Below are positions 1 through 64,000 of a stretch of 64,000 bases of DNA, piece by piece (positions within the stretch are counted from its first letter, which is position 1; each line of letters opens with the position of its first letter). The DNA lies in NCBI GenBank assembly GCA_024682255.1, contig GCA_024682255.1_4716.1; one strand, 5' to 3'. Position numbers and translations under genes: made by a program. The notes under the pieces were generated by a model. The model was given only the letters and a program-made list of their open reading frames with translations. It did not search any database and was not told where the DNA came from. This DNA comes from a phage.

Positions 1-325
1 TCGCATCACCGATAAACGACAACGAAAATCGAACTTCTCATCATGGCCGTAGTCTTCATGCATGAAAACTTCATCCAGAACGAACTCAAGTTGCATGTCG
101 ACATCACGACCAGAGATATTCCGTTTGTACAAATACAGTTCAATCGTGTCGTAAAGCAACGTATGAATATCATAATTTCCGTTCGGTGAGAAATAAGGCA
201 ATCGCTCATCGAGCATCGTAAACAGATATTCGCTGTAGTTTAATAACGGGATGATGTACCGACGCCCTGTCTGTGGTGTGCGAATATGTATCGAAACCTG
301 ACTTGGGCGCGGAATAACCGACGGC

Positions 326-955
326 TTAGAATCGTCTCTCTGAAATTGCTCTAAAGATCGCAACAAAGGTGGCCGCATTGTAACTCTCCAACGCCCAATT
401 GTAAGGCCCTTCCAACATGTGTTCCCATACGTGAATAAACTCACTACCGAAGACAGGCTCCAGCGCCATGGTGAGATTCGTAAGTTCTGACGCGGCCGCA
501 TGGTAAGCATCAACATGTCTTTCCATTGACGGATCGTCTTCATTGAAAATACGTTCTGTGTCGCCAGCCCGTTCAATAAGTTCGGTAATGAGATCTGTCC
601 ATGTCTCGTGACACGTCATCATTTCCTGTTCTCGACTTAGTATGCCGATGTCTGCGTGGACGCTGGACTCGAACCGGTCTAAAAGGACCCGAAGAACGTG
701 CACCTTGTCGATGTATTTCACCGTTATCCAAGAAAGCGGTTGCCACCGACTCAGCATCCATCCGGTACTCGGGAACCCCAAACTCATATAGTACGGGTTG
801 CACCGGACCGAAGACGGAGCGGCGTTGTTTAAATCGCTCCTTAAGGGCAAGGCCTTGTTTAATATAAACGGGTTCATTGGCGAGTTGTTCCGCTTTTCGT
901 TTTGCGTGAGCCAATCGAAGTTCTTCCAATTGCCCAAGCCATTCAAATTGTTCAT
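326..955 (-). CDS. hypothetical protein; C-terminal ~100 aa look coding, N-terminal part overlaps 573-1550 in another frame so true start is uncertain
   Basis: ORF track; protein-like composition in C-terminal half; overlap with neighbouring ORF. Confidence 0.35.
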   Translation of the reverse strand: MNNLNGLGNWKNFDWLTQNEKRNNSPMNPFILNKALPLRSDLNNAAPSSVRCNPYYMSLGFPSTGWMLSRWQPLSWITVKYIDKVHVLRVLLDRFESSVHADIGILSREQEMMTCHETWTDLITELIERAGDTERIFNEDDPSMERHVDAYHAAASELTNLTMALEPVFGSEFIHVWEHMLEGPYNWALESYNAATFVAIFRAISERRF

Positions 956-1550
956 CTGTTAGCTCCTGGGGACGTTCAACAATCGCGCCAGACGGGCAGA
1001 TATTGATCGTAATGTTAATTGACGGCATCGCCATCACTCGAGGATTACTATTACGTACACGGACAACGTGTTCGGTTGCTGATTTACGATCGACGCAATA
1101 CTCTGTTTCTTGGAACTCAAATGCTTTTAACGGCGTTGGTTTTGTTTGACGTTTAGGAACGCGGCCAAGATCAACAATATAGGCATAATCGCACACACGT
1201 TCTATTCCGTAAATACGGTTATCCGACCAGTTCTTACCAAACAGCTTATTGTGATGATAAGACAGATATTCGGTTACCATACCCTGGACAACATCGAAGT
1301 CTTCTCGAAATTCAGGTTGGTACCAAATCGGGCCGAGAATATCTGCGAACGATTCATGACGATATCGAGGATCATGTCGAGTCCAGGTCATTCTCTGATT
1401 AAGATCGAAATCCACCAACAGCTCGGTTAATTGCAATTTTTCCTTCGGAGAAAGCTGGCGTTGATGATGCAAACTCAGACAATCGATAAGCGGTAATGAA
1501 ACCCACGATGCTAATGTGTACAAATCGATCCTGGCTAATCTCTTGGTCAT
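573..1550 (-). CDS. hypothetical protein (Arg-rich C-terminus may be out-of-frame read-through)
   Basis: 325-aa ORF, no recognisable motif. Confidence 0.45.
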   Translation of the reverse strand: MTKRLARIDLYTLASWVSLPLIDCLSLHHQRQLSPKEKLQLTELLVDFDLNQRMTWTRHDPRYRHESFADILGPIWYQPEFREDFDVVQGMVTEYLSYHHNKLFGKNWSDNRIYGIERVCDYAYIVDLGRVPKRQTKPTPLKAFEFQETEYCVDRKSATEHVVRVRNSNPRVMAMPSINITINICPSGAIVERPQELTDEQFEWLGQLEELRLAHAKRKAEQLANEPVYIKQGLALKERFKQRRSVFGPVQPVLYEFGVPEYRMDAESVATAFLDNGEIHRQGARSSGPFRPVRVQRPRRHRHTKSRTGNDDVSRDMDRSHYRTY

Positions 1551-1641
1551 ACTCTTTTCCTAAGTCCCCATTGTTTATACACACGATATCTGGGAATAGT
1601 TAAAATATACGGCGTAAAACGAAGCAGGAGAGTTTCTGACG

Positions 1642-1962
1642 TCATTTTCTCCCTCTTCGAATACCACCGATACCTCTTTCGTCTAAGACGTCCCAAGCAC
1701 GCTTTATTTCATCCTCCGTTGCTCTGGTATCTGGAGGGACAACCATAACACAGTCGTGGAATGGCCAATGTGCAGGTCTGGGGTTAGCGAACAAATCATC
1801 CCATTCAAATGTCCATTCTTTCTTTGAGCGATTGTAGTAGAGCGTAAGGTACGTGTTGGTATATGCTGGATAACCACGCATAACTTCAATATCCTTACGA
1901 TCTTGCCGTTCCTGATTCCAATCGTTAAACCGCTTTCTTATTTTCTCCCACCATTTTCCCAT
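1642..1962 (-). CDS. hypothetical protein
   Basis: 106-aa ORF; AGGAGA Shine-Dalgarno upstream of ATG; preceded by hairpin+TTTTATGCCG element. Confidence 0.5.
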   Translation of the reverse strand: MGKWWEKIRKRFNDWNQERQDRKDIEVMRGYPAYTNTYLTLYYNRSKKEWTFEWDDLFANPRPAHWPFHDCVMVVPPDTRATEDEIKRAWDVLDERGIGGIRRGRK

Positions 1963-1984
1963 GCTTTCTCCTACGCGGCATAAA

Positions 1985-2006
1985 AGCCTGCCCCGAAGGA
2001 CAGGCT
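1985..2006 (-). terminator. GC-rich hairpin (agcctg...caggct) followed on minus strand by TTTTATGCCG; same element as 62642-62665 in opposite orientation
   Basis: inverted repeat read directly; 28-nt identity to reverse complement of 62640-62668. Confidence 0.5.
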
Positions 2007-2015
2007 CGATAGAAC

Positions 2016-2216
2016 TTAACGACCATCCAATTTCAATGAAGGATGGTTGACGATATGTGCGTGTTTTGCTGGGTCATATAGCTGATATGGAAAATAGCCA
2101 TGCCATTGACGGCCTTGGCATTTCGTACACAAGAACTGACCAGCAGCTTGTCGATTCTCGTAAGCGAGTTCGGTACTATCAACATGACCGCAACGTTCGC
2201 AGATAAACAGCGACAT
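2016..2216 (-). CDS. small zinc-ribbon-like protein (two CxxC pairs)
   Basis: CERCGH ... CTKCQG cysteine pairs in 66-aa ORF. Confidence 0.5.
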   Translation of the reverse strand: MSLFICERCGHVDSTELAYENRQAAGQFLCTKCQGRQWHGYFPYQLYDPAKHAHIVNHPSLKLDGR

Positions 2217-2253
2217 AGCGCATCCCCATTCACTTGAACCTTTTGGTTCGGCA

Positions 2254-3234
2254 TTAGAAAAGCAAGAAACCGCTATTCTTCGCTTCCGCTACAGTTTCGT
2301 CACCAACTTTCGGTGCTTGTTGACGTGCGTTACGATGTTCGATGTAACGTTTCGCTTCGTCCGCGATCTGTTTGATAATACCCCCTAAACGATCGGTACT
2401 TAAAACAAACGACGTCGCTTCACGAATTGGGCTGCTTTCAGGCACAAAACCATCACAGCTGTAAATAGCGCTAACACCCATGACTTTGGTCGCGTCTTTC
2501 GGATAAAGCGTACAGAAAGCAATCGGGCTATCGTTCTCTTTCGTCCAATCGTATCCCATGAACGTATTCAGTTCGGTGATCGTTGGTTCCAAACCGGTAA
2601 CACGTGGATGGTTTAAGAAGTTTTCCAGGTCGGCGCTGTCAAGACGGCGGTTCTCGCCAGAAAACAGAACACAAAGCTGGCTGATAACAACCTGCACGTC
2701 CAGGTTGACATCCTGCTCCGATTTCCCATTTTCGCCATTCATGTGATAGCTAACAATCACTGGACGTTTCAACCCTTCTGCAGCAGCCATCAGTCCTTTG
2801 AAGGTGCGATCGGCGTTGATGGTTTGGCGTTCATCATCGAACGAGGCGACGATACAACACACCACACGTTCACCGCGTTCCAGCAGATTAGCAACCAACG
2901 CAGGACCGGCAACAGAACCTGAACCACCGCTCAAACTAAAGACCACGATATTAAATTTACCTGGTGTATGCTTATTGAGAATACCTGGGATTTGCGAGCA
3001 GATCAGTTCAGCGTTCTCGTCACGCTTCTTACCGGAACCGTCTAACTCACGACCAGCTGCATCTTTAAAGATGTAAATATGATCGTCGCCCAGTGTGCTA
3101 TCGCGTAGGTTAGCGCGGCTGGTATCAACATACGTCATGCTGTGTAATCCTTTCGCGACTTCGCCTTCAAATGCTGAGCCGATTTCGCCACCACAACCAC
3201 CAACAGCCCAAATATGTACTTGGTTCTCTTGCAT
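2254..3234 (-). CDS. phuZ: tubulin/FtsZ-superfamily GTPase, PhuZ-like phage tubulin
   Basis: N-terminal GGCGGEIG resembles tubulin T1 loop GQCGNQIG; SLSGGSGSVAG resembles tubulin signature GGGTGSG; ~326 aa as phage PhuZ; AGGAG SD. Confidence 0.65.
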   Translation of the reverse strand: MQENQVHIWAVGGCGGEIGSAFEGEVAKGLHSMTYVDTSRANLRDSTLGDDHIYIFKDAAGRELDGSGKKRDENAELICSQIPGILNKHTPGKFNIVVFSLSGGSGSVAGPALVANLLERGERVVCCIVASFDDERQTINADRTFKGLMAAAEGLKRPVIVSYHMNGENGKSEQDVNLDVQVVISQLCVLFSGENRRLDSADLENFLNHPRVTGLEPTITELNTFMGYDWTKENDSPIAFCTLYPKDATKVMGVSAIYSCDGFVPESSPIREATSFVLSTDRLGGIIKQIADEAKRYIEHRNARQQAPKVGDETVAEAKNSGFLLF

Positions 3235-3298
3235 GTGAACTCCTAACTTAATATGTATTTAACGCACAATGAATCTTTCTTTGCTAAAGGGGTGACCC

Positions 3299-4141
3299 AT
3301 GGGTGCTATTGACTACAGTGTAGATCGTATCTGTCGTACAATACCGGCAGATATCCTACAGTATTGCTATATCGATCGTTACGACTGGCGTAATCGCTAT
3401 CCTCGTTCCGTAGAAGACATCATTACCGATTGGGTAATCCGTAAACGGGTTATCGGCGACATCGATATCTACGGGGGACTACAAACCGTTATCCCCCTCG
3501 ATGATGCCGGTGTCACTATCGAAGAAGTCACCATTAACTGTTATGTTTTCCACATCCCGTTGGAAGCCACACAGGGACGTTATATCACGTCTGCATTATC
3601 CATTATTTCAGGGAGCGTGAACAACTACGGAATAAACTATAACGGGCAATGGGGTGCTTTCAACCAAACCCAGTTTCAACGTCAGCTTTGTGGGTGGAAC
3701 CCCGCAAGCAACACGTTACAGCAAGGGATGAACGCGTTCGGTCCCATGAACGTTCTTAGTACAGCCAACGTTGATATCATCGCCCCTAACACCATCATGG
3801 TGAACAACGTCACGCCTGTACAATTTCCCCTGAGTCTACGTTGTTTCCTTGCCCACGATCCGGAACTTACCAACCTCAGCATGGAGGTTTGGAACGACTT
3901 TTACAAACTCTGTTTATACGCCACACAAAGCGACATCTACAACAGAACCGTTATCCGTCTTGACAGAGGTGTTACAGCACAAGGACAAGAAGTCGGTGCA
4001 TTCAAGGAATACATCGATCGCTTTGCTGATGCTGAAAACACATATCAAGAATTCCTGAACGAAACGTGGGCGGGCGTTGCTGCCTGGAACGATCCACAAA
4101 CTAAACGTCGCGCTATTCGTTTGCAAACCGGTTACTTCTGA
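3299..4141 (+). CDS. hypothetical protein
   Basis: 280-aa ORF; followed by hairpin. Confidence 0.5.
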   Translation: MGAIDYSVDRICRTIPADILQYCYIDRYDWRNRYPRSVEDIITDWVIRKRVIGDIDIYGGLQTVIPLDDAGVTIEEVTINCYVFHIPLEATQGRYITSALSIISGSVNNYGINYNGQWGAFNQTQFQRQLCGWNPASNTLQQGMNAFGPMNVLSTANVDIIAPNTIMVNNVTPVQFPLSLRCFLAHDPELTNLSMEVWNDFYKLCLYATQSDIYNRTVIRLDRGVTAQGQEVGAFKEYIDRFADAENTYQEFLNETWAGVAAWNDPQTKRRAIRLQTGYF

Positions 4142-4668
4142 TTAACAACAGCTTCCTCCCTCGGTGTTTTTGAGGGAGGTATTTGCCGCTTGAACACTTT
4201 CAGCACGTTCGCAAATTCAGCAGCAATAATACAGGCCGAGGTTGATAGCTTATTGCTGAAAATGAGATCGTCCGGTAAACAATCGAACTGAATACCGTAT
4301 TGCGTCTTTGTCTCATCAACGATCAATGATGGTGTCGATCTTGTCTTCGCGATATCGGTGATATACAAACGTAAAAATAATTCACCGTCTTCGCTATCCA
4401 TAAAACGATAGGTGTTACCAGAAAACGCAACACATGGCGTAACGATAAATTGAACACGATCGTCGATCGGATGGATATTTAACCAACGTTCGATATCACT
4501 GCTACTCACATTCCGCATATTTACTACGGTAAAAGCAAATAGCGTATCGTGATGTTTGGAATAATGCAGCACATACGCCGCACCTTTCTTCCTGTGAATC
4601 CCTTCAATGTATTCTATTGTCGTATAGCCGGATTTATATAGCTTTACTTGCGGTTTCTCACTCATCAT
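4132..4668 (-). CDS. hypothetical protein (start moved to internal ATG overlapping upstream stop, TGATG)
   Basis: ORF track 4132-4749; ATGATGA start/stop overlap with upstream gene. Confidence 0.45.
   Translation of the reverse strand: MMSEKPQVKLYKSGYTTIEYIEGIHRKKGAAYVLHYSKHHDTLFAFTVVNMRNVSSSDIERWLNIHPIDDRVQFIVTPCVAFSGNTYRFMDSEDGELFLRLYITDIAKTRSTPSLIVDETKTQYGIQFDCLPDDLIFSNKLSTSACIIAAEFANVLKVFKRQIPPSKTPREEAVVNQK
4155..4179 (+). terminator. hairpin cctccctc/gagggagg followed by TATTTGCCG
   Basis: inverted repeat directly after stop of 3299-4141. Confidence 0.45.
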
Positions 4669-4964
4669 AACAACCCTTCCCGTTTCATCGCAGCACGCAT
4701 ACTTGCGTAAAGCGCATTCTTCATTGCACCTGGACGCAACGGATAACAAATCTCATATCGACGTCCTTGTTTTACAGCAATTTTCCTTCCATTCAGAAAC
4801 AACGTGCCATTATCCAGCAACAACTCACCTTGTAGTATCATGAGTCCTGCTTTAACATGACGTCCTTCTTCTTTCGTTAAGACCTTATAGCCATGTTTAT
4901 CCAATAACCACAATTCGTAGATACCACGCGCAGCCTTCGGCATTACTTTCTTCTTCGTCGTCAT
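4665..4964 (-). CDS. hypothetical protein
   Basis: 99-aa ORF in operon-like array. Confidence 0.45.
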   Translation of the reverse strand: MTTKKKVMPKAARGIYELWLLDKHGYKVLTKEEGRHVKAGLMILQGELLLDNGTLFLNGRKIAVKQGRRYEICYPLRPGAMKNALYASMRAAMKREGLL

Positions 4965-4976
4965 GGAAGATCCTCC

Positions 4977-5351
4977 TTAAACTCCTTGTCGGATCATCAC
5001 CAACCGGAGCATGTTGTATTCCAATGTAGCGCTTTCTAATTCGAATTCATATCGATACCAGAAATTCGGCTCTAATTGACCTACAACACATTTACGAACA
5101 TCTGTCTGCACCTTCCTCGACAACACCTGTAACAGTTGTGTTATCTCCGGCTTGAAGTAATACGCCAAACCTAACTGATCAGAATAAAACAGGCCACAAT
5201 CAAAGATGGCCTGTAAAATAACATATTCAACCATCAGGTGACGCGCATCGGGGTCAGGGAATGGCGAACGTAAAGCGAGGTCTAACACATCGACGATTGG
5301 GCCGACATAAATGGCGGCGCGGTACTCACGAATAACACTGATGTTATCCAT
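4977..5351 (-). CDS. hypothetical protein
   Basis: 124-aa ORF. Confidence 0.45.
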   Translation of the reverse strand: MDNISVIREYRAAIYVGPIVDVLDLALRSPFPDPDARHLMVEYVILQAIFDCGLFYSDQLGLAYYFKPEITQLLQVLSRKVQTDVRKCVVGQLEPNFWYRYEFELESATLEYNMLRLVMIRQGV

Positions 5352-5364
5352 GGTAGCCTATTCA

Positions 5365-6189
5365 TTAACTATCGCTTTCTGATGTATCGACGTAGTTGAA
5401 AATACGATCCCGTAAACACTCGTAACGAGGCAACGCGCTAAGAATGATCATCTTCAACTGCATCGCGATCGATATGCGTTCTTCATCCGATGCATCATCT
5501 CCCCATTTACCCGGCTTAACCTGAATAGGTTCATGCGGATCCTGCGGGAATATAAAACTTAACAACAGATAATCCGTGCGGAACTCCCACACTTCTCGAC
5601 CGTCGTTATCGGTTTCTTTACGCAACGTGAAGAGTTGACGTTCGGTGGTTGGATCCAGCATCAGCGGTCGACCACGAACGATCTCCAGTTTACGTGGGCT
5701 GACGAACGTCGTACGTTCAGGAAGGTATTTTTCAACATCATCCGTATCCAACAAGAACAAAATGATGTCGTCGAAATACTTCGGTGCGTACGTGTGTATC
5801 GGTTCACCGTCGCTATACGAAGAGATCTCTTGGAGTATTGGTGTCTTAGACGAAAAGTTCTGGCATGAACCACGGGTGATCGGTAAGGTGGTCCATTGAT
5901 GTTCTGTAGACAATTCAACAGGCACCAACGGATAATCATCGATGAATACCACACACGTTGTACTAATGGGTATTCTTCCATCATTGCCGGGTTCAAAAAC
6001 CAAACGTATCTTACCAGTAATCAGCGCCATCTCGTCCGGCATTAAATGGCTTGCTGACCGGGCAAGTCTGAAACCGGCCGCCTGTTTATAAGGTTCAGGT
6101 TTATAGCCACGGACAATAAGAGAGACATCCGCAAGTTCAACGCTCACGAATACATCTTTGGTGTCTTCATTGTTCGTCGTTAACGTCAT
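5365..6189 (-). CDS. hypothetical protein
   Basis: 274-aa ORF. Confidence 0.5.
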   Translation of the reverse strand: MTLTTNNEDTKDVFVSVELADVSLIVRGYKPEPYKQAAGFRLARSASHLMPDEMALITGKIRLVFEPGNDGRIPISTTCVVFIDDYPLVPVELSTEHQWTTLPITRGSCQNFSSKTPILQEISSYSDGEPIHTYAPKYFDDIILFLLDTDDVEKYLPERTTFVSPRKLEIVRGRPLMLDPTTERQLFTLRKETDNDGREVWEFRTDYLLLSFIFPQDPHEPIQVKPGKWGDDASDEERISIAMQLKMIILSALPRYECLRDRIFNYVDTSESDS

Positions 6190-7204
6190 TGTTCATTTTC
6201 TCCATTGCAACGAATCGTTCAAGCTCGCGTAATAAACGCTCTTTTAACGCAGGATCAACTTCCGGAGCATGTTTATCACGATACCACTCTGTCCCGTTGT
6301 ATTGCAGGCTAACATGCCATGTTCCTAACGGGCTTTCCTCTGCAGCAGCGATGAAATTCTTAACGCCGGTTTTGGTAGGATACTCCATGATAGGAACGGC
6401 CTGCTTCAGATCCATTACGGTAAGATCCTGGAAGTTATAATCCAGAAGCGTTAATGCGCGTTTGTCGCGTAGCAGTAGCCCGCAATCTAAGATGGTGAAA
6501 TCGATACCCCAGAAACGTAACTTGCCTCCAACTCCAACAGGAGTGTGGCCACGATAAACCGCGAGATAAATCTCACCTTTATCGGTTTCCTTGTTGTACC
6601 CAGCAATGAACGCCGCTGTAATTAATGGTTGATGTCCTTTCGCTAAGAAGACAGGGTGGTTATGATACAACCAGTCACTACGAATCAGATCGGTAACCTG
6701 ACCTAAACGTGCTGTTGGTACCATCACCGATCCCAGAGTCTCATCAACAGGAACCTCGTAATATTCAAACAGAACGCCATCGATTTCTTCGGTAGCGTAA
6801 GGCGTACGTGTAGGATCGTTAAGGAGTTTACGGAGTTTTGTGTCGATTTCGTTAACACGGCTACCCTGTTCTTTCTCACGACTACCGATAACAAAAGCAA
6901 CAAGATTGCGCACGCTAACAAAAACATCATCTTTCTCGGTGTCGCTGAGATCAGCTTCATCCGGCATTGTTGTCCAATGTAACGGACCTTCAACGACCTT
7001 AAGCCATTTATCTTCACGTTCAGGATAAACAAAAGGCTTATGCACAGGAACACTGGTATGCTGAACCCGTAATAACAGGTTACATAACGATGGCAATGTT
7101 TTCTCCAGAGGAGGGACAATACCTGATGTAACGGAAATAACGTAACGATTAAGAACAAGAGAAGCTGAATAGGTGATGTTATCTAATCCTGGTAATTGAT
7201 CCAT
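6167..7204 (-). CDS. hypothetical protein
   Basis: 345-aa ORF; AT-rich 300-bp region upstream. Confidence 0.5.
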   Translation of the reverse strand: MDQLPGLDNITYSASLVLNRYVISVTSGIVPPLEKTLPSLCNLLLRVQHTSVPVHKPFVYPEREDKWLKVVEGPLHWTTMPDEADLSDTEKDDVFVSVRNLVAFVIGSREKEQGSRVNEIDTKLRKLLNDPTRTPYATEEIDGVLFEYYEVPVDETLGSVMVPTARLGQVTDLIRSDWLYHNHPVFLAKGHQPLITAAFIAGYNKETDKGEIYLAVYRGHTPVGVGGKLRFWGIDFTILDCGLLLRDKRALTLLDYNFQDLTVMDLKQAVPIMEYPTKTGVKNFIAAAEESPLGTWHVSLQYNGTEWYRDKHAPEVDPALKERLLRELERFVAMEKMNNDVNDEQ

Positions 7205-7459
7205 GATAAGAATCCTTAGTATGTTTGATATGTTGTTTAATTAACATATTAAGTTTAAAAGAGGTTATGTTTTACGTATTGTTAATAACGTATTCTTATC
7301 TCTATTAGGTTATGTTCTATCTAAAGATAGTAAACAGATATAATGCTCCCCACCTCCCCATTCTCCCAAGTAATACTGGCCTACCGGCCCTCTCCTTTTT
7401 AAGGGAGAGAGTAAGCATTCAGTATTGCTCAAATGAATAAGCAAAACAGTATAAACTTA

Positions 7460-7483
7460 CCGTCTCGAGTTGTCTCGAGACGG
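7460..7483 (-). terminator. perfect 10-bp stem hairpin ccgtctcgag-ttgt-ctcgagacgg downstream of 7513-7866
   Basis: inverted repeat read directly. Confidence 0.4.
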
Positions 7484-7512
7484 TGTAGTAGTATCTGTTT
7501 ATCTCTTTTATG

Positions 7513-7866
7513 TTAACAGCCTATTTCTGCATGAACCTTTAACGATTCGAATACATCTTCCTTCTTTATCATCGTCTTGTATAAACGTGATTGAGCAATG
7601 ATCTTTATCCATTGTTGCGGATCGTGTAAACTCACATTTTCAAAACGGGGTGGGGTATTAGCTCCATCGAGTCGGATGTACCCTAAGAGCAATCCTTCAT
7701 GGTCTCCTCGACGGATTTCGATATGTGGTTTGAGGAAGGTATGATTGTCTGGTGGATACCAGCTTACGGTGTAGTAATGGTTTCCTGAAACAACGAATTC
7801 GTGAACGGTTTTTGTTTCATCATCAATGACCGCATTTACGCTGGGAATCATTAATTTTTGAAGCAC
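7513..7866 (-). CDS. hypothetical protein
   Basis: 117-aa ORF. Confidence 0.45.
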   Translation of the reverse strand: MLQKLMIPSVNAVIDDETKTVHEFVVSGNHYYTVSWYPPDNHTFLKPHIEIRRGDHEGLLLGYIRLDGANTPPRFENVSLHDPQQWIKIIAQSRLYKTMIKKEDVFESLKVHAEIGC

Positions 7867-8450
7867 GGGACATAAACCTCCATCAACATCGCATAAAGCG
7901 CACCAAGCCCATGCAGGACTTGGTTAGGTGCAAAGGTCGGTGCGTAACATACTTGTTCGGTTGGTGCTTGCTGACGTAAGTCTAACGGATCCCCGTTGAT
8001 AAGCATCTGTAGGAGATCAGCATCATCTTGCAATGTGTCTTCATCGATGTATGCGTCAACACAAAGCAGTCGGTGTAACTGTTCTGGTTTAATTGAAATA
8101 CCTACAACCATGCAGTTGTTGTAGGTGGCGTTGTCCAGAAAGAAGTGGATGACGCCCGCTTGAGGATCGCCACCGTAATGGAGCCAACGCGTAAAACCGG
8201 CCGACATCATCCATAGCGGGTTGTGTTGTAACGCGCTGACGACGCGGGTCTCGAAATCCAAACCAAACTTCTGGAAGATCGCACCCATCTGGAAACGATC
8301 TTCATCGAGACGGTAGCGGAATATACAAGCATCCGATCCCGTTGAGTTATCATACACCGAAAGATACCCACGATGGATTTCCACGGTAACATTGTTGTCG
8401 TCAAGCGTAGCGCTCGCAACGCCGTTAGAAAAGGTTGGAACAAAGCTCAT
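7851..8450 (-). CDS. hypothetical protein
   Basis: 199-aa ORF, start overlaps upstream gene end. Confidence 0.45.
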   Translation of the reverse strand: MSFVPTFSNGVASATLDDNNVTVEIHRGYLSVYDNSTGSDACIFRYRLDEDRFQMGAIFQKFGLDFETRVVSALQHNPLWMMSAGFTRWLHYGGDPQAGVIHFFLDNATYNNCMVVGISIKPEQLHRLLCVDAYIDEDTLQDDADLLQMLINGDPLDLRQQAPTEQVCYAPTFAPNQVLHGLGALYAMLMEVYVPCFKN

Positions 8451-8998
8451 CTTGTAATCCTTAATTTACCTGAATGAATTATCGTTGATGGGTCCACGAC
8501 GCGACCGTATTTCGCGTTACGTAATACACGATGCCCGAAGAAGTCAGCGGTTTCCAAAACAACCGTGTAACAACCCAGCTGATGTTGATGCCCCCAAAAC
8601 CGTTCAATGGGAATCCAGCAGGGCGACATGCCTTTGTGTCGCCAATCCGTAACACAACCGAATTCAGCAAACTGTTCAGTAAACCACTCGTCAATGTCGG
8701 TATCCGTAAAGAGAAATACGTGGTTTTTAACCAGATAAGCGAACCCAGGATAAAAAAGCTGAGGGTCATCCGGGTCACGTAGATAAATACGAAGTTTGTC
8801 TAGCGTACCCTCGATAACGATCGTATCGGGTAATCCTGGCGGCGTGAACCGAAGTTGGAAGTTATCCTCGTTTGCCGAGGCGTTAACCAAATACCCCAGT
8901 TGAAGGGGTCGATGCAGTTCGAAAAGGTTAAACGTTAATGCATATTCGATATACTCTAATCCTATATTCATGTCTGACCTATGTGGTATGGACGGCAT
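8447..8998 (-). CDS. hypothetical protein
   Basis: 183-aa ORF. Confidence 0.45.
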   Translation of the reverse strand: MPSIPHRSDMNIGLEYIEYALTFNLFELHRPLQLGYLVNASANEDNFQLRFTPPGLPDTIVIEGTLDKLRIYLRDPDDPQLFYPGFAYLVKNHVFLFTDTDIDEWFTEQFAEFGCVTDWRHKGMSPCWIPIERFWGHQHQLGCYTVVLETADFFGHRVLRNAKYGRVVDPSTIIHSGKLRITR

Positions 8999-9103
8999 TG
9001 CATTGCCTTCCGCGAGTGTAATCAGGAAGGTAATGTAGGTTTATTTTAATCTCCATTTCGCGATGATATGACAGTCTTTATTACGTTTACCATCTGAGGG
9101 AGC

Positions 9104-10348
9104 ATGCTCATGTCTTCTATTTTACAGGTGTTTAATGCGCATGCGGAAGGCATTGACATCGACGAGTATTTTGTTAATCAGGTTATCCGTTACGCGACAC
9201 GCTTCCGTACGCAAGACCAAGAACATATGCGTTTTTTCGGTGGGGTTCTGTTAGGTGTACAGAAAATCCGATTCACAACAAGACATAACGATATGTGGTT
9301 TTCCGACGTCTTGATGATGGATGAAGAAAGCTTACGACGCGATTTGAGTAAACTGCCCTTTTACAATACGCAGACCAACCGTGTCGCCTCAAACGCCTTT
9401 AATCTAAGTTGCTGTTGGTTGCTTTATGCGATCTTCCACAGCAAACAAATCAAAAAAGAAAAGGTTCGTGAAGCCGGGATGCTTGCAGCAATGCAAGTCC
9501 TCCATTATAAATTTATTTGTGGTCTGGTAGCACGACGTTATCCTTATAACGCCGATCCGGCTATCGCTATTAAAGCGTACGATGAGTTAACCCTCAAATC
9601 AGGCATCAAGCGTATGAATAGCTGGAATGAGTACATCGACGAACGCTGTAATGCCATCATTGCGCGTAATAGTACACATTTCAGTCGTTGGTCAACCCTA
9701 GAACCTGATAGCGTCGCCGAACGTTTTGTACGTGATGTGAATACCGGAATCCGTAAGGTTATCAACCGTATCACCGATACGTACTATGCGATGTATGAAG
9801 AGGGTAAGAAGATAGGCACGTCCTCTCAAACCGTAGAATTAGACGACGGCCTCGCTGTTCGCGATATCAAACGCAACGAAACCACTTATCGTCAATATCT
9901 GTTCGAAATCGCTTATGACCGAACAAGTTTCGTTAAACGTGAACTCATGGTCGTCATACTCGACGTGCATCATACGACCAATCTTTTATCCCTTGAGCGA
10001 GCGTTAAGCTATATCAGCGCTAACGTAGAACGACCGACAAGAGACGGAAAACAGGTCTCTCAGATGTTGCGGCTTGTAATGGAGCATGCTATCGAGTATA
10101 TCATCTTGAATAAGGTCGATATGCGCGATCTTACGTTCTTATTCTACATGCGTAACGTGTACACGTCTAACCGCACCAGCAACCCGAAACTGTTGGAACT
10201 GCGTAAACTCGGCTCTGAAGTCATTAAGAAAGCAACCAACGCGAGAAACGACGCTGAAGCCGCAGCGACACGCACTGGTGTCTTTCTGTATATCCTACTT
10301 CGTGTGTTTAGCCGTAACTACTATGTTCGACGCGCGATGTCTCGCTAA
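9104..10348 (+). CDS. hypothetical protein
   Basis: 414-aa ORF, GAGGGAG SD. Confidence 0.5.
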   Translation: MLMSSILQVFNAHAEGIDIDEYFVNQVIRYATRFRTQDQEHMRFFGGVLLGVQKIRFTTRHNDMWFSDVLMMDEESLRRDLSKLPFYNTQTNRVASNAFNLSCCWLLYAIFHSKQIKKEKVREAGMLAAMQVLHYKFICGLVARRYPYNADPAIAIKAYDELTLKSGIKRMNSWNEYIDERCNAIIARNSTHFSRWSTLEPDSVAERFVRDVNTGIRKVINRITDTYYAMYEEGKKIGTSSQTVELDDGLAVRDIKRNETTYRQYLFEIAYDRTSFVKRELMVVILDVHHTTNLLSLERALSYISANVERPTRDGKQVSQMLRLVMEHAIEYIILNKVDMRDLTFLFYMRNVYTSNRTSNPKLLELRKLGSEVIKKATNARNDAEAAATRTGVFLYILLRVFSRNYYVRRAMSR

Positions 10349-10498
10349 CAACGTAACGGTAAAACTTTACTGACGTTGGTTATTATTTGAAGCATAGGGC
10401 TTCACCCAGGAGTACCATCCCTTTAAGTCGTTTGTCCTCTCCTGGTTAACTGTCGTTCTCTCACAGTGCTCGACAGACCAAAAATGCTCAGGCCTCAT

Positions 10499-10527
10499 AG
10501 CCTCCTCTGGGAATGGAACCCAGAGGA
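10499..10527 (-). terminator. 11-bp perfect stem hairpin cctcctctggg/cccagaggagg followed on minus strand by CTATGAGG
   Basis: inverted repeat read directly; sits in ~190-bp non-coding stretch. Confidence 0.35.
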
Positions 10528-10541
10528 GGACTATGTTTGCC

Positions 10542-10850
10542 TTAAAATTCAATGCGACCTTTTGCCGTAAATAATACACCTCTTTGCCAACAGAAAAAAT
10601 CCTCCGATTGAGCGCAGACACGAATACCCACATCGAATAGATGTTTTGTTCTGGCGCTTAAACAATCTGGATCTTCTACATACAACAGAAGACGTTGGCA
10701 TTTATTTTGAATGCGTTCGACAAGGATATTCTTATCGCTTAAAATAAAGTGCGCGTTATCTGTTAAGTTATCGTCGGTTTCCAGCTGCTTGACGAGTTTG
10801 ATTAAAATACGTAATTGCTCAAGTGTGTCATGATCAAGTGAATCACCCAT
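10542..10850 (-). CDS. hypothetical small protein
   Basis: ORF track 10542-10862, internal ATG chosen. Confidence 0.4.
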   Translation of the reverse strand: MGDSLDHDTLEQLRILIKLVKQLETDDNLTDNAHFILSDKNILVERIQNKCQRLLLYVEDPDCLSARTKHLFDVGIRVCAQSEDFFCWQRGVLFTAKGRIEF

Positions 10851-10897
10851 GGCGTACCTCAACGTTATACGTCGTTTGTATTATAATACGCTATCGT

Positions 10898-10921
10898 CTC
10901 CCCGCCTGTATTAACGGGGAG
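10898..10921 (-). terminator. hairpin ctccccg/cggggag immediately downstream of terminase gene
   Basis: inverted repeat. Confidence 0.4.
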
Positions 10922-10935
10922 TCTGCAGACTACTC

Positions 10936-13167
10936 TTAGAAAAAACCGCCCGGACGGTATTGACCCATCGTCATCCACGCATTACGAGAAATATTCCGTT
11001 CATTCGAAGAGCGGCTTATTTGACGATAAGTATTCGCTCGTTCCTCCCTTGCTTTCGTGATCATCGCATCAATAGAAACAGCCGCTGAATCTTCCCCACG
11101 TATTTTTCCTTTATACGTAAGAAGCTCTGCCTCCAATCGATCCAAGATAAGGCCGTTGGTTTCGGTCTTAAGCAACTCATAGATTTCAGCAACGCGTTGA
11201 CGTAGCTTCGCCTGCTGTTGGTTAAGATACGCTTCATACGGATCGATTTCACCCGTTACAGATGCCGGTAAACGACTCATGACTTTAAGCGGATCGATAC
11301 CGTAATGAATCTGTTTCTTAGCGCGCTTGATGAACCACATCGCTAACATCCAGGCGAACGTCATGTCATCATGCATTCCGTCCTGGTGGTCGACACGTCC
11401 ATCTTTGATAACCAATCCAAGGATCTCGGAACACAGCATCTTATCGCGTAACTGCCCGCGGGTTTCTACGATACCTTCCATCAAGATGTCGGAATACAAC
11501 TCCATGCGTTTGCGTGCATCCGTCGTGAAGCCCAAATGCCGTTTACGCTGAGCGTACCAACTTTCATCACGCATGCTCAATGGCAGTTTCAGGTCTTCGA
11601 ACATCGCTGGGTTATCAGCATGTCTGTCCACAATGGTGTTGTATACACGTTTGAACACGTCGATGCCTGCTTGTCTCAGGAACTCTTCAATCGCGTCTAA
11701 CAACATGATTGCACTGCTTTTACGTTCAGGAATCAACGTAACGTTCTTAAAACGCATCATGAAGTTGGCCATCCAACGAGCAAAAGAAAGCAGGCTCAGT
11801 TTATTAAAACGTCCTGTCGCAACAACTTCTGCTGTTTCCACATCCACCATCACCAAACCGATAGCATCACGACCTATTGCATCACTGGTGTCTAAACCAG
11901 CAACCACCTTATTGTTCTGCATGTATGTCTCGATTTTACCTCGAGGTATATACCAGTTAATGCAGTAGCCTTCAGGTGAGATCTCGATATGGTCGATTTC
12001 ACGTTGTCCTGCCATGATCATCTCAACCATCTCAGCGGTTAACGGGCTTTCTGCTGAACCGTTGGTCCAAATGTTCATGTAGTCACGGTCTTTCTGAAGT
12101 TTATCACCTTCCGTTTCGTTCATGGTTTTTGCTAACCATTCGTCACTGAATCCCAATTGAGCATGGTTCCATTGTGCCCCTATCCTGACGGTCGCTTTGC
12201 TAAGTTCACACGGTACGTTGTTCAATACCGTCTGATGCAGATGCTTTTCGTTACGGCAGTCAAAGAAACTTTCAGAGAACGGCGCTGAACGCATGAAAAC
12301 TTCATAAGCCCATTTGCCTTCGCGTTTATCCAATTCACCTGCTGTTGTCGTGTAGATGATACTTGTCAGGTCGCCGTTGCTTAATGCTTCATCGCGTGCC
12401 GCACCCATCGCACCGATACCAGCAGGAACAATGATTTCGATGTATTTCGTAAACGCGGTTTCGTCGCTATGGAATAGCGGGGTTGTTAGACCACGACCGA
12501 TGTTTGTTGCTTGTTTCTTATCCGAACGCGGAATCTTTACCGATAGCTTGTTCTTGAAACGCGTGTAGGTCACGTTCTCTTTGTTCGATGAATCGCGACT
12601 ATCCAGCGTCCAGAGATACGCAGGCAACAGATCGCGTATACTACGCACGTCTTCTACCGTTTTCGTACGGGCATCACCGTCTTTTGTTAACTGAATAACC
12701 TCGGTGTTTCGACTACGAACATAGGTTAGATAACAGAACAACCCTAACATGGTCATGGATTTACCCGTCTGACGTATCTGTATCTGATACCAGTTCGTTC
12801 GGGTAAATATCCCCCAGAGCATCGGAATGTTACCGCGGTTAGCACGGAATGAAATTTTGTTATCACCCGCTTTAGCCGGAACACGCATCACTTCACGGAA
12901 GAAGTACCACGGATTAAGATAGCATTCCGCACTGATCATCTGAATCTGTTCTGACGTCAAATTCGGTGCGTGGGGATCGACACCAATCAATCTTGGGTTT
13001 AATAACGCCATGAAAAACGCAGAGTTCCGGACACCGAATTCACGACGATACAAGATCGCTAAATCACGCCAACTTGTGTTTGTTGTTTCCCAGTGTGGAA
13101 CAGCCTGAGGAAAATAATCCCAATCTTCCTCAAACAGGATGATTTTCTTCGGATCGACAATCGACAT
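10936..13167 (-). CDS. terL: terminase large subunit
   Basis: Walker-A-like RQTGKSMTM near N-terminus; C-terminal nuclease-like acidic motifs (GLDTSDAIGRDAIGLV, VDHQDGMHDDMTFAWMLAMW); 743 aa. Confidence 0.8.
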   Translation of the reverse strand: MSIVDPKKIILFEEDWDYFPQAVPHWETTNTSWRDLAILYRREFGVRNSAFFMALLNPRLIGVDPHAPNLTSEQIQMISAECYLNPWYFFREVMRVPAKAGDNKISFRANRGNIPMLWGIFTRTNWYQIQIRQTGKSMTMLGLFCYLTYVRSRNTEVIQLTKDGDARTKTVEDVRSIRDLLPAYLWTLDSRDSSNKENVTYTRFKNKLSVKIPRSDKKQATNIGRGLTTPLFHSDETAFTKYIEIIVPAGIGAMGAARDEALSNGDLTSIIYTTTAGELDKREGKWAYEVFMRSAPFSESFFDCRNEKHLHQTVLNNVPCELSKATVRIGAQWNHAQLGFSDEWLAKTMNETEGDKLQKDRDYMNIWTNGSAESPLTAEMVEMIMAGQREIDHIEISPEGYCINWYIPRGKIETYMQNNKVVAGLDTSDAIGRDAIGLVMVDVETAEVVATGRFNKLSLLSFARWMANFMMRFKNVTLIPERKSSAIMLLDAIEEFLRQAGIDVFKRVYNTIVDRHADNPAMFEDLKLPLSMRDESWYAQRKRHLGFTTDARKRMELYSDILMEGIVETRGQLRDKMLCSEILGLVIKDGRVDHQDGMHDDMTFAWMLAMWFIKRAKKQIHYGIDPLKVMSRLPASVTGEIDPYEAYLNQQQAKLRQRVAEIYELLKTETNGLILDRLEAELLTYKGKIRGEDSAAVSIDAMITKAREERANTYRQISRSSNERNISRNAWMTMGQYRPGGFF

Positions 13168-13217
13168 ATAAACTCCTCCGATGGAGGGTGCTCGGCACCC
13201 TCCATCGTTGTATTACC

Positions 13218-14957
13218 TTATGCGACTTTACTAATAACGACTGCTGTGATACCGAGATGTAGGTCGACGCCATTCTGTACTTTAATCCAGCGGATATACA
13301 GGTTAGCGTTATCCTGTCCCGTACCACCTGGGACGTTATTGTTCCTATTCCATTGCGAGATTTCGAAACGTTTCTGCACGTTAGGACCAACCATGATTTC
13401 AAAGTGGGTCGGTTCTGGTGCTTTCGATTCCGTTTTCTCAAGATAGAGCGGATGTATCGGGTAGTAAAGCTGCTTCAACCATTCACCCAGATCTGAGTGT
13501 TTGTTCGTCAAGTCAACATACGCGTTACCAGCAACATCGTAAGTAAACAATGCTTTCGTGTTACGACCGTACACATCCGTTGTCGTCGGCGTTGTTTGCG
13601 AGCTGAACGTTACTGTCCAATAATCACCAGATGTTGCCGAACCTGCTTGCAGTAACGTCATTCGAATAGTCTGCGTATGACGTACGCGTTTGTAAACGGT
13701 AGGATCGACTTCATCTAACCAGATGTTATACGCAAATTCCTGAGGTTGTCCGTATTTCTTCGGATTAAACTCAGGGCTGTTCAGTGCCAATTGTACTTTA
13801 TCGGTTACGTTGTAGTATCGTTCACGGTCAACGTTATACAACCAGAACACCAGCTCGTATCCCACTGCATCAGATACCCATTGTGGATAGCAGAACAGTT
13901 TAACACTGTAAGCCCCTTTCGCTTCTTTAGAAACGACAGTATAAGGTACGCTGATATGTTTCACTGCGCCAGGTAACGCGTAGGATGTGTCCTCATCATC
14001 GTCCAGGTAGTAGTGTAACGCCAGCGGGTGTTTGCTGTTGATAACCTGGGACGTGAAGACGTTAAGGCCGTCCAACACAACCTTGTTGCCAGTAACCGGC
14101 CAATGTTTAATGGAGCCGTCACTGTAAGTGACTTCAGCCTGAAGGTCAACGGAATCCAGGTTGACGTTGATCGGCAACTCAAGCAGTTTGGTATCGCTGC
14201 TGCTCAACCACGTTGATTTCAGTCGTACCCCGTCTTCCAGAATATATTTAATACCCTGATCTGGTGTGCGTACATAGTCGGTGATACGAACAATCATACG
14301 TTTCATGGATAGCGGCTGTGGGCCATCGCCATAACCTACTACCATCACCTGCTCAAAATCTTCGACCGGCTTGATGCAGTAACCTTCGCGGGGTGCCCAG
14401 ATAGCTTTATTCGTTCCGTCTTTGTAAGCGATAAGCTGGCACGGAATGAAATCGCTAATCTTATTCCCGCTGTTATCATACATCGCACTGATGATTTCGC
14501 CTTTGGCGCTAATATCAGAACCGCGGAACACCGCGATACGTCGAATATCCGAGCCATGCAGATGGAAACGACGATCGATATTCATCGTAGCTGGGATCGT
14601 GTTCGTATTAATCAAGACACGCCACGTATCGTACGACCATGTCGGATCAATACCTTCGAAGGTTGTCGTCCCATCGTCCTGACCATCGAACGGAGCAGAC
14701 AGCTGACCGATAAGTTTAAGGGTACTTAGTTTAGTGCGATCGTCTACGGCGATAACACGGTATACTGCGTTGGTATCCCAGTCTTCAACTTTATCGTCCA
14801 CGTTGGGAACGTAAAGTTTCCAGTCTTCTTCAACGCCATTATAGATCTCTTTATACGCATAGGTGGTATAGCGTCTGTCGAGATCCTGAATAGCGAGTTT
14901 ATCCGGATGCTGTTGTGCATAAAGCACCGGATTGGTAATCTCTCTTCCCATTATCAC
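13218..14957 (-). CDS. hypothetical protein, probably virion-associated
   Basis: 579-aa ORF adjacent to terminase and large structural-type ORFs. Confidence 0.45.
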   Translation of the reverse strand: MIMGREITNPVLYAQQHPDKLAIQDLDRRYTTYAYKEIYNGVEEDWKLYVPNVDDKVEDWDTNAVYRVIAVDDRTKLSTLKLIGQLSAPFDGQDDGTTTFEGIDPTWSYDTWRVLINTNTIPATMNIDRRFHLHGSDIRRIAVFRGSDISAKGEIISAMYDNSGNKISDFIPCQLIAYKDGTNKAIWAPREGYCIKPVEDFEQVMVVGYGDGPQPLSMKRMIVRITDYVRTPDQGIKYILEDGVRLKSTWLSSSDTKLLELPINVNLDSVDLQAEVTYSDGSIKHWPVTGNKVVLDGLNVFTSQVINSKHPLALHYYLDDDEDTSYALPGAVKHISVPYTVVSKEAKGAYSVKLFCYPQWVSDAVGYELVFWLYNVDRERYYNVTDKVQLALNSPEFNPKKYGQPQEFAYNIWLDEVDPTVYKRVRHTQTIRMTLLQAGSATSGDYWTVTFSSQTTPTTTDVYGRNTKALFTYDVAGNAYVDLTNKHSDLGEWLKQLYYPIHPLYLEKTESKAPEPTHFEIMVGPNVQKRFEISQWNRNNNVPGGTGQDNANLYIRWIKVQNGVDLHLGITAVVISKVA

Positions 14958-17548
14958 TCACCTTTGATTGTGTAAAACTTCGTGAAGTCCACGCGATCTT
15001 TCAAGAACTCACGACTGACGCGTTCTAAGAATCGCAGTTGTTTAACCGTAACTTCAAGCGGTGTCCAACTGTCGTGTGGATGAATAGAGACCATCCGCCA
15101 ATCGTAATTACGTAACGCAGGATCGTAGTCATAGAACCATTTATACGGCCCCATGAAATCCATCAGTTTAACGTCCTGCATGTCAGGATCGGGATCGATA
15201 ACACCATTGATAAGATCGTACGTTACCGCCATCAACGTCGGGCTGATAAGCTGGTATTTGTTTTCAATCGTTACCGGCGTATCGTACTTCACACGAGGGA
15301 AATACAAGGACATATAGTCTTCAACGCGCTTATCGGTTTCAAGACTTTTGTCGCGTAGATAATACGTGTCTGTGTTCACGAGACCACGGATAGGGGCAAT
15401 AACGTGATAAATCGCATAAGGTACCCCATCGTTGACTTTGATGTCGGCAGGGTATTGCGTGTCCTCTGCTGTAACCACTTCGCTACGATCGTAAATACGT
15501 CCACCAACCACAATACGAACAACATGATCGTCGCGAACATTAAACACGTCGTCGTAAGAAAGCTGGTTATGCATCGTCCAACCGGTATCGTAAACGGTTT
15601 CGCCGGTTAAGTCCGTGCGTGGAAAACCGGTGCATCTCACGGTAACCGTGTGTGTGTTCCCTTCACTGAAATACCGTTTCGCGTTGATCACGATCGTTGG
15701 CCATTTTACGATATAATCGATATCGCGTACCAAGCTGTAGCTTTTGGTTGCTCGCTCGTCACCTAACCATACTTCGATTTGACCAGGTTCGAAAGGCAGC
15801 GGATATTCAACATCAATACCCGTCGTAACATCCAACCATACGGTATGGTTACGATGTTGTATTGTGGTCTTATACGCTAAGAAGTAGGTGTCGAACAACA
15901 CTAAACCGGTTTGCTTTCTTCCATCCAACGACCATTTTATCACCCCGTTCTCTTCCGTTACCACAGAAGCATCGTCGGTAACATCCTTCCATGTGTTCGC
16001 AACAGGTTGTCCGTTACGAAGGTTTACGCTATAGCAACGGTAGCTTGCCCATTCACGGATTGGGACGTCGGCAACACCCATCACGTAATCAAGCGTTCTC
16101 CCACCAACACCCGATCGACCCTCAACATAGGACGTGGTTTCATATTGCGGATAAAAATGTCGGCCTGCTGGATGTTGCGTGATACCCAATAATAGACCGT
16201 CACTGTCGTACTCGAAAAACGTCGCATTTGCACGCAAACCCCATGGTACTTCAGCAGTAGGGGTACCCATATCGTCAGTAACGCGTTGTGGACTATCTGC
16301 AACCAGTTTTGCCATCGCGTTATACCCGTAAGCGGAGGTCACCATGTCGATGGTGATATTGCTTTCCTTATTACGCATGATGCGTGTATAATCACTGGCT
16401 TCAAGGGTACGTGCAAAGAACTCAGGTATATTAGCGTTCTGTTCTAACATTGCACCGACGATGACGTCGTCTGGAAGTTTATACAATTCGTGAATGCGAT
16501 TATGTTCAAAGGTTAACTGCGTTTTCAGCCCACTATCGCGGATAACCACTTCCAGGGTTAAATCCCGAAGCGATTCTGCACCATCAACCCGTTCGACGAA
16601 GTAACTGACATAATCAACAGGAATCCCGTAATCACGATGCGTGAGCATGCGGATACTATTTTCCTGGTTGGTATGGTAATAACGTCCTTTTCCGTTAGGT
16701 CCTTTCACGTAGATATCAACATCATCACGATACTGGATCTTAGTATCTATTTCATCTTTCGGTGGATGAATAAGGTACTTCACTTTTTTGTCCAGATCGC
16801 TGTTGTACGTTTTAAGATCTTCTACACGGAAGCTGTACCGATGAACAACCGTACCGTCATAGACGACCTGAATGCTATCGCCGATCTTAAAACTTGACGG
16901 TGGGATGTCTTCAACCGCTTCACCATTGATGCTGCAGTGCGTCCAGCCGATACCGGTTTCCTGGATCTTTTTACGCCAGGCGTATAGCTGACGTTGCCAC
17001 TGCAGAACCTGTGTCGAGCTGGTTACAATCCCCCCAAGGACATGCACTTCACGCCCCGTCGGTTTCGTGTATGATGGATAGCCTTCTGCGAAGTCAGCAT
17101 TGAGATAAGTGCGCCAGTAATAATCACCAACGCCAAGGTCAGCGATATTCGGTTGGTCGAGCACACAGACCAGCATCGTTTCGTTTTCCAGATTACCCGT
17201 CCACGTTAATGTCAACGGGAATTCTTTACCGTCCTCGGTATAGATGTTGTAATACGATCCCTTCACCTCACAGAACTTGCTGAGTTCTCGCCACCACAAC
17301 CGCCCAGCCCCGACATTAAAATCCTCTCCCATATGTCGTCCAATAACAAACACATGGAACGTATTCGTATCGTCAGGAAGATTGAATGTACGATGCCACG
17401 CCGTAAAGTTTTTTACTGCGCCGGTCTTTCCGGTAATACGACGCATCTTGATACGATGCTGGTTGTCCATTAATGGACGGCAGTTCACATTCAGCGCAGC
17501 ATGATTTATCAAGTATTGCGCTGTAGGATTAGAAGCGTTCAACACCAC
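14954..17548 (-). CDS. large hypothetical protein, probably virion structural
   Basis: 864-aa ORF, no enzymatic motif recognised. Confidence 0.45.
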   Translation of the reverse strand: MVLNASNPTAQYLINHAALNVNCRPLMDNQHRIKMRRITGKTGAVKNFTAWHRTFNLPDDTNTFHVFVIGRHMGEDFNVGAGRLWWRELSKFCEVKGSYYNIYTEDGKEFPLTLTWTGNLENETMLVCVLDQPNIADLGVGDYYWRTYLNADFAEGYPSYTKPTGREVHVLGGIVTSSTQVLQWQRQLYAWRKKIQETGIGWTHCSINGEAVEDIPPSSFKIGDSIQVVYDGTVVHRYSFRVEDLKTYNSDLDKKVKYLIHPPKDEIDTKIQYRDDVDIYVKGPNGKGRYYHTNQENSIRMLTHRDYGIPVDYVSYFVERVDGAESLRDLTLEVVIRDSGLKTQLTFEHNRIHELYKLPDDVIVGAMLEQNANIPEFFARTLEASDYTRIMRNKESNITIDMVTSAYGYNAMAKLVADSPQRVTDDMGTPTAEVPWGLRANATFFEYDSDGLLLGITQHPAGRHFYPQYETTSYVEGRSGVGGRTLDYVMGVADVPIREWASYRCYSVNLRNGQPVANTWKDVTDDASVVTEENGVIKWSLDGRKQTGLVLFDTYFLAYKTTIQHRNHTVWLDVTTGIDVEYPLPFEPGQIEVWLGDERATKSYSLVRDIDYIVKWPTIVINAKRYFSEGNTHTVTVRCTGFPRTDLTGETVYDTGWTMHNQLSYDDVFNVRDDHVVRIVVGGRIYDRSEVVTAEDTQYPADIKVNDGVPYAIYHVIAPIRGLVNTDTYYLRDKSLETDKRVEDYMSLYFPRVKYDTPVTIENKYQLISPTLMAVTYDLINGVIDPDPDMQDVKLMDFMGPYKWFYDYDPALRNYDWRMVSIHPHDSWTPLEVTVKQLRFLERVSREFLKDRVDFTKFYTIKGE

Positions 17549-18476
17549 GGCATGCCTCCAGGAGGTATTTCATGTTGGCTTGGAAATCATTGACGTCACG
17601 CGCCATACGACGCTGATCCGCCATGAGACGAGCCAACACGGTATCACGGTAACCACGATCGTGGTCAGCAGCAGAGCATAAAAGAATAAATGTTGGTGGG
17701 TGCTCTAAAGCAATCCCGGCAACTTCTTTACTATAACCCCCAACCCAACTGTAAGCGGTGATTTCAAACAACAACGCCTGGGTTAACGTGTTCAAACGGG
17801 GACTAATATTACTTTCTTTTAACGCTGTTACAAAAGCTGCCATGTTAGGGATATAACCCAGGTTTTCGGTTACGATACCGATGCTCGCAAAATCGTAACG
17901 AAGCGTTGTCTGGATGGTGCGCACCATAGTTAGTCTTTCATTATTTGTAAGGCTATCTTTAAACAAGCAAAGATAATACCATGCTGTTATGATGGCAACA
18001 TCGCGACGTTGTTGAAGGTCCAGTCCTAAACGTTGTGTGATTTGTCCGCTAATCCAATCACAAAAGACACGCATCGGGATAGGGCCAAGACGTTCAAAAG
18101 GGCGTGTGCCCAAGGATTCCCATCCTACCTGAAGATACGCACGTGATTGAAGAAAGTTATATTCACGTTCGTTAACAACGGTAGTACGCGATCCTGGGCG
18201 TGAAGTATCTGTTGGGGTGCGCGCGTAGGCGCGTTGGTCGATAACAACGCGCTGTCCGTCCATCACTGTTTTAATGACCAATGGATGACCAAAAGAAGGG
18301 ATATCGTCCAACGTATTTTTGTTGCCGATGACTTCGAGAACGGGAGTGTTTACGCCACTTTCTTCACCGGGTGCACTTAACAATCCGCCGACGTAAGCAA
18401 CTTCGATAGCGGTTCGGATACGGTCAATGCCTTTTAGTTTTGTTCCAACAGTTGTGTCGTAAGGAGAGATGAACAT
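17529..18476 (-). CDS. hypothetical protein
   Basis: 315-aa ORF; TTATATGCCG ~20 nt upstream of start. Confidence 0.5.
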   Translation of the reverse strand: MFISPYDTTVGTKLKGIDRIRTAIEVAYVGGLLSAPGEESGVNTPVLEVIGNKNTLDDIPSFGHPLVIKTVMDGQRVVIDQRAYARTPTDTSRPGSRTTVVNEREYNFLQSRAYLQVGWESLGTRPFERLGPIPMRVFCDWISGQITQRLGLDLQQRRDVAIITAWYYLCLFKDSLTNNERLTMVRTIQTTLRYDFASIGIVTENLGYIPNMAAFVTALKESNISPRLNTLTQALLFEITAYSWVGGYSKEVAGIALEHPPTFILLCSAADHDRGYRDTVLARLMADQRRMARDVNDFQANMKYLLEACRGVERF

Positions 18477-18619
18477 ATGTAATTCCTTTATTACGGCATA
18501 TAAGAAAACGGGTTAAGCACACAGATTTACGCATAATTGTAATATTTTACGTTATGCCTATGACATTGTGTCACGTGTGCAATTATGTCATACAATTTCC
18601 TTAAATTAAGGAGAGTTCC
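18477..18619. promoter_or_regulatory. divergent control region with TATGCC(G/T) motifs facing both flanking genes
   Basis: TTATATGCCG on minus strand and TTATGCCTATG on plus strand; AAGGAGAG SD before 18620. Confidence 0.35.
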
Positions 18620-20692
18620 ATGAGGCTTAAGAATAGCACGCCTCGCGCGATTTTTACGGGCTTTAAAGAGGGTCTTACCACGGATCCGGTTACAGCCCCA
18701 GAGATCACGCCCATTCACCTCCCGTATGTTTTCATTCAGGGTGGTCGTGGTAAAGAGGACACCTTGCTGTTAACAGGGGACGCCCTGTCTACAGTCTACG
18801 GTGAAGATATGCTGAACTACCGCAGTAAGTACGCTTCTCCAGCAACACTGATTGCTCGCCAGGCTGCTTCTACAGGTAGCGCGATCTTCACAAAACGTTT
18901 GGTTGCACCGGATGCAACGGCAGCACGCATCCGTATCGGTGTTGAAGTGGTCGCCGATAAACTGGTCGTTTACCAGCGTAACGCTGACGGGTCTTTCAAA
19001 AAGGACACCGGCGGCAACAAAATCCCTGACGGCGATAAAACCGTTGACGGGTTGAAAATGCGTTGGGTTGTTAACCACGACAAAGATGCCGAAACACCGA
19101 ATGCTTTCGGTAAAGATGAAGTGGTTCTCGGACAACTGACTGCAACAGGTGGTGCCCAGAGCAACTACTATCCTATTCTGGATGGATTGGTGAGCTGGCG
19201 TGGTGCTGACGGGGACAACATCGGCTTACGTCTGGAAGCACCGACCGCGCTGAGCAGTAACCCTACCCGTACCGATATTATCGAACGCATCGGTGCTTTC
19301 CTGTACCGCATTCAGTTCGTGGAACGCAAGTCTTCACGAACTGCGCCGACGGTCATTCGTACGATCGGCGGTATGGAACAAGAAACCTTCGCGTTGCAGG
19401 AAGGTGTTATCCAGCCTGATGACGAAACCGATCTGTCCTTCGGTAAAGTGGTCGTTGATGCCTACGAGTATAATGAAACGGGTAACACCCCAATCTTTGC
19501 TCCAATGGATCAGATGCATCTTTATCAGAAGAACATCGATGACGTCGTCAAGATGCTGTACGAATCTGAAAGCAAAGTTAACAACGATCTGTTAACCGAC
19601 GTCGAATTCGTCGAAGGTCAGATGAACATCTTCACCGGTGTCGATTACAACGGCATTCCGTATCAAACCATCGAAGTTCTCGATGCGGATCAGGGCGGTG
19701 CTATCTTCGACGGTACCAGCACCTTCTACGCGATCGATGGTAGCGACGGCGACGTCAGCTGGGATACCTTCGATGCGTTAGCGAAGCAGCAGTTCGAATC
19801 GTTCGGCAACATGGGCGAAGATCTGGAAGACATGGCTTTCTATCCGTTCTCTATCGTGTATGACATTGGTTACAAAGTCGACACGAAGAAAGCGATGGCA
19901 AACGTCTTGTCTCTGCGTCCGGATGTCATGATCATTGCGTCAACCCATACCTGGAAGGGTGTGGAACTGAATGTCGATGAAGAAAGCTCCATGGGCGCGA
20001 TGCTGCGTAACTACTATCGTCTGCATCCAGAAAGCGTGCTTTACAATACCCCAGCCTGTCGTGCTGCCGTATTCATGCAATACGGGGAGAGCATCGAAGC
20101 GCCAAGCCTGGGTAAAGTTCCGTTGACGCTGGAAGTTGCTAATAAACTCGCAACTTACATGGGTGCTTCGGATGGTGTTATCCGTGGTACTCGCATCGAT
20201 AACAACCCTGGTAACGTTGTCACAACGATGCGTAAAATCAACAAGACGTATCGTAACGCAACGGTCCGTGATCGTGATTGGGAAAACGGCTTGAACTATG
20301 TTCAGACCTACAACCGTAATTCCAACTTCTTCCCGGCTTGGGGCACGATCTACAATAACGACCGTTCGGTATGGCGTTCGTTGATCAACGTGATCATCGG
20401 TTGCGATCTGACTCGTGTCTGCTATCGTCTCTGGGCAGAAACCACCGGTACCACAGGAATGGATGAAGCGCTGTTCCTGAAACTGATGGGCGAACGCTTC
20501 CTGGAATACACCACGGGCCGTTACAACGACCATGTGACTGTTAAGGGGCGTTTCTACCTGGATAAAGAAGACGGCTATAACGGCTTCAGCTATCACGGCG
20601 ATATCAGCCTGATCGGCGATCCAGGCATGACCGTGGGTACGTTTACCATCACCGGGCTGCGTCGTAACACCGAAGCAGCAGAAGCGGCGTAA
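18620..20692 (+). CDS. putative tail sheath protein
   Basis: 690 aa (phiKZ-type sheath is about this size), strong SD, followed by ~300-aa gene and terminator; no motif-level proof. Confidence 0.45.
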   Translation: MRLKNSTPRAIFTGFKEGLTTDPVTAPEITPIHLPYVFIQGGRGKEDTLLLTGDALSTVYGEDMLNYRSKYASPATLIARQAASTGSAIFTKRLVAPDATAARIRIGVEVVADKLVVYQRNADGSFKKDTGGNKIPDGDKTVDGLKMRWVVNHDKDAETPNAFGKDEVVLGQLTATGGAQSNYYPILDGLVSWRGADGDNIGLRLEAPTALSSNPTRTDIIERIGAFLYRIQFVERKSSRTAPTVIRTIGGMEQETFALQEGVIQPDDETDLSFGKVVVDAYEYNETGNTPIFAPMDQMHLYQKNIDDVVKMLYESESKVNNDLLTDVEFVEGQMNIFTGVDYNGIPYQTIEVLDADQGGAIFDGTSTFYAIDGSDGDVSWDTFDALAKQQFESFGNMGEDLEDMAFYPFSIVYDIGYKVDTKKAMANVLSLRPDVMIIASTHTWKGVELNVDEESSMGAMLRNYYRLHPESVLYNTPACRAAVFMQYGESIEAPSLGKVPLTLEVANKLATYMGASDGVIRGTRIDNNPGNVVTTMRKINKTYRNATVRDRDWENGLNYVQTYNRNSNFFPAWGTIYNNDRSVWRSLINVIIGCDLTRVCYRLWAETTGTTGMDEALFLKLMGERFLEYTTGRYNDHVTVKGRFYLDKEDGYNGFSYHGDISLIGDPGMTVGTFTITGLRRNTEAAEAA

Positions 20693-20707
20693 TGAGAGGA
20701 GTCCATA

Positions 20708-21598
20708 ATGCGTCCTGATAATACCCTACTCGGTGAACAGGGTGTTGGTGCTCTTAGCAACGCGGCTATGGTCGATATTCGTGCGGGTGCCCAAAACGGG
20801 TACATCAGCAATATCGGTACGTACGTTGCTAACGCCAACTACATTCCGAACCAAATGTTCTGTCTCCTGCTGGAGGCACCACGTGGTTTCAACTATCTGC
20901 CTAACCCGGATGTACAGATTGGTTATCTGAAGGCGCTGGTAGAAGAGGTTGCGCATTCGATTACCGGTCTGCAACGCGGATTGGAAGTTGAATTCGTTAG
21001 CGTCCCGGTTTCTGGTTCCGGTGAAATCCAGGAAGAAGTCTCTGACGTTAAACGTCCTCGCTCTAACCCGACTTTCGGGATCTATGAGAAAGAAGGTCGT
21101 TCCGTTAGTTACTTCCTGGAACAATGGATCACGTATCTGTTGATGGATCCGGATGCCAAATATCCGATGTTGTCGTCTATCGTATCCACCGGTGGTCCAA
21201 CCGACCTGCTGGCGGATTATCGTAGCGCAACAATGCTGTTCGTTGAGCCAGACCGTCAACACAAGAAAGTGGTTAACGCCTGGCTGTGCACGAACATGAT
21301 GCCTCACGGTACCGGTGACTGGACATCACGTCGTAACAAGAACGATGCGCCAAACGTGGTAGAATTGAGCATTCAGTTCACCGCGTTAACACAGACCAAC
21401 TACGGCGTGCGTGCTTTTGCACAACGTCTGCTGGATAAGATGAACCTACTCAAAGTTAACCCGGATTTCCGTCCGGCTTATCTGAGCGACATCGATCCGG
21501 CTGTGGCGGCGCAGAAGGTTGGCTATACCTTCGACTTTGATAACAACGATACCTTTGAGGTACCGAATACTTATCAAAACGTAACACCTCGCGTGTAA
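20708..21598 (+). CDS. putative tail tube protein
   Basis: 296-aa ORF directly after sheath candidate; inference from order and size only. Confidence 0.35.
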   Translation: MRPDNTLLGEQGVGALSNAAMVDIRAGAQNGYISNIGTYVANANYIPNQMFCLLLEAPRGFNYLPNPDVQIGYLKALVEEVAHSITGLQRGLEVEFVSVPVSGSGEIQEEVSDVKRPRSNPTFGIYEKEGRSVSYFLEQWITYLLMDPDAKYPMLSSIVSTGGPTDLLADYRSATMLFVEPDRQHKKVVNAWLCTNMMPHGTGDWTSRRNKNDAPNVVELSIQFTALTQTNYGVRAFAQRLLDKMNLLKVNPDFRPAYLSDIDPAVAAQKVGYTFDFDNNDTFEVPNTYQNVTPRV

Positions 21599-21624
21599 CG
21601 TAAAAAAAAAAGCATATTAACCTC

Positions 21625-21661
21625 CCTTCCTTCCCTAGCCGTCAAGGCCGGGGAAGGAAGG
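21625..21661. terminator. bidirectional terminator: 11-bp stem ccttccttccc/gggaaggaagg, TTTATGG on plus side, A10 tract (U10 on minus) on the other
   Basis: inverted repeat plus flanking homopolymer at 21603-21612. Confidence 0.55.
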
Positions 21662-21673
21662 TTTATGGTTTAT

Positions 21674-22213
21674 TTACTGTGTGTTCTTAGCTTCACGAAT
21701 GAAAATAACATCAGGATATTCTTGAGATTCAATGAATTCAGGATTACGATAACGACGAATATGACGCATCGTTGTACAAGCAAGTTTGTAAAGATGTTCC
21801 TCCTCACGTTGTGTTAATAACATCAGTTGCGCGTCTGGGATCACGAATGGGAGTCTTTCATTCACATATTCCCGAAGGTCATCGAGATCATCGTGATGAA
21901 TGCCCTCTGAGAGCTTATATAACGCTTCCAGCAATTCTAATCCACCGAACTGGTAACTTCCTATTGTCGTCTTAAACAATGCGCCAGAACGCGTGGTGGA
22001 TGCTCTATCGGCGACATCGTATTGTTCTAACATATATCCGTAGACCATGCTACGTCGATCCAGGGTATCCGTAACGAGATTACGCCACCGTTCCAATCTT
22101 TCGAGCGCTTTGTCGATAGAGTAAACGATCATGCCATGTTCATCCAACTCTTCCGCAATACCCAATAGTTCATTGTTGTTAGGTTTTGCTGCACCGATAA
22201 GAAAAACACTCAT
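21674..22213 (-). CDS. hypothetical protein
   Basis: 179-aa ORF. Confidence 0.5.
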   Translation of the reverse strand: MSVFLIGAAKPNNNELLGIAEELDEHGMIVYSIDKALERLERWRNLVTDTLDRRSMVYGYMLEQYDVADRASTTRSGALFKTTIGSYQFGGLELLEALYKLSEGIHHDDLDDLREYVNERLPFVIPDAQLMLLTQREEEHLYKLACTTMRHIRRYRNPEFIESQEYPDVIFIREAKNTQ

Positions 22214-22626
22214 TACTCAAACTCCTTATTCCAAAACTCGATTAATGAATCGAGCTGTTCCTTACTGGTTATCTCACCTCCCCTAACAAAATGAAATCGT
22301 TCTTGAATGGCGATCTTTTCCAGGATATCGGTAAGCAAATGACGGTGACAGAAATTTCCTGCAGGACAATAACACCCTAACACCACAACCGGATGGGAGA
22401 ATAAAGCCAACCATTCCGGTGTATGATCAACAAAGCTTTTGCGCATAAGCGTGTAGTAGCCTGCGGTATATTCATCCTCGGTTAACGTTTTTGATTTGAT
22501 TCCTGTAACAAGTTCCCATGAAGGTGCGAAGAGCGGGTTACCTGTTTTCACCGTCGTGTCCAGTAGGAACGCTCGTGTGTCTGAAAGCCAACGATACTTG
22601 GCTAATTGAAGGGTGTATAAAAACAC
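22213..22626 (-). CDS. hypothetical protein (GTG start in track; true start uncertain)
   Basis: 137-aa ORF. Confidence 0.4.
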   Translation of the reverse strand: MFLYTLQLAKYRWLSDTRAFLLDTTVKTGNPLFAPSWELVTGIKSKTLTEDEYTAGYYTLMRKSFVDHTPEWLALFSHPVVVLGCYCPAGNFCHRHLLTDILEKIAIQERFHFVRGGEITSKEQLDSLIEFWNKEFE

Positions 22627-22729
22627 AGCGCTAACCCCAAAGGATAAAAATAAAACCTTGACATAACCACCACCGCAACCCCATACAGGGCTACGGTGGG
22701 GTCATACAGAGAGACGTGTTAAGTTACAA

Positions 22730-23209
22730 TCAGTCTTTCAGCAGCTCAGCTGCATACGCACTGATGTTGTCGCGAATATGCTTAACCTGAGTTGTTGGGA
22801 AAGATTTCTTATACGCGGTGGTCAGGCGTCCGTAAACCTGTTTCTTCTCGTTAGAGCCGAAACCAACTTCAGCGCTACGTTGAACCGTTGCAGACACAAC
22901 GTCTTTGCCCAGCGGCAGGGTTACAGAAACAACGTCAACCTGTTTGTTATCCGCCATGAACTGCGCGCCAACGCGGCCAACCGCCAGACCGTGAGCCAGA
23001 CCGATATCGGTGGTCAGTTTCTGTGCTTTTTCCAGGATTTCTTTTTCTTCCGGTGTTACCAGAGTACCCAGGAAATCACTGCCCAGCTTCTGGCTACCAG
23101 ATTCGTCCAGTTTAATACCAGCGGCGATTTTATCAGAAAGAGCCTGAACTTCCGGACGTACGTTAGAAGTGGTTTCAGTCGCTACGGTGGTTTCTACAGC
23201 TTCAGACAT
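22730..23209 (-). CDS. hypothetical protein
   Basis: 159-aa ORF, SD present. Confidence 0.5.
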   Translation of the reverse strand: MSEAVETTVATETTSNVRPEVQALSDKIAAGIKLDESGSQKLGSDFLGTLVTPEEKEILEKAQKLTTDIGLAHGLAVGRVGAQFMADNKQVDVVSVTLPLGKDVVSATVQRSAEVGFGSNEKKQVYGRLTTAYKKSFPTTQVKHIRDNISAYAAELLKD

Positions 23210-23344
23210 GTTAATACTCCAATTAGTTTTTTCGATCGATCAAAAGGATAAAATCAGAAGATTGTTTCTTCATAGGGAAAACACAAGTCGGTTAAGGTTT
23301 ACTTCTTAAACTCCTTGCGTTCTATCAGTTAGGTAATATAGACC

Positions 23345-24145
23345 TCAACTTTTTTCCAATAATGCCGCAACGTTCCGCGCGAAACGAATCACCTTGTAAT
23401 TGCGGGTCTGTTTGATATCTTCTTCCCCATCATTGTCACCTTCGGACGGATCTTCCCACATGAAGTCTTGTTCATCTGCTTTCTGTAAGTAGCGGTATAA
23501 CTGCACCATACTGCGTGCGGTCGGAGAGATAGCGCGAAGCTCATCCAATTCTTCATCCGTCAACAGAACGTGCGGTGAACGCAGTGGTTCCATTGTCGTA
23601 TTACACAACAGACGAATCAGCAGATCGACACACGGAATAACAGAACCTGGCGATGCGATTTCTGGATGTAACGTATAACCCCAATATACGGTGTTAAAAT
23701 ACGTCAAAACAGCAGGTAGTGACGGATGTTCCATCGCACGACCAATTTGTTGTCTTACGATAGATGCACGATCGTTCAACACATCGAAAGTAATCTGCTG
23801 CGGTTCCATAACCGCAAGTGAAATACCGTACGCGTCAGCCACGCCCAGGATTTCATGAAGGGTCGAACGTTCTTCTTCGGCGGATATTGTCCCGATTGCC
23901 TTACGTCCTGCAAGGTCAATCAGCATCGGTGAAACAGCTTCTTTAACCGCATTAAAAGAAGCCTGGTAAGCGTGTTTATGAATATACAGTGTCCACGCTA
24001 ATGCGCGCTCAGCCGCATGAAGCAGATCGACATAAGACAGTTCTTGATGGCATGGGCCATACACACTCACAGCAAGCTTGGTGGCTTTCTCAGAGGCTTG
24101 CATAATAACATCTGGTGATTTAGGCATATCGCGTTCTTCTTGCAT
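23345..24145 (-). CDS. hypothetical protein
   Basis: 266-aa ORF. Confidence 0.5.
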   Translation of the reverse strand: MQEERDMPKSPDVIMQASEKATKLAVSVYGPCHQELSYVDLLHAAERALAWTLYIHKHAYQASFNAVKEAVSPMLIDLAGRKAIGTISAEEERSTLHEILGVADAYGISLAVMEPQQITFDVLNDRASIVRQQIGRAMEHPSLPAVLTYFNTVYWGYTLHPEIASPGSVIPCVDLLIRLLCNTTMEPLRSPHVLLTDEELDELRAISPTARSMVQLYRYLQKADEQDFMWEDPSEGDNDGEEDIKQTRNYKVIRFARNVAALLEKS

Positions 24146-24249
24146 CTTTTTAAATTCCTACTTAACAATAAAGTTCATATACGGCGTATGTATCCGTAGA
24201 ATAATGGGTTCTGGTAAGATCTTACATCAAAATGACGGCATAAAAAGTA

Positions 24250-24275
24250 CCTCCTTACCCATGTGGGTAAGGAGG
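24250..24275 (-). terminator. 12-bp stem hairpin cctccttaccca/tgggtaaggagg followed on minus strand by TTTTTATGCCG
   Basis: inverted repeat and motif read directly. Confidence 0.5.
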
Positions 24276-24427
24276 TTCGTCCATCACGACGAAAGGACGT
24301 TATGTGACGCGGTGTCCATAACGGCCCTGGTAGCAGGCATTAAAGATAACAAAAAGGATGTAAGTTGAGCTAAACCACCTAAATACGGTAACGATTACTT
24401 CCGTACACAATATAACGCAACATCTTT

Positions 24428-25237
24428 TTACCAATGATTAAAGCTGCCCGCTTTAACGACGTCGCAACGCAGATGGTTACGTAACTGATCCAGGAAGACA
24501 ACCGGACTGTCGCCAGACAACATGGCCAGCGCGTGTTGACCACCGGAACGAACAACAAGCTCATCAACCATTGGTGCTGTGATCGGGAGATCGTACGCAT
24601 CCATGATTGCTTTGGCTTCCTGTTCTACGTCTTTCTGGAACCCTTCCATCGTCGGAGAGTCATATTTGGTTGCAAACTCGATCCCAGGTAAGTTAACGTA
24701 ATCGTAAGTCATGACACGGGTCATAACACGACGGCGTTCACGCTGCCAGATCTGAGGATCGGTTAACGCGCGAACAGAAAAACACACGTTCACCAGCGGC
24801 GTTTCAAAATCTTTACGTAATGGATCACCGTACGGTCCGCAAGGAATAACATCCCCCATCACCATCACGACAGGACGCCCACGACGATCACGTCCAGCTT
24901 CTTCTAACCAAATCTTAGAAAAACAATGGCTTACCTTCGTTTCTTCGATTCGTAATGCTCGCTGCAAAAAGCTGGTTGCATCCTGACCGATCTCTGGTTT
25001 AGGGTGACCGTATTCACCTTTCAACGAACGATTGCGTGCGTTTGTTTGCAGTAAGCTGTTTTCCAGGAACAGCGGTTTCGAACGCTCAAGTTCGTAATAC
25101 TCTTCGGTATTGTTAAAACAGTTAAATCCGCCTATAACACAGGTGTAGGCACCGTCAGCATTAGGACGGATAATACCTTTCTTATTCACACCAAGATAAC
25201 TGGTGCAAACAAGATTACTAATTGGTGGTTGCATCAT
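24428..25237 (-). CDS. hypothetical protein
   Basis: 269-aa ORF. Confidence 0.5.
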   Translation of the reverse strand: MMQPPISNLVCTSYLGVNKKGIIRPNADGAYTCVIGGFNCFNNTEEYYELERSKPLFLENSLLQTNARNRSLKGEYGHPKPEIGQDATSFLQRALRIEETKVSHCFSKIWLEEAGRDRRGRPVVMVMGDVIPCGPYGDPLRKDFETPLVNVCFSVRALTDPQIWQRERRRVMTRVMTYDYVNLPGIEFATKYDSPTMEGFQKDVEQEAKAIMDAYDLPITAPMVDELVVRSGGQHALAMLSGDSPVVFLDQLRNHLRCDVVKAGSFNHW

Positions 25238-25316
25238 AACCCCTTTATAAGCAACTGAATGAAAAAAGCGTTACATTCCCGCTTTTACGTCAAGAAGGTG
25301 ACGCGTAAGCGTTATA

Positions 25317-26048
25317 TCACCATTCATACGATCCGGCGCACTGATGCCCCAATAGTACCAACGCGTCGTCTTTGGCAGCTAGGTATTTTTCTAACGTTAT
25401 CCGTGAAACAGACACATTAGAGAAATCCATCACGCCTAAGCGATGATCGTAATGGTTAATTTGCATCCGGTAATAACCTTTCTTTACCACCAGAAACTCG
25501 CCTTGACGCAACCATAGCGGAACGTTGTCAACCTCCGCATGGATATAAAACACCGGACATTCTGTCGTAACAGAGTTTTCCTTTCCATCGCTATCTGTAA
25601 TTTTCCCTTTGGGAACAGCCGCGATAAAACATTCTCCGATACGCTCGGTTTGATACCTGTTTGGATAACGCGGATCGTGAAATAACCAGTGCTCATCGCT
25701 AATATCAACATCGGATAATAACGTACGATGCGGACGTAGGGCGATATCAAACGGAACACGATAAATAACGTACCCGCCTAACCAACGGGCTAAGTGACCA
25801 CCGGAATAGTACTGCTTGATTGCGGTACTGTAACCGTATATACAACCCATCAAACTGCTGGATACACAGATCCTTGGAAACGACCCGTCTTCCATACGCA
25901 AGGTACGTTGAGGGATACGCGGCATCATCGTTTTCAGTTCGGTGTCGGTGCTGATATGCAATAAACCGAAAGGAAGCGTTTTACTCGGTACCCACGCGCA
26001 ACGTTCCATGATCGCTCTTGGGACAATAGTCTCGATAGACGATAACAT
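25317..26048 (-). CDS. hypothetical protein
   Basis: 243-aa ORF. Confidence 0.5.
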   Translation of the reverse strand: MLSSIETIVPRAIMERCAWVPSKTLPFGLLHISTDTELKTMMPRIPQRTLRMEDGSFPRICVSSSLMGCIYGYSTAIKQYYSGGHLARWLGGYVIYRVPFDIALRPHRTLLSDVDISDEHWLFHDPRYPNRYQTERIGECFIAAVPKGKITDSDGKENSVTTECPVFYIHAEVDNVPLWLRQGEFLVVKKGYYRMQINHYDHRLGVMDFSNVSVSRITLEKYLAAKDDALVLLGHQCAGSYEW

Positions 26049-26049
26049 A

Positions 26050-26760
26050 TCACCCCCTCAGAATCGCTTCTGTTTCGCTGATCGTATCCGCAGGATAAAC
26101 CAAACTACTATCGATTGCGTTATTCACGTAACCACCCATTAAGTTGGTGATGGTGTTTGTACCGCTATCGATAATGTTTCGTAATCCGATGTCGATGGCT
26201 TTTAACGTACTGCGTTCTTCATCCGAAAGCAAACGCCACGCTCGACGACGATCGTTGGGGTCACGTGTGGTGATAGACGCCAGAACAGAATAGATGCTGC
26301 TGTCTGCGTTCAATTTAACGCCAGCCAATTTCGCTGACGTATAGAGCAGCTGATATTTTTCTTTCTCAGTGTACCACCATGGCACCTTACCGAGCGTATA
26401 GATCTCGTTATACATCAGCCATGGGAAAGAGTTTCGCATCACGACATCGGTCGACACCAACACCGTGTCGCCGGGAAGAAACACAAATTCATAAAACGGC
26501 TGACCATCCATGGTAATTTCACGGATGTCAGACGGGTCGATATGGAGCTGGGTCAATGCGTGGCTGACACCATACTGTCCATCAGGAAGAATAATCGGGC
26601 AGCACGCACAAACCCGGTTCTCACTCCCGATGATAGATAAACCCAATCCCTCGTAACGGACGGGTGTCAGAATCGAACACCCGCCACGAGTAACAACAGA
26701 TTTATCTTCTTGTATGTCCCAGTCCGCAAGCACCGCAGCACCGTTGCGGACAAGCGCCAT
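26050..26760 (-). CDS. hypothetical protein
   Basis: 236-aa ORF, tightly abutting neighbours. Confidence 0.5.
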   Translation of the reverse strand: MALVRNGAAVLADWDIQEDKSVVTRGGCSILTPVRYEGLGLSIIGSENRVCACCPIILPDGQYGVSHALTQLHIDPSDIREITMDGQPFYEFVFLPGDTVLVSTDVVMRNSFPWLMYNEIYTLGKVPWWYTEKEKYQLLYTSAKLAGVKLNADSSIYSVLASITTRDPNDRRRAWRLLSDEERSTLKAIDIGLRNIIDSGTNTITNLMGGYVNNAIDSSLVYPADTISETEAILRG

Positions 26761-28284
26761 TTACACCTCGCTAATCTGGATAACGTAAAGCTGCTGGGCC
26801 ACGTAATCGGTGGTCAGATGCATCGTTGCGATGGTCGCTGCTTCGAACACCGTGAGTTCAGGACGTTCACGCATAATCAAATCGATCTCGTCGATGAGAC
26901 GGTTAACGCCTTGAGCGTCTTCGTGATGCATCGTTTTCACGTAGAGCGTACGGAAATACTGCTGGAAATTAGCTACGTCGGTATCGGTAAGGTTAGCAAC
27001 TTCACCACGCACAATTTCCATGACCTTCTTACGGGTATCTTCATCGAGGTCTACCGTAATCAGGTCAGCAAATACACCCTGCAATGCCAACGCATATGCA
27101 CGTAAGCGGTTTGCGGCTTGCTGGCTGGCTTTCATGTTGATGTAGTTACGGTAATGCTGCATGAAGCCCGCACCGTTAGCCAGCAGTTCATCTTTACTGA
27201 TGAGTTCACGTTCTAACAGCACAGCTGCGGTCAGTGCTTCCGGCGAACCACCTTCTTGCAGATAACCCATGTAGACGTCTGCGTTAACGAAAATCGTCAT
27301 CGTTGACGCGTCTTCAGCACGTTGAATCTGAGAAGCTGACGGTGCAGAAAGAATCAGTTCACCACGCTCCATACGCAGGATACGATCGCGACCGACGCGG
27401 GCCATCCCGTTGATCGCCGCAGCGCGAGCTTGTTGCATTTTAGCACGGTAGTTTTCAAGCATCATGTCGTTGCCGTCCTGGATATCTTCCAGCAGGTTAA
27501 CGGCCCACATATAGCAGAGGAATGCAGGAGTTGCCGCAGCGCGGGAACCGTGGAATGCAACGTTATCGCTATCCGGATATGTAATCAGATAAGCGGTGTT
27601 GTTCGAAGAAGGAGCAGAACCACGGAAGAAATAGTTGTAGATGTCTTCCAATGCCTGATCGCTCATCCCTTCCGTTGCTTGCTGTACAAAACGATCCAGG
27701 TTTTCATTACCGGTATACAGCAACGTACGCAGCTTATCACCGGTGATAAACGCAAGCTTTCCGGTTGGGGTGAAATCGTTATTAATCGAAATCAAGCCGT
27801 TGAGATCGTAATCGCTAACTAATGCCTGGTACTCTTCGGAGTTATAAAACTCAGGATAGTAACTCAGACTTACTGTCGGGATCAGTTTCGGTGCCAGGAT
27901 GATCGAATCAATGCGTTTTTCCAGTTCCGGGTACAGCGCACGGCATTTCGGCAGGATGGTATTACGCGCCAACTCTTTGGCATACACCACTTTTTCCACC
28001 ACGTCTTGAACTGCGGTCTGTAAAACTTCATCGTGGATATAAACCTCGCGTTCGCTGGCAGGTGCTACAACGCCATCTTCGGTTTCATCAAGTGTTTCAG
28101 CAACAACCATACGTTCAGCACTAAGCTGCACCAACGCATCCGCATCTTCCGGCGGCTGGTTCCAATGCATGGTTTCACAAACCGCGGCTAACGGCGTGCC
28201 CGGAATGGCTGCGACGATTTGGTTACGTTTGATAAACCCTTCGACAATGGGCTCAACGGCATAAACGGTTTTATTGGTGATCAT
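26761..28284 (-). CDS. hypothetical protein
   Basis: 507-aa ORF immediately downstream of RNAP cluster. Confidence 0.5.
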   Translation of the reverse strand: MITNKTVYAVEPIVEGFIKRNQIVAAIPGTPLAAVCETMHWNQPPEDADALVQLSAERMVVAETLDETEDGVVAPASEREVYIHDEVLQTAVQDVVEKVVYAKELARNTILPKCRALYPELEKRIDSIILAPKLIPTVSLSYYPEFYNSEEYQALVSDYDLNGLISINNDFTPTGKLAFITGDKLRTLLYTGNENLDRFVQQATEGMSDQALEDIYNYFFRGSAPSSNNTAYLITYPDSDNVAFHGSRAAATPAFLCYMWAVNLLEDIQDGNDMMLENYRAKMQQARAAAINGMARVGRDRILRMERGELILSAPSASQIQRAEDASTMTIFVNADVYMGYLQEGGSPEALTAAVLLERELISKDELLANGAGFMQHYRNYINMKASQQAANRLRAYALALQGVFADLITVDLDEDTRKKVMEIVRGEVANLTDTDVANFQQYFRTLYVKTMHHEDAQGVNRLIDEIDLIMRERPELTVFEAATIATMHLTTDYVAQQLYVIQISEV

Positions 28285-28517
28285 TACTGCGCTCCCTCCA
28301 ACGCATTACTACCTACGGGTTCTTTGGTTTCCAGACGGCTGTTTAAGCGCGCAGCAACCGCATCTTCCAATCCCAACGGCATAACCTTTTTGTTCACGTC
28401 AGGATCGGCGGCATCATTACCAACGGTTTGACGTACGACCTCAGCAACCAACGTTACCGCGTTCGTCAGCGCAACAAAGCTCGCTGCCCGAGCCGTGTTA
28501 AGTTGTTCTTGGTTCAT
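28284..28517 (-). CDS. hypothetical small protein
   Basis: 77-aa ORF with AAAAGGAAAAG SD region. Confidence 0.4.
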   Translation of the reverse strand: MNQEQLNTARAASFVALTNAVTLVAEVVRQTVGNDAADPDVNKKVMPLGLEDAVAARLNSRLETKEPVGSNALEGAQ

Positions 28518-28548
28518 TCACTTTTCCTTTTAATGTCAGAGCATCGCA

Positions 28549-28568
28549 TTCTTGACGTACGTCAAGAA
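28549..28568. promoter_or_regulatory. 20-bp perfect palindrome ttcttgacgtacgtcaagaa
   Basis: read directly; between RNAP beta-like gene terminator and next gene. Confidence 0.35.
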
Positions 28569-28592
28569 GGTACTGCGTTCAGCGAAATAAAC

Positions 28593-28618
28593 GAGCAGGG
28601 GCATGACGCCCCCTGCTC
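28593..28618 (-). terminator. hairpin gagcagggg/cccctgctc abutting stop codon of beta-like gene, followed by GTTTATTTCGC
   Basis: inverted repeat. Confidence 0.5.
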
Positions 28619-29728
28619 TTATTTAGCGTCGTTAAAGTAAATATCAACAGCTCGTTCCGTTGCGTAGAGGAGACCAAGATTCACAGTCCCAACCACTTCC
28701 GGTGAACCGATGATACGGTTAGCGATACTGGTGCCACTGAAGATAGCATCAAGGGTGTGCCCGTCTTCGGTTTTGTTCACACCATGACCCACGGAAGAGA
28801 CAACGGATTTCGCTTGAGCTGCGAAGGTACCTTTATCACCCATCCCCGCACCAAGGTCGTAACGCATGAAAATACGGATGGCGATCTGGTTCTCGCCTAA
28901 CGGATTACCGTCTATTCTCACGTTACTGTTATTGATACGCCCCGTTGTTGCTTCGTTGAGTTTCAGTTCCTTAACGCGTTTAGCTCGTGCTTTATCCGCT
29001 TCACCGACGAGCGCTGCCATGGTTTCACTCATATCCTCAATCTGAGCGCGGTACAGTACATCGATCTGTACAACTTCACCATGAACGTCAGCACGTGGGT
29101 TATACTGACTCATACGACGTAATGCTTCAACGGCTTCCTGACTCTCATCACTCAGATCGGTTGCAATCGGTTCTTCCAGTGTTGCAAGGATCGTTCGAGG
29201 TTCAACGTGATCGCCGATTTTCACGAGACCGCGAATGTTGAGATGGGCGTCAACGATAAGCGTACGGCTCTTAATCGATGGTGTTACGAGACGATCGGCA
29301 AGATTGTCGAAGATATACGAACTGTCCTCGTGGGTCTCTGGAATATCCAGAATACCGACAAGAGACAGCACGCCTGCGCGCCAAACAACCTGACCTGGGT
29401 TCCACCAGTCGCGTTTAAAATAAAGACGATGGAAAACCACCACATCCTGATCCTTAACGCGATCCCCGACTTTATAATCGGTAATGAGATCGTGAGGATA
29501 ATACTTACCTGGTCCTTTCCCGATTATCGTACCGAGCTGGAAAACCTCTTCCCCTAACTCTGGATCGTCGTACTGTATCGTCAGCGCAGTTTTGGTGACC
29601 TTCTTGACAACACCATCGCCTTGGGCGGCAGCTGCGAAGAGTTTACCAACACGATGCGCGATAACAGTCTCACCGCCGGTGCGCCACGGTTGTACATCGT
29701 AACCTTCAGCAGCAATCATGCGGTTGTG
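28619..29728 (-). CDS. RNA polymerase beta-like subunit, exon 2 (track ORF 28619-29749 begins at an in-intron TTG that is not a real start)
   Basis: HNRMIAAEG matches beta ANRALMGAN; GDKGTFAAQAKSVVS matches beta GDKMAGRHGNKGVIS; frame open upstream into intron. Confidence 0.75.
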   Translation of the reverse strand, partial: HNRMIAAEGYDVQPWRTGGETVIAHRVGKLFAAAAQGDGVVKKVTKTALTIQYDDPELGEEVFQLGTIIGKGPGKYYPHDLITDYKVGDRVKDQDVVVFHRLYFKRDWWNPGQVVWRAGVLSLVGILDIPETHEDSSYIFDNLADRLVTPSIKSRTLIVDAHLNIRGLVKIGDHVEPRTILATLEEPIATDLSDESQEAVEALRRMSQYNPRADVHGEVVQIDVLYRAQIEDMSETMAALVGEADKARAKRVKELKLNEATTGRINNSNVRIDGNPLGENQIAIRIFMRYDLGAGMGDKGTFAAQAKSVVSSVGHGVNKTEDGHTLDAIFSGTSIANRIIGSPEVVGTVNLGLLYATERAVDIYFNDAK

Positions 29729-30264
29729 CTGTATACCTATAAATACCAATCTCTTGGGCGAATTTAGTTCTTATTCAACATAATCGTACTATTACCAGAA
29801 TAAGACTGAGATTAGATTGTTCAGATAAGGTCGTTGCTTGAAACGATCGTTTCAGCGCTCATCTTATCCCGGAGGCGACGATAGGCACATCACCTCCCGC
29901 TTGCGCTCTCACGCAAGAGCAGACTATATCACATCTCGTTTCAAACGGTGCTTCTTCAGCACCTCAACGAGAGTTCACTTCTTCCCAGCGCATCCAGCGC
30001 CATTCTCTTATCCAAGGAGAATGCCTCACTCGAGGGGTACAGGGGGATGAATCCCTTAGTCGTTGAACCTTTACCTTAGAACGCTTCACAGCGATCCTTA
30101 GGTACTTGGCTGCGGATTGTCCTTAAGCTATTATCTGTTTTTATACCATACCGTCTTTCTTTTCAGAATCCGTTTTGGTCGATAACAGCGATGGATGTCT
30201 TCGCAATTCAGTGAATCTCATCTACATGTCGCCACATAGACGGACCCTGCTATTAAAAGCGTTA
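29729..30264 (-). ncRNA. group I self-splicing intron (no ORF) in RNAP beta-like gene
   Basis: minus-strand P (AAUUGCGAAGA, 30198-30208), Q (AAUCCGCAGC, 30109-30118), R (GGUUCAACGACUAAGGGAUU, 30050-30069), S (GAUAUAGUC, 29922-29930) in canonical order; exon ends in U, intron ends in G. Confidence 0.8.
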
Positions 30265-33200
30265 ATCATCTCTATCAGCAGCAGGTACTGCAAGTGCTGA
30301 TGTACTCATTATTGACGAGCTACCATCCGTTTTCTCGTCGTAGGGTTTCGTTTCACCGTATACAGACACAATGTTTGCGTTAGGTGCAAGGTAAGCAGAG
30401 ATACCTACGTCCCCACTATCCTTCGTACCTTCGGATACAACACCAATGTCCGACTTGTCGTATTCACGATCGCGTGCGCGTCGAAGCGATGTCTTTGAAC
30501 GACCCCCAATACCGGTCATCGTCGCTTCTTCACCCTGCTTGATATCCAGCATCGGGTTGGTTTCATCGATCACGATGGAAGCACTGTCGTCGAGAATTTG
30601 GTTCCAGACACTTACCGGACTGATTGAGATTTTCTGGCGATTTCCTTGACTGCTGTTCTCATTCTGACGAATAGCGCCAACCAGATCCTTATACACCAAT
30701 TCAGCGAACTTATCGTACGTTTTAAAACGTTGGTAGTTCACATCGTTCGTGTTAGGAGCCCAATCATCCAGAAGCAATTCAACAGCACGCAGTAACAACA
30801 TGGCGAAATCGGTAGGTTCTCCCATGTTCTGCAGCAACATACGGCTTACCGGATCAACGAAAAGACGCTCCATGAGTTCAAGTTCGCGTAAATGACGAAC
30901 CTTAAGTCCGGCACCATCGACAACGTTAAAATAGATATCTCGATTGTCAAAAGCGCCGCGAGCGTAACCAATGTAGTTACGGTATTCGTTAAACCCACCC
31001 AGCAACAACGTCGTCATGCGGTCGTCTTTACTGAAGATCAAACTTTCGTCGTCAAAGCTCACCGCGAATTCATCGGGTGCTAGACCCATACGAGAACCGC
31101 GAGGTACCGTACGATAGTTTGCTTTAAGATGTTCTAATAACGGGGTGAGTCCGCCCAGATAACTTAGAACAACACCGACCGGAATACGTACACCCATGAA
31201 TTCAAGATCGGCAGCTTCGATCGGCATCTTGGCCGCATTGATGCCGAAGAAATCAGGGAACGTCCCTACAGGTGTTGGTGTTTGTCCTGACTGACAGATA
31301 TAGAGCTGATTGCGTTTATCGATTGCTAAGAATTCACCCAGCGTGTTACGCGCAAACGTCAGGAGCCCTTCGGCTAACTGTTCGTTGAACCGATCTTCCC
31401 CAATGAACTCCGGTAGCGTTTTTATATCGAGACGTATATCCCAATCAGCAAATTGGATTTGGGTATAATTGCGCGCAAGCACAGCGAAGTAGTACGGAAC
31501 TTTGACAGCTGGATCAAAGACGTTACCACGTTTTAACGTGGTTAAGGGTGAGGACTTATCGTAATACATCGCTGTAAGTTGACGTGTTAGCCAACGACCC
31601 GCATTATTAACGACGCGCTCTGAACGTTTAACAAACACCTTACCGTAGGCGGTACTCAATGCAACTTCGGATGACGATACCTTTCTAATAGGTTTATCAA
31701 CACGTTGTTTACGCATCCGGTATTTGATGCCGTTAACGACATAAATGCCGTCCTTACGAACCTTCGGCAACATCACCGGGAACGTGGTCGGGACACCGCC
31801 TACAGGAGCCAGTTTAATCGTGATGACTTGATAATCCCCCATCACGTCAACGACATCTTCAACTTTATATCCCGTGACAGGGTAACCTGCCTGCTGTACC
31901 GCAACAACGGCAGCTGCGATGTCCTTTTGCATTACGTGTTCGACGTAATGTTTATCCCACACCGCGAGCGTCGATTTACATAAGCTCTTGTCGACGATAA
32001 CATCCGCTTCCGGCATAACCTTTGCAGGCGCTAATTTCGCGGCTTTTGGTTTAACTTCAACATACTCGGCAAGTGTTAATCCAGAACCGTCGGGTGCTTC
32101 GATTTCGTGAATGGCATCGGCGTTACGCATCGCTGCTTTATATTGGACACCGCTTAACTGACCCGCATCGGCCAGATCGCTCGCGCGTACCAACACCGCA
32201 TCCGATAACGACTGAATATATTCACCATGTGTTTTTGGTAACGTTGTCGCATCAAAGACATCAACCTTTTCTTCTTCGGTATCGTCGGTAACGACTTCGA
32301 AGAGATCGTCGGTAATGTCCTGATCTTCATCGGGTTGGAAATCCGGCTGTACTTCTACCCCGGGTACTTCACGGACATCTTCGAACGAGCGTTCTACAAT
32401 GGCGTTCCACGCATCAGCGTCATCGTCTTCATCCGAACCACCGACCAACTCCGCTTCTAACTCATCGGGATCAAGAACGGTAGCCAGATCCTCACCGTTA
32501 GGAAGCACGACGTCGCGATCATCGTACTCCGCATCCGGGCTGTCTGCAAGAATATCCCGCTCTTGACGAAGAACCTGTTCCTCTTCTTGTTTCTGTTCTT
32601 CTTCATTCGCGCTCTGCGACCACAGACGTGTTACCGCCATCATCCAACGACGCTGGAAGGTTTCGAGTGTCGTTTTATCGAGTTCTTCCCCTTCCTTTAC
32701 AAGTCCGGTACGCCATTCTTCCAGCAAGCCGAGATTCAGCGTAAAGAAGTACACACCGTCTGTAAATACAACGTTAAGCTTATCCAGCGTGGCCCTGTCT
32801 AACGAAGCCATCGTGCTGTTCTCACGATCGGTTCCCAGCCAGCGGAAGAAGTCAAAGAACGACAGCTCCTCCGGTGTGGCGAAATTCATGAGGTTGTTAC
32901 GGGTCGGTGCCTGTTGCGTGGTACGCATCAACGAAATCTTCGGCAATGTTGACGGTATACGGAACAACAAAAAGTGTTGACGATCGCTTTGCTGTGCGAT
33001 TTCGTTGGCTTTCGACCAAATTGTTTTACGTACGTTGAACCATTCATCATACCAACGGGTGAGCGTTGGACGATAAATGTACATGTGGTTAAGATGCGCG
33101 TAGTTAGCAACGATCTGAGCGTTGATGTTTTTCTCTACCGTGCTTAGATCGGTAACCAAACGAAAACGACGATGTGATGCACGATAATCCAATTTCGCTC

Positions 33201-33471
33201 GTGGGAGTTGGAATCGTTGATCGCGTCGAGGTGCGCCCTGTTTGGTTGCGAGATCATCAGCAAACGAAATCCATAGTTGAGCACTTTCTTTACTCAGCAT
33301 GTATTCGTTTTCTGGAGGACCTATCAACGATGGATCCGTTGCGGTGTAATGATAGACAGCATAACGCGGCAGCTGCAATAGCTGCACTAAACGTAATCTC
33401 GGTGATAGTAGCTCTTGGTAGCGTCTGACACCGAACTGTCGGTAGTAATCAAGGTATTTAAGTTTTGCCAT
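30265..33471 (-). CDS. RNA polymerase beta-like subunit, exon 1 (includes ~450-500 aa non-RNAP N-terminal extension)
   Basis: MTGIGGRSK...SGDVGISAYLAPNAN matches beta ALGPGGLTRERAG...PEGPNIGLINSLSVYAQTN; C-terminal VPAADRDD matches beta IPFLEHDD. Confidence 0.8.
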
Positions 33472-33474
33472 GGG

Positions 33475-33654
33475 TTAGGCTCCACGAGGTCCCGTTAAGT
33501 TGCGTAATAGGAACGCAACTGTATCGTAACCAATATCAATGTTGAATTTATTTTTACCGCTTACCCAAAAAGCACGCTTCTTGTGCGAGTTGGTAATTTC
33601 GTCAATGGCTTCCATGGAATAAAGAACGTTAACCGAGACCGTATCACCGTCGAA
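33475..33654 (-). CDS. RNA polymerase beta-prime-like N-terminal subunit, exon 2 (59 codons, not in ORF track)
   Basis: translation FDGDTVSVNVLYSMEAIDE...NIDIGYDTVAFLLRNLT matches beta-prime [21 protein letters not shown]...VLGLYYMT; preceded by G (omega-G), stop 4 nt before beta-like start. Confidence 0.7.
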   Translation of the reverse strand, partial: FDGDTVSVNVLYSMEAIDEITNSHKKRAFWVSGKNKFNIDIGYDTVAFLLRNLTGPRGA

Positions 33655-35731
33655 CCTTTTCTTCGCCTCAGGTCGCTACGCTGAGACCGCCTGCGTGGAT
33701 ACGTACATCACAGGCTGCTTGCACTTTCATGCAAGAGGAGACTATATCAAACCGTCAGCTTCACCTTCTCGATCGTATCGAGAATGCGGTGCTGAAGTAT
33801 TCTTCAGCAGCACCTGCTACGGTAACCTACACTTCGAAGACGCTTGTCCTCTACAGGGTGGTAAATCCCTTAGTCGTTGAACCTGCGTTGTTTCACATTC
33901 TTGTTTGCAAGAATGCCGTATTGCTACGCAACAACCAGGCTGCTGATTGCCCATTATCACGCACCTTAGCACCGCTTACGCGGCTTTTCTTTCAGCCTAA
34001 GCCTCCGTGGGAGGTAATGTCTGATTAAATCAGACATCGCCAGGAGGTAGTGCATCTCAACTGTTGTTTCCGCCTTTCGGCACCTCATGGGTTGTTGAGC
34101 TTTAGGGGTTCCCAGCAATTCGTAGGTTTTTCAAGCACTCCCTTTCGGGAATACCGGACCATTACCCTTTAGCTAATTTATTTAAGTATCTGAAATCCCA
34201 CTTATCTTTGCGTCTATTTTCGCACTTAATAGCTTGGTTCTTTATTCTCCAAGCCACCTTTGTTTTAGGTAATTGGCTGTAATTGGCCGCTGACGCAGTA
34301 CCTAAAACAACGGTTACGGTACCATCGGGTTTAGTAATCTCTACAGCGCGATAATGCTTACGTAACACATTACGCCAATATTCACGGCGTTCTGGCTCAG
34401 CATACTCAAGCATATAACCGTTGGTATCGACCAGACCGTAACACTCGTTTAAACGAGAGGTAGCGGCCGGTCTACTAATACCGATTGCTTTAGCCGCGTC
34501 AACCACGGTTTTATACGGGGTTTCATTACCGTCTCTATCTACAACCACAATAAAATCTGGACGCGAATCGAGCAGCTGCTGTCTTCGTTCAAGGGCTTGT
34601 TGATGAAGCACCTTGTTAACATGTTCGAACCCGTAACCTTCTGGACCGCGCCACCCTGGATTGTTATTCGCTCGATAAAGTACCGTCGCTGATTTCACTC
34701 CAGTCTGACGTGACGCCTCGTTTGCACTATGAACAACCGTGGTAGAGCCGTCAGGGTGATATATCCGTATCTGGTTCATTATACCGGAACCAACAAAATT
34801 ACCATCAGCTGATTTAATATCCGGCCATGGTTGAGGATTATCCTTGAATTTAACCACCCAACGACTGTTAAACAATTTGACTTTCCGGGCATGTTTACCC
34901 ATTGTCGTATCCGTAACACCAGCTACAACAGAGGCTTGCGTGATACTCAGGTACTCAGTAACGGTATCGTCCCATGTATCCCAGAGCAGAACCGGTTTAT
35001 TGTCGTCGCGTAAACCGTGTTCGATAGCATGCAGGACATTACGACTTCTGGTTGCCCATTCAAGGTTGTCAAGAGAATAGTTCCACTTATCGGCATCAAG
35101 ATGGTTAACGTCCATCCTATCGACATCGGCTGGATACTCTCTCCACGCCAGCATTAGACAACGGTGTAATACCTTGCTACCGGCCTTCTGGCGACAATCA
35201 TGTTTCAAGCAGACAGTAACGTAACGGTTCGTTACGAAACACGGGCGACAAATGCTCCCGTCTTTTCTGTCCCTGATATCACCTACTTCGTTTATTACAT
35301 ATCTCGTCAGTCCTGGAATAACGCGATAGCCAGGATACTTAGCGATTTCATAAGCGGGCTCGAACCGATAGGATAAATTATCAACATCCCAGTTAGATTC
35401 GTCACCATCAACAAACATCGCTTTGACGTATTTCTGTGTTTCAATATCAACCAGGATGTTTTTGTGTGCGATACAAATCAATGCTGGGATATTGAATTCG
35501 CGACCGGCTAAGATAACCGTGTCGCCATCTCTCGGTACCTCGACGTGGGTATCGCGATACCGCAAGTTTCCATAGCCGTCTATTTCAATCCAGCTTAGAA
35601 ACGGAATAGATATAAATTCTTTTTCAGATACTCGCCATTTAAACATATAAACCCCTGTATAACCTTACTGTCACACTAAGAGGTTTATCTGTAAATTCTT
35701 ACAGAATGGCGTAATTTTACTAAAAGGGCCG
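33655..35731 (-). mobile_element. group I intron carrying an HNH homing endonuclease gene, inserted in beta-prime-like gene
   Basis: minus-strand P (AAUUGCUGGGAA, 34109-34120), Q (AAUCAGCAGCC, 33939-33948), R (33864-33883), S (33740-33748); HNH ORF upstream of core; 5-prime boundary by homology. Confidence 0.7.
34162..35646 (-). CDS. HNH homing endonuclease (HNH_3-type with NUMOD/IENR-like HTH modules), intron-encoded
   Basis: motif NHLDADKWNYSLDNLEWATRSRNVLHA; C-terminal AAKAIGISRPAATSRLN HTH-like repeats. Confidence 0.85.
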   Translation of the reverse strand: MFKWRVSEKEFISIPFLSWIEIDGYGNLRYRDTHVEVPRDGDTVILAGREFNIPALICIAHKNILVDIETQKYVKAMFVDGDESNWDVDNLSYRFEPAYEIAKYPGYRVIPGLTRYVINEVGDIRDRKDGSICRPCFVTNRYVTVCLKHDCRQKAGSKVLHRCLMLAWREYPADVDRMDVNHLDADKWNYSLDNLEWATRSRNVLHAIEHGLRDDNKPVLLWDTWDDTVTEYLSITQASVVAGVTDTTMGKHARKVKLFNSRWVVKFKDNPQPWPDIKSADGNFVGSGIMNQIRIYHPDGSTTVVHSANEASRQTGVKSATVLYRANNNPGWRGPEGYGFEHVNKVLHQQALERRQQLLDSRPDFIVVVDRDGNETPYKTVVDAAKAIGISRPAATSRLNECYGLVDTNGYMLEYAEPERREYWRNVLRKHYRAVEITKPDGTVTVVLGTASAANYSQLPKTKVAWRIKNQAIKCENRRKDKWDFRYLNKLAKG

Positions 35732-37240
35732 ATCACCGCCTAAACCGGCGAGGTATGGCGCAGGAACAATAGTCGTTTCTACGAACGAAGCATTAGGTAA
35801 CCAGTCGGGGTATTCCCATGCGATAAATCGTTCATCCGTTATTGGTTCCCAGTTACTATCCAGTTCGGTTTTCGGTTTTGCAGCGACGGTTGTACGCGCG
35901 TAACAGGTTAACGGGATAACGGATTGCATACCCGATACCGGATAACGTGTTACCATCGCAGCCAGGTTATTCCAGTACTTATATCCGGCGATATAGATAA
36001 GCTCGGTGTAAGTAATGGGGTGAACATCCGCACCAGGTTTATTCAACATCTCTGGGGGTAATTCACTCATACCACGGAATAACCGAAACGAATCGTTGTT
36101 CACATAGACGAGGCAAAGATAACGTCCATTGACCATGATAGGTTCATTACGCACACCAGGATCGCTTAAGGTGTTCAGTAAACGTTCGATACCGTCCCAG
36201 GTTGTAAAGTCATCGATGGTGTCTGGATCAAGCGTGACACGTTCACGTTCCATCGTTTCGGTATCGATAAGTTCAACTTCTGTAACATCACGGACAAATA
36301 TTTCCTGCAAAATCCCCGTACGTAACGCATGTTGCGTTACAGGGAGAGCAGCTTTACTCATCTGGTATAACCCTAACTGAACCGCGGTACAGGAAGGCTG
36401 GTTAGGCGACCCTAGTACCTCCGTTGTGGGGTTAATTGCCGAAATAACGTTACGGGTTGAGTTCCAAACGCGACGTGAACCGAACTTGCCTTGGAAGATC
36501 CCTTTCTTACCTTGGAACATATCCAACAACAAAGCGTAGATATCGTTAAATGTTCTCTGTAAGCTCCAGCGCTGGCCGTCGTAAACGGGATCAGAATAAT
36601 CTTTTAATCCATCAGGGACGGTGTTAGAAATTGCAAGGAAACGACGATACAACTCTGTGATTTCTTGCTCGCTTTCATACCCGCCTTCTTTTACTTCTAT
36701 TTCACGTAAGCCCGCAGGTAAAACCAGTAAGTGACGAGTCATCGCTTTGAACATGTTCTCTTCGACAACTTTAATTCGTAGCTCTCGTTGAGCTGAACCT
36801 GTTGAAACGAACTTGATATCCGCGACGTGTTGTGCAAAGAACCCATATCCTGTTTGTCCTGTTAACGCATCAGACGCAACGAAGTCGCGTTGTTCAGGAT
36901 CCCACCGAGCGTACGCCTTCCCCGACATGATATCGCCATAGAGGTGTTTTAGTCGAATGAGGCGATCGTAAATGACGGGATGCAGGATTTCAACCTTACA
37001 TTCAATCACCGCAAATCGACGGTCTCGATCTTCGCTACCCGCACTACCAAAGATGGTGTAAGAATAGAAACCATCATCGTGGAAATTACCGGTGCTTGGG
37101 TCACGGATGCTCATGCTCGTGATCTTGGGGAGAAAACGTAACTGCTGTTTATCGAGGTGTAAAATACTAATGTTAAACGGCTCTCTGACTTTAGCCATGG
37201 AGACACTCCTCTTTACCACCACCGGCTGCGGCGGTATCAT
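35732..37240 (-). CDS. RNA polymerase beta-prime-like N-terminal subunit, exon 1 (likely true start ATG at 37198; track frame continues to stop at 35720 inside intron)
   Basis: DGFYSYTIFGS ~ beta-prime DGLFCARIFGP; LLVLPAGLREIEVKEGG ~ [30 protein letters not shown] ~ NRAPTLHRLG; exon ends LAGLGGD before FDGD of exon 2. Confidence 0.75.
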
Positions 37241-37350
37241 CTGAACACACGAGAGACGTAATGGGTGATGGCGTCACCCATCGCTTCCTTGCTTGAGGCG
37301 AGGAAGTTATTAGGTTACGTACCTGCCTGATTTTATCAGGTGGGCGATGT

Positions 37351-40300
37351 GTGAAGTTACGCTTCAACATTATCAATGCCGAAGGTAAACTTCGTGCATC
37401 ACGTTCCAACGTAACATGGGAACGTATCGAACTGGAGGTATACATGGTAGATAAAACCCGTGTTGAGGGTGATGATAATTGGGATAACTGGGATGAAGAC
37501 TTCTCCCTGGATCTCGATTTCAACGAACCCAAAGACGATCGTAAACCGATAACACGCTTTGCGGTAGGCGCGGTTAAAGGTGCCGCTGAGGATCTTACTT
37601 CCTACGAAAGAATGAAGGAGATCGCCAGAAACGCGTTGCCTAAGGGCTACAGCGACGGTATGGATCTTATCGATTCCGCCGTCGGATCCACGAAGGAACT
37701 ATACAATGAAGCCGTTCGTGACGTTCTTCCTAAGGTCCAAAGCTCAAAACGGTTAGCCGCACAACTAACCAAGAAATACCGTGCGAGCATGCCCGATTTC
37801 TCAAAGAAAATTCTCGAGCAATGGGAGCGAGAAGCCAAGGAAGAAGACGAACGTAAACAAGCTGAAGAAACCCTTCGTCAACGCATGGCGAGCGCTGGGG
37901 ACGATGAGATCGCCCGCAAGGTTGCCGAGGCATTAGGTGAATCAGCAAACCAAAGCGCGGATCAGTTCGCTGAACAGCAAGCAAAAGAAAGTATCCGTGA
38001 CGATATCGCTGACAAACGGTACGCTGTAACCAACAAACAAATGAGTGCGATGCAAGAAGGCGTCGCCAAGATGGTTGGTTTCAACAATGAATTCGCTGCA
38101 CGCTACATGCGTAAAAGCCTGGAACTGAAATATCGTTCCTTAGCGATTCAACGTGCGAGTTTTGATCAGCATAAAAAGTTAGCCGAAGTCTATATCGGTT
38201 TATTACAAAACATCCAGAAGAATACGGCTTTACCTGATGCGGCTAAAGCGAAAATGTCGGAAGAATTCCGTCGTAGCGCATACCAACGCTTCTTTGGTAA
38301 TGCGTTAGATGCGATGGGTTCTTTCGAGAACCGTTTCTTTGCCGATGTTAAGAAGAACCTTGCCACCAACGCATTAGGTGCTTTAAAAGGCGTCGTATCT
38401 GGCGCAAACGATGCGTTATACGGTTTAAACGAAGCGCGTGACTCGATGTCCATGATGGACGGGATGGGGTCAGAAGGCGATATTAAGGAAATGCAAGGAA
38501 AGATGTTGGGTCAGTTCATTGGCTCAACTGTCGCCCCATGGATGGCTAATAAAGGCAGGATGGCGTTACGCGATTTAGCAAAACGTCACCCCAATGCTAA
38601 ATTCGCTAGCGCGTTAAAAGCCGTGGATCAAGGTGGTGAGGCTGCCGCTTACACGACGCGTAATCTCGGTAAACTGCTCCAGGAAGATATTCGTAAAAAC
38701 GAATTCAATCTTAGCGATCCGTTTTACAAGCAATTAATACGTGGCGCAGGGCGTTGGGCGTTCAACATGGACAGCGGACGTAACTTCCGTGTGATGAACG
38801 ACACCGCTGAAACACTGGCGGAGCAAACGTCTTTCGACGGTTTAACTTACCGCAGCATCAACGAGGTTATTCCTGGCTTTCTTGCACGCATTCTGAAAAG
38901 CAGTGAAGGTATCCGCACCGGAAACAGCGATCCTGACTACGAGGTCTATGACGGCATCAGCGGGCAATTCGTGTCTCAGCGCACGCGTGAACAAAGCGTC
39001 AACGACACGCTGTTTAACAAACGTTCGTTTGGTTATTACGCAAGCCGTTTCAATGAGGTCATCTCGGTCATCGATCCTGATAAGCAATTATCGGAAAAAG
39101 CCAGAAAGGCGCTGGCTAAGCAGTTGGCACGAGATAGCGACGCAAATATCGCATTCGACCCGGCCCGTTTTACGGATGAAAGCAACTTCGATCGTAGTAT
39201 TGACCGCGACGCTATTAAGGAACTTTCCACGTACTTTCGTGACCGTTACGGTATTCGTGATGATGTCAACGATAAGGGCGAACGTCATCAGGTCATTGGA
39301 AACCGCGGGCAATATTACACGGAACGTAACCGAGCTGATCTTCGCTACGGAAATCTGAAATCGTTACAGCCGGATATCCAGCGTAACCTTAACCTACTGA
39401 AACGTACTGGCGACGTCCAATATCTGGAACGTATCGGTATTGTAACGAGAAATAGCGACGGAAGTTACTCGGTTAATCACGATCGGTATTTCTCTGAAAT
39501 CGATCGGTACATCGACCGACCGGAGTACGCTGAACGTAGTGATGTTAATACGCGATTAACCGCTCAGGAAACAAGAGCGCTGGCGCTAGGTTATCGTGAT
39601 GCAAAACCATCAGCTGGTGACGTCCAAAATGCGGGTCTGCCGAACATCGATCGTAAGGCTGTTGGCGCAGTAACCGTTGATGAAAACATCGGCTACGATA
39701 AATGGTGGAACGATACAGGTGTTATCACCACATCGCTTGAAGAACAGAATCGAGCATGGCAAGAGCTTTATCTCGAAGCGTTGTCTGAAGCATCCGAACA
39801 ACGTGTTGAAATGCTTACGTTACTGAAAGCCATTTCTGAGAAAGACTGGTCTAATAACGTTTCGCTGGATGGTGTAGATGTACCTGAAGGTGCGGCACCC
39901 ATTTCATTTATCGATCGTGCCAAACAAAAACTCGGTACACGCAACCTCTTTAAAGGTGGTCGTAATCTTCTCTGGAAAGGAATTAAAAATACCGCACGTT
40001 TGGGTGTTAAAGGCGCGCGCTGGGGTGCAGAACGCACGTTGGGTAGTTTGGTAAATTCTGGCCGACGCATTATCGATTTCAACCGCTTCGTGTTCGGCGC
40101 ATTATCCAAGGTTGATCAGGTTCCGTTTGACATTTACGTTAAAGGGGAATCCCAACCACGCATATTGGCGGCCAAACTTCGTCAGGGGTTATACTTCGAC
40201 GAAGCGACAGGAAAAGCCGTAAAACGGATGAAGGATATCAAAGGCCCACTCGTTGATGTGGATGGAAATATCGTAATCAGCAACGAGGATATCGAGAAAG

Positions 40301-43300
40301 GGTTGGTCACTCGCGCTGGTCGAGCCTTTGAGAATTCAGGACTTAAGGCGTGGGCACGTGAAGGTCTTAATGGAATCACGACGGTATTAAGTCTCCCACG
40401 GATGTTAAAACGCGGTGCGGTCGAGATCTACAAACAGCTCGACAAGACGCCCGACGTTTACGTCAAGGGAGAATCAACGCCTCGTCTGTTGTCCATGGTG
40501 TTAGCAGCGGGTGGGTATTTCCGTCGGTCGGATGGACAAGTCATCAAAAATCTTGAAGATATCGATGGTGATGTTGTTGATGCACAAGGTAACGTCGTAC
40601 TTACGCTTGCCGACATGCAGAAAGGACTTGTCGATAAATACGGTAAAGCGATTCGTCGCTTAAAAGAAAAGCTCATCAACTTCGGTGTAAAAGCTTTTAC
40701 GTTACCGTTAACGCTGCTACGTAAGACAAAGGACATCCTTAAAGCCCTTCCAGGTAAAACCGTTAACGGTCTACGACGGATGGGATTAAACTTCCAATCA
40801 CCTGACGCATTACTGGTGGGAACAACGTCGAGCATGGTAGATCGCCTCGATGCTATTTACCAGCTTCTTGACCAGCGTATGCCGGGAGGTGATAAGGATT
40901 ACCGCGATTGGAATGGTGATGGTGTTCGAGAAGGATCGTTGGAAGACCTGAAACGTAAGCGTGAAGCCAAGGAAAACGGTAAGGATGAATCAGGCAAAGA
41001 TTCCAATAAAGGAGAAGAAAAGGAGAAGAAACGAGGGTTACTCGGAAGCCTTTTCGATATGCTCGGCGATACCGCATTAGGCAAACGACTCATGGCGAGT
41101 CCGCTTGGAAAAATTCTGGGTGGTCTTGGGGCGGTGTTAAGCGGCGGAGCATCGTTAACCGGATTGTTAGGCAAGGGTCTCATTAGTGGAACCGGCGCGC
41201 TGGTCAAGGGAGGACTAAGTGCGGCAGGATGGTTAGGACGTGGTGCGTTAATGGCGGGCGGAGCCGCATTGAACGCTGTTGGTGGTTTATCGGGATTAGG
41301 CGCATTCCTTATATCACCTGTTGGGCTTGCTATTGCAGGTGGTGCATTGGCTGCTTATGCAGGATGGAAGATCTATCAGCATTTCGCCGAGAAGCCTGAC
41401 CCGATGCAGAAGCTCCGTCTTATTGCATACGGTGCAAAAGGGGACGATAAAGACTTCAATAAGAAGCTGCTTGCGACAGAAACATACCTCACCGATCACG
41501 TGGTTATGACCGGGGATACCATCGGATTCGATCCGAAAGCGGATTCTGAAAAGATTCTCGAAATCTGGGAATTGTCCCTGGAAGACTCCGACCGAATGAA
41601 CGAATGGAAACGCTGGTATCTGCATCGTTTTATTCCTGTTTTCGCTCGTGCGTACAAACTCTGGAAAGAGCATATGCCGGACGAGAAGAAATACATGGAA
41701 ATGGATAAATATCCGAACGGTGAGAACAAAGTGAAATGGTCGGAAGCGTTTATCTGGCCTTCCGATAGTCCTGACGGTCCGTATTACGTCGAAGCTAACC
41801 CGTTGGGTTCTTCTGGTGCGACGCGTTATATTGCTGGTCAAGACGTCAAAACCTTGATGCTGAAACAACTCGAAGCCATCAAGAAAGAGTACCAGAATCA
41901 GATCAAACAATACACTCATGATGAGGCTATTGCTGATTGGTCACGGATGTCTGACACACAACGTAAATCCGTTGCGCCTAACGCATTACGTGGTCAGAAA
42001 GCGTCGTTACGTTTTAACGATAAACGTTACAACAGCGCTGGCGCTAAAGGACGACAGAAGCTTGACGCGACCGCGGTTATTGAAAGCGTAGACCGTCGTG
42101 GTAGAAAATGGGTTGCCGGTGGATACATCGATGAACTCACCAGTCTCCGTGTTCGTGCGTACGGTATTAAGGTTCCGTTGTTAAGTCAGATAAAAGTGCT
42201 GATGGAACTCGAAGACGCTGTAGAACCCGGCGTTGTCGCTGAAGGTAAAGGTGTTAAATACGGTGGCGATCTTGTTGCGCTCTACAAGAAATTCGCGACG
42301 AAATTCGGAAGAGACGTTAACAGCAAGCGGGATCAGGATATCTGGTTCGCTTGGATGAATAACCGTTTCCTACCCGTCTTTTTAACCTATTACCAACAAG
42401 TTAGCGAAATGGGCGGTCAAGGGCTTCTGTCCGACGTGGTACAGAACCTGAAAGACAGCCAACGTTGGGAAATCGGTGAAGCACTTGTCGCAACGCAATA
42501 CCGTGATGAGAAAGGTACACTGCAGCCTGTATGGTCCTGGAATAGTTGTGGTTTCTCCGGTACTGAAGCTAACACCACCAGCAGTTCAACAAAGAGCCAG
42601 CTCGATCTGTTAAAAGAATATGCGGATAAAGAGAAGGTTCGTGAGAAGAACGCGGAAGCATCGCAAGAGGATGCCGATAAATTATCGAAGATCCAAGAGC
42701 TGATGATGAAGCAGGCTGGGTACGAGAAGAAAGACGGTGTCTGGCAGAAGAAATCTCGCATTACCGGTGGGATGAGTAACTCCGAAGCGAATTACAACCC
42801 CAATAGGAATAAGGTCGGTGAAAGCAGCTTTACGGCTTCGGCTACGTCCAATGCGGGATTGGGATCAACCGGCGATCTTACTGGATTGCCTAACATGGGC
42901 TTACAGAAACCTGCAATGGGACCAGGTCCTGAAGCTGGACGTCGTGCGCTTGTTAAATCCGCTGTAAAACGCGGCATTACCGATCCGATGGAAATGGCCA
43001 TGTTCCTTGCGAACATCGAACATGAATCGGGGAACTACACTCACGTACGTGAGGGGAACTATAAGACACCGGAGCGTCTTAAACAGGTCTTCCCTTACAA
43101 ATTCCGTGATGTGCAGGATGCCGCACAGACGATCAGCATGGGGCCGGAGGCGGTATTCGAACGTGTGTACGGTAATCGTAAAGATCTCGGAAACACACAG
43201 AAAGGAGACGGGGCGAAGTATTTAGGACGTGGCTTCATTCAGGTTACCGGTAAAGCTAACTACGCTCGTCTGTCTAAGACCTTGAATAAGGATCTTGTCA

Positions 43301-44109
43301 GCGATCCGACCTACCTGGAAACGCCGGAAGGTGCGGCGGAAGGTAGTGTCGCGTGGTGGCTCAACCGAGGTAATGTATTACGCGATCCCGCAAAACGGGG
43401 TGATGTGCGCCAAGTTCGTTATCTGGTTAACGGTGGTTTTAACGGATTACGTGATGTTGAACAGCGTTCAGCTTATTGGATTCAGGCGGCTAAGAATGGC
43501 ACCCTGAAGAAAATGATGGACGAGTTATCGGGGTCAACATCGGACGATCAAGTTGAAGGACCGACCACTGCCGAACAGGTGAAGAACGAAGCAGCCCAAG
43601 AGGCAAACGGAACACCTGCTGTAAGCAACGATCCGCAAGCCCCAGTATCTTCTACTACCCCTGAAGCTAAACCGTCTGCGGCTGCCGGTACTGCTCCAGC
43701 ACCTGGAGAAGCATCACCAACGCCTGGAAGTTTCGAAACAGCAAAAGCCGCGGCAGGACAACCGACATCAACACCAGCACCTAGCGATTTGCCGTCAAAC
43801 CCGGGTGCAAATCGAGGGATATCGGTTCCGAATACGCCTGCACAGGTTGCGCAGTCTGCGACACAAACATCGGTTGCGAGCGAGAACTTCTACGGCAGCG
43901 CAGGTGAAATTCTCCGACAGCAGCTGACCACACAGCAGAACATCGAGAAGAACACCGGTAGAACGAATGAACTTATTTCGGAATTAATCCAAGCCGTTAA
44001 GGGTTCTTCTATCGGTAAGGGTTCTGCAGGTCCTTCTCAACAACAGACGATGTCGCTACCTAATCGTCCGCAAGGAATCTCTCCAACACGGACAAGGTAC
44101 GCACAGTAG
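37351..44109 (+). CDS. giant virion-associated protein with C-terminal GH19-lysozyme-like domain (tape-measure/ejection-type; likely true start ATG at 37444)
   Basis: 2252-aa ORF; C-terminal FLANIEHESGNY...GRGFIQVTGKANY...YLVNGGFNGL; Gly-rich hydrophobic segment; internal ~110-aa tandem repeat; GGAGGT SD before 37444. Confidence 0.75.
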   Translation: MKLRFNIINAEGKLRASRSNVTWERIELEVYMVDKTRVEGDDNWDNWDEDFSLDLDFNEPKDDRKPITRFAVGAVKGAAEDLTSYERMKEIARNALPKGYSDGMDLIDSAVGSTKELYNEAVRDVLPKVQSSKRLAAQLTKKYRASMPDFSKKILEQWEREAKEEDERKQAEETLRQRMASAGDDEIARKVAEALGESANQSADQFAEQQAKESIRDDIADKRYAVTNKQMSAMQEGVAKMVGFNNEFAARYMRKSLELKYRSLAIQRASFDQHKKLAEVYIGLLQNIQKNTALPDAAKAKMSEEFRRSAYQRFFGNALDAMGSFENRFFADVKKNLATNALGALKGVVSGANDALYGLNEARDSMSMMDGMGSEGDIKEMQGKMLGQFIGSTVAPWMANKGRMALRDLAKRHPNAKFASALKAVDQGGEAAAYTTRNLGKLLQEDIRKNEFNLSDPFYKQLIRGAGRWAFNMDSGRNFRVMNDTAETLAEQTSFDGLTYRSINEVIPGFLARILKSSEGIRTGNSDPDYEVYDGISGQFVSQRTREQSVNDTLFNKRSFGYYASRFNEVISVIDPDKQLSEKARKALAKQLARDSDANIAFDPARFTDESNFDRSIDRDAIKELSTYFRDRYGIRDDVNDKGERHQVIGNRGQYYTERNRADLRYGNLKSLQPDIQRNLNLLKRTGDVQYLERIGIVTRNSDGSYSVNHDRYFSEIDRYIDRPEYAERSDVNTRLTAQETRALALGYRDAKPSAGDVQNAGLPNIDRKAVGAVTVDENIGYDKWWNDTGVITTSLEEQNRAWQELYLEALSEASEQRVEMLTLLKAISEKDWSNNVSLDGVDVPEGAAPISFIDRAKQKLGTRNLFKGGRNLLWKGIKNTARLGVKGARWGAERTLGSLVNSGRRIIDFNRFVFGALSKVDQVPFDIYVKGESQPRILAAKLRQGLYFDEATGKAVKRMKDIKGPLVDVDGNIVISNEDIEKGLVTRAGRAFENSGLKAWAREGLNGITTVLSLPRMLKRGAVEIYKQLDKTPDVYVKGESTPRLLSMVLAAGGYFRRSDGQVIKNLEDIDGDVVDAQGNVVLTLADMQKGLVDKYGKAIRRLKEKLINFGVKAFTLPLTLLRKTKDILKALPGKTVNGLRRMGLNFQSPDALLVGTTSSMVDRLDAIYQLLDQRMPGGDKDYRDWNGDGVREGSLEDLKRKREAKENGKDESGKDSNKGEEKEKKRGLLGSLFDMLGDTALGKRLMASPLGKILGGLGAVLSGGASLTGLLGKGLISGTGALVKGGLSAAGWLGRGALMAGGAALNAVGGLSGLGAFLISPVGLAIAGGALAAYAGWKIYQHFAEKPDPMQKLRLIAYGAKGDDKDFNKKLLATETYLTDHVVMTGDTIGFDPKADSEKILEIWELSLEDSDRMNEWKRWYLHRFIPVFARAYKLWKEHMPDEKKYMEMDKYPNGENKVKWSEAFIWPSDSPDGPYYVEANPLGSSGATRYIAGQDVKTLMLKQLEAIKKEYQNQIKQYTHDEAIADWSRMSDTQRKSVAPNALRGQKASLRFNDKRYNSAGAKGRQKLDATAVIESVDRRGRKWVAGGYIDELTSLRVRAYGIKVPLLSQIKVLMELEDAVEPGVVAEGKGVKYGGDLVALYKKFATKFGRDVNSKRDQDIWFAWMNNRFLPVFLTYYQQVSEMGGQGLLSDVVQNLKDSQRWEIGEALVATQYRDEKGTLQPVWSWNSCGFSGTEANTTSSSTKSQLDLLKEYADKEKVREKNAEASQEDADKLSKIQELMMKQAGYEKKDGVWQKKSRITGGMSNSEANYNPNRNKVGESSFTASATSNAGLGSTGDLTGLPNMGLQKPAMGPGPEAGRRALVKSAVKRGITDPMEMAMFLANIEHESGNYTHVREGNYKTPERLKQVFPYKFRDVQDAAQTISMGPEAVFERVYGNRKDLGNTQKGDGAKYLGRGFIQVTGKANYARLSKTLNKDLVSDPTYLETPEGAAEGSVAWWLNRGNVLRDPAKRGDVRQVRYLVNGGFNGLRDVEQRSAYWIQAAKNGTLKKMMDELSGSTSDDQVEGPTTAEQVKNEAAQEANGTPAVSNDPQAPVSSTTPEAKPSAAAGTAPAPGEASPTPGSFETAKAAAGQPTSTPAPSDLPSNPGANRGISVPNTPAQVAQSATQTSVASENFYGSAGEILRQQLTTQQNIEKNTGRTNELISELIQAVKGSSIGKGSAGPSQQQTMSLPNRPQGISPTRTRYAQ

Positions 44110-44120
44110 TCATTAGTTAA

Positions 44121-44139
44121 GGGCGGGAGATTCCCGCCC
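44121..44139 (+). terminator. short hairpin gggcggga/tcccgccc between giant gene and next gene (possibly attenuating)
   Basis: inverted repeat. Confidence 0.35.
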
Positions 44140-44158
44140 TCTTCTTGAGGAATGTTAC

Positions 44159-46300
44159 ATGGGTATTCTTGTTCAAAACGCCCTAATAACCAAACAAGCG
44201 TTTTTATTACCTGGCGATAGCAGCACGCTTAGTGCTGACATGATTAAAGCGAGACATACACCGTATTCCTACGATAACGTCGATGATACCACCTTAGGTG
44301 GGAACTGGGTGCTTAACCCGCCACCGCAATATACTAAATTTGCCGACATCAAAGAACGCCGACGTGCGGTTATGCCGGGATCAACGGGCATGGGCCGAGG
44401 CTATAGTGAAAGCATTAACAGCTTTAAAGAAGTCGTTACGTTACGATTCGGTAAACCTCGCTTTACAGGCGCAAGTATCTTCTTTACCGATTTCTACGAC
44501 GCCGATGTTGCCGTAACGGTTAAAACCGGTCGCGATCCCGGTATTCTTTATTACGCAGCCAAAGCGTATACCACCGTTCTTTCTTACCTCACACCTCTAC
44601 CTTACCTGTATATGGTTGGACGTATTGGTCGATATTTCCTGGGTAAGCCTACCAGTCAATATTACTATCAAGTACCAACCATGCACGTGTATTGGGCGTC
44701 TTTCCAGACGCTGGTAAACCAAACAGCGATAAACATGGGTCTTATCGCCGGTGCCGGTAAAGATAAAGGCTATGTGGAAGAAGGGGGTACCGTACTCCAC
44801 CAATATTCAATCGGTGGTCAGAACGTTGAAGAATTCATCAACTACGCCTCTAAGACGCTACCGGGGATTTATAAGAAAGGTGGTGGGATCGATATCTATC
44901 AGATCGCAACACGCCGTCAGCGTATACAGAACGCATGGGTACGTCGTATTCAATCCATGATGGAAAACGATTACTCGTCTTACGAGGAGTTCTGGAACGA
45001 TCTTGATAAACGACTTGATAGCGGAGCATTTCCATCGGATGTAACCGGCCGTACGCTAACGCAGTATCTCGCCGATACGCAGAAGTCTGCTGTTTACAGT
45101 GCGACAGCCGGTGATAATAAACAAACGATGGACGACCTTTTATTTGGAAGAGCCTCGTACACCAATAAAGATGCCGATGCCAACTTCAATGTCTCGGCGG
45201 CTACCTCCGACGGCGGTACGTCAACACAGAGTCAGGGTACAACAGCCAATGTCGGTAATTCGACATCAGGGACAACGCAGGCTTCAACAGCAGCATCCAC
45301 GGCTGGAGGCGCGAACGTACAGAGCAAAGGAATCGGGCAAACGAACGCAGCCGAAGAAGCTACGTTTCTTGATCTGATGGATGCTGAACTGGCTGACGGT
45401 GCTCAGTTCATCAGTTTTCGAGTCGATTCTGTCACCAGTGTAACCGAAACGTTTTCAAACAGCGCTTCAGAAAGTTCAATCGCACAGACGATGAACAGCC
45501 GTGCACAAGCGAACATCGAACGTCGTTTCACCCTCTCCGGTGGTAATACAGGTTGGGCTGTACTAGACGAAGCCATCAAAGCCGGTTCCGATCTCGTCAA
45601 TGGTGCTATTTCCGGGATGGGTCTGGATGGTATTTTTGGTGCCTTCATGGGTTCCGGCTTCGCAGACATTCCGAAATTCTATTCTGGGTCGTCAGTAAGT
45701 CTACCGCGTGCCGATCTGACGATGGAATTGCGTTCCTGGAGTGGGGATCGCTGGTCGATCTTTACGAACCTCATGGTACCTCTTTTAGCCATTCTTGCGG
45801 GTGGTTTACCTCAGGCTACCGGTAAATCGTCCTACGGGATGCCGTTCATGTGTGAGTGTTATATTCCCGGTAAAGTCCAGATTAAAATGGGTCTTATCGA
45901 TAACATCACTGTGACGCGTCATGTTGGAAACGTGCCATCAACACGCGAGCGGTTACCGTTGGGTATCGATGTCAGCTTCAGTGTTTATGACCTGTCGTCC
46001 ATCGTCGCCATGCCGATCACAACGACAGCCGCATCGATCGCAAAACTGGATCCTCGTGGCTTCTTAAGTGATCTTCTTGCTGATGATACCCCACTCAACA
46101 ACTATCTTGCTGTATTATCGGCATTGACACTTACGGAACAAGTTTACATGATTCCGGATTTAAGTCGTCGCATGCATAAAACCATGGCCGATATCGATAG
46201 TTTCTGGAGCAAAGGTAATTTTGCTAGCTGGTTGTCTGACACCATGCCAGGCAGGATAGCATCAGGGCTGTTATGGAAACGCACAGAACGACCGTTCTGA
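44159..46300 (+). CDS. hypothetical protein, probable virion protein
   Basis: 713-aa ORF with Ser/Thr/Gly-rich central region; co-oriented with giant virion gene. Confidence 0.5.
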   Translation: MGILVQNALITKQAFLLPGDSSTLSADMIKARHTPYSYDNVDDTTLGGNWVLNPPPQYTKFADIKERRRAVMPGSTGMGRGYSESINSFKEVVTLRFGKPRFTGASIFFTDFYDADVAVTVKTGRDPGILYYAAKAYTTVLSYLTPLPYLYMVGRIGRYFLGKPTSQYYYQVPTMHVYWASFQTLVNQTAINMGLIAGAGKDKGYVEEGGTVLHQYSIGGQNVEEFINYASKTLPGIYKKGGGIDIYQIATRRQRIQNAWVRRIQSMMENDYSSYEEFWNDLDKRLDSGAFPSDVTGRTLTQYLADTQKSAVYSATAGDNKQTMDDLLFGRASYTNKDADANFNVSAATSDGGTSTQSQGTTANVGNSTSGTTQASTAASTAGGANVQSKGIGQTNAAEEATFLDLMDAELADGAQFISFRVDSVTSVTETFSNSASESSIAQTMNSRAQANIERRFTLSGGNTGWAVLDEAIKAGSDLVNGAISGMGLDGIFGAFMGSGFADIPKFYSGSSVSLPRADLTMELRSWSGDRWSIFTNLMVPLLAILAGGLPQATGKSSYGMPFMCECYIPGKVQIKMGLIDNITVTRHVGNVPSTRERLPLGIDVSFSVYDLSSIVAMPITTTAASIAKLDPRGFLSDLLADDTPLNNYLAVLSALTLTEQVYMIPDLSRRMHKTMADIDSFWSKGNFASWLSDTMPGRIASGLLWKRTERPF

Positions 46301-46319
46301 TATTCACCGCATAAACCCC

Positions 46320-46351
46320 CCTCTCCCTTCCCTGATGGGTCGGGAGAGGGA
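46320..46351 (+). terminator. hairpin ccctctccc/gggagaggg followed by ATTATG
   Basis: inverted repeat after stop of 44159-46300. Confidence 0.5.
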
Positions 46352-46356
46352 TTATG

Positions 46357-47424
46357 TTAACCTAACGTCACTGTCGGTAAATCAGGATAAAGTTTCTTCA
46401 AGCCTGCCATCGTGGTGGTAGTCGTATAATTCTTACCCATCACAGCAAGAGATGCGTATTTCCTACTGCGGGAGAAAAGGGAATAAAACCCACTGGATGT
46501 TTCCATCCACATCGTGAGGAGTTCTGCATCCTTACCGTGATAGTTCGTTTTACCCCATCCGGGTTTAAACGCATCGGCAAAATCAATTAAACGCGAGGCT
46601 TCAGCGTCGTATTCTTTAAGGGTAAGGTACGATGGGATACGGTAGTTACGAAACAGCAACGTAATGAGTTCCGGAACAACGCTACGGGCACGTTCAGCTG
46701 TAATGAGTTCGGTGATCACAGCAGCTGTACGGAAATCGCCGTTAAGACCAACGCTGCTTAACGATTCCGCTAAAGTGGTTGCCATCGCCACTTTATCCTC
46801 CGCTGACCCGGAGTCATACAGACTACGTACATCGATATAGTTGCCTGCTAATGCGGCTTGACGAATCAACGACGTGACAACCGTTCGGTTCGTCTTATAG
46901 TCGTTGTAGTTGAATTCGGTTCGCGTTTTCCCTTGGTCGTCGAGATACCGATCAACGATTGTTGATAGTTTATAATACTCATCGCCCGACATCAGACTAT
47001 CGAGAAGCTTAACGTTTCCATCTTTATCGATAAGCTTCCCTAACGCACCATTGGATTGCTGGTTAATGGTGCTGTAAATCTGATCTTTTACTTGCGATAG
47101 AATGTTATCGGTTGACGATATATTCAGGCCGGTAACATCTTTGATCTTATTCATCAATGCGTTTTCATTCAGGGAGATTTTGCCTCCGCTGATATCGATG
47201 AACGAATTAAGATCGCTTATGGAAATCAGGTTTCCTGTTAACGCCGATAATGTACTATTGATACTGTTCGTGATACTGCTACGAAAACTGGTTAACGCAT
47301 CCGCCGCCGAAACAGCGGTACCGCTAACCGCTTTAAGGAGCGTATCACGCCCTGTCGAAAAATCGCTGGTGATGGTTTTGATCTTGGACGTATCTATACT
47401 CGGCAGTTTGTCGTAAAGACTCAT
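46357..47424 (-). CDS. hypothetical protein (start at ATG with AGGAGG SD)
   Basis: ORF track 46357-47475; CAGGAGGACGTG-ATG context. Confidence 0.5.
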   Translation of the reverse strand: MSLYDKLPSIDTSKIKTITSDFSTGRDTLLKAVSGTAVSAADALTSFRSSITNSINSTLSALTGNLISISDLNSFIDISGGKISLNENALMNKIKDVTGLNISSTDNILSQVKDQIYSTINQQSNGALGKLIDKDGNVKLLDSLMSGDEYYKLSTIVDRYLDDQGKTRTEFNYNDYKTNRTVVTSLIRQAALAGNYIDVRSLYDSGSAEDKVAMATTLAESLSSVGLNGDFRTAAVITELITAERARSVVPELITLLFRNYRIPSYLTLKEYDAEASRLIDFADAFKPGWGKTNYHGKDAELLTMWMETSSGFYSLFSRSRKYASLAVMGKNYTTTTTMAGLKKLYPDLPTVTLG

Positions 47425-47462
47425 CACGTCCTCCTGAAAAAGAAAAAAGAAATACGGCATAA

Positions 47463-47490
47463 AGCCTACCCACACAATGGTGGGTAGGCT
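47463..47490 (-). terminator. hairpin agcctacccac/gtgggtaggct followed on minus strand by TTTATGCCG then T-rich run
   Basis: inverted repeat and motif. Confidence 0.55.
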
Positions 47491-47506
47491 AAGATTAACA
47501 TCGATG

Positions 47507-48064
47507 TTAAACTTCTTCGTTTTCTGAACCTAATGATTCAGCATCTGGATCGTCAACAGGAATTGTTGCGTCAAAATACCGTTTCGTATGCGTGGTTGTA
47601 TATCCTACGCTATCTGTGATAGAAATCGTAAACGTGACTTCCCTTGCACGGATTAAGCGTAGTTTATTCATGAAGTTACGGAACGGCATCGATCCCCGAT
47701 TCAACTCCTTAATGACGTTTCCCCGAATACTGGAAATGTCTTTATTCGTTTTATCAGGATGTCGTTTCTTCACATCACGCATGTGTCGGGTAATATACGA
47801 ATTGAGCTGATTTGCGCCGATCCCTCTCTCCGTATAAATCTGCAACAGGAACTCCGTAAGGAAATCCTGTCTACCCGTAGGCGTCCAGAAATTGTTACCG
47901 TGATTGTAGTTAGTCGCTCGTCCTCGATTGCTTTGAGGATTTTCATCATCGCTCTCGTCACGACGCTTAAGCGGATTAATGCGCGCGCGAAAAGAGACTT
48001 CATTATATTTATTTGTCATAATACACCAGTGTACTGACTGAGTGCGAAGGTTAGGAGTTCGCAA
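47507..48064 (-). CDS. hypothetical protein
   Basis: 185-aa ORF. Confidence 0.45.
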   Translation of the reverse strand: MRTPNLRTQSVHWCIMTNKYNEVSFRARINPLKRRDESDDENPQSNRGRATNYNHGNNFWTPTGRQDFLTEFLLQIYTERGIGANQLNSYITRHMRDVKKRHPDKTNKDISSIRGNVIKELNRGSMPFRNFMNKLRLIRAREVTFTISITDSVGYTTTHTKRYFDATIPVDDPDAESLGSENEEV

Positions 48065-48531
48065 CAGTCTCTCGCTAGTTTCCTTGTTTTGCGTAATCCA
48101 TAAGCCGCATCCAAATCGTCACGTTCCGCCAGCGCGTCTAACCACGTCGCAAGTATGCGTCCATACTCGATAACGTCACGCATGAGAACGTCGAACTGGA
48201 TAACACGACCATCGGCATCAGCAAGCCAACGATTGAATGTGATTTGTGGTGCTAGTATTGCATATGTTCTCTCCTCTAATGCTATTATGTTTATGTTGCC
48301 TTCGTTATCGAACGCTTGATGCCAACGGCGAAGGTCAAGCATCAACGACTCAGCGTCCATATACCACAACGGTAAATACGTTTTACGTGCAACGCGTATA
48401 TCGTAGATGTTGTGAACCCAGGACGTTGTTTTATAAAGCAACAAGAGTTCGTTTAACCGTTGCCTATCATCTTGAAACGTCTTCCTTTTATAACGTTGGA
48501 ACGCACGCCTCAAGAAAAAGCGATGTAACAT
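48016..48531 (-). CDS. hypothetical protein
   Basis: 171-aa ORF. Confidence 0.45.
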   Translation of the reverse strand: MLHRFFLRRAFQRYKRKTFQDDRQRLNELLLLYKTTSWVHNIYDIRVARKTYLPLWYMDAESLMLDLRRWHQAFDNEGNINIIALEERTYAILAPQITFNRWLADADGRVIQFDVLMRDVIEYGRILATWLDALAERDDLDAAYGLRKTRKLARDCCELLTFALSQYTGVL

Positions 48532-48663
48532 GGCATCACCTATGTATCATTCTTGCAGGCATCAATGAAGCCATCACAAGAAGGTAACGTTTACGTCACC
48601 TCCATGACAGTCATCATGAAGGTAATATAGTCCTGTTATTTTTTTCAATACGGAGAATGTAAA

Positions 48664-49293
48664 ATGAGCGAATATGGTGTTGCCCCCGTAGATGATGAAC
48701 CGCAAGAAGCACCTGATAAATTCGAGGTCCGTCTTGACGAAACCCGTAATATCCGTCAACGATTTATTCAACGTCTTGAAATGCTGTTAGATAGCGAATT
48801 CAAAGATTTCGAGCTTAATCCTGGCGCTGATAACAAAGCCATCGTCGACGTCGAAAACGTCGACCGAATAGGTAAGCTGTTGTTGAAATCGTTGGGTGAT
48901 AACGACAAAGTCGACTTAACATTGAAACGTATCAGTGCTGACCAGGCTATGAACGACAGCGCATTGAAAACAGCACAGGCCCTAACCGAAACCATGCTGC
49001 GCCGCTTAGGTCAGATGGATCAACATCCTCTCGCAGCAGGGGCTGTTTATGAAGGCGAAGTCGTGAAGCCAGTCACACCTGAAGAACGTGATCGTCGACT
49101 TGGTTTTGCGTCATTGGAAGAGTTCGATAGCAAGGAGTTTTCACCAGGCGTTCTCATCCAGGGACGTGTCGAAGAAACCAGTGATGCTTTCTACGCTAGA
49201 ATGGCTCAACTGACGGCGTCGGTTCGTGAGGAGGTATCTCAGAAGATGGCTGCAGATCATCAGTCTTCGGAGGCGTCACACGAGGAGGAATAA
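48664..49293 (+). CDS. hypothetical acidic protein
   Basis: 209-aa ORF, ACGGAGA SD. Confidence 0.45.
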   Translation: MSEYGVAPVDDEPQEAPDKFEVRLDETRNIRQRFIQRLEMLLDSEFKDFELNPGADNKAIVDVENVDRIGKLLLKSLGDNDKVDLTLKRISADQAMNDSALKTAQALTETMLRRLGQMDQHPLAAGAVYEGEVVKPVTPEERDRRLGFASLEEFDSKEFSPGVLIQGRVEETSDAFYARMAQLTASVREEVSQKMAADHQSSEASHEEE

Positions 49294-49984
49294 AATAACT
49301 GAACCATTTTATTCCAAAGAACCGCATGAACATCACAGGTGCGTTAGAAAGTTCGATTGCTTCGTAAAGTTTGTCATAAGCCAGATCGGAATCAGGGATG
49401 GTTTCGCTGATTCGTCTGGCTACAACCAGTACGTTACAAATCGGATTGTCTTCTAACAGCATCTGATTGGGGAGGTGCCAGCGTTTGAAATCGTAAAAGA
49501 ACATCGCATTATACGTCTTACGGATTTCTGACGGATGCAGTGTGGCCGGATGACGGTAAATAATTTCAACGCTATCTTGCGCACCGAGGTATTGCTGGAT
49601 GCCTTCTTTTAACGCCGTCGCTGCATCTCCCACAAATTCAAACGGGTACGTATTCACATGAACCGAAAAATCCGGTGCGGCAATCCCTGTCAAGCGGTCT
49701 TTCATGTAATCCGCGACCACGTAACATAATCGCCACATCAACTCCGTCGGAATGCATTTATCGAGAATGGTTTCATCGATATTTGCCAACGCACCCTTAA
49801 ACTCTTCGTAAGTGTAAGTAACACCCGCCTGCTTCTCCGGCTCCAGGTTATAGGGTCGGTAATGCCATTTCTTCCCCCACTTTCTGATAGCCTCCGGATC
49901 CAACGTTGTTGCTACCGCCATTTCGATATCAAGCAGCGCCTCGAGTTCTACGTACACCGTCACTAACGCCGCATTTCCAGTCAT
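49196..49984 (-). CDS. hypothetical protein (3-prime end overlaps convergent 48664-49293; one of the two ends is probably shorter)
   Basis: 262-aa ORF. Confidence 0.45.
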   Translation of the reverse strand: MTGNAALVTVYVELEALLDIEMAVATTLDPEAIRKWGKKWHYRPYNLEPEKQAGVTYTYEEFKGALANIDETILDKCIPTELMWRLCYVVADYMKDRLTGIAAPDFSVHVNTYPFEFVGDAATALKEGIQQYLGAQDSVEIIYRHPATLHPSEIRKTYNAMFFYDFKRWHLPNQMLLEDNPICNVLVVARRISETIPDSDLAYDKLYEAIELSNAPVMFMRFFGIKWFSYFIPPRVTPPKTDDLQPSSEIPPHEPTPSVEPF

Positions 49985-50688
49985 CGTTGCTCTCCAGCTT
50001 CACCGGTTAACATCTGCATATCGGGAGACGTTTTAATTTTCTTCTCGTACTCTTTTGTTTGTTTGAATACCAACTCACCGATTTCTTCCAATTCTTCAAC
50101 GGTGACGGTATGCAAATAAAGCAACGGAATAATCCAGGTATTCGCACGAAGCATATCCCGAATATCATCAACGGTGGGTAATTCCGTAAAGAACTGTTCA
50201 TCTACCGCGAATAAATCCCGGGCGATACCGTCCACCAGTTTATGATTGCTTTCATGGATCCATGCAAAACTTCCAGCAAGATGATCGATAAGCATATCGA
50301 TGTCCTCGTCCGTTGAGAACACTGTACGGCGAACATGCGTTGTGAGGTCCATCGTAAAACCCATTAACGAAGGGGTTTCCTCAGAACGAAGTTCACGCCA
50401 AAGACGGAGCATGTTTTCAGGGATAAACAAATCATGGATGAACGTCACACTGAATTTCGTAACCCAGTCACGAATTGTTGCACCTTTGGAATATTGTTGC
50501 GGTGGGGAATACAAATACACCCAACGTTTTGTGTACGCGATAACTTCCTTTCGCATCACCGCATCTAAAACAAGCACGTAACGATCGGAAGCAAGCTCTT
50601 CTAATAAAAGCTCGAACGCATCATCACTCTCTGGGGAGAACGATCGTTTTATTTCTGCGATACGTCGTGATAACCGACCACGTAACAT
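49981..50688 (-). CDS. hypothetical protein
   Basis: 235-aa ORF. Confidence 0.5.
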   Translation of the reverse strand: MLRGRLSRRIAEIKRSFSPESDDAFELLLEELASDRYVLVLDAVMRKEVIAYTKRWVYLYSPPQQYSKGATIRDWVTKFSVTFIHDLFIPENMLRLWRELRSEETPSLMGFTMDLTTHVRRTVFSTDEDIDMLIDHLAGSFAWIHESNHKLVDGIARDLFAVDEQFFTELPTVDDIRDMLRANTWIIPLLYLHTVTVEELEEIGELVFKQTKEYEKKIKTSPDMQMLTGEAGEQR

Positions 50689-50690
50689 AA

Positions 50691-51365
50691 TTAGCCCTCA
50701 TCAAGGTTATTCTGGAGATGCATCGCGGTGAGGATAACACCAACCGCCGAAACCGATTTTGCCTTGCTGTCTTCAGGGAGCTGCTCCAAGCTTACGGTAC
50801 CTGTTTCTAACAGCATACGGTTCATCGCGTTGAACTTCTTATCGTCGCCACCACGAGCCTGCATCAACTCTCGGTTCACGTTCGGCATCGACCGTCCTAA
50901 CGTCGCCTGCATTTCCGGCTGGCTCCAAGTGGAACCTTTACTATCACCCGTCGGCTGATTGGTGAGCTGGTCCTTGGTGTTGTTGTTTTTCGGAATCGAT
51001 ATTTTAGCACTCAACGTTTCGGCTTGTCGGCGGTTTGGAATCAGGTACAATCGGGTTGGGCGGTCACGAAGCACCAACTGTCCTGTTTTCTGATCGGTAA
51101 GATAAATGCGCTGGAAGAAAGGGAAACCGTATTTCTTACCGACTTCCAACGCCCGTTTTATCGTCACCTCGTTTTTGTTCATGTTGGGTACCCAGATGGG
51201 TAGAATCTCTTTCTTATCCCGGCATAAACGCATATAGGCATCAAACGTCTCATCATCGATTTCGGCAAAACGTTTTTTGTAAATAGCGTAAGTTGGGCTC
51301 GATTCACCCACCAGGTCTTTGATATACCCAAGAATGAATTTTTCTGCTGCAGCGCGGTTGGACAT
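50691..51365 (-). CDS. hypothetical protein
   Basis: 224-aa ORF. Confidence 0.5.
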   Translation of the reverse strand: MSNRAAAEKFILGYIKDLVGESSPTYAIYKKRFAEIDDETFDAYMRLCRDKKEILPIWVPNMNKNEVTIKRALEVGKKYGFPFFQRIYLTDQKTGQLVLRDRPTRLYLIPNRRQAETLSAKISIPKNNNTKDQLTNQPTGDSKGSTWSQPEMQATLGRSMPNVNRELMQARGGDDKKFNAMNRMLLETGTVSLEQLPEDSKAKSVSAVGVILTAMHLQNNLDEG

Positions 51366-51374
51366 AAACGTCTC

Positions 51375-51716
51375 CTATTGTCGTGTCTGTTGCGGAAATA
51401 CCCGAAACACCTGGACAATGATGTTCTTGTCCTCGCGGTTGGCGATGTCGATCATGTGTTTTGTTCCAGGACTTTTGAAATCCCAGAACGCAATTAGATG
51501 CGTAATGACATCACCCATCCACTCATTGCGTCTGAATCCAGCACCTTTACGATAAGGGCCATCCCAATCGGCAGGAAACGTGGTGTATTTAAACCCGTAA
51601 TCCTTCGCGTAGCGGCGCACATGCAAATCAGCGCCTGAATGCGCACCGCCAGCAATGAGATGAACTTTGTCGTGAGGAAGGTTGTGTAACATCTGGTTCA
51701 TACGCTTTTCGAACAA
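51375..51716 (-). CDS. SLOG/DUF2493-like small Rossmann-type protein
   Basis: pattern IAGGAHSGADLHVRRYA...FPADWD...GAGFRRNEWM...AFWD...GTKHMIDIA, recalled family signature. Confidence 0.45.
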   Translation of the reverse strand: MFEKRMNQMLHNLPHDKVHLIAGGAHSGADLHVRRYAKDYGFKYTTFPADWDGPYRKGAGFRRNEWMGDVITHLIAFWDFKSPGTKHMIDIANREDKNIIVQVFRVFPQQTRQ

Positions 51717-51769
51717 GGGATAATCATCCCAGTAGCGTGATCCTGATACCCCTACACGATAGGGTTCGC

Positions 51770-52090
51770 TTATCTTCCACCGCGCAATGACTTTACGTTG
51801 CGTGCAATAAAGGGCGCAACGTAATCACGGAAATTATGGATCCATCCTTTAATGGGTTGGTTGTCGAGTAAGCACTCACGTACCGAAAACGTACTTACTT
51901 CTAATACGCCGAACTGTAGTCGCCAATAGCGATTGATTTCAGCTTGGGTATGTTCTAATGTCATGTACTCAGGAACACGAGCCAATAGGTCGTGTTTAAA
52001 TTGCTCAGCAATTGCTGGTTGATGTGACGCAATTGTCTGCGTGATAACATCAATCAGTTCATGTGCATGCTTGATAGCAGGTGCGGTCAT
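51770..52090 (-). CDS. hypothetical protein
   Basis: 106-aa ORF. Confidence 0.45.
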   Translation of the reverse strand: MTAPAIKHAHELIDVITQTIASHQPAIAEQFKHDLLARVPEYMTLEHTQAEINRYWRLQFGVLEVSTFSVRECLLDNQPIKGWIHNFRDYVAPFIARNVKSLRGGR

Positions 52091-52102
52091 TTATTTAGCC
52101 TT

Positions 52103-53593
52103 TTATTTTTTACTCGGACGATTTAATGCGGGTACCGGGTTCTTTGGTTGTTTTGTCTTTTCATCCATCCAGTACGGGAAGTACTCACCGGTACGCATAC
52201 GCAATAAGTCCATTGTAGACAAGAACGGCAGTGGGTTAGGATCGTCCAAATACGTCCAGTAACCACGCGTGTTTAACAATACATCCCAATCGAAACCTTT
52301 TGCTTTAAGATCGTCGTACAGTTCCTGTGGGGTGCAATACAGTTGTGGGTTTTCGTAAACCTCTTGACGCCAGAGATTATGCATCTGACACAGCTCCGAC
52401 GTGATTTCCAGAGCACGCTGTAAATACTCATCCTCTTCGCAGAGAGAACGAATGGTCGTACGCTGCAACGCAACATCCGGATAAATATCCAAGTATACCG
52501 TTGAAGCACCATCCGCTGATTTACCACCTGACGCATGCATACCCCAACCACGCATCCAATCTTTATCACGCAGGTAGTGGTATTCCGTTAATGATGGTTT
52601 AACCCCTTCGCTCTGACTAACCACAATCGGGAACGGTAAGCCGGTGGGTCCGTTTTTAGCGCGCATGTTAAAGACTTGGATCAACTGCAGATCGGTATCC
52701 CCGATAAGGTTGTCACCAGGCCCACGCGGATAAAGGACGCGTTTATCGGCGTTCTGAAGAATCGTCAGTTTATCGATTTTCCAGAGGTTATTCGTATAAA
52801 ACGTGAAGCGTTCCGGGACGTTCTTAAACTTCTCATCGCCCTTAAACCCTTTCAGTTTTCGTACCGGCTGCTGTCCCGGCATACCACCAACGTTTACACC
52901 ATCACCAAGGTGGGCGGTCATGGTAATGTAGATACCCGCCGACGCTGTGAGTACTGGCATCTGTGATAGAATCTGGCTTTTCGCTGCTGCTGAACGCATC
53001 GCTTCGGCATTCAGTTTTGCACCACCCGCGGTTTCTTTATCGAATAGTGCATCAACGGCATCGATTGGTAATCCAGAGAAACTGTCGATGAGCACAACGG
53101 TCGGCAACCACCAGGTATAGTTCTCACCATGTTTATTAATAAACGGAACGGCTTTGCGTTGAGATTTATCTTTGACCTTGTCGTCACGGAATTTCTTAAT
53201 CGCATCAAACCAAATGTTACCGCTCATCTGAACAGCATCGGTGATAAACACACGTTCTTCTTCGAAAAGATCGACACCTGCGATATTAGACATGTTCATC
53301 GCAAGCGTTAAGATACGTGTTGTCGTTAACGACATTTCTGTGTCGTAAACGCTACTATTGCTGTTTGCGTAACGATCGATAACGCGTAACAAGCGAAACA
53401 TTATGAACGTGGTTTTGTTCATGTTGCCGCGAGCGCCTGCGCCCTCAACAAGCATCATGCCGCCGTTACAAATGCTTTCACCGTGTTTACCGACATAGTA
53501 CCGACCACCAGATGTGGGAATATCCATTAAGCAACCAATGTTGAGATTAAAACGCATCTCTTCACCAGGAGAAAGGTACTTATTAAGATTCAT
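52103..53593 (-). CDS. hypothetical protein
   Basis: 496-aa ORF; no convincing Walker or catalytic motif. Confidence 0.5.
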   Translation of the reverse strand: MNLNKYLSPGEEMRFNLNIGCLMDIPTSGGRYYVGKHGESICNGGMMLVEGAGARGNMNKTTFIMFRLLRVIDRYANSNSSVYDTEMSLTTTRILTLAMNMSNIAGVDLFEEERVFITDAVQMSGNIWFDAIKKFRDDKVKDKSQRKAVPFINKHGENYTWWLPTVVLIDSFSGLPIDAVDALFDKETAGGAKLNAEAMRSAAAKSQILSQMPVLTASAGIYITMTAHLGDGVNVGGMPGQQPVRKLKGFKGDEKFKNVPERFTFYTNNLWKIDKLTILQNADKRVLYPRGPGDNLIGDTDLQLIQVFNMRAKNGPTGLPFPIVVSQSEGVKPSLTEYHYLRDKDWMRGWGMHASGGKSADGASTVYLDIYPDVALQRTTIRSLCEEDEYLQRALEITSELCQMHNLWRQEVYENPQLYCTPQELYDDLKAKGFDWDVLLNTRGYWTYLDDPNPLPFLSTMDLLRMRTGEYFPYWMDEKTKQPKNPVPALNRPSKK

Positions 53594-53691
53594 TGGGTAA
53601 AGACTCCTTCGATTCTTCGACTAATTCTTAGTGTTCAGAGAATAACTATTTTTAGTTAAGACTGACAACCGCTATTTCCACGAGGACAATC

Positions 53692-54534
53692 ATGCATAAA
53701 TTTACCATTCCTGAAGACCCGATTACACTGCAGACCCTTTGGGATTCACATCGTGCTTTATCAATGGAAGGCTTTGCGCAAGACTTCGCTTCACTTACCG
53801 CAGTAACGAATCTTCGCAGTATGTTTACCAATGGTAAGAAGTTTGTTACCGATTGGCTTAAGAAACGTGATGAGACGGTTTATCCTAAAGTTTTCGATGA
53901 CCTCGATACGATTTTTAGCAACAACGCTTACAGCGATCTCATTGGGTATCGTGCTTTTATTCCGAATGGTTTAAATGCGCCGATGTCAGATTATGTTGTT
54001 GCTTTAATCCAGAGTCTGGATAGCGTAATTGGCACCATCCTACCTGATTTGGATAAGTTGACCGTAACGTGCGCTAAAGCCGTCAACGACGTTAACTTCC
54101 GTCGCAGTAGTGGTATGGCTCAAACGCTACCTAAAAACGATCCAGAGAACGTTCTAGAGACGTTACGTGCGATGTTCAAACAAGGGACGGTAACACAGAC
54201 CACTGTAGGCCGTGCATATAAGAACGAAGATGATATTCGTCAGATCGGAAAAGATCTGGATGCTTCCCGTATCCGTGCGCTTGACGTTAATCCTAAAGAC
54301 GTGAAGAAGGCAATCGAACGTTTCATGGAAGTGGCTGACCGTTTAACCGAAATCCTGGTTCAAGACTACAATGAAGGTGCGGTGAGCAACGCGATGATTC
54401 GCGATATTAGCGACGCTATCTACCAAACAGCCAAGCAGGCTGAACTGTATGCGTTTCTCGTGAACGCTTTGGCTGAGGCGATCATCGCATATAACGACAC
54501 TTGGGACGCCGTTAAGAAGAACGCGAAAAAATAA
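53692..54534 (+). CDS. hypothetical protein
   Basis: 280-aa ORF, CGAGGAC SD, followed by terminator. Confidence 0.5.
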   Translation: MHKFTIPEDPITLQTLWDSHRALSMEGFAQDFASLTAVTNLRSMFTNGKKFVTDWLKKRDETVYPKVFDDLDTIFSNNAYSDLIGYRAFIPNGLNAPMSDYVVALIQSLDSVIGTILPDLDKLTVTCAKAVNDVNFRRSSGMAQTLPKNDPENVLETLRAMFKQGTVTQTTVGRAYKNEDDIRQIGKDLDASRIRALDVNPKDVKKAIERFMEVADRLTEILVQDYNEGAVSNAMIRDISDAIYQTAKQAELYAFLVNALAEAIIAYNDTWDAVKKNAKK

Positions 54535-54542
54535 CATAATAA

Positions 54543-54578
54543 CCCACCCTACTACCCCGTTAAGGGCGGTAGGGTGGG
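54543..54578 (+). terminator. 10-bp stem hairpin cccaccctac/gtagggtggg followed by TTTATTTGCCG
   Basis: inverted repeat. Confidence 0.5.
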
Positions 54579-54585
54579 ATAAGGT

Positions 54586-55017
54586 TTATTTGCCGTATAG
54601 ATGTACCACTCGTTGTGTCGTAGGAACGCAGACTCTTACCAGAAGTTTCTTAATCTCCTGACGAATCGTTGCTTTATCGTCATAATAAAGCCACGGTGGA
54701 ACGCGCTGCATTATGCACTGCACGGCTTCATCGTAGTTCGCCGTCTCATTAAGTAACGTCTCACTATCCAGATCTTTCCATGCAGTAATACCAAGTCGCG
54801 CAGCAAACATCAACGCTGAAACCGACTCAGCTATCTCCAATCGCTCATTCATATCCGCAAGACCTTTTAGCATGATGTAATTATCATCATACTGATGTAA
54901 AGTGCCATACAAACTTCCGAAGAGAAGTATACGTTTAGCTTTTGCGGTTAAGAGGAACGACAGGAGAGCGTGTTTCAACGGTTGTTTCTCACGTTCTACC
55001 TGTTCGACCATCACCAT
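54586..55017 (-). CDS. hypothetical protein
   Basis: 143-aa ORF. Confidence 0.45.
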   Translation of the reverse strand: MVMVEQVEREKQPLKHALLSFLLTAKAKRILLFGSLYGTLHQYDDNYIMLKGLADMNERLEIAESVSALMFAARLGITAWKDLDSETLLNETANYDEAVQCIMQRVPPWLYYDDKATIRQEIKKLLVRVCVPTTQRVVHLYGK

Positions 55018-55020
55018 TGA

Positions 55021-56559
55021 TTACTCCAACACATAACGTGGGTTACTGTATATGTTAGCCCATATACCAACGTCGTCCCCCGACTCAATAATCACAGCGA
55101 AACGAAACGCAACATCAGACTCGCGATATGTTACCGCGTACGCTTTCGTTTCCGGTGATGCTAAATAGCTCAAGTTCAGGCGTTGAGGCAGGTCTAACCC
55201 CAAGGACATGGTACAAGACGTAACGCCCTGCTTATCAGGGTTCAGTCTGTAATTCACGTCCACCTTCAAGCTTTTCGTAACCTGCGTAATCGCACTATGC
55301 ACTTTGGTAACCGTTTTGCCTTTCTTATCCTTTTCTGTTTCGAAAAGAACGTCGGTAATTTCGGTTACGACCAGACGCGGTGTGGATTCGCGGTTAGCGT
55401 CAAGCCATTCATCCAGTAACGTCTTTAAGAAGTTCAAGGAATCAATCGCACGCCAAGCAAGGTTAGGCGGATTACATGCTTCCATTAAAATGGCTGTGTT
55501 CGATCCACCTAGCGGAAGATGCACGCTCTTACCGAGGCCTGTCGGACGCATCGTAAGATCGCACTCACCCTCAAGAATATCGCGATGATATTGACGATGA
55601 TGAAGGTTATCCGTGTATGCGATATACACTGACTCCGTTGTCCCATGCTCTAATACCCGAGATGCATGCGTACGCATAATCTCAACAGCATCATCCGGCT
55701 TGCTTAGATAGATAACACTGTACGCACTATCGCTAATCCTTTTCCCTAACTCAAGACGTCCCTTGTTGTCTTTATCGGTGTTACCACCGAAATAGATGTA
55801 GCGGCCATCTTTCGCACGCTCTTGCTGCTGGTTGGTGGTAAAGTAGCAGCGTGAGAACGTAAAGAACGGGCTTATTTCCGGTTCGGGGCTCCAATACCCC
55901 TTAGCCGGAAGTTCGCGGCGTATTTGGGTTCTTACAGCCCAGTCCTGGTTTTGTGACAGATATGTTCCACGCGTTGCCAGCATATCCGCACGTTCGTTAC
56001 CAACATTGCCCTCATGTCCAGGAACGTAGCGCAGCGAAATATCGATAGCGTCGCGCTTCGCATCCCTTATCGCGCTATCGAGTTTCCGCCACCGTTCCGC
56101 ATTCATTAACGGTTTATTGTCGGATTTAACCCAGTTGTTCTCTCGCCAGTTAGCAAGATGGTTGGTGGCACCTACAACAACATATTGGCTGTCCGACAAC
56201 AGCTGGATCCGTTTTGCCCCCTTTGCTTTTCCAAGTTCAATCGCACGTATTGCGGCATCCAACTCAGCCTGATTGTTCGTTACATTGAAACCCAAAGCCT
56301 CTAACTCATCCACGTATTCCTTGGGTTCGACCAGCACAGCGTCTTTAGGAAAGTCGAGTTTAGGGTCAACATAACCGTATTGCGTTGGTTTGGGCTTCCC
56401 ACTTTTTGAGGGTTCCAAGGTGCCTTTTATTTCTTTCACCATATCGTAGGTGTAGCCGTGCACGCCGTAACCACCATACCCACTCGATGTTGGACGGGAT
56501 CCTCCATCGCAGTAGAAAACGGCACCCAGCTCAGTATTTCCTGCCATTGTAAACCTCAT
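55021..56559 (-). CDS. rnhA: ribonuclease H with internal insertion and ~320-aa C-terminal extension
   Basis: CDGGSRP...; TNNQAELDAAIRAIE; LLSDSQYVV; PGHEGNVGNERADMLA match RNase HI catalytic motifs. Confidence 0.85.
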   Translation of the reverse strand: MRFTMAGNTELGAVFYCDGGSRPTSSGYGGYGVHGYTYDMVKEIKGTLEPSKSGKPKPTQYGYVDPKLDFPKDAVLVEPKEYVDELEALGFNVTNNQAELDAAIRAIELGKAKGAKRIQLLSDSQYVVVGATNHLANWRENNWVKSDNKPLMNAERWRKLDSAIRDAKRDAIDISLRYVPGHEGNVGNERADMLATRGTYLSQNQDWAVRTQIRRELPAKGYWSPEPEISPFFTFSRCYFTTNQQQERAKDGRYIYFGGNTDKDNKGRLELGKRISDSAYSVIYLSKPDDAVEIMRTHASRVLEHGTTESVYIAYTDNLHHRQYHRDILEGECDLTMRPTGLGKSVHLPLGGSNTAILMEACNPPNLAWRAIDSLNFLKTLLDEWLDANRESTPRLVVTEITDVLFETEKDKKGKTVTKVHSAITQVTKSLKVDVNYRLNPDKQGVTSCTMSLGLDLPQRLNLSYLASPETKAYAVTYRESDVAFRFAVIIESGDDVGIWANIYSNPRYVLE

Positions 56560-56597
56560 TAATCATTGTCCGTATGATAGCCCAAAGTTGTACGGTA

Positions 56598-57149
56598 TTA
56601 CCGATTACCGTCGGTTGACGTCGGTTGATCGCGATTGACTTTCATTGACTGCAGTTTTCCACCGTTAATTACGCATTGATTGCGTTGTTTGGCGGAGGTC
56701 AGACTATTACAGACGTAATAGGTATCGATAAAACGTTCAACGCGTTCTTGAAACTCCCTCTCGTCAACTTTCTCTTTTTCAAAAGTTCGTAACGCTCGAT
56801 CAACCTCACCCTGGAGAATCCGGTTCTGTTCAACCATACTGTCGATTAAACGGCCTCGTACTTCGTTCGATGTGTAGAGTTGACGAATCAGTTCTCGGTT
56901 GGTGTCTCGCGCATAACGCAATGTTGCATTTTCCTGACGTAAACTCGTCACGTCAGCCATCAAGGTAATGATTTTTTCGCCAGCGAATAACGTCACGATA
57001 CCCAATACGATGAAAAAGCCCGTAATCAAGAATATCGAGGACTGTCGGGCTCCATCTCGACGATAGCGTGTGGGCGGTCGCTTACTTCGCCGAAACAACT
57101 CGCGAAGAAAAGGGAAAAGCCAGGGCAACGCCTTGAGTGTAGTAAACAT
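56598..57149 (-). CDS. membrane protein with one TM helix and coiled-coil region (start at internal ATG with AAGGA SD)
   Basis: IFLITGFFIVLGIVTLFAG hydrophobic segment; ORF track 56598-57293. Confidence 0.45.
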   Translation of the reverse strand: MFTTLKALPWLFPFLRELFRRSKRPPTRYRRDGARQSSIFLITGFFIVLGIVTLFAGEKIITLMADVTSLRQENATLRYARDTNRELIRQLYTSNEVRGRLIDSMVEQNRILQGEVDRALRTFEKEKVDEREFQERVERFIDTYYVCNSLTSAKQRNQCVINGGKLQSMKVNRDQPTSTDGNR

Positions 57150-57203
57150 GCGTGTGTCCTTGATAGTATGAAATTTCCAATACAACTTAACCGAGGACGT
57201 CGA

Positions 57204-58544
57204 ATGATTAGTATTTTTGGTTTTTATACGTACAAAGGGTACGCTAATAACCACCCAAAAACCACGGCGAAATTCGGTGAGTTCAGTCAGCACAGTGCTA
57301 CGTTCAGTCGCGAAATCGGCATCTATACCAACACGGCGTACGCACGTACGACCTTATTAGTGTTGAATGCCGAAAACGAAGCTGGTGAAGCACAAACGCT
57401 GAATGACGACACCGCAGGCCGCATTCTTCAGGTTGGTCAATGGTTGCTGGAAAAAGCCGCATCGGGCGAAATCCAGGAAGACCGAGACCAAGTTATCAGT
57501 TACCTAAAAGACGACTTCACAACGTATCTGGATTCTATCGACATCCCAACACCCACCACCGATGGTACAGTCTATCTACCGGCGTGGATCAGTTTCAAGA
57601 TAACCGCCACCGGCGATGTTGTCAAGATTTGGTTGTCTGATAGCGTATTCCAAAGTCAATATCCAAAATACGAATATGAAGTCGTTCCCCCTGTTCCTAA
57701 GGATCAGTTAGACACCTTCTTCGAAGATCTGGCAACATTGAAGAAACTGGTTGACAGTCGAAGCAGCGAGAAACTGACCGAAGAAATCAACGAGGTGCGC
57801 GACCAATTCCCAGACACACAATTGTGGACGAAAACCTATAAAGCGTACGATTACACCGACGATTCGAAATACATTAATACCGATTGGACGGTGATTATCT
57901 ACGGTGCAGCAGGTAACAACATTGATAATATCAAGGAGTTCCTGCAAAACTGGATTCTTAGCAATAGCACACACGGACGTCCAGACTGGGAAATCGTTCT
58001 GCCGGATCTTTTTATTCCGACAGAACACATCTTCATCCCGATCTGGAACCGCCACAGTGCGCCAGAGATGACCAATCAGGCACGTATCTATAGTCCTATC
58101 TTCGATGATTCGTTGATGGATACCTACCTGAAAAACTTTGCTGACGGTTACGGTGAAACCGCCGAAGTCCGTAAATCGCTTCAAGCGGTGCCGACGTTGT
58201 GGCGTTCGATCGGTTTCTTAAGTGTTGGTAACTCACGTAACCGTGACGGTAAACTTAAGTTCTACGATCGTTGGCCGCAATACGCGCTCATCAGCACAAC
58301 CAGCATTGATATTAACCGTATCGACGACGCGACACGTGAATTCATCACGTTCACTTACGAAATGCTGAAACTGGCAGAATCGCTCACCGAAGACGACCCG
58401 GTACCGTTGGGTTATAGTCGTGTTACGCGTGGTAGCAATAGCTTCTTAGCGAAAAGCCACAACGATGTTCAGTATCTCTTCTTGACAAAAGAAGCGTTCC
58501 TGAAGAAAATGCCGGATGAAGCCGACACGCCTGTTGGAGGTTGA
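57204..58544 (+). CDS. hypothetical protein (start at ATG preceded by GAGGA)
   Basis: ORF track 57168-58544. Confidence 0.5.
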   Translation: MISIFGFYTYKGYANNHPKTTAKFGEFSQHSATFSREIGIYTNTAYARTTLLVLNAENEAGEAQTLNDDTAGRILQVGQWLLEKAASGEIQEDRDQVISYLKDDFTTYLDSIDIPTPTTDGTVYLPAWISFKITATGDVVKIWLSDSVFQSQYPKYEYEVVPPVPKDQLDTFFEDLATLKKLVDSRSSEKLTEEINEVRDQFPDTQLWTKTYKAYDYTDDSKYINTDWTVIIYGAAGNNIDNIKEFLQNWILSNSTHGRPDWEIVLPDLFIPTEHIFIPIWNRHSAPEMTNQARIYSPIFDDSLMDTYLKNFADGYGETAEVRKSLQAVPTLWRSIGFLSVGNSRNRDGKLKFYDRWPQYALISTTSIDINRIDDATREFITFTYEMLKLAESLTEDDPVPLGYSRVTRGSNSFLAKSHNDVQYLFLTKEAFLKKMPDEADTPVGG

Positions 58545-59173
58545 TTATGGCTGTAACACGCATGACGCCAAGTCCCGGTGCGGTCGGGGTATTCACAGTA
58601 TCAGCGCCGTTTACCGTTGGTGCGTCGACGCTATATACCGTTACAGCGTTGCGAAGATTTAGCGAAGTCATCGGTAGTGGAATCGACCTATTTACGGAAC
58701 TGTACGAACCGTTATCGATAGACAAATCCACTTTCGAAGCGCATCTCGAAGCGAATGCTTATCTCGTCACGTTGCAACCGGATTATGGTGCGCCCGTACT
58801 GGTACCCGACACGTATATCACGTCGTACCCAAAGAACGATTCCTTGCGGTATCGTCGCATTATTCTGGGTATCGATTTCGGGCCTCTTCCTCCCGGTCTT
58901 GACCTTTCGTATTTAACAACAATATTGAAAGGTAAGGCCAGTGATATTCTTGGTGTCGAACCTGAAGTTAAAACGATGGAAATCACTCTCGATGATACCG
59001 TTACTCAGGGACAACATCAGATAAACGAAGCCCGTCGTCAGGCTGCGATAAAAGAGCGGGATACCATTTACGCACGCTGTGAAACGCAAGAGAAGCAGAT
59101 AACGGCTTTACTTGCAACCCAAAAGCAACTTATCAAATTGCTTCAAGACGCCGGTATCAATCCGACACCTTAA
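58541..59173 (+). CDS. hypothetical protein
   Basis: 210-aa ORF, GGAGGT SD, ATGA overlap with upstream gene. Confidence 0.5.
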   Translation: MIMAVTRMTPSPGAVGVFTVSAPFTVGASTLYTVTALRRFSEVIGSGIDLFTELYEPLSIDKSTFEAHLEANAYLVTLQPDYGAPVLVPDTYITSYPKNDSLRYRRIILGIDFGPLPPGLDLSYLTTILKGKASDILGVEPEVKTMEITLDDTVTQGQHQINEARRQAAIKERDTIYARCETQEKQITALLATQKQLIKLLQDAGINPTP

Positions 59174-59179
59174 CATATT

Positions 59180-59211
59180 CCCTCCTCCTTCCCTGTTGGG
59201 TTGGAGGAGGG
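59180..59211 (+). terminator. hairpin ccctcctcc/ggaggaggg followed by TTATGCCG
   Basis: inverted repeat after stop of 58541-59173. Confidence 0.5.
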
Positions 59212-59220
59212 TTATGCCGT

Positions 59221-59270
59221 CAAGCAAAAAAAAAAAATGATAGTCACAGGCTCTCCAATGAAGGAGAGCC
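59221..59270 (-). terminator. canonical intrinsic terminator for minus strand: hairpin ggctctcc/ggagagcc followed by U12 tract
   Basis: inverted repeat 59249-59270 and A12 run at 59226-59237 on plus strand. Confidence 0.6.
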
Positions 59271-59282
59271 GTGACCGTCAGT

Positions 59283-59984
59283 TTAGGATGCGGATAATCT
59301 CGCGTACTTCTGACGAACATGGTTCTTACGGCGAACTTCGTCGTCCTCGTCACGCCATTCGAGGTAAGCAACGAATCGACGTAACTGCGCCGCCGTCATC
59401 GTTGACGAGCGGTCTTCTACGTCCAGAACAACGTAACGAACATCACCAACATCATCGCAATCAACGTAACTGAATACCAAAAGACCATCACCATATTCAA
59501 CGATGGTAACTTCGAATCGTTTATCGAACAAATAAAACAGTTCCGATTCAATGATCATTGGAATGACGCATAAATCGGCACGATTGAGGATTTCCATCAT
59601 CACCCGTAACGCGCGAGGAGTATGACGAGCGAACTGGTCGTTAAAACGTTGTTTCATCGCTTGTTCCACGCCATCTGTTTTTGTTCCAAACCACGGACGT
59701 ACTACAGATTTCGGTGGTGTAAGACGAAAGCGATATGCTTGTATAAACAACAGAATATCAGCGACGTTGGGAAATTCTTCCTGGTCTTCGTATATCTTGC
59801 GGATAATATCCGGAATCGTAACCATCAAGTATTTCTTATCGCCTCCCACTTTCTCGAGATTAGCAATATGTCCTTCTACCACCGGCTGGTAAACGAAATT
59901 ATACCAATGACGGTATCTTTCGGTACGTTGGTAGTTTGGGATAAAATTAAGAATAATACTCACTGCGCGTTTTAACGGGTTCAT
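59283..59984 (-). CDS. hypothetical protein
   Basis: 233-aa ORF. Confidence 0.5.
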   Translation of the reverse strand: MNPLKRAVSIILNFIPNYQRTERYRHWYNFVYQPVVEGHIANLEKVGGDKKYLMVTIPDIIRKIYEDQEEFPNVADILLFIQAYRFRLTPPKSVVRPWFGTKTDGVEQAMKQRFNDQFARHTPRALRVMMEILNRADLCVIPMIIESELFYLFDKRFEVTIVEYGDGLLVFSYVDCDDVGDVRYVVLDVEDRSSTMTAAQLRRFVAYLEWRDEDDEVRRKNHVRQKYARLSAS

Positions 59985-59998
59985 CGAAAGGATCCTTC

Positions 59999-60433
59999 TT
60001 ATGTTTTAATATGCACATCGTCAATCCCCTCGGTAATCCAGCCGATGGGAAGGACAATCGTTGTTATCGTGTTATGGGTGTAATGATTGAGAAAATGGAA
60101 ATAGTAATTTTTGTTAGACTGTTCAATCCGCAGGTCGAGGTGCGCGTCTTCAGGTAACCGTAACCATGCACCGTACAGTTCATTAAACTTACGCTGAATT
60201 TTACCGGGGTTCATTGGAACCCCACGACCACGACGATGTAGCTGACGTAATGATTCAATCAAACACTCAGAGATACCCGTTGTCGTTCCGTTATCGCTTG
60301 TATCAATAACGATGAACTCTCGTGACCCACGACCGAGATAAAAGCCAGCGACAAAAGCTGCAGCAACAAAAATTATCGTACCGATACCAATATACCAATA
60401 GTAAGTATCCATAACGACCTCACTTATACCCAA
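59999..60433 (-). CDS. small membrane protein (N-terminal TM helix)
   Basis: YYWYIGIGTIIFVAAAFVAGFYLG hydrophobic segment. Confidence 0.45.
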   Translation of the reverse strand: MGISEVVMDTYYWYIGIGTIIFVAAAFVAGFYLGRGSREFIVIDTSDNGTTTGISECLIESLRQLHRRGRGVPMNPGKIQRKFNELYGAWLRLPEDAHLDLRIEQSNKNYYFHFLNHYTHNTITTIVLPIGWITEGIDDVHIKT

Positions 60434-60957
60434 TAATCGGCAAGCGGTTTTACCTTATTAATGGGCAACTGTACTTTACCGATGTTCTCTACACCCGCAT
60501 CCGCGTAGAGAACAATTTTATCGTCGTCTCTTTCCCAACGAATAATGAATCGACCAGGAAGAAGATTACTCTGTTCAAGAGACGCAGTAACCTGTTGTGT
60601 TAATACAGACAACCAAGCAGGCATCAGTGTTGCAATGTCTAAGTCATTTGACCATTCAGCACGTTGCTCCACTGGGCGTAACATACGTTCGACGGTGCGT
60701 TGAACCGTTGCGGTGATATAGCCTTTATCTTCGTCACTGATTGGATCAGGGCGAGACACGAAACGTTCAGCAGGTTTACGGGAAATATGCTCATGTAAAT
60801 CGATGAGTGGTGTTGTCATAGTACTCGCTCCATCAGAATGTAATTGGGTAACCCGTAGGGTTGTCTGCATGCTATTCAGAAGCGCAAAAGCGCCATAAAC
60901 AACAACGATACCAAGTATAGCCAAAACAGAAATCATTAACGTGTATTGCATTGTCAT
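60424..60957 (-). CDS. membrane protein, N-terminal TM anchor (start at ATG with GGGGAG SD)
   Basis: MQYTLMISVLAILGIVVVYGAFALL segment; ORF track 60424-60999. Confidence 0.45.
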   Translation of the reverse strand: MTMQYTLMISVLAILGIVVVYGAFALLNSMQTTLRVTQLHSDGASTMTTPLIDLHEHISRKPAERFVSRPDPISDEDKGYITATVQRTVERMLRPVEQRAEWSNDLDIATLMPAWLSVLTQQVTASLEQSNLLPGRFIIRWERDDDKIVLYADAGVENIGKVQLPINKVKPLADYWV

Positions 60958-61052
60958 CTCCCCTACATACGCATCTTGAAGATCGGTTAAAAACAACAAA
61001 AGAAAAAACGATATAAAGCAAGGTCCTCTGATATCAGAGGACCTTGGATCAA

Positions 61053-61709
61053 TCAGCTTGCAGCTTCTTCATTTGTATCAGGTTTGCTTCCCCCTAACAA
61101 ACCGTCAAATAGACCCGTATGTTTCAGGTAGAAGAGAGCGATAGCGCCCATTGCTGCTGCGCTCGTCGCCGTTAACGCAACCCCAGCACGATACTGCCAT
61201 TTACGGTCAGGCTTTTGATCAAGCGCCATACGTCGCATGTATTCAGCCTCTGCTTCATTCCGATGAATTTCGGATTCAGCCAAGCGGGCTAAGGTATCGC
61301 GGTCAAGGTTATCATAACGTACGTTCATGGTGGTTTCCTCTTGTTTGGAAGTTGATTGCTTAGTGGATTCTTGGTCAACAGTCGTTTCAGTTGGTTCAAA
61401 CGGCTGGTTGTTCATTTTCTGATCTTTATTGGTCATGATAGACTCCTTCGATTTTTGAGACGAAATTGATTTAAACCATCGTGGATGGCGGTATTCAGTT
61501 TTACATGTACAGTTAAGTTTCTCGTGCAGAAAAGCGTAAAAACGTTTTGCGCCTACACGTAAGGCTTTCAGCATTACCCATCCACGAGCACTCAAACGGT
61601 GTAGCTGTTGCGGTATGTCTAGTTTCCTAGCCAAGCGAAAGTATCTTTCAATCACTTCGATAGGAAACCATTGTTGTTCCACATCGGTGAGACTGAAAGT
61701 CTTATCCAT
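61053..61709 (-). CDS. hypothetical protein with C-terminal TM helix; internal AAGGAG-ATG at ~61438 suggests it may be two products or have an internal start
   Basis: GVALTATSAAAMGAIALFYL near C-terminus; in-frame internal RBS. Confidence 0.4.
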   Translation of the reverse strand: MDKTFSLTDVEQQWFPIEVIERYFRLARKLDIPQQLHRLSARGWVMLKALRVGAKRFYAFLHEKLNCTCKTEYRHPRWFKSISSQKSKESIMTNKDQKMNNQPFEPTETTVDQESTKQSTSKQEETTMNVRYDNLDRDTLARLAESEIHRNEAEAEYMRRMALDQKPDRKWQYRAGVALTATSAAAMGAIALFYLKHTGLFDGLLGGSKPDTNEEAAS

Positions 61710-61859
61710 GAATGAAATCTCGCTGGCTTACTTCACTTAAGTAATATAGCCGTGAAAAATGATGGAATAAGTTAAATACCGCAACCGCCGCTAATTTTAT
61801 AGGCTTTTAGCCTAAACCAATCATCTTCGGAATCATCATCTTTGAAACAGGAACCTATC

Positions 61860-62636
61860 ATGGAAAAAGTATTTGTTTGTAAGTTGTTTACCAACGGCAA
61901 TAGCCAACCAATGTATCTGACCGATCCTGTTCTAGGTAATCGGAACAGTACCGTATTCAAAGAAGCTTTCGAATACGCTAAAAATAAAGCCGTGAGAACA
62001 CTGACGTCCGATGACTGTATCAATGGTATCACGTGGGCAGAGTTATTAGGTGATGCTGTTAGACACTTCGTTCGGGATGCAAGAAAACAGGAAATCGGTC
62101 TCACGACTATCGTTGTGCATGAAAACGCAGAAATTTTATCAAACGTTTTGGTTGATTTTAATGACGTTTGCGTGTTTAATCCAGAGAACACGTTTGAACA
62201 ATACCTTACTGCCCTGAACAACCAACTCGGTAAAGATATTCATCCCGAATTCGCCAAGTTAACGTATCAGGTACTTTTTGATAACGTCGATCCAAATACG
62301 AAGATCAATACCAGCACGTCACACCTGGTAAAGAAATACGGATCGGTTTTGGATAATCCATTAAAAGAACAAGAGCCTACTGGGGTTAGGGCGGTACATC
62401 ACAACCTCGTCGTTAAATCTGATGGATGCGATGAACATTACGCTATGATAAACGATGAAAACAATTACCGTTTAAGTCAAGCGATTGGTGTTCTACGCTA
62501 TACCGAACCCACTGTTGTAGACGATTATACATCGACAACAACACACACCACGTGTTTCATTTTCATCTATCCCAATGAAAGTGTATACATTACTGACTGC
62601 TATGGCAATACCGTAGATAGCTTACGTCGTTATTAA
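61860..62636 (+). CDS. hypothetical protein
   Basis: ORF track 61842-62636; second ATG has better spacing to SD. Confidence 0.5.
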   Translation: MEKVFVCKLFTNGNSQPMYLTDPVLGNRNSTVFKEAFEYAKNKAVRTLTSDDCINGITWAELLGDAVRHFVRDARKQEIGLTTIVVHENAEILSNVLVDFNDVCVFNPENTFEQYLTALNNQLGKDIHPEFAKLTYQVLFDNVDPNTKINTSTSHLVKKYGSVLDNPLKEQEPTGVRAVHHNLVVKSDGCDEHYAMINDENNYRLSQAIGVLRYTEPTVVDDYTSTTTHTTCFIFIYPNESVYITDCYGNTVDSLRRY

Positions 62637-62641
62637 TCATC

Positions 62642-62665
62642 AAGCCTGTCCTTCGGGGCAGGCTT
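62642..62665 (+). terminator. hairpin with UUCG tetraloop (gcctgtcc-ttcg-gggcaggc) followed by TTTTATGCTG
   Basis: inverted repeat; reverse-complement copy of element at 1985-2006. Confidence 0.55.
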
Positions 62666-62744
62666 TTATGCTGTTAAATATCAGGAATAAGAATTAACAA
62701 AATAGGAAAATGGTGTGAATATAACACAAAGGAGGGAGATGATT

Positions 62745-62861
62745 ATGTTACTCATTCTAATGGAGAGAGCGTTGCTGGCGGGTATCTGCGCATTCTCTGT
62801 TAAACACGCTGTTGCTATCATGGCTGAAGAAAGGCGTAATACGCATAATGTATTACGCTGA
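62745..62861 (+). CDS. candidate 38-aa hydrophobic small protein
   Basis: AAGGAGGGAG SD 8 nt upstream of ATG; below ORF-track length cutoff; translation MLLILMERALLAGICAFSVKHAVAIMAEERRNTHNVLR. Confidence 0.4.
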   Translation: MLLILMERALLAGICAFSVKHAVAIMAEERRNTHNVLR

Positions 62862-62929
62862 AAACACTGTGTGCATTAGTGTATGACGAGAAATCGTCGA
62901 GGCCCCCGTCTTCACGAGGGCCAACACCT

Positions 62930-63280
62930 ATGCATGATTATTCATCGTCTGTTAAACAAAAGGTTATAAACATGAGCAATTTGAACGTTGAATTTACTTC
63001 AACAACGCCTGTCATGAATGGTGTTGGCACTGAAACCAAAATCGTATTAGAACCCATTCCAGGGTTACGTGATCTCGGTGATTTTTATCCACTGATGCCG
63101 CGTATACGGAAGGCCTTAAACAGTATCGATCTTGATTCTAATAAAGATTTCCAACACGATACAGAAAATACCGATCATGTGTTGCTACCGTCAGGGATCG
63201 CAAAATTCACCTACACGCAAACATTGAAAGCCTCCGATGGTGAAATCCGTCGTTTTATCGTTGAAGTAGAAAGCGCATAA
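62930..63280 (+). CDS. hypothetical protein (track starts at GTG 62879; ATG 62930 or 62972 more likely)
   Basis: ORF track; GAGGG before 62930. Confidence 0.4.
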   Translation: MHDYSSSVKQKVINMSNLNVEFTSTTPVMNGVGTETKIVLEPIPGLRDLGDFYPLMPRIRKALNSIDLDSNKDFQHDTENTDHVLLPSGIAKFTYTQTLKASDGEIRRFIVEVESA

Positions 63281-63285
63281 AAACC

Positions 63286-63315
63286 ATCCTCCCAACCCGT
63301 AAGGGAAGGGAGGAT
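63286..63315 (+). terminator. hairpin atcctccc/gggaggat followed by AAATATGCCG
   Basis: inverted repeat. Confidence 0.5.
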
Positions 63316-63333
63316 GAAATATGCCGTTAAACG

Positions 63334-63963
63334 TTATTCAACAAACCCCGCATTCAACAGATTGTCGTAAACACGATTAGCGACATCAACAGGAGAATGT
63401 GTGTTACTGGTATCTATACACAACGTTTTCGCGTCGCCGAGATAGTCCATAAAATCCATGTAACGATAACGTCGTTTATTGAATGTCGCTTCATCGATGT
63501 TATCAAACATCTGATGTTTAGCATGACGAACACGGAACCGTCTTAAATACGTAGGATAGTCAATATCCAGATAAACATAGTAAGACGGCATGATAATAGA
63601 CGGTAAGTTCGGCAACAACGCATCAAACAACTTAACGTTAGCATCATTAACCTGATAAACGTACGTCGAAGCAATCGAACGATCGCTAAGCACAGTCTTC
63701 CCTTCGTTAAGGGCTGGATGAATCACCTTGTTGAAGAGATGATTGCGTTGCGACATCATCGCCAATAGTTCGGTTTCTGGATCGAATCTGTTCGTTGGCG
63801 TCTGATCTTCCAGGATAAGTTTACGAATCGCTTCTCCGTAGAGTGTACCACCGGGTTCACGTACGACGCAGACGTTGTTTAAACGACTGTGTAAAGACGA
63901 GATAACCGAACTCTTTCCTGAATAATCCAGGCCTTCAATAACGATATATTTATTACGAGACAT
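63334..63963 (-). CDS. tmk: thymidylate kinase
   Basis: P-loop IVIEGLDYSGKSS and REPGGT motif as in dTMP kinases; GGAGCGGGG SD before ATG 63963 (track start 63975 is TTG). Confidence 0.85.
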   Translation of the reverse strand: MSRNKYIVIEGLDYSGKSSVISSLHSRLNNVCVVREPGGTLYGEAIRKLILEDQTPTNRFDPETELLAMMSQRNHLFNKVIHPALNEGKTVLSDRSIASTYVYQVNDANVKLFDALLPNLPSIIMPSYYVYLDIDYPTYLRRFRVRHAKHQMFDNIDEATFNKRRYRYMDFMDYLGDAKTLCIDTSNTHSPVDVANRVYDNLLNAGFVE

Positions 63964-64000
63964 TCCCCGCTCCAATTAACTATTTCGTTTTTGCCGTCAG

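Follow-up and report, generated by a model that had tools for sequence, protein, structure and literature searches.

The vRNAP (virion RNAP) of nucleus-forming jumbo phages is assembled, packed into the head and ejected through the tail, and it starts the infection programme. Five subunits of this enzyme are known from Goslar virions, including gp207. For SPN3US gp241, Thomas et al. (2016) described a non-RNAP N-terminal domain of ~400 residues and proposed that it serves in head targeting (PMC5105663); the domain is kept on the SPN3US protein, which is unprocessed. In the 201phi2-1 orthologue, an N-terminal propeptide is cut off at TFE-275 by the prohead protease (PMC5694885). Since the module and its proposed part in head targeting are both already known from published work (PMC5105663, PMC5694885), the locus described here contributes another copy and not another phenomenon. 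What is new is a confident model of a fold without a match, the rule that the tether behind it is always acidic, evidence from the available part of a peptide list that the module is retained in Goslar virions and a negative test of kinship with phiKZ gp68. The vRNAP has to be packaged and to find early promoters without a sigma-like subunit, and the module, as its only large non-polymerase part, is the obvious handle on both. A literature search found no structure of a vRNAP.

The window, a stretch of 64 000 nucleotides (contig GCA_024682255.1_4716.1), derives from a Goslar-like E. coli chimallivirus. By sequence comparison, the ORF at 30262–33471 on the minus strand is exon 1 of the vRNAP beta-N gene of the Goslar gp207/phiKZ gp178/SPN3US gp241 family. 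Its product shares 98.6% identity with the Goslar protein and is covered by phrog_3148 with an E value of 2.8e-290, residues 4–1069 aligning with profile positions 2–1050 of 1424 with the N-terminal region included. SPN3US gp241, phiKZ gp178, 201phi2-1 gp273/274 and Goslar gp207 (Chimalliviridae, PHROG 3148) are homologous to the window protein from end to end, including the N-terminal domain (NTD). No family match was found in Pfam or NCBIfam, and no PDB sequence was matched by the ORF in a phmmer search. The locus order is syntenic with Goslar, 201phi2-1 and the phiKZ-type KTN4: beta'-N adjoins beta-N upstream, a virion protein of 2252 residues that carries a lysin is encoded divergently, and the genes for beta'-C and the prohead protease follow downstream. 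This beta-N is a subunit of the virion RNAP, and not of the non-virion RNAP (nvRNAP) on which the earlier note had drawn for comparison. The features of the locus are as follows.

33475–33654, minus strand: exon 2 of the vRNAP beta'-N gene (FDGDTVSV..., with the catalytic DFDGD motif; TAA stop at 33477–33475)
33471–33469, minus strand: start ATG of beta-N, at which the NTD begins
29759–30264, minus strand: group I intron (506 nt, no ORF; Rfam RF00028, 56.3 bits, E 2.5e-12)
28619–29758, minus strand: exon 2 of the vRNAP beta-N gene (PKR, 376 further residues and the stop; phrog_3148 positions 1055–1420, E 1.2e-118)
26050–26760: beta'-C, downstream of beta-N
24428–25237: prohead protease, downstream of beta-N

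With the TAA of beta'-N 3 nt ahead of the beta-N ATG, the point at which the extension begins is fixed. The ORF does not amount to a complete gene; it is exon 1 of a gene for 1448 residues that is split by the group I intron between DRDD and PKR, and its apparent stop codon (30262–30264) falls within the intron. Predicted splicing yields a product of 1448 residues, 1435 of which are identical to the contiguous Goslar gp207; the Goslar gene is devoid of the intron, whereas the window gene carries it in an ORF-less form. The beta'-N gene is likewise interrupted by an intron, with a predicted splice junction at 33654/35732, and its predicted spliced product (562 residues) aligns over its full length with the intron-less 201phi2-1 gp275 and KTN4_220.

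All four sequence motifs named in the earlier note occur in the product of this ORF, and the region that it singled out (32000–33471) corresponds to residues 1–491. Its description of an N-terminal extension of ~450–500 residues without RNAP similarity stands, with ~480 residues preceding canonical beta. The exon 1 product can be divided into four parts.

32602–33471, minus strand: NTD, residues 1–290, a basic (pI 9.6, net charge +9) alpha/beta domain specific to vRNAP beta-N
32212–32601, minus strand: acidic linker, residues ~291–420, which holds EEEQKQEEEQ (residues 290–299), DEDDDADAWN (residues 347–356) and DFQPDEDQDITDD (residues 377–389)
32032–32211, minus strand: conserved helical connector, residues ~421–480, with helices at 422–435 and 441–451, between the linker and canonical beta
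30265–32031, minus strand: N-terminal half of canonical beta, residues ~481–1069, with the protrusion, lobe and fork regions; exon 1 ends with ...ADRDD

Beta similarity had been thought to begin only at IYVVNGIKYRMRKQRV (residues 576–591, window 31699–31746), which proved too late: the canonical beta N-terminus is probably near residue 480, ~95 residues earlier. This boundary is placed by a predicted helix–helix–strand arrangement (residues 502–554) together with DKSLCKSTLAVWDKHYVE, both of which we take to resemble the N-terminus of E. coli beta. In a Foldseek search of the ORF product against the PDB, the N-beta subunit of AR9 nvRNAP (7s00_c, E 7.7e-10, TMt 0.62), which has only 484 residues, aligned with residues 403–1069 and was followed by bacterial beta chains. 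The family profile aligned with Thermus beta at ETNPL..GPGG and in the EHDDANR region, and its comparison with Thermus and E. coli beta shows that the catalytic-core motifs are present (the GxGGR region, and DRDD as the equivalent of EHDDANR). Searched against all PDB sequences, the same profile gave matches limited to central and C-terminal beta motifs, with none in the N-terminal region; the hhalign alignment with E. coli RpoB begins only at the fork region and does not place the beta N-terminus. Neither profile nor fold comparison aligned the extension with beta1 or beta2, so the suggestion that it might be a canonical protrusion and lobe after all has failed, and hidden protrusion or lobe domains were rejected on the negative fold test.

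According to a confident model, the NTD would adopt a fold without a solved relative. The fold searches also returned a weak match to a PBS1 protein. The connector is modeled with a pLDDT of 85–91 (model 2) and has the consensus DxLAxxGxxSAAEYRR...IxxPxG. The earlier note had raised a relation between the extension and the extra subunit of the nvRNAP, phiKZ gp68. The two are alike in that gp68 and its AR9 counterpart gp226 also add non-beta, non-beta' mass to a jumbo-phage multisubunit RNAP; they are, however, separate polypeptides of the non-virion enzyme, with neither sequence nor fold similarity to the module. With hhalign, the family profile reached a probability of 5.6% against gp68 across 21 columns that lie outside the extension, in an unrelated region, and neither a PDB sequence search with the profile nor the fold search matched gp68 or AR9 gp226. 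With both the sequence and the fold tests negative, kinship with gp68 was rejected.

The strongly acidic tract described earlier is confirmed. Residues 289–404 contain 46 Asp or Glu in 116 positions, compared with 12.5% in the remainder of the protein (binomial P = 1.6e-13), and have a net charge of −39 and a pI of 4.05. The linker (residues ~291–420) is probably disordered; the pLDDT falls past residue 290 and is below 50 at residues 403–419. Identity to distant homologues is only 9% in the linker, compared with 26% in the NTD and 37–39% in the core. Among 131 relatives the linker varies in length from 16 to 180 residues and in Asp/Glu content from 18 to 52%, and it is net-negative in all 131 (median charge −20). 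The NTD is net-positive in 125 of the 131. The charges of the two parts are weakly correlated in these relatives (rho −0.20, P 0.02), and charge compensation between them was rejected for this weakness.

Goslar gp207, which is 99% identical to the spliced window protein, was detected in virions by mass spectrometry from 47 peptides that cover 46.6% of it, with its copy number estimated at 9–21 (supplement of 10.64898/2026.04.21.720040). In the part of the Goslar peptide list available here, the only two N-terminal tryptic peptides that can be tested, residues 155–171 in the NTD and 306–319 in the linker, were both detected in the virion preparation. Because these peptides come from both parts, the module is apparently kept on at least part of the Goslar virion protein and is not a simple propeptide there, as far as this part of the list goes. 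In 201phi2-1, the TFE-275 site is part of an inserted segment that separates the NLGxLxxWR helix from the final helix of the NTD.

The module is not a new fusion in this phage, but is family-wide and always N-terminal in vRNAP beta-N. With residues 1–575 as the query, the acidic tract dominated the word index and 0 sequences were returned; with this tract deleted, 44 homologues were returned. Using tblastn, the NTD was located exactly once in each genome across 239 phage records, in every case in the vRNAP beta gene, and the module was found in 683 protein clusters. This vRNAP-only phylogenetic pattern fits a role in promoter specificity as well. An HMM search of the window ORFs revealed no paralogues of the NTD or connector, the best hit being a fragmentary match (E 0.02) to the large terminase. 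A locus rich in introns, next to which the Goslar annotation is incomplete, could lead to an annotation artefact, with an unrelated upstream gene joined to beta through an overlooked stop codon, a frameshift or a misplaced start codon. We regard this as exceedingly improbable: the reading frame is unbroken, the ATG follows the stop of beta'-N exon 2 by 3 nt, conservation starts at residue 1 (consensus MxxYxxFYRxFGVRR), the same architecture recurs throughout the records and clusters above, and both Goslar virion peptides in the available list map to the same protein. A mis-annotated gene fusion was therefore rejected on the conservation from residue 1 and the peptide evidence.

For the vRNAP-specific accessory module of ~480 residues we tentatively favor, at somewhat less than even probability, a role in head assembly, the NTD docking the polymerase for packaging and the tether giving reach. 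The module is composed of the basic alpha/beta domain of unmatched fold (residues 1–290), the acidic tether (~291–420) and the short helical connector (~421–480). We infer that the NTD may help to attach the pre-assembled five-subunit polymerase to internal prohead components, its putative partners, so that the enzyme is packaged. The Glu-rich tether would provide reach and, in some relatives, would expose a site for the prohead protease, such that the NTD is removed after packaging, while in Goslar-type phages the module would remain on the mature enzyme. The mature 201phi2-1 enzyme must work without the NTD, which suggests a role before or during maturation. The `recruitment' considered in the earlier note comes close to this published head-targeting hypothesis. 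In SPN3US, an amber fragment of residues 1–670, which includes the whole domain, was not detected in particles, and a knockout of beta-C or beta'-C (gp218 or gp244 absent) deprives the particles of full-length gp241; the domain alone thus does not suffice for incorporation, unless protein left unassembled is simply degraded.

Three other roles were weighed against docking. The module, or the linker and connector that are left after cleavage, might provide for promoter recognition or serve as a scaffold for the separate parts of beta and beta', resembling gp68 or gp226 by function and not by descent. Alpha, omega, sigma and gp68-like subunits are all missing from the vRNAP, the module is the sole sizeable non-beta, non-beta' mass of the five-subunit enzyme (PMC7598289), it is kept in SPN3US virions and, from the available Goslar peptides, in those of Goslar, its predominantly positive NTD is compatible with nucleic-acid binding, and an identity of ~26% is conserved as in a functional fold. 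We nevertheless consider this role unlikely, as residues 1–275 are removed from the 201phi2-1 virion enzyme, which must transcribe early genes, the module resembles gp68, gp226, sigma and alpha neither in fold nor in sequence, and its invariant residues (Pro, Gly, Tyr and Arg) point to no obvious DNA-reading motif. The same low probability is given to the acidic tract as an autoinhibitory DNA mimic analogous to region 1.1 of sigma70, which would fill the DNA channel or associate with the basic NTD, keep the enzyme off the densely packed genome both within the head and on ejection, and be displaced at promoters; such a function would be compatible with a packaging role of the NTD. Both are acidic N-terminal elements tethered to an RNAP component that could occupy the DNA channel, but region 1.1, a part of sigma, folds into a small helical domain, whereas the tract is of low complexity, variable in length, probably disordered and located on beta.

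Conservation of acidity rather than of sequence speaks for such mimicry, as does the persistence of the tract on the mature 201phi2-1 protein, where the TFE-275 cut is upstream of it, and in Goslar virions as judged from the available peptides. Linkers rich in Glu are, however, to be expected in any case, given the cleavage by the prohead protease after Glu residues and the acidity that is usual in disordered tethers, and neither the wide range of linker lengths nor the weak charge correlation between NTD and linker fits well with a mimic. Somewhat less likely still is a combination in which the basic NTD and the acidic tether amount to a `sixth subunit' of regulatory function, joined to beta, that keeps the polymerase inert on capsid DNA, by mimicry or intramolecular masking, and later licenses early-promoter recognition or assembly, with packaging being secondary. 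Licensing would then follow injection into the early-infection vesicle and would substitute for alpha, sigma and gp68.

The vRNAP of phage N4 offers a parallel as another virion-packaged and injected polymerase, but it is a single-subunit T7-like enzyme for which no homology with the window vRNAP is expected. Its catalytic core is reportedly flanked by large non-polymerase domains that are needed for encapsidation and injection, a finding attributed to Kazmierczak et al. (2002). Terminal domains do exist in N4 vRNAP and their roles are still under study (PMC13492108). The capsid-targeting sequence (CTS) of T4 and the propeptides of giant-phage head proteins are, like the module, N-terminal and tied to the delivery of a non-structural protein to the prohead; the likeness to a propeptide extends to removal by the prohead protease after Glu in at least one relative. 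The T4 CTS, however, spans 10–20 residues, compared with a folded domain of 290 residues and a linker of ~130 residues here, and the module differs further in being kept in SPN3US and, on the available Goslar peptides, in Goslar, and in not being sufficient in the SPN3US mutants. The conservation of a 290-residue fold that far exceeds a T4 CTS in size hints at an additional function. Candidate S/A/G-x-E motifs, which are common in a Glu-rich tract, are located in the window protein at GEE-263, ANE-290, SDE-348, SFE-364 and GVE-373.

The beta-N gene encodes the N-terminal beta piece of the virion-packaged RNA polymerase (vRNAP), in a 10 kb neighbourhood whose DNA shares 94.6% identity with that of Escherichia phage Goslar. 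Its first ORF is 98.6% identical to the Goslar protein and matches phrog_3148 ('RNA polymerase beta subunit'; PHROGs, E = 2.8e-290), with residues 4–1069 covering profile positions 2–1050 of 1424. The family is that of phiKZ gp178, SPN3US gp241 and 201phi2-1 gp273/274. Since Goslar gp207 is one of five vRNAP subunits found in Goslar virions (gp78, gp196, gp205, gp207 and gp210; Goslar virion paper), the gene belongs to the virion enzyme and not, as the earlier note supposed, to a non-virion RNA polymerase (nvRNAP). The relevant features are as follows.

24428..25237, prohead protease
26050..26760, beta'-C
28619..29749, minus, downstream ORF continuing beta-N (phrog_3148 profile positions 1055–1420)
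29759..30264, minus, group I intron in beta-N (506 nt, ORF-less; Rfam RF00028, 56.3 bits)
30262..33471, minus, beta-N exon 1 ORF (1069 residues)
33475..33654, minus, exon 2 of the upstream beta'-N gene (reads FDGDTVSVNVLYSMEAIDEI..., with the catalytic DFDGD motif)
33655..35731, minus, group I intron in beta'-N (2077 nt; ribozyme core 33718..34180, Rfam 57.9 bits)
34162..35646, HNH endonuclease ORF in the beta'-N intron (Pfam HNH_3)
35732..37240, minus, beta'-N exon 1 ('beta-like' ORF 35720..37240)

Goslar gp207 is a single contiguous CDS of 1448 residues, whereas the window copy is interrupted by the 506 nt intron. Comparison with Goslar sets the end of exon 1 at 30265 (..ADRDD) and the start of exon 2 at 29758 (PKR..), giving the junction DRDD/PKR and a predicted spliced product of equal length, in which 1435 of the 1448 residues are identical to gp207. 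The insertion site is that of the mobile intron in PhiPA3 gp210, a homologous vRNAP gene, which is described as lying directly after two conserved aspartates (PMC11620839). The intron is missing from Goslar at 94.6% identity and its presence therefore differs among close relatives. The Aeromonas phage CF8 orthologue is annotated as two CDSs of 1079 and 359 residues, 433 bp apart (1561..4800 and 5234..6313 of the CF8 locus), and the gap looks like the same intron site, unannotated.

Upstream, the beta'-N intron sits just ahead of the DFDGD motif. Splicing at 35732/33654 is predicted to give a 562-residue protein that aligns end to end with its 201phi2-1 and KTN4 orthologues, whose genes have no intron. 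In Goslar the second exon is identical, yet the gp205 CDS annotation comprises exon 1 only, without the active-site motif. The TAA stop of beta'-N exon 2 (33477–33475) is followed 3 nt further on by the beta-N ATG (33471), and the beta-N N-terminus is conserved family-wide from its first residues (consensus MxxYxxFYRxFGVRR in a 41-member alignment); together these rule out a mis-annotated fusion as the origin of the N-terminal extension. Divergent from the vRNAP genes lies an ORF of 2252 residues (37351..44109, plus strand) with long low-complexity stretches rich in Ala/Gly/Ser/Pro. It is the counterpart of Goslar gp204, which has a lysozyme/chitinase-like domain (COG3179), and occupies the position at which KTN4 and 201phi2-1 have an annotated giant virion protein bearing a peptidoglycan hydrolase.

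The alignment of 41 family members and two AlphaFold2 models divide the extension into three parts. The N-terminal domain (NTD; residues 1–290) is a mixed alpha/beta fold (pLDDT 90.9, pTM 0.89) and is basic (pI 9.64, net charge +9; net-positive in 125 of 131 relatives). Its invariant residues in the 41-member alignment (P35, G79, P81, Y133, P173 and R216) form no obvious catalytic constellation. Model confidence collapses after residue 290 and stays below 50 until residue 419, defining an acidic linker (residues ∼291–420), and a conserved, confidently modelled connector (∼421–480) follows with helices at 422–435 and 441–451. The strongly acidic tract described in the earlier note is real: the strings that it quoted lie at residues 290–299 (EEEQKQEEEQ), 347–356 (DEDDDADAWN), 377–389 (DFQPDEDQDITDD) and 576–591 (IYVVNGIKYRMRKQRV), and residues 289–404 contain 46 D/E in 116 positions against 12.5% in the rest of beta-N (binomial P = 1.6e-13), with a net charge of −39 and a pI of 4.05. 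The linker is net-negative in all 131 relatives (charge −4 to −44, median −20; D/E 18–52%; length 16–180 residues) and is 9% identical to distant homologues, compared with 26% for the NTD and 37–39% for the core, so that acidity rather than sequence is conserved. From about residue 480 two predicted helices (502–528), strands from 532 and the motif DKSLCKSTLAVWDKHYVE form a pattern that we take to resemble the bacterial beta N-terminus, and we infer that canonical beta begins there.

The absence of RNAP similarity in the extension was also borne out. In a search of all PDB sequences the family profile matched beta in central and C-terminal motifs only, with nothing in the N-terminal region and no alignment to the protrusion or lobe; Pfam and NCBIfam returned no family. 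By fold, the model of residues 403–1069 matches RNAP beta chains, best the 484-residue AR9 nvRNAP N-beta (7s00_c; E = 7.7e-10, TMt 0.62) and then bacterial beta. The suggested kinship with phiKZ gp68, the extra nvRNAP subunit, found no support: hhalign of the family profile against gp68 gave a probability of 5.6%, with the 21 aligned columns falling in an unrelated C-terminal part, and neither the sequence nor the fold search recovered the phiKZ and AR9 fifth subunits, whose structures are in the PDB.

The module is specific to the vRNAP and has a fixed place at the N-terminus. In tblastn the NTD was found in 239 phage records, once in each, and every match lay in a vRNAP beta gene from a phiKZ-like phage; a phmmer search of 1.84 billion representative proteins gave 683 clusters, with the domain starting within the first 41 residues in 150 of the 150 matches listed. 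The best BFVD fold matches belong to the same family, the distant relatives Klebsiella phage YC1 and CF8 likewise carry ∼410–480 residues before the BLAST-alignable region, and no NTD paralogue was found in the window. In chimallivirus vRNAP beta-N the extension is already known and shared across the family, and the protein encoded here is 99% identical to that of a published phage. No vRNAP structure was found in the literature searched. What is added is a fold model that has no relative among solved structures, a universally acidic tether, the negative gp68 test and evidence of retention in Goslar virions; specialist interest is modest.

In the Goslar virion peptide list (supplement, 10.64898/2026.04.21.720040), gp207 has 47 peptides, 46.6% coverage and about 9–21 copies per virion. 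In the part of this alphabetically sorted list that was examined, both tryptic extension peptides testable there were found beside core peptides, ANEIAQQSDRQHFLLFR (residues 155–171, NTD) and DILADSPDAEYDDR (residues 306–319, linker), which indicates that the module is present in the virion preparation. According to its authors the preparation also held some non-virion assemblies, so gp207 may be partially processed. In 201phi2-1 the prohead protease removes an N-terminal propeptide of the orthologue at TFE-275 (Ali et al., 2017; PMC5694885). In the 201phi2-1 sequence this site falls within an insertion that follows the NLGxLxxWR helix and precedes the final helix of the NTD; cleavage thus strips off almost all of the NTD, while the mature protein keeps the acidic region.

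As a tentative preference, the module would serve to bring the assembled vRNAP into the prohead, with the acidic tract as a tether, since it is tied to the packaged enzyme, lies in the head-morphogenesis gene block that also holds the prohead protease and beta'-C, and is cut off by the maturation protease in one relative, where it is therefore dispensable for early transcription. The module would aid entry of the assembled polymerase, and the tract would be flexible, protease-accessible and DNA-repelling. Thomas et al. (2016; PMC5105663) described an N-terminal domain of roughly 400 residues, not RNAP-like, in SPN3US gp241 and hypothesized that it directs the complex, once assembled, to the head. 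Two SPN3US results count against a simple targeting signal: an amber fragment (1–670) that includes the whole domain is missing from particles, and loss of either beta-C or beta'-C leads to loss of full-length gp241. Alternatively, the module may be a specificity or assembly element substituting for sigma or alpha, or the acidic tract may be an autoinhibitory DNA mimic comparable to sigma70 region 1.1.

Among NTD-bearing metagenome-library proteins, 46 are 500–699 residues long and 41 of these stop at one place, just after '..YRMRKQRGD' (beta-N residue ∼592, window ∼31696), where the window gene is unsplit. The shared end point suggests that the gene is widely split at a second site, probably by another intron. 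The NTD fold also occurs in two BFVD proteins of 461–462 residues (A0A7G8ALW9 and A0A6B7ER73), so some phages may encode the module as an ORF or exon of its own. A related domain may exist in AR9-like vRNAPs as well, as hinted by weak BFVD matches (TMq 0.40, E about 5e-4) to a metagenomic 'RNAP alpha' entry and to a 921-residue protein of Bacillus phage PBS1.

Follow-up and report, generated by a model that had tools for sequence, protein, structure and literature searches.

The analysed stretch of phage DNA, hereafter the window, is 64,000 nucleotides long (contig GCA_024682255.1_4716.1). Its minus strand, from about 37200 to 28600, contains in order: a beta'-like open reading frame (ORF); an HNH ORF; a stretch of 59 codons; a beta-like ORF of 1069 residues; and, after a gap, an ORF of 376 residues that prolongs the homology to beta. 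A large tail-fibre/lysozyme gene on the opposite strand precedes beta'-N, which is followed by beta. All other features located below lie on the minus strand. Directly 3' of the beta gene stop is a strong terminator-like hairpin (28593..28618), with a 9-bp stem that includes 7 G-C pairs and with a T-rich tail. A terminator is annotated at the equivalent place in the record of phage vB_EcoM_Goslar, and the hairpin probably marks the end of the beta'-N/beta transcription unit.

A search of the phage collection returned 93% identity between the window and vB_EcoM_Goslar over this region, and no other phage in the collection matched the region at that level. Goslar is a nucleus-forming Escherichia jumbo phage of the genus Goslarvirus. 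Judged by this DNA identity, the window belongs to a jumbo phage of E. coli that is Goslar-like. The gene order is alike in phiPA3 (gp213, then gp212, gp211, gp210 and gp209) and in phiKZ (gp181, then gp180, gp179 and gp178). This shared order identifies the window genes as those of the virion, rather than the non-virion, RNA polymerase. By the same comparison, the split gene is that of virion RNA polymerase beta'-N, the orthologue of phiKZ gp180 and phiPA3 gp212.

The first coding piece of this gene, exon 1 (35732..37198), comprises 489 codons from ATG 37198 and matches the family profile PHROG 2986 (E = 3e-161). Mechanical ORF calling extends it to an in-frame ATG upstream, at 37240. The sequence GAGGAG is found 7 nt upstream of ATG 37198, nothing comparable precedes ATG 37240, and the gene calls for the intron-less alleles described below and for Goslar begin MAKVREPF, which corresponds to the ATG 37198 start. 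ATG 37240 is probably not used, and the mature beta'-N product is most likely 548 aa. If exon 1 is read without splicing, it ends in ...LAGLGGDRPF at a stop codon (35722..35720), the position at which the first-pass annotation had ended the unspliced beta' fragment.

The second piece, exon 2 (33475..33654), contains 59 codons and a stop. It encodes FDGDTV...GPRGA, which supplies FDGD to complete the Mg-binding motif and also forms the beta'-N C-terminus. The earlier translation of 33654..33478 was reproduced exactly (FDGDTVSVNVLYSMEAIDEITNSHKKRAFWVSGKNKFNIDIGYDTVAFLLRNLTGPRGA), with the stop codon TAA at 33477..33475. It had also been proposed that ORF calling misses this frame because it has no start codon of its own. 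Consistent with this proposal, the frame upstream of 33654 stays open for only 7 further codons (RPEAKKR), none of which is ATG, GTG or TTG, and these are preceded by TAG. The only ORF that mechanical calling finds over exon 2 is one of 46 aa from an internal ATG at 33615 (MEAIDE...), which is shorter than the 60-aa cut-off.

The pattern of sequence change suggests that the whole of exon 2 is translated. Goslar and four intron-less relatives encode exactly the same peptide (100% identity). In comparisons with five alleles, exon 2 differs from each at 5-6 nucleotides; every one of these is the third base of a codon, and 0 amino acids change. This holds for codons 1-13, upstream of ATG 33615, where only third-position differences are found and the amino acids are unchanged, which argues that these codons are also translated.

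Exon 2 carries most of the active-site motif. In an alignment of 45 full-length homologues, D489, D491, G492 and D493 (548-aa numbering) are invariant. The junction falls between D489 and F490, placing two of the three catalytic aspartates (D491 and D493) in exon 2, and the DFDGD motif exists only once the exons are joined. The first-pass annotation described exon 2 as following the catalytic aspartates. Its placement at the motif holds, but exon 2 does not follow all of these residues, as it encodes D491 and D493 itself.

Profile comparisons bear on the joined product. Against PHROG 2986, the spliced protein reaches 598.1 bits and covers positions 3-538 of the 539 in the profile, while exon 1 alone scores 538.1 bits over positions 3-484; exon 2 adds 60 bits and positions 485-538 to the match. 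The comparison suggested from the first reading, in which the spliced protein should outscore exon 1, therefore comes out in favour of the spliced protein when this family profile is used. The Pfam Rpb1 models that had been named for the purpose detected neither the spliced protein nor exon 1: a search for Pfam RNA_pol_Rpb1 returned no family at E <= 10, with or without exon 2. The sole Pfam match, to 'Microcin' at 13-18 bits, was discarded as noise. The beta'-N family is too divergent for the Rpb1 models, which bears on the sensitivity of the models and not on homology. A PDB search with the single sequence gave only borderline matches (E about 5e-4), and a profile of the 45 homologues was needed. 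With this profile, matches were obtained to the N-terminal subunit of AR9 beta' (7S00_d, 2e-16) and to over 70 bacterial beta' chains (about 1e-8); the alignment to AR9 beta' spans the junction, where AR9 has DYDGD (LSGDYDGDVLNI). By its coding pattern and its profile alignment, the stretch of 59 codons is a genuine second exon of the beta'-N gene.

The decisive evidence comes from relatives that lack the interruption, and the position of the junction can be read from them. When the conceptually spliced beta'-N protein was used as the search query, three proteins of 548 aa were found (P0001-P0003) that are about 100% identical to the spliced product and contiguous across the site. These read ...LAGLGGDFDGDTVSV...NLTGPRGA (also LAGLGGDFDGDTVSVNVLY and LAGLGGDFDGDTVSVNVLYSMEAIDE) without interruption, and the one to three residues by which they differ from the predicted product lie elsewhere in exon 1. 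At the DNA level, the window and Goslar carry the intron at beta'-N and four contigs (L003-L006) lack it, the latter being about 95-97% identical to the window. The DNA alignment to these intron-less contigs ends within a few bases of 35732 and restarts exactly at 33654, with the last 13 nt of exon 1 diverging. This break delimits an intron of 2077 nt (35731..33655). Precise excision of this segment would restore an uninterrupted reading frame, and the second exon proposed in the first reading, with its junction LGGD/FDGDTV, is what the intron-less alleles encode (P0001-P0003; L003-L006).

With these boundaries, the last base of exon 1 is U35732 and the last base of the intron is a G (omega-G) at 33655. 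The 3' end of the intron reads ...GAAGAAAAGG/UUCGAC, and the terminal G is also found in Goslar and phiKZ. The predicted spliced junction is ...GGCGGTGAT/TTCGACGGTGAT..., as compared to GGACTTGGTGGGGAC/TTTGACGGTGAT at the intron-less site, and the Glu-C junction peptide predicted for the spliced product is TTIVPAPYLAGLGGDFDGDTVSVNVLYSME. Splice sites shifted by 1 nt in either direction were rejected, as these give GEFD or GDLD and destroy the invariant motif.

The intervening DNA (33655..35731), positioned between the D and F of DFDGD with its bounds taken from the alignment to L003-L006, has the features of a group I intron. The ribozyme core, P2-P9 (33718..34180), matches the full Rfam RF00028 model (positions 1-253) with 57.9 bits, where the gathering score is 50 (E = 4e-12). 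It is about 95% identical to the core in Goslar.

The P1 helix was modelled by hand inspection of three or four sequences. The P1 that Rfam places at 34176..34154 was ruled out, as the 5' splice site is 1.5 kb upstream. In the model, the 5' strand of a P1 extension (35720..35728; CCCUUUUAG, intron positions +4..+12) pairs with CUAAAGGG at 34172..34165. The latter belongs to a segment (34157..34172) that also contains the putative internal guide sequence, GGUC at 34160..34157; this pairing was checked by script. At the aligned positions, Goslar has GGAAAGGC/GCUUUUCU, a different sequence in which complementarity is kept, and phiKZ has UGUA/UACA. Opposite exon GAU and intron C+1, the guide GGUC would form G-C, A-U, U.G and C-G pairs, so that exon pairing amounts to only 3 bp (GAU/GUC). 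In the introns of the window, Goslar and phiKZ, and likewise in the second intron of the window (described below), GUC(C) lies directly 5' of P2, and all four 5' exons end in GAU. The intron-less alleles have C at the position of U35732.

Two other versions of P1 were considered and rejected. A local hairpin, GGCG...GUGAU/AUUAC...CGCC, pairs the splice-site U with A and is not retained in Goslar. A register that uses the second GGU of GGUCCGGU makes 7/8 pairs in the window, but it does not hold in Goslar and is incompatible with the covarying extension helix. For a group I intron, the exon portion of the modelled P1 is short, and the helix must close across a 1.5-kb loop.

The putative HNH homing endonuclease ORF (34162..35646; 494 aa) is located wholly within the intron and fills nearly all of the sequence from the 5' splice site to the core. 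It matches Pfam HNH_3 (E = 1.6e-8) and PHROG 59 (E = 2e-24), and its HNH motif is at residues 176-204 (PF13392; VNHLDADKWNYSLDNLEWATRSRN). Given the complementarity of the extension and the GUC(C)/GAU pairing, this ORF likely sits in the loop of the extended P1. Folding of the segment before the ORF with RNAfold predicts a hairpin (35649..35686) that adjoins the endonuclease ATG upstream and buries the likely ribosome-binding site AGGGG. An equivalent hairpin before the ATG in Goslar is built from different sequence. This hairpin could conceivably regulate translation of the endonuclease.

Taken as a whole, these observations make it very likely that the beta'-N gene is interrupted within DFDGD by a mobile group I intron that encodes an HNH homing endonuclease. 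If splicing follows the group I pathway, the reaction would involve: folding of the pre-mRNA into the ribozyme, with P1 pairing the exon end GAU with the guide GGUC; closure of P1 by the long-range extension helix, which would loop out the 1.5-kb endonuclease ORF; cleavage after U35732 by a transesterification started by guanosine; and attack of the 5' exon after the terminal G 33655, which would join ...GGU GAU to UUC GAC GGU GAU.... The ligated mRNA would then encode the 548-aa protein with DFDGD intact. The HNH endonuclease would presumably nick the intron-less alleles of co-infecting relatives and thereby drive homing. The sequence comparisons show where the exons end, what the spliced product is, the ribozyme core, the HNH domain, and the polymorphic presence and absence of the intron among relatives. 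Self-splicing activity, the details of P1, and the activity and target of the endonuclease are what we infer from sequence in this scheme. The group I mechanism, the endonuclease and the phiKZ precedent discussed below go beyond the text of the first-pass annotation.

The short exon pairing in P1, together with a window sequence that is uncharacterised and a phage whose viability is unproven, would suit a decayed, splicing-dead relic, which would leave the polymerase gene broken and the phage defective or helper-dependent. This is very improbable. The ribozyme core scores above the Rfam threshold across the whole model, the endonuclease ORF is intact at 494 aa, and Goslar, which is cultured and replicates, has the same intron with about 95% core identity. 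In addition, the helices stay complementary between the window and Goslar despite sequence change, which argues against decay.

A slightly less probable reading still is that there is no splicing and that the locus represents a further split of the polymerase. Such splits have precedent, as beta and beta' of jumbo phages are naturally divided among several polypeptides (PMC7598289, PMC5105663). The products here would be a 492-aa fragment ending ...GGDRPF and, maybe, a small peptide from ATG 33615, since the 46-aa ORF does have its own ATG. However, every product of this arrangement would lose F-D-G-D, which includes two invariant catalytic aspartates. The arrangement also leaves a full-length group I ribozyme as the intervening DNA, sits poorly with the single contiguous protein encoded by the intron-less relatives, and does not predict that codons 1-13 of exon 2, upstream of ATG 33615, would show third-position differences only.

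Both coding pieces need joining, but an intein or translational bypassing as the means of doing so can be practically dismissed: in-frame stops occur right after the junction (RPF, then stop); the insert matches a group I ribozyme, and the one ORF of any size within it begins 85 nt past the junction and is not in frame from exon 1, which is unlike an intein; and the 2 kb to be bypassed far exceeds known ribosomal hops, none of which, to our knowledge, approaches this length.

For the mobile group I intron, the flanking exon shows a pattern of change at the insertion site. The end of exon 1 and the start of exon 2 read GGA CTT GGT GGG GAC/TTT in the intron-less alleles, GGT TTA GGC GGT GAT/TTC in the window, and GGA CTT GGC GGT GAT/TTC in Goslar. 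In the last 30 nt of exon 1 there are 7 differences from the intron-less contig L003; in other stretches of 30 nt the number is 0-4. The window and the intron-bearing allele of Goslar have in common four synonymous substitutions within -9..+3, and among the changes, GAC to GAT provides the splice-site U. This clustering, a possible homing signature, is consistent with co-conversion of the flank together with the intron, with a recoded endonuclease target, or with both.

The 3' end of exon 2 abuts the downstream beta gene. In the stop/start region (33469..33483), GGAG (33483..33480) is followed by TAA (33477..33475), CCC and the beta-like ATG (33471..33469). The first reading had put the stop 4 nt before the beta ATG. 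This is essentially right, the spacer being the 3-nt CCC and the last base of the stop lying 4 positions before the A. The GGAG is located 8 nt upstream of the beta ATG, within exon 2. The TAA-CCC-ATG arrangement (TAACCCATG) is identical in five related alleles (L001 and L003-L006), and the phiKZ equivalent is TAA-TC-ATG (TAATCATG). With the spliced stop only 3 nt before the beta ATG, tandem translation of the two polymerase subunits would be possible. Translational coupling or re-initiation between beta'-N and beta, dependent on splicing, is plausible.

The gap in the beta gene is also occupied by a group I intron. This second intron (29759..30264; 506 nt) has no ORF, matches Rfam RF00028 with 56.3 bits (30266..29900), and splits beta after ...AADRDD and before PKRLVFIG. 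The match of the PHROG 3148 profile breaks between the two beta exons, at 1050/1051. In Goslar, L003 and L005, the beta gene is uninterrupted and encodes 1448 aa, and phiKZ gp178, which is intron-free there, reads DD/PKR contiguously. A 3' splice site at AAG/AGA would remove two residues. The site at G/CCC was preferred on the basis of the DD/PKR of phiKZ, and its first two C's can pair with the guide.

The beta site differs among relatives in its content as well as its occupancy. In L009, a relative from IMG/VR, the intron at this site contains an HNH ORF of 403 aa, and L004 and L008 have the form without an ORF. Alleles of beta with the intron encode Pro and Ile, whereas intron-less alleles encode Gly and Val. 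Among genomes about 95-97% identical, all four combinations of presence and absence of the beta'-N and beta introns are found. Among close relatives, the presence of one intron is independent of the presence of the other.

Among the closest known counterparts of the beta'-N intron is the gp180/gp179 intron of phiKZ, to which it is orthologous. There, the orthologous gene is interrupted at the same codon: gp180 ends ...LGAD and the intron follows GAU. The neighbours are alike: beta lies downstream, and a tail-fibre/endolysin gene lies upstream on the opposite strand. As in the window, an HNH ORF (gp179; 29% identical to the window HNH protein, E = 1e-26) occupies the 5' portion of the intron, and GUCC, P2 and a group I core (92.2 bits) come after it. 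The phiKZ exon 2, of about 59 codons (FDGDTVSFNAVYSEE...), is unannotated, and 2 nt separate its end from the gp178 ATG. The two introns differ in length (1443 nt in phiKZ vs 2077 nt in the window) and in their endonucleases (357 aa vs 494 aa). Their cores are not close in sequence, as a 20-nt core pattern was found only in Goslar-like contigs. Host genus and phage genus also differ (Phikzvirus for phiKZ, Goslarvirus for the window). Introns of phiKZ that involve gp179 and gp180 are listed in PMC11512511, with Ceyssens 2014 and Mesyanzhinov 2002 as the sources; that the phiKZ intron has been experimentally spliced rests on this secondary citation. Elsewhere, Gp180 is treated as containing DFDGD (PMC10612078), and introns are marked in the virion polymerase genes of this phage group (PMC5105663).

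Goslar has the same intron at the same site, represented in its record as the ncRNA 'Intron_gpI' (HOV27_gs002) between gp205 and gp207. Relative to the window, the Goslar intron differs over its first ~85 nt and in the final few codons of the endonuclease gene, with compensation in the P1 extension. Goslar is without a 33-nt insertion found in a peripheral helix of the window intron, and is also without the second, beta intron.

The beta-site intron has its own counterpart in phiPA3. The gp210 intron of the phiPA3 virion RNA polymerase beta gene (gp211/gp209) encodes an HNH nicking endonuclease that disables co-infecting phiKZ (Birkholz et al. 2024, PMC11620839). Like the window beta'-N intron, it combines a group I ribozyme with an HNH ORF at invariant active-site residues of a chimallivirus virion polymerase gene. 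It differs in that it interrupts beta and not beta'-N, the phiPA3 beta'-N gene (gp212) being uninterrupted. Its site, after the conserved DD, is that of the second intron of the window. Unlike gp210, the window intron at this site has no endonuclease ORF, having either lost it or never had it.

More distant parallels are the introns of the Bacillus phage SPO1 and SP82 DNA polymerase genes (I-HmuI/I-HmuII) and of T4 td (I-TevI), which are phage group I introns at conserved codons of genes for essential nucleic-acid enzymes. Endonucleases of the I-HmuI class are intron-encoded HNH nicking enzymes, and their homing is accompanied by co-conversion of the flanking exon. SPO1/SP82 and T4 td differ from the window in the host gene and in the position of the ORF, which is in a peripheral loop of the core rather than in the P1 loop, its likely place in the window. 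The phenomenon is thus already established, and the window is another member, from a lineage in which exon 2 is unannotated.

The effect on gene annotation extends beyond the window. The first-pass annotation had anticipated that pipelines would report a truncated beta' and lose the active site. This is borne out in the Goslar RefSeq record, where the CDS ends ...GGDQGKANKMPVFWQI at its stop codon, nothing is annotated over exon 2 and there is no joined CDS. Database protein P0005 is likewise truncated at ...GGDRPF, as is phiKZ gp180 at ...LGAD. Of the best 120 clusters of homologues, 31 stop 0-13 residues past the first D of the motif, 18 of them exactly at that D. Two terminate at DFDGD or beyond it, suggesting that there is a second insertion point. 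In 180 of the 214 phage genomes with a match, one contiguous match covers at least 80% of a 115-aa query that spans the junction.

The catalytic subunit of the virion RNA polymerase is thus systematically mis-annotated, in the RefSeq records of Goslar and phiKZ and in about a quarter (31 of 120) of the best homologue clusters, with two of its three catalytic aspartates missing. Cloning, modelling or counting of active-site-containing polymerase subunits on the basis of these annotations will mislead. The value of the present finding is in this correction and in the intron polymorphism of this lineage of coliphages, rather than in a new mechanism. An E. coli phage example joins the mobile introns of chimallivirus polymerase genes, and two polymorphic introns in one lineage provide material for testing homing and interference outside Pseudomonas.

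A broader view can be put forward tentatively. Goslar-like coliphages may carry two related mobile introns that segregate independently, between near-identical genomes, in adjacent virion polymerase genes, with the empty site, the intron with an endonuclease, the intron without one, and recoding of the target all visible. If their endonucleases act as a 'weapon' in the manner of phiPA3 gp210, these phages would offer, in E. coli, a natural and genetically tractable system in which nucleus-forming phages compete by means of introns, and the DFDGD codons could be a family-wide hotspot of invasion, occupied in about a quarter of known lineages.

The virion RNAP beta gene, which adjoins beta'-N on the minus strand, is itself interrupted after its conserved DD by a second group I intron (29759..30264, minus strand; Rfam 56.3 bits). 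This intron lacks an ORF and separates beta exon 1 (30265..33471, minus strand) from beta exon 2 (28619..29758, minus strand), giving the junction DD|PKRLVFIG. It occupies the same insertion site as the "weaponised" intron of phiPA3 gp210 and, in core and guide sequence (GGUC), is related to the beta'-N intron.

The beta'-N gene is also incompletely described in other phages. For the type phage phiKZ, the RefSeq entry (NC_004629) omits exon 2 of gp180, located at approximately 26167..26346 on the minus strand and translating to FDGDTVSFNAVYSEEAIAETDAFFKKR...GEPKQRD. Between gp179 and gp178, a 500-nt gap contains both this exon and the ribozyme core (Rfam 92.2 bits). Among the best 120 homologue clusters, beta'-N is truncated 0-13 residues past the first D of DFDGD in 31 (within P0016-P0120). 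Two, P0078 and P0114, end at or past the full DFDGD; these protein ends hint at another insertion point, separate from the first and a few codons farther downstream. At the other end of the gene, all related gene calls start at the position of ATG 37198 (minus strand), which has GAGGAG 7 nt upstream; the mechanical ORF start, ATG 37240 (minus strand), is probably not the real one.

Two hairpins accompany the beta'-N intron. Directly 5' of the HNH endonuclease ATG, a hairpin at 35649..35686 (minus strand) buries the probable Shine-Dalgarno sequence, AGGGG. Before its own endonuclease ATG, Goslar forms a counterpart of this hairpin from a different sequence. By analogy to T4 I-TevI, this structure may place the endonuclease under translational control. 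Across the 5' splice site, a terminator-like hairpin (35728..35749, minus strand; GCCGG...CGGC followed by a U-rich run) is specific to the allele of the window and absent from Goslar. This hairpin could compete with P1 folding; alternatively, it may be a chance match.

Sequence changes are found beside both insertion sites. Just past the beta junction (29746..29758), alleles with the intron carry Pro and Ile codons (CCN...ATA), whereas three without it (L001, which is Goslar, and the related contigs L003 and L005) encode Gly and Val. These substitutions are non-synonymous, are linked to the intron and adjoin its insertion site; phiKZ beta, which has no intron at that site, likewise has Pro there. 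At the beta'-N site, the differences that set the window apart from intron-less alleles are clustered (35732..35761 and 33652..33654): the final 30 nt of exon 1 hold 7, as compared to 0-4 per 30 nt elsewhere. One of these, GAC to GAT, supplies the splice-site U. Goslar is intermediate between the window and the intron-less alleles. This clustering fits co-conversion, target-site recoding or both.

The relatives also differ in intron content. In contig L009 (IMG/VR 3300011560_000001), the beta DD site holds an intron with a 403-aa HNH ORF (2979..~4560); in the other relatives compared (L003-L006, L008 and Goslar), this site contains an ORF-less intron or is empty. Across genomes that are ~95-97% identical, all four presence/absence combinations of the beta'-N and beta introns are seen. 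The polymorphism offers a snapshot of the cycle by which a homing endonuclease is gained and lost.

Follow-up and report, generated by a model that had tools for sequence, protein, structure and literature searches.

The locus analysed here raises the question of how a phage obtains an intact catalytic polymerase subunit from a gene that breaks off after the first aspartate codon of its DFDGD motif. Our analysis of the window (the whole 64-kb stretch of DNA) points to RNA splicing: the virion RNA polymerase (vRNAP) beta-prime gene is very probably interrupted, between the first Asp and the Phe codons of DFDGD, by a mobile subgroup IA intron that carries an HNH gene in its P1 loop and that would both splice and home. 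The element is already known in kind, being found at the same spot in phiKZ, Goslar and other giant phages, and no new mechanism is involved. The source of the window is a nucleus-forming jumbo phage of E. coli, similar to Goslar.

The interrupted polymerase gene

The gene and its interruption comprise three parts (a slash marks the insertion point or splice junction in all motifs below):

37240..35732, minus strand: exon 1 of the gene for the vRNAP beta-prime N-terminal subunit; 503 codons from the ATG at 37240, with the 3' end encoding ...YLAGLGGD
35731..33655, minus strand: group I intron of 2077 nt, with C(+1) as its first base (35731) and G as its last (33655); boundaries given by the intron-less allele L002, with an Rfam match inside
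33654..33475, minus strand: exon 2, FDGDTVSVNVLYSMEAIDEI...GPRGA; 59 codons plus TAA, phrog_2986 positions 485-538

The last codons of exon 1 are GGC GGT GAT, ending at 35732, and its ORF (37240..35720, minus strand) runs on through three intron codons (CGG CCC TTT) to a TAG at 35722..35720. The Goslar start is annotated 14 codons further in, at the equivalent of the ATG at 37198, and the exon 1 product is 99.8% identical to Goslar gp205. Exon 2 opens with TTC GAC GGT GAT ACG (FDGDTVSVNV...) at 33654. Joining the exons gives the ligated sequence GGCGGTGAT/TTCGACGGTGAT, a predicted protein of 562 aa in which GGDFDGD is restored, and a predicted tryptic fragment, ...AGLGGDFDGDTVSVNVLYSMEAIDEITNSHK, that spans the junction. 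FDGD occurs only once across the six frames of the 64-kb window, and no ATG, GTG or TTG lies between the motif and the in-frame TAG 8 codons upstream of it, the first start being Met 33615, past the motif. FDGD is therefore not translatable on its own, and DFDGD would arise solely through the joined exons, as originally predicted.

The exon junction is placed exactly by three independent sequence comparisons. The PHROG profile phrog_2986 aligns its positions 3-484 with exon 1 residues 17-503 (E 3e-161) and its positions 485-538 with exon 2 residues 1-54; since positions 484 and 485 adjoin, the profile match is unbroken across D/F. By tblastn, the spliced protein aligned as one piece in 286 of 310 phage records. 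Finally, an IMG/VR contig from a close relative without the intron (L002) reads ...GGT GGG GAC/TTT GAT GGT GAT... and encodes the identical protein YLAGLGGDFDGDTVSVNV. Its intron-less site is GGTGGGGAC/TTTGATGGTGAT, and position 33654 of the window aligns with its position 5295, so that this allele fixes the intron boundaries; they agree to the base, and in strand, with those first proposed. Profile continuity, one-piece alignments and the uninterrupted L002 gene together argue that the split-gene pattern is not due to chance.

A Pfam search with the polymerase exons gave no match except a chance Microcin match on exon 2, so PHROG and PDB searches were needed to identify the product. The PDB sequence search returned N-terminal subunits of the beta-prime type, those of AR9 (7S00/7S01) and the plastid and cyanobacterial beta-prime/gamma proteins; around the junction, the product lines up with D[FY]DGD in AR9 and in plastid beta-prime. 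Erwinia phage RAY has a homologue named vRNAP beta' subunit 1, and synteny is shared with phiKZ gp181/180/179/178 and with PhiPA3. These matches, with phrog_2986, bear out the predicted RNAP beta-prime-like gene; judged by sequence, it encodes the N-terminal beta-prime subunit of the virion RNAP and is orthologous to phiKZ gp180 (Chimalliviridae).

Anatomy of the intron and its endonuclease gene

Within and at the edge of the intron, the following elements were assigned:

35734..35731, minus strand: 5' strand of P1, made up of exon residues G(-3), A(-2) and U(-1) and intron residue C(+1), pairing with GGUC at 34160..34157
35728..35720, minus strand: 5' strand of the P1-extension helix, CCCUUUUAG, complementary to CUAAAGGG
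35646..34162, minus strand: HNH homing-endonuclease ORF (494 aa), located in the P1 terminal loop; Pfam HNH_3, phrog_59
34180..33718, minus strand: Rfam RF00028 match; P2-P9 catalytic core, including P7.1/P7.2 between P7 and P3'
34172..34165, minus strand: 3' strand of the P1-extension helix, CUAAAGGG, overlapping the final HNH codons shortly before the TAA
34160..34157, minus strand: internal guide sequence GGUC, with G34159 as the partner of U(-1); the guide precedes the P4 anchor by 37-39 nt in 8 of 8 copies
34154..34135, minus strand: P2 hairpin, GUAUUCCC GAAA GGGAGUGC, from the Rfam alignment and the fold
33717..33655, minus strand: 3'-terminal P9.x hairpins and terminal G, from sequence and fold

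A covariance-model search had been proposed as a check on the group I core, and it recovered the full RF00028 model (1-253) with 57.9 bits (E 4.2e-12 in the 64-kb window), where the gathering score is 50; large peripheral insertions keep the score modestly over threshold. Between ACGACUA and GUAGGUU lie P7.1 and P7.2 (AGGG..CCCU and GAGGAC..GUCUUC), which appear in both the MFE and the centroid folds; by the presence of these helices, the architecture is that of subgroup IA. P1 and its extension, P2-P9 and P7.1/P7.2 all form in a ViennaRNA fold of an ORF-less copy (z = -3.6), whose centroid shows the exon-guide P1 pairing. The catalytic core is invariant in the six Goslar-type copies, which differ by hairpin-tip indels and scattered point substitutions in peripheral helices, so a covariation test of the core is uninformative. 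The intron ends in AAAAGG, and a terminal G is present in every copy examined. The U and G predicted at the ends of exon 1 and the intron are thus U35732 and G33655.

The guide sequence was only implicit in the original prediction; it lies after the ORF instead of beside the 5' splice site. This splice site lies between 35732 and 35731, at a U35732:G34159 wobble flanked by A-U and G-C pairs. The exon part of P1 has 3 bp in the window and 4 in some other copies, and P10 has at most 1-2 bp. With the guide past the 3' end of the ORF, 1.57 kb separates the P1 strands, and the ORF occupies the P1 loop. Across eight copies, the pair between position +1 and the first guide residue (N' in N'GUC) covaries as C:G, A:U or U:A, and the U:G wobble is present in all eight. 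The P1-extension helix that closes off the ORF occurs in three unrelated yet complementary versions, namely that of the window, GGAAAGGCUA with UAGCUUUUCU in Goslar, and CCUUGAAAAA with UUUUUCAAGG at the same position in ORF-less copies. The in-frame TAG at which translation of exon 1 would stop in unspliced RNA lies in the 5' strand of this helix.

Other guide candidates were dropped in favour of the post-ORF GGUC because of the covariation in Goslar and the ORF-less copies. Close to the 5' splice site, GUUAU (intron nt 69) was the best but formed just 5 pairs, three of them wobble, and longer complements at intron nt 512, 1906 and 1797 fall within the ORF or P3'/P8/P6. The 'P1' aligned by Rfam at 34180..34155 is spurious, as it leaves out the splice site and many of its positions do not pair.

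The HNH ORF claimed for the insert is matched by Pfam HNH_3 (E 1.6e-8, residues 176-204) and phrog_59 (E 2e-24). Its product shares 29% identity with phiKZ gp179 (E 1e-26) and 26% with PhiPA3 gp210 (E 1e-13), a proven nicking enzyme whose H82R mutant is inactive (PMC11620839). The predicted catalytic His182 (codon 35103..35101) aligns with His82 of gp210. The C-terminal half contains NUMOD1-like helix-turn-helix repeats, with weak matches to NUMOD1 and I-HmuI (E 0.28 for the latter). By analogy with gp210, the HNH protein should nick alleles that lack the intron, close to where it inserts.

Relatives and distribution of the intron

The locus had been taken for a new instance, not a new class, and this stands. 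The precedent named for it, phiKZ gp71-73, is not the nearest one, and a literature search for an intron at gp71-73 found nothing. The closest case is phiKZ gp180/gp179 (NC_004629; group I core of 92 bits), whose introns are mentioned in PMC11512511, PMC10914365 and PMC12676376. In this orthologous gene, the insertion point is identical (..PLGAD/FDGDTVSF), with GAU/U at the 5' site and G/UUC at the 3' site. The layout is also the same, with exon 1, an HNH ORF in the P1 loop, the guide AGUC just 5' of P2, an IA-type core (GGGG..CCCC and GGGUC..GACUC in the place of P7.1/P7.2) and an exon 2 of 60 codons followed by the gp178 homologue. However, phiKZ infects another host genus, its exon proteins are ~38% identical to those of the window, and the cores are similar at the family level only. 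The phiKZ intron has 1443 nt and a 357-aa HNH protein, compared with 2077 nt and 494 aa in the window, and the peripheral extensions of P5, P6 and P8 are far bigger in the Goslar-type intron.

The sister phage Goslar (NC_048170) carries the same element in gp205/gp206, with ~90% core identity and the same splice sites and guide sequence. Its HNH gene is ~88% identical to that of the window, with unalignable stretches, and neither the 33-nt P5 hairpin insert nor the second intron in gp207 is present in Goslar. Its record holds an 'Intron_gpI' ncRNA feature at the homologous place, with the exons unjoined and exon 2 unannotated, and the Goslar genome paper makes no mention of introns or RNA polymerase. 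Goslar, a propagated phage, has the same interrupted gene.

The window contains a second, ORF-less intron (30264..29759) in the next gene downstream, at the site of the PhiPA3 gp210 intron. The latter, in the vRNAP gene gp211/209 of a nucleus-forming phage, is likewise a group I intron with an HNH nicking enzyme (Birkholz et al. 2024, PMC11620839). It also interrupts catalytic-region Asp codons, and its HNH protein is homologous, with the catalytic His aligned, but its site follows a conserved DD in the adjacent gene, the gp178 homologue, and the PhiPA3 homologue of gp180 (gp212) is uninterrupted.

More distant parallels come from the introns of T4 td/nrdB/sunY and the SPO1 DNA polymerase gene, which are of subgroup IA, interrupt active-site codons of essential nucleic-acid-metabolism genes and contain homing endonuclease ORFs. 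The structural prototype of nicking enzymes of the HNH plus NUMOD type is I-HmuI (PDB 1U3E). The T4 and SPO1 ORFs lie in the P6a, P9.1 and P8 loops, not in a P1 loop with the guide downstream of the ORF; their host genes differ from that of the window, and the sequence similarity to I-HmuI is marginal.

A group I intron at exactly the D/FDGD site is also present in OMKO1, Xanthomonas phage RTH11 and Vibrio phages, besides phiKZ. The RF00028 gathering score was passed in each homologous copy: OMKO1 (88.4 bits), phiKZ (92.2), RTH11 (68.9), Yong MS31 (69.9), 2 TSL-2019 (51.7) and the Goslar-like genome L004 (64.9). The D/FDGD site appears to be interrupted or truncated in roughly 40 of 252 records. 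In IMG/VR, an exact-pattern search for the P7 region matched only Goslar and one relative. The intron of Vibrio phage vB_pir03 at NAD/FDGD was set aside since it lies in the other beta-prime family (phrog_2987), which is not orthologous.

Among nine Goslar-like genomes, one (L002) is intron-less and eight have the intron, with or without the HNH ORF. ORF-less copies, which keep the core, occur in L004, L046 and L047 as well as in OMKO1. The second intron, one gene downstream, shows the same range of states among these near-identical genomes. The same three states are seen in phiKZ-like phages: KTN4 and ~35 others are intron-less, ~10 carry gp179, and OMKO1 and fMGyn-Pae01 are ORF-less. In L047, the exons are only 86-87% identical, compared with 94-97% for the intron core, and a tract of ~200 nt downstream of the intron is nearly identical, resembling the product of co-conversion. 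Synonymous differences are clustered at the insertion site, and position -1 is T in all six fully recovered intron-containing alleles and C in the intron-less allele. The occurrence of all intron states in the nine genomes, together with the co-conversion-like tract, indicates recent mobility.

Predicted splicing and homing

Splicing of the window's intron is inferred from this anatomy and from established group I chemistry. In the pre-mRNA, exon GAU and C(+1) would pair with the guide GGUC 1.57 kb downstream, just past the ORF, the covarying helix that closes off the ORF bringing the P1 strands together. An external guanosine would then attack after U35732 in the U:G wobble, and the freed exon 1 would attack after the terminal G33655. 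The ligated mRNA (GGU GAU/UUC GAC) would encode the 562-aa subunit with DFDGD intact, whereas unspliced RNA would give a product ending 3 codons into the intron, without the metal site. In an intron-less allele, a nick by the HNH protein would lead to recombinational repair that copies the intron in. Such homing, with later loss of the ORF, would account for the patchy intron-less, intron-plus-HNH and ORF-less states in near-identical phages.

The ribozyme could splice in vivo without being autonomous, and need help from an RNA chaperone of host or phage origin or from the HNH protein as a maturase. Many group I introns are protein-dependent in vivo, and here the exon-guide pairing is very short (3 bp), P10 is weak and the P1 strands are far apart in the ORF-containing form. 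Moreover, a long-read transcriptome of phiKZ gave no evidence of splicing of its same-site intron under the conditions used (PMC10914365). Nevertheless, ORF-less copies persist in an essential gene in L004, L046, L047 and OMKO1, so the HNH protein is not required, and the core matches the group I model in full. In the Azoarcus intron, 3 bp between exon and guide suffice. We therefore consider dependence on a helper improbable.

It is far less probable that the intron is a decayed, non-splicing relic, leaving a truncated dead subunit and a polymerase function supplied otherwise. The Rfam score is only 8 bits over threshold, but the core is identical in six copies despite one host genome being 13% diverged in the flanking exons, and the differences are confined to the hairpin tips and peripheral positions described above. 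Both exons are in frame, the exon 2 protein is identical to that of the intron-less allele, Goslar is viable with the same arrangement, and the window has no other FDGD. The phage also has a second polymerase, nvRNAP, but this is a separate enzyme built from subunits of its own (PMC7598289). The chance is very small that a free-standing HNH gene separates independently translated fragments that assemble as proteins, even though jumbo-phage RNAP subunits are naturally separate polypeptides (PMC7598289) and exon 1 is a stand-alone CDS in database records, because exon 2 lacks a start codon ahead of FDGD, a full group I core lies exactly between the ORF and exon 2 and is kept in ORF-less versions, and 286 homologues are single polypeptides across the junction point.

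A spliced gene bears on annotation. Records of Goslar, phiKZ and several other jumbo phages give the catalytic beta-prime subunit of the vRNAP as a truncated protein lacking DFDGD and leave exon 2 unannotated; a correct product needs a joined CDS. The near-identical Goslar-like genomes also form a natural series in an E. coli host for homing, co-conversion and interference of the PhiPA3/phiKZ type, and they bear on how group I introns fold and splice when transcription, in the phage nucleus, is uncoupled from translation. Because the nucleus separates the two processes, splicing might act as a checkpoint before the packaged polymerase is made.

PhiPA3 gp210 acts against phiKZ in interference competition (PMC11620839). 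By analogy, and tentatively, the two adjacent vRNAP introns could conceivably mediate interference among co-infecting E. coli jumbo phages, with each endonuclease crippling the essential polymerase gene of intron-less rivals once inside their phage nucleus and the clustered synonymous changes, including C at -1, being marks of escape or immunity. The window combines a first intron with an HNH ORF and a second without one, and sister genomes hold other combinations.

The interrupted polymerase gene and its proposed splice junction

The window, 93-95% DNA-identical to Escherichia phage Goslar, comes from a relative of this nucleus-forming jumbo phage. Its gene order, namely a large tail-associated lysin on the opposite strand, the split gene, and then a 1448-aa polymerase subunit, matches phiKZ gp181/gp180/gp178 and PhiPA3 gp213/212/211-209. 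PDB sequence matches of the split gene are beta-prime N-terminal subunits of AR9 (7S00/7S01) and plastid and cyanobacterial beta-prime/gamma subunits, whose D[FY]DGD aligns with the junction region. Based on this gene order, these matches, and this alignment, we identify the product as the predicted N-terminal beta-prime subunit of the virion RNA polymerase; in Erwinia phage RAY the homologous protein is called vRNAP beta' subunit 1. The 2252-aa ORF upstream of the polymerase genes (37351..44109, plus strand, opposite to them) corresponds to phiKZ gp181 and to a protein that Goslar lists as "tail fiber protein" and that has a lysozyme-like domain, so synteny is conserved.

Features of the intron locus.
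37240..35732, minus strand: exon 1, ending GGT TTA GGC GGT GAT, then CGG CCC TTT TAG
35731..33655, minus strand: intron 1, 2077 nt
35646..34162, minus strand: HNH ORF, 494 aa
after the HNH ORF, minus strand: structured RNA of ~500 nt, ending GAAGAAAAGG at 33655
from 33654, minus strand: exon 2, starting TTC GAC GGT GAT ACG GTC, encoding FDGDTVSVNVLYSMEAIDEI
33477..33475, minus strand: exon 2 stop codon TAA

The original prediction of a group I intron with an HNH gene one codon before FDGD named elements that were all recovered at their positions by sequence inspection and by Rfam, HNH_3, and phrog_59 matches. Searching the whole window with the Rfam group I model returned a minus-strand core at 34180..33718 (57.9 bits, E 4.2e-12; threshold 50 bits). 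The proposed splice junction was supported in three ways. In phrog_2986, the PHROG family of the polymerase subunit (profile of 539 positions), residues 17-503 of exon 1 cover positions 3-484 and residues 1-54 of exon 2 continue with 485-538, without gap or duplication at D|F. When the exons are joined conceptually, the resulting 562-aa protein matches 286 of 310 phage records in one continuous alignment spanning at least 80% of its length. Finally, the insert is absent from L002, a 237.5-kb IMG/VR contig 96% identical to the window, which reads GGA CTT GGT GGG GAC|TTT GAT GGT GAT ACG and codes for the same YLAGLGGDFDGDTVSVNV; its position 5295 is the alignment partner of window 33654. The predicted junction at D|F is thus exact. 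Across all six frames, the window contains FDGD a single time; an in-frame TAG lies eight codons 5' of it with no in-frame start codon between the two, so that it would be expressible only through exon joining. The polymerase gene that follows starts, with ATG, in the frame of exon 2, and one codon (CCC) separates this ATG from the exon 2 TAA (33477..33471, minus strand).

RNA anatomy and predicted splicing

The window intron sequence offered no convincing candidate for a guide sequence beside the 5' splice site. A guide was located by comparing eight intron copies: the six complete ones from Goslar-like phages (window, L044, Goslar, L004, L046, and L047) and two from phiKZ-type phages (phiKZ and OMKO1). 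In all eight, exon GAU and the intron base at +1 form a helix with N'-G-U-C, with U(-1) opposite G; the guide sits 37-39 nt 5' of the P4 anchor, after the ORF where there is one. The +1 pair covaries, being C:G in the window, L044, and Goslar, A:U in L004, L046, and L047, and U:A in phiKZ and OMKO1. Adjoining this pair is an ORF-closing helix (CCCUUU(U)AG/CUAAAGGG in the window, GGAAAGGCUA/UAGCUUUUCU in Goslar), whose counterpart in ORF-less copies is a simple hairpin (CCUUGAAAAA/UUUUUCAAGG); its position next to P1 puts the HNH gene in the terminal loop of the predicted P1.

Free-energy folding of the 462-nt ORF-less copy without prior pairing assumptions gave a z-score of -3.6 and a centroid with P1 (GAUA/UGUC), the extension helix, P2, P3, P4-P6, P7.1, P7.2, P8, and P9. 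The predicted P7.1/P7.2 between P7 and P3' assign intron 1 to subgroup IA; the phiKZ intron also has P7.1/P7.2 hairpins, but of different sequence. The six Goslar-type copies do not differ in the catalytic core; their variation consists of indels where the P5, P6, and P8 extensions end in a loop tip and of scattered point substitutions in P9.x and other peripheral helices. The window (34042..34010, minus strand), L044, and L046 share a 33-nt insert in the P5-extension hairpin that Goslar, L004, and L047 lack. The insert is a short perfect palindrome, AUGUCUGAUUUAAUCAGACAU, with the 7-nt direct repeat UACCUCC on either side, and it resembles a very small insertion that duplicated its target.

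Sequence comparison shows the intron boundaries, a group I core with no part missing, a P1 geometry backed by covariation, an intact HNH motif, and the presence/absence polymorphism, and from these data we infer splicing in the window phage. By established group I chemistry, guanosine would attack after U35732 and the exons would be ligated after G33655, giving an mRNA reading GGU GAU UUC GAC. One long-read transcriptome of phiKZ reported predicted introns without evidence of splicing (PMC10914365), in contrast to the viability of Goslar and phiKZ despite the interrupted gene.

The HNH endonuclease and probable intron mobility

The 494-aa ORF carries an HNH_3 domain (E 1.6e-8) with an intact HNH motif, belongs to phrog_59 (HNH endonuclease), and shares 29% identity with phiKZ gp179 (E 1e-26) and 26% with PhiPA3 gp210 (E 1e-13). 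In the gp210 alignment, its His182 falls on His82, a residue required for nicking by gp210 (PMC11620839). The C-terminal half of the 494-aa protein contains weak NUMOD1/I-HmuI-like helix-turn-helix repeats. In phiKZ, orf179 can be deleted (PMC12676376). At places corresponding to 35704..35647 (minus strand), before the HNH ORF, Goslar carries two hairpins of different sequence, and phiKZ has one strong hairpin directly 5' of the gp179 start codon; this region may serve in translational or transcriptional control of the endonuclease gene.

State of the D|FDGD site in nine Goslar-like genomes.
No intron: L002
Intron with HNH: window, L044, Goslar, L045, L048
ORF-less intron, 462-546 nt: L004, L046, L047

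Position -1 is T and exon 2 opens with TTC in each of the six intron-containing alleles recovered in full. The intron-less allele has C and TTT there, and it differs from them at 4-8 positions in the 30 nt 5' of the site, compared with ~1-3 per 30 nt elsewhere. In the more distant Goslar-like phage L047 (JACXXQ010000003.1), flanking genes are 86-87% and the intron core 94-97% identical to the window; the first 200 nt 3' of the intron, covering exon 2, have only 0-3 differences per 50 nt, and divergence then returns to 5-10 per 50 nt. This L047 pattern is that expected of horizontal acquisition with co-conversion, and the 200-nt tract is likely the footprint of a recent intron transfer between diverged phages. 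Judging from gp210 homology and the intron distribution, the HNH protein would nick intron-less alleles and so initiate homing.

Introns at the same site and in the next gene

An intron in a beta-prime gene is not new, as the original prediction anticipated, but a known, fairly widespread kind of element; the phiKZ orthologue is interrupted at the identical point. There, PHIKZ180 ends PLGAD (GCG GAT|TAATTG), followed by gp179 (HNH), a group I core (92.2 bits), and exon 2 (AACG|TTC GAC GGG GAC, encoding FDGDTVSFNAVYS). The precedent originally invoked, phiKZ gp71-73, is a different gene, and our literature search for an intron there found no paper; introns in gp180/gp179 are mentioned (PMC11512511, PMC12676376). 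Among phiKZ-like records, ~35 are intron-less, ~10 have gp179, and in two (OMKO1 and fMGyn-Pae01) the intron is 481 nt long and lacks an ORF. Orthologues in Xanthomonas phage RTH11 and in the Vibrio phages Yong MS31 and 2 TSL-2019 are interrupted after GAT by group I introns above Rfam's threshold; exon 2, beginning FDGD, was found in RTH11 and Yong MS31. Vibrio phage vB_pir03 has a related intron at NAD|FDGD, but in a different beta-prime family (phrog_2987), with C instead of U at -1 and an HNH ORF that looks fragmented. Several jumbo-phage genera have group I introns at the D|FDGD codon boundary of the beta-prime gene.

Most records with the interrupted gene present exon 1 as the whole protein and omit exon 2. 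The Goslar GenBank record has an "Intron_gpI" feature at the homologous place, with the exons unjoined and exon 2 unannotated; the Goslar genome paper makes no mention of the intron. Intron 1 is of value for correct annotation, and its alleles form a naturally occurring series in a jumbo-phage system of E. coli.

A second, ORF-less group I intron (30264..29759, minus strand; 506 nt, Rfam 56.3 bits) lies in the homologue of phiKZ gp178/Goslar gp207, between exons 33471..30265 and 29758..28619 (minus strand). Exon 1 ends ADRDD (GAT GAT|TAACGC), exon 2 begins PKRLVF, and the spliced product would have 1448 aa, equal to the uninterrupted Goslar gp207. The site, after the conserved DD, is that of the PhiPA3 gp210 intron. 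This intron is missing from Goslar and L047; in L002 it carries a 403-aa HNH protein 36% identical to gp210. It shares the guide GGUC and the exon end GAU with intron 1.

What the first reader, a model, noticed from the sequence alone, without database searches (positions are those of the whole stretch)
37351..44109. 2252-aa virion protein with internal ~110-aa tandem duplication, Gly-rich hydrophobic block and C-terminal GH19-lysozyme-like domain
Near the C-terminus, FLANIEHESGNY...GRGFIQVTGKANY...YLVNGGFNGL resembles the catalytic core of family-19 glycoside hydrolases and phage lysozymes. Upstream is a Gly/Ala/Leu-rich stretch (GLLGSLFDMLG...GGALAAYAGW) typical of membrane-inserting tape-measure or ejection proteins. 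Two consecutive units starting DIYVKGESQPRIL... and DVYVKGESTPRLL... (roughly 40120-40790) show a recent internal duplication. Size and architecture resemble the giant inner-body/tail lysin protein of phiKZ-type phages, here with a different lytic domain class. The track's GTG start at 37351 is probably wrong; ATG 37444 has a GGAGGT SD.
Basis: partly seen in the sequence, partly recalled or inferred. Interest (0 to 1): 0.55.

Follow-up and report, generated by a model that had tools for sequence, protein, structure and literature searches.

The report
Giant tail-internal lysin of Goslar-like phage
This 2,252-codon gene is the near-identical copy of phage Goslar gp204, the counterpart of phiKZ gp181: a low-copy giant tail protein (probable tape measure) carrying a GH19 lysozyme that opens the cell wall during infection, so it belongs to a known kind and is ordinary.

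Summary
The window comes from a close relative of the E. coli jumbo phage Goslar (96% nt identity). ORF 37351-44109 is 98.3% identical to Goslar gp204 ('putative chitinase'). It is collinear with phiKZ gp181 and SPN3US gp239, the giant tail lysin and presumed tape measure protein of chimalliviruses.

- **GH19 domain (aa 1853-2063):** confirmed by sequence, predicted fold and catalytic residues E1892/E1901/T1966. phiKZ and SPN3US carry an SLT domain at the same position.
- **~110-aa tandem repeat:** real (38% identity, E 4e-21) but ancient, not recent. The same ~70-aa beta-rich module occurs 1-6 times in almost every family member.
- **Gly-rich hydrophobic block (aa 1229-1339):** a conserved family feature.
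- **Start codon:** comparative data favour ATG 37444 over the annotated GTG.
- **Location:** published proteomics on Goslar gives about 3-8 copies per virion, and the SPN3US homologue is missing from tailless particles. The protein is therefore in the tail, not the inner body.

The family is already known. What remains open is where the protein sits in the tail and what its internal modules do.

The parts
37351..44109 (+). ORF as annotated (GTG start, 2252 aa). It is the orthologue of Goslar_00232 / RefSeq gp204 (YP_009820915.1).
   Evidence: 96.2% nt identity, 98.3% aa identity
37434..37446 (+). GGAGGT Shine-Dalgarno (37434-37439), a 4-nt spacer, then ATG 37444-37446. This is the probable true start (Met32 of the annotated ORF, giving a 2221-aa product).
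   Evidence: TGGAGG and the ATG are conserved in all six aligned loci. The 47%-identity relatives have an in-frame stop 9 codons upstream and no alternative start. All 16 diverse homologues begin at the equivalent Met. The PHROG profile begins at about residue 35.
37351..37443 (+). 31-codon 'extension' of the annotated ORF, probably 5' untranslated leader. It is 100% nt-identical in the window, Goslar and an 89%-identity relative, although the sequence just upstream varies.
   Evidence: 63 nt of it are deleted (in frame) in the 88%-identity relative L003.
37474..40992 (+). N-terminal family-defining region (aa 42-1214), matching PHROG 3201. It includes a hypervariable stretch at about aa 800-900.
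   Evidence: E 5.2e-294; collinear with gp181; 34-40% identity at aa 851-900 in relatives that are about 89% identical overall
40114..40440 (+). Beta-module repeat, copy 1 (aa 922-1030). It has a ~70-aa beta-rich core (aa ~925-992) followed by a low-confidence helical linker.
40441..40746 (+). Beta-module repeat, copy 2 (aa 1031-1132; core aa ~1033-1102).
41035..41367 (+). Gly/Ala/Leu-rich hydrophobic block (aa 1229-1339), with uncharged stretches at aa 1255-1274 and 1298-1339. It is a candidate membrane-inserting segment.
   Evidence: The position is conserved in 86 of 120 family members.
41398..41667 (+). Second duplicated module, copy A (aa 1350-1439; LRxxAYG ... WxxWxxxRFxPVF).
42130..42402 (+). 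Second duplicated module, copy B (aa 1594-1684).
   Evidence: (hhalign probability 99.4%, E 1.7e-21)
42907..43539 (+). GH19 (endolysin-subfamily) catalytic domain, aa 1853-2063. Proton donor E1892 (codon 43024), base E1901 (codon 43051), water-coordinating T1966 (codon 43246).
43612..43905 (+). Ala/Pro/Ser/Thr-rich low-complexity linker (aa 2088-2185). A peptide from it (aa 2133-2155) was seen in Goslar virions, so the C-terminal part is retained in the particle.
43906..44106 (+). C-terminal tail (aa 2186-2252) ending in a Pro-containing basic motif that recurs at the C-terminus of family members.
44159..46300 (+). Downstream gene: the tail-tube initiator / spacer ring protein (Goslar gp203, phiKZ gp182). 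This is context that places the giant gene in the tail-hub module.
   Evidence: PDB 11lx_H E 0; 9xqs_K PHIKZ182 E 2e-67
35720..37240 (-). Divergently transcribed upstream gene: a virion RNA polymerase beta-type subunit. The same arrangement is found in phiKZ-like phages and SPN3US.

Best explanation
The gene encodes the chimallivirus giant tail-internal protein (Goslar gp204, phiKZ gp181, SPN3US gp239). This is a low-copy structural protein that most likely lies inside the tail tube as the tape measure / ejection protein and carries the virion's cell-wall-cutting enzyme.

**Shown**
- It is a collinear orthologue of gp181 and gp239.
- Its Goslar twin is in virions at about 3-8 copies.
- Its gene abuts the tube-initiator ring gene.
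- It contains an intact GH19 endolysin-type catalytic domain in place of the SLT domain of gp181.
- It has a conserved Gly-rich hydrophobic block.

**Inferred mechanism**
- During tail assembly a trimer or hexamer is anchored by its C-terminal part at the hub (gp203 / gp62 / gp48 region). The N-terminal ~1,200 residues run up the tube lumen.
- On sheath contraction the spike dissociates and the protein is expelled C-terminus first.
- The GH19 domain locally hydrolyses peptidoglycan.
- The hydrophobic block inserts into the inner membrane to help form the conduit through which the DNA and the co-injected proteins pass.

The beta-module repeats and the second duplicated module are family-specific parts of unknown role. 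They may be spacers or plugs that fit the unusually wide tube lumen.

The confidence of 0.75 is for the whole statement. Identity as the gp181/gp204 orthologue and virion-associated GH19 lysin is about 0.95. The tape-measure and tube-lumen mechanism is about 0.6.
For: **Identity and homology**
- 96.2% nt and 98.3% aa identity to Goslar gp204.
- Family: PHROG 3201, E 5.2e-294.
- BLASTP to a phiKZ-type gp181: 24-25% identity over aa ~35-1850, E 7e-45 and 6e-38, including both repeats and the hydrophobic block.
- SPN3US gp239 is collinear, E 7e-19 and 8e-10.
- Lytic domain at the same place: SLT at 1885-1978 in gp181 and 1983-2071 in gp239; GH19 at 1853-2063 here.

**GH19 domain**
- phmmer to solved GH19 endolysins: 9eoi 2.2e-24, 7r6s 6e-23, 4ok7 3.9e-19.
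- AF2 pLDDT >90 for 196 residues.
- All Foldseek PDB hits with E <= 0.001 are GH19 enzymes or close homologues of the same fold.
- E1892/E1901/T1966 correspond to ELYS E49/E58/T130 of the GH19 Engineering Database (PMC8547705).

**Virion and tail location**
- Goslar virion mass spectrometry: 34 peptides, estimated 3.4-8.0 copies, labelled 'Tail protein' (bioRxiv 10.64898/2026.04.21.720040 Table S4).
- SPN3US gp239 is called the tape measure protein and is absent from tailless particles (PMC5105663).
- phiKZ gp181 has measured muralytic activity (PMC5380687).

**Synteny**
- The next gene is the tube initiator / spacer ring protein.
- From my own knowledge, this parallels the T4 gene order 29-48-54.

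**Hydrophobic block**
- It is conserved between the repeats and module 2 in 86 of 120 homologues.
Against: - Neither 2026 cryo-EM atlas (phiKZ, PMC13250141; Goslar preprint) models or mentions this protein in its main text. No PDB chain matches aa 32-1860. Its position in the tail is therefore still indirect.
- At about 1.5 A per residue the whole protein would be roughly twice the tube length (46 rings x ~37.7 A, about 1,735 A). Only part of it can act as a ruler.
- The residues-per-ring ratio differs between Goslar and phiKZ: about 26 versus 29 for the segment before the hydrophobic block.
- Muralytic activity and membrane insertion are untested for this protein.
- The Pfam GH19 model scores below its gathering cut-off (17.9-23.6 versus 25.5 bits).
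Confidence: 0.75

Rival explanations
1. It forms the needle-like cell-puncturing spike of the baseplate, as T4 gp5 does. This was the older model for phiKZ gp181.
For: A review table lists gp181 as a 'needle-like cell-puncturing device, putative trimer' on the baseplate (PMC5380687). The low copy number (about 3-8) would also fit a trimer.
Against: The solved baseplates assign the spike and cap to other proteins: Goslar gp13/gp48, and phiKZ gp164/gp163.1/gp101. All density in the hub and inner baseplate is accounted for. There is no OB-fold or beta-helix signal, and no PDB sequence match for aa 32-1860.
Confidence: 0.04
2. It is a tail fibre or host-recognition protein, as RefSeq and the PHROG 3201 label say.
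For: The RefSeq product name is 'tail fiber protein' and PHROG 3201 is annotated 'tail fiber protein'.
Against: - No fibre, receptor-binding or carbohydrate-binding domain was found.
- The protein has a lytic domain plus a hydrophobic block.
- Its gene lies in the hub/tube-initiator module.
- Homologues are called tape measure proteins in experimental papers.
- In Goslar the filament/host-recognition role is proposed for DUF7941 proteins.
Confidence: 0.03
3. It is a head (inner-body) ejection protein that travels with the DNA and cuts the wall from the periplasmic side. It is not a tail component.
For: Chimalliviruses package many proteins in the head and inject them. The gene is adjacent to virion RNA polymerase subunit genes, whose products are packaged in the head.
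Against: - SPN3US gp239, a collinear homologue, is among the proteins missing from tailless, DNA-filled particles.
- The Goslar mass-spectrometry table labels it a tail protein at about 5 copies, unlike inner-body proteins present at 50-2,000 copies.
- It has no PF12699 domain.
Confidence: 0.05
4. It is a tail-internal lysin but not the length ruler. Tail length would be set by another protein or by the sheath/tube, and gp204 would be only a cargo or plug with lytic and membrane functions.
For: The protein is about twice as long as a helical ruler for this tube would need to be. The residues-per-ring ratio differs between Goslar and phiKZ. Beta-module copy number (1-6) does not correlate with protein length (r = -0.04).
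Against: Neither structural paper reports another tape-measure candidate. The gene position and stoichiometry are those of a tape measure protein. Experimental papers on phiKZ and SPN3US use that assignment.
Confidence: 0.2

Closest known systems
Escherichia phage vB_EcoM_Goslar gp204 (Goslar_00232, QBO64023.1 / YP_009820915.1)
   Same: It is the same gene: 98.3% aa identity over all 2252 residues, with identical flanking genes. It was detected in virions at about 3-8 copies.
   Different: There are 37 amino-acid substitutions scattered along the protein. The record annotates the same, probably too-long, GTG start.
Pseudomonas phage phiKZ gp181 (structural peptidoglycan hydrolase; presumed tape measure)
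   Same: Similar size (2237 versus 2221-2252 aa). Collinear homology over about 1,800 residues. Two beta-modules, a Gly-rich hydrophobic block and two copies of module 2. The lytic domain sits at about residue 1,880-2,050. The gene lies between virion RNAP subunit genes and the gp182-type ring gene.
   Different: The lytic domain is SLT/GH23-type in gp181 and GH19 here. Overall identity is only 24-25%.
Salmonella phage SPN3US gp239 (tape measure protein)
   Same: Collinear homologue with the same synteny. It provides experimental evidence of tail association.
   Different: 2372 aa, with an SLT domain.
GH19 phage endolysins (SPN1S endolysin 4ok7; P. aeruginosa GH19 endolysin 9eoi; KTN6 gp46 8p8e)
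   Same: Same fold, same catalytic Glu-Glu-Thr residues and same endolysin-subfamily signature residues.
   Different: Those are free ~200-aa lysis enzymes made late to burst the cell. Here the domain is embedded in a 2,200-aa virion protein and would act from outside at entry. There is no separate peptidoglycan-binding module.
Tape measure proteins with lytic and membrane-active parts (T5 pb2; T4 gp29 for gene order). This comparison rests on my own knowledge.
   Same: The logic is the same: a long tail-lumen protein with a hydrophobic segment and a C-terminal wall-degrading domain, expelled at infection. In T4, gene 29 is followed by the tube-initiator genes 48 and 54.
   Different: No detectable sequence similarity. 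This protein is 2-4 times larger and has extra family-specific globular modules.

Membership tests
phiKZ gp181-type giant tail lysin family (PHROG 3201) | Collinear sequence homology over the N-terminal ~1,800 residues | tested here: met
   PHROG 3201 E 5.2e-294. BLASTP to gp181 E 7e-45 and 6e-38. BLASTP to SPN3US gp239 E 7e-19.
phiKZ gp181-type giant tail lysin family (PHROG 3201) | Gene lies between divergent virion-RNAP subunit genes and the gp182-type tube initiator/spacer gene | tested here: met
phiKZ gp181-type giant tail lysin family (PHROG 3201) | Peptidoglycan-degrading domain at about residue 1,850-2,100 | tested here: met
   GH19 at aa 1853-2063. Family members carry SLT, GH19, M23, VanY or CHAP domains at this end.
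phiKZ gp181-type giant tail lysin family (PHROG 3201) | Low-copy structural component of the virion tail | not testable with these tools
   Literature only: Goslar gp204 has 34 peptides and about 3-8 copies; SPN3US gp239 is absent from tailless particles.
phiKZ gp181-type giant tail lysin family (PHROG 3201) | Measured muralytic activity | not testable with these tools
   Shown for gp181 only.
Glycoside hydrolase family 19, endolysin (ELYS) subfamily | GH19 alpha-helical two-lobe fold | tested here: met
   AF2 pLDDT >90 for 196 residues. Foldseek PDB: 7r6s 8.7e-9, 9eoi 8e-8, 4ok7 2.4e-7, and GH19 chitinases 2dbt / 1wvu / 2cjl.
Glycoside hydrolase family 19, endolysin (ELYS) subfamily | Catalytic proton donor Glu, catalytic base Glu 9 residues later, and water-coordinating Thr (ELYS E49, E58, T130) | tested here: met
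   E1892, E1901 and T1966. Both Glu and the Thr are invariant in 7 GH19-bearing homologues.
Glycoside hydrolase family 19, endolysin (ELYS) subfamily | ELYS-specific residue pattern I33, R109, G118, L173 | tested here: met
   I1876, R1943, G1954 and L2009, mapped by alignment to 4ok7 / 9eoi. The mapping of R109 and L173 depends on the alignment chosen.
Glycoside hydrolase family 19, endolysin (ELYS) subfamily | Pfam PF00182 score above the gathering cut-off | tested here: not met
   17.9 bits (whole protein) and 23.6 bits (fragment) against a cut-off of 25.5. Only the GRGxIQ(L/V)T core matches. Five more distant family members do pass. Direct matches to solved GH19 endolysins are strong. I therefore read this as a limit of the chitinase-centred model.
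Tail tape measure protein (functional class) | Occupies the tail-tube lumen, and its length determines tail length | not testable with these tools
   It is unmodelled in both cryo-EM atlases. Two data points (Goslar 46 rings, phiKZ 43 rings) do not give a constant residues-per-ring ratio.
Tail tape measure protein (functional class) | Three or six copies per virion, and a gene next to the hub / tube-initiator genes | tested here: met
   Synteny was tested here. The copy number of 3.4-8.0 comes from the literature.
T4 gp5-type spike lysozyme | OB-fold plus beta-helix spike, forming the baseplate needle | tested here: not met
   No such domains were found. The spike in Goslar and phiKZ is built by other proteins.

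The most novel reading that the evidence does not exclude
Chimalliviruses inject their DNA into a membrane vesicle (the EPI vesicle) thought to derive from the host inner membrane, and nobody knows what makes it. The family-wide Gly-rich hydrophobic block of this tail-lumen protein would be the first phage part to reach the inner membrane. Together with the two adjacent conserved modules of unknown fold, it could be the element that remodels the membrane and seeds or gates that vesicle, rather than merely forming a pore. The papers I could search on the EPI vesicle do not mention this protein.
Probability: 0.08. Interest if true: 0.7.

Novelty: already known. Interest (0 to 1): 0.18.

Why it matters
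For annotation, three corrections follow:
- 'Tail fiber protein' (RefSeq) and 'chitinase' are misleading names.
- The start codon in the Goslar records is probably 31 codons too early.
- The enzyme is a peptidoglycan-cutting GH19 lysozyme, not a chitinase.

For biology, this is the largest protein of these phages. Its phiKZ counterpart appears to be essential. It is one of the few major virion components still missing from the 2026 atomic models of phiKZ and Goslar.

The domain map given here could guide focused cryo-EM and mutagenesis. It comprises two beta-modules, a membrane-like block, a second duplicated module, a swappable lytic domain and a basic C-terminal tail. None of this changes the picture of how such phages infect.

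Tried and rejected
- **Pfam and NCBIfam on the whole protein:** nothing above threshold. There was a sub-threshold GH19 hit and chance hits to Talin_R4 and DfrA26.
- **N-terminal peptides in the Goslar mass-spectrometry supplement:** I looked for peptides that would decide the start codon. None were found for either start, but the stored file is truncated, so this says nothing.
- **Ruler arithmetic:** comparing protein or segment length with tube rings in Goslar and phiKZ gave no constant ratio. Beta-module copy number does not correlate with protein length.
- **'Recent duplication':** considered and rejected.
- **'Inner-body protein':** considered and rejected.
- **Structure prediction:** The N-terminal ~900 residues and modules 2A/2B were not modelled.

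Full report
**What the window is.** Megablast of the ORF and of the rest of the window finds only Escherichia phage vB_EcoM_Goslar, a nucleus-forming jumbo phage (Chimalliviridae), at 95-97.5% nucleotide identity and in the same gene order. ORF 37351-44109 corresponds base for base to Goslar_00232 (GenBank 'putative chitinase', COG3179) and RefSeq gp204 ('tail fiber protein'). The proteins are 98.3% identical, with 37 scattered substitutions.

**Observation check.**
- The ORF (GTG start, 2252 aa) and every quoted motif are at the stated places.
- The two consecutive units (aa 922-1030 and 1031-1132; nt 40114-40746) align at 38% identity, E 4e-21. The Smith-Waterman score is 180 against 31 +/- 5 for shuffles.
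- The Gly/Ala/Leu-rich block (aa 1229-1339) holds the hydrophobicity maximum of the protein (Kyte-Doolittle 1.91). It has two uncharged stretches of 20 and 42 residues.

**The lytic domain.**
- Pfam's GH19 model only reaches 17.9-23.6 bits, below its cut-off of 25.5.
- PHROG 181 (endolysin) matches aa 1866-2087 at 2.7e-52.
- phmmer against solved structures gives GH19 endolysins at 2e-24 to 1e-17, and true GH19 chitinases at about 0.003-0.008.
- An AlphaFold2 model is confident (pLDDT >90 for 196 residues) over aa 1853-2063.
- Foldseek against the PDB gave 16 hits at E <= 0.001. Those whose entries state a family are GH19 endolysins or chitinases, and the rest are their close homologues.
- Using the GH19 Engineering Database numbering (PMC8547705), the proton donor, base and water-coordinating residue are present as E1892, E1901 and T1966.
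- The four endolysin-subfamily signature residues map to I1876, R1943, G1954 and L2009. The two Glu and the Thr are invariant in GH19-bearing relatives.
- The domain is therefore a peptidoglycan-directed GH19 lysozyme, not a chitinase.
- It is followed by an Ala/Pro/Ser/Thr-rich linker and a basic tail. A peptide from that linker was seen in Goslar virions, so the C-terminal part is not removed.

**The repeat is old and family-wide.**
- Relatives only 47% identical already have both copies.
- An HMM of the unit finds it in 116 of 120 homologues: one copy in 23, two in 70, three in 10, four in 11, five in 1 and six in 1. The spacing is about 117 residues.
- A profile search of 1.84 billion representative proteins finds 1,168 clusters at E <= 0.001. 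Nearly all of the top 150 are proteins of about 1,600-3,900 aa with 2-6 copies around residue 700-2,000.
- AlphaFold2 predicts each unit as a ~70-residue beta-rich core (pLDDT 81-91) followed by a low-confidence helical linker.
- The DNA identity of the two cores is 55%. 'Recent duplication' is therefore not supported.

**More anatomy.**
- A second ancient duplication lies after the hydrophobic block: aa 1350-1439 versus 1594-1684 (LRxxAYG ... WxxWxxxRFxPVF).
- It shows 28% identity, E 5e-5, and a Smith-Waterman score of 68 against 30.7 +/- 4.8 for shuffles.
- Profile-profile comparison across the family gives probability 99.4%, E 1.7e-21. 106 of 120 homologues have 1-3 copies.
- In 86 of 120 homologues the hydrophobic peak lies between the last beta-module and the first copy of this module.
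- The family architecture is: N-terminal ~900 residues, then 1-6 beta-modules, then the Gly-rich hydrophobic block, then module 2 (usually two copies), then the lytic domain, then a low-complexity linker, then a basic C-terminal motif.
- The lytic domain is exchangeable. Precomputed Pfam hits in homologues include SLT (most of them), GH19, M23, VanY and CHAP.

**Relation to phiKZ gp181 and SPN3US gp239.**
- A phiKZ-type gp181 (2237 aa) aligns collinearly from residue ~35 to ~1850, including the repeats and the hydrophobic block. It has an SLT domain at 1885-1978.
- SPN3US gp239 (2372 aa, SLT) is likewise collinear.
- In all three phages the gene is flanked by divergent virion RNA polymerase subunit genes on one side. 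On the other side is the gene for the ring that sits under the tail tube.
- Here that downstream ORF (44159-46300) matches PDB 11lx_H, 'Tail tube initiator complex protein gp203', and PHIKZ182.

**What is known experimentally (literature).**
- phiKZ gp181 has strong muralytic activity and was once proposed to form the puncturing needle (PMC5380687).
- The 2026 structures show the spike and hub are made of other proteins. They do not model or mention gp181 or gp204 in the main text (PMC13250141 and bioRxiv 10.64898/2026.04.21.720040).
- Consistent with that, aa 32-1860 have no PDB sequence match.
- Goslar virion mass spectrometry lists gp204 as a 'Tail protein' with 34 peptides and an estimated 3.4-8.0 copies.
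- SPN3US gp239 is called the tape measure protein and is absent from tailless particles (PMC5105663).

**Start codon.**
- The annotated GTG (37351) gives a 31-residue extension.
- ATG 37444 has GGAGGT four bases upstream.
- TGGAGG plus the ATG are conserved in all six aligned loci.
- In the two 47%-identity relatives an in-frame stop lies nine codons upstream, with no alternative start.
- An 88%-identity relative has lost 63 nt of the extension, in frame, but keeps an upstream in-frame ATG. It therefore does not decide the matter.
- All 16 diverse homologues inspected start at the equivalent Met (MAK... followed by an acidic run).
- The PHROG profile starts at about residue 35.
- I put ATG 37444 at about 0.8.
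- The 93-nt extension is 100% identical in the window, Goslar and an 89%-identity relative, while the adjacent upstream sequence varies. That would fit a conserved leader or promoter element, but I did not test this.

**Mechanism (inferred).**
- A trimer or hexamer in the tube lumen, anchored by its C-terminal part at the hub, would be expelled when the sheath contracts.
- The GH19 domain would cut the peptidoglycan locally, and the hydrophobic block would enter the inner membrane.
- The N-terminal ~1,200 residues alone would span the ~1,735 A tube at 1.45 A per residue. The remaining ~1,000 residues must be housed as folded modules.
- The ~68 A lumen reported for phiKZ might allow that.
- The ruler role itself is unproven, because the residues-per-ring ratio is not constant between Goslar and phiKZ.

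**Verdict.**
The 'different lytic domain class' is a common variant among jumbo phages of enterobacteria, Aeromonas and Vibrio.
- The gene is an already-annotated member of a known family, so interest is low.
- The residual value lies in three things: the corrected start, the corrected product name, and a domain map of a large virion protein that is still structurally unplaced.

Noticed in passing
window 29749-30295 (minus strand; Rfam hit 29900-30266): A group I intron (RF00028, 56.3 bits) sits in a 547-nt stretch that has no counterpart in Goslar, which has 41 nt there. The stretch lies inside the orthologue of Goslar_00228, a large gene next to the virion RNA polymerase subunit genes. This phage therefore seems to carry an extra intron relative to Goslar.
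   Followed up: partly
window 33718-34180 (minus strand): A second group I intron (RF00028, 57.9 bits), annotated in Goslar as Goslar_00229. It lies between two ORFs (the orthologues of Goslar_00230 and Goslar_00228) that may be exons of one split gene.
   Followed up: no
window 37351-37443: This 93-nt stretch just upstream of the probable start is 100% identical in the window, Goslar and an 89%-identity relative, although the sequence immediately upstream (37320-37345) varies. It could be a conserved leader or promoter element for this late gene.
   Followed up: partly
window about 39750-40050 (aa ~800-900 of the ORF): A hypervariable segment just before the first beta-module. It is only 34-40% identical at aa 851-900 in relatives that are about 89% identical overall, and 60-62% at aa 801-850.
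   Followed up: no
homologues P0006, P0055, P0056, P0062: Family members are deposited under bacterial names (Caballeronia arationis, Paraburkholderia spp.) on contigs of 144-493 kb. One is named 'cell pole-organizing protein PopZ'. These are probably jumbo-phage genomes sitting in bacterial assemblies, with misleading product names.
   Followed up: no
window 59238-64000: The match to the linear Goslar record runs to its last bases (237303). Only 76% of window 44110-64000 is covered by that place, and a second match place exists in the same record, probably at its start. If so, the window crosses the arbitrary ends of the deposited sequence.
   Followed up: no
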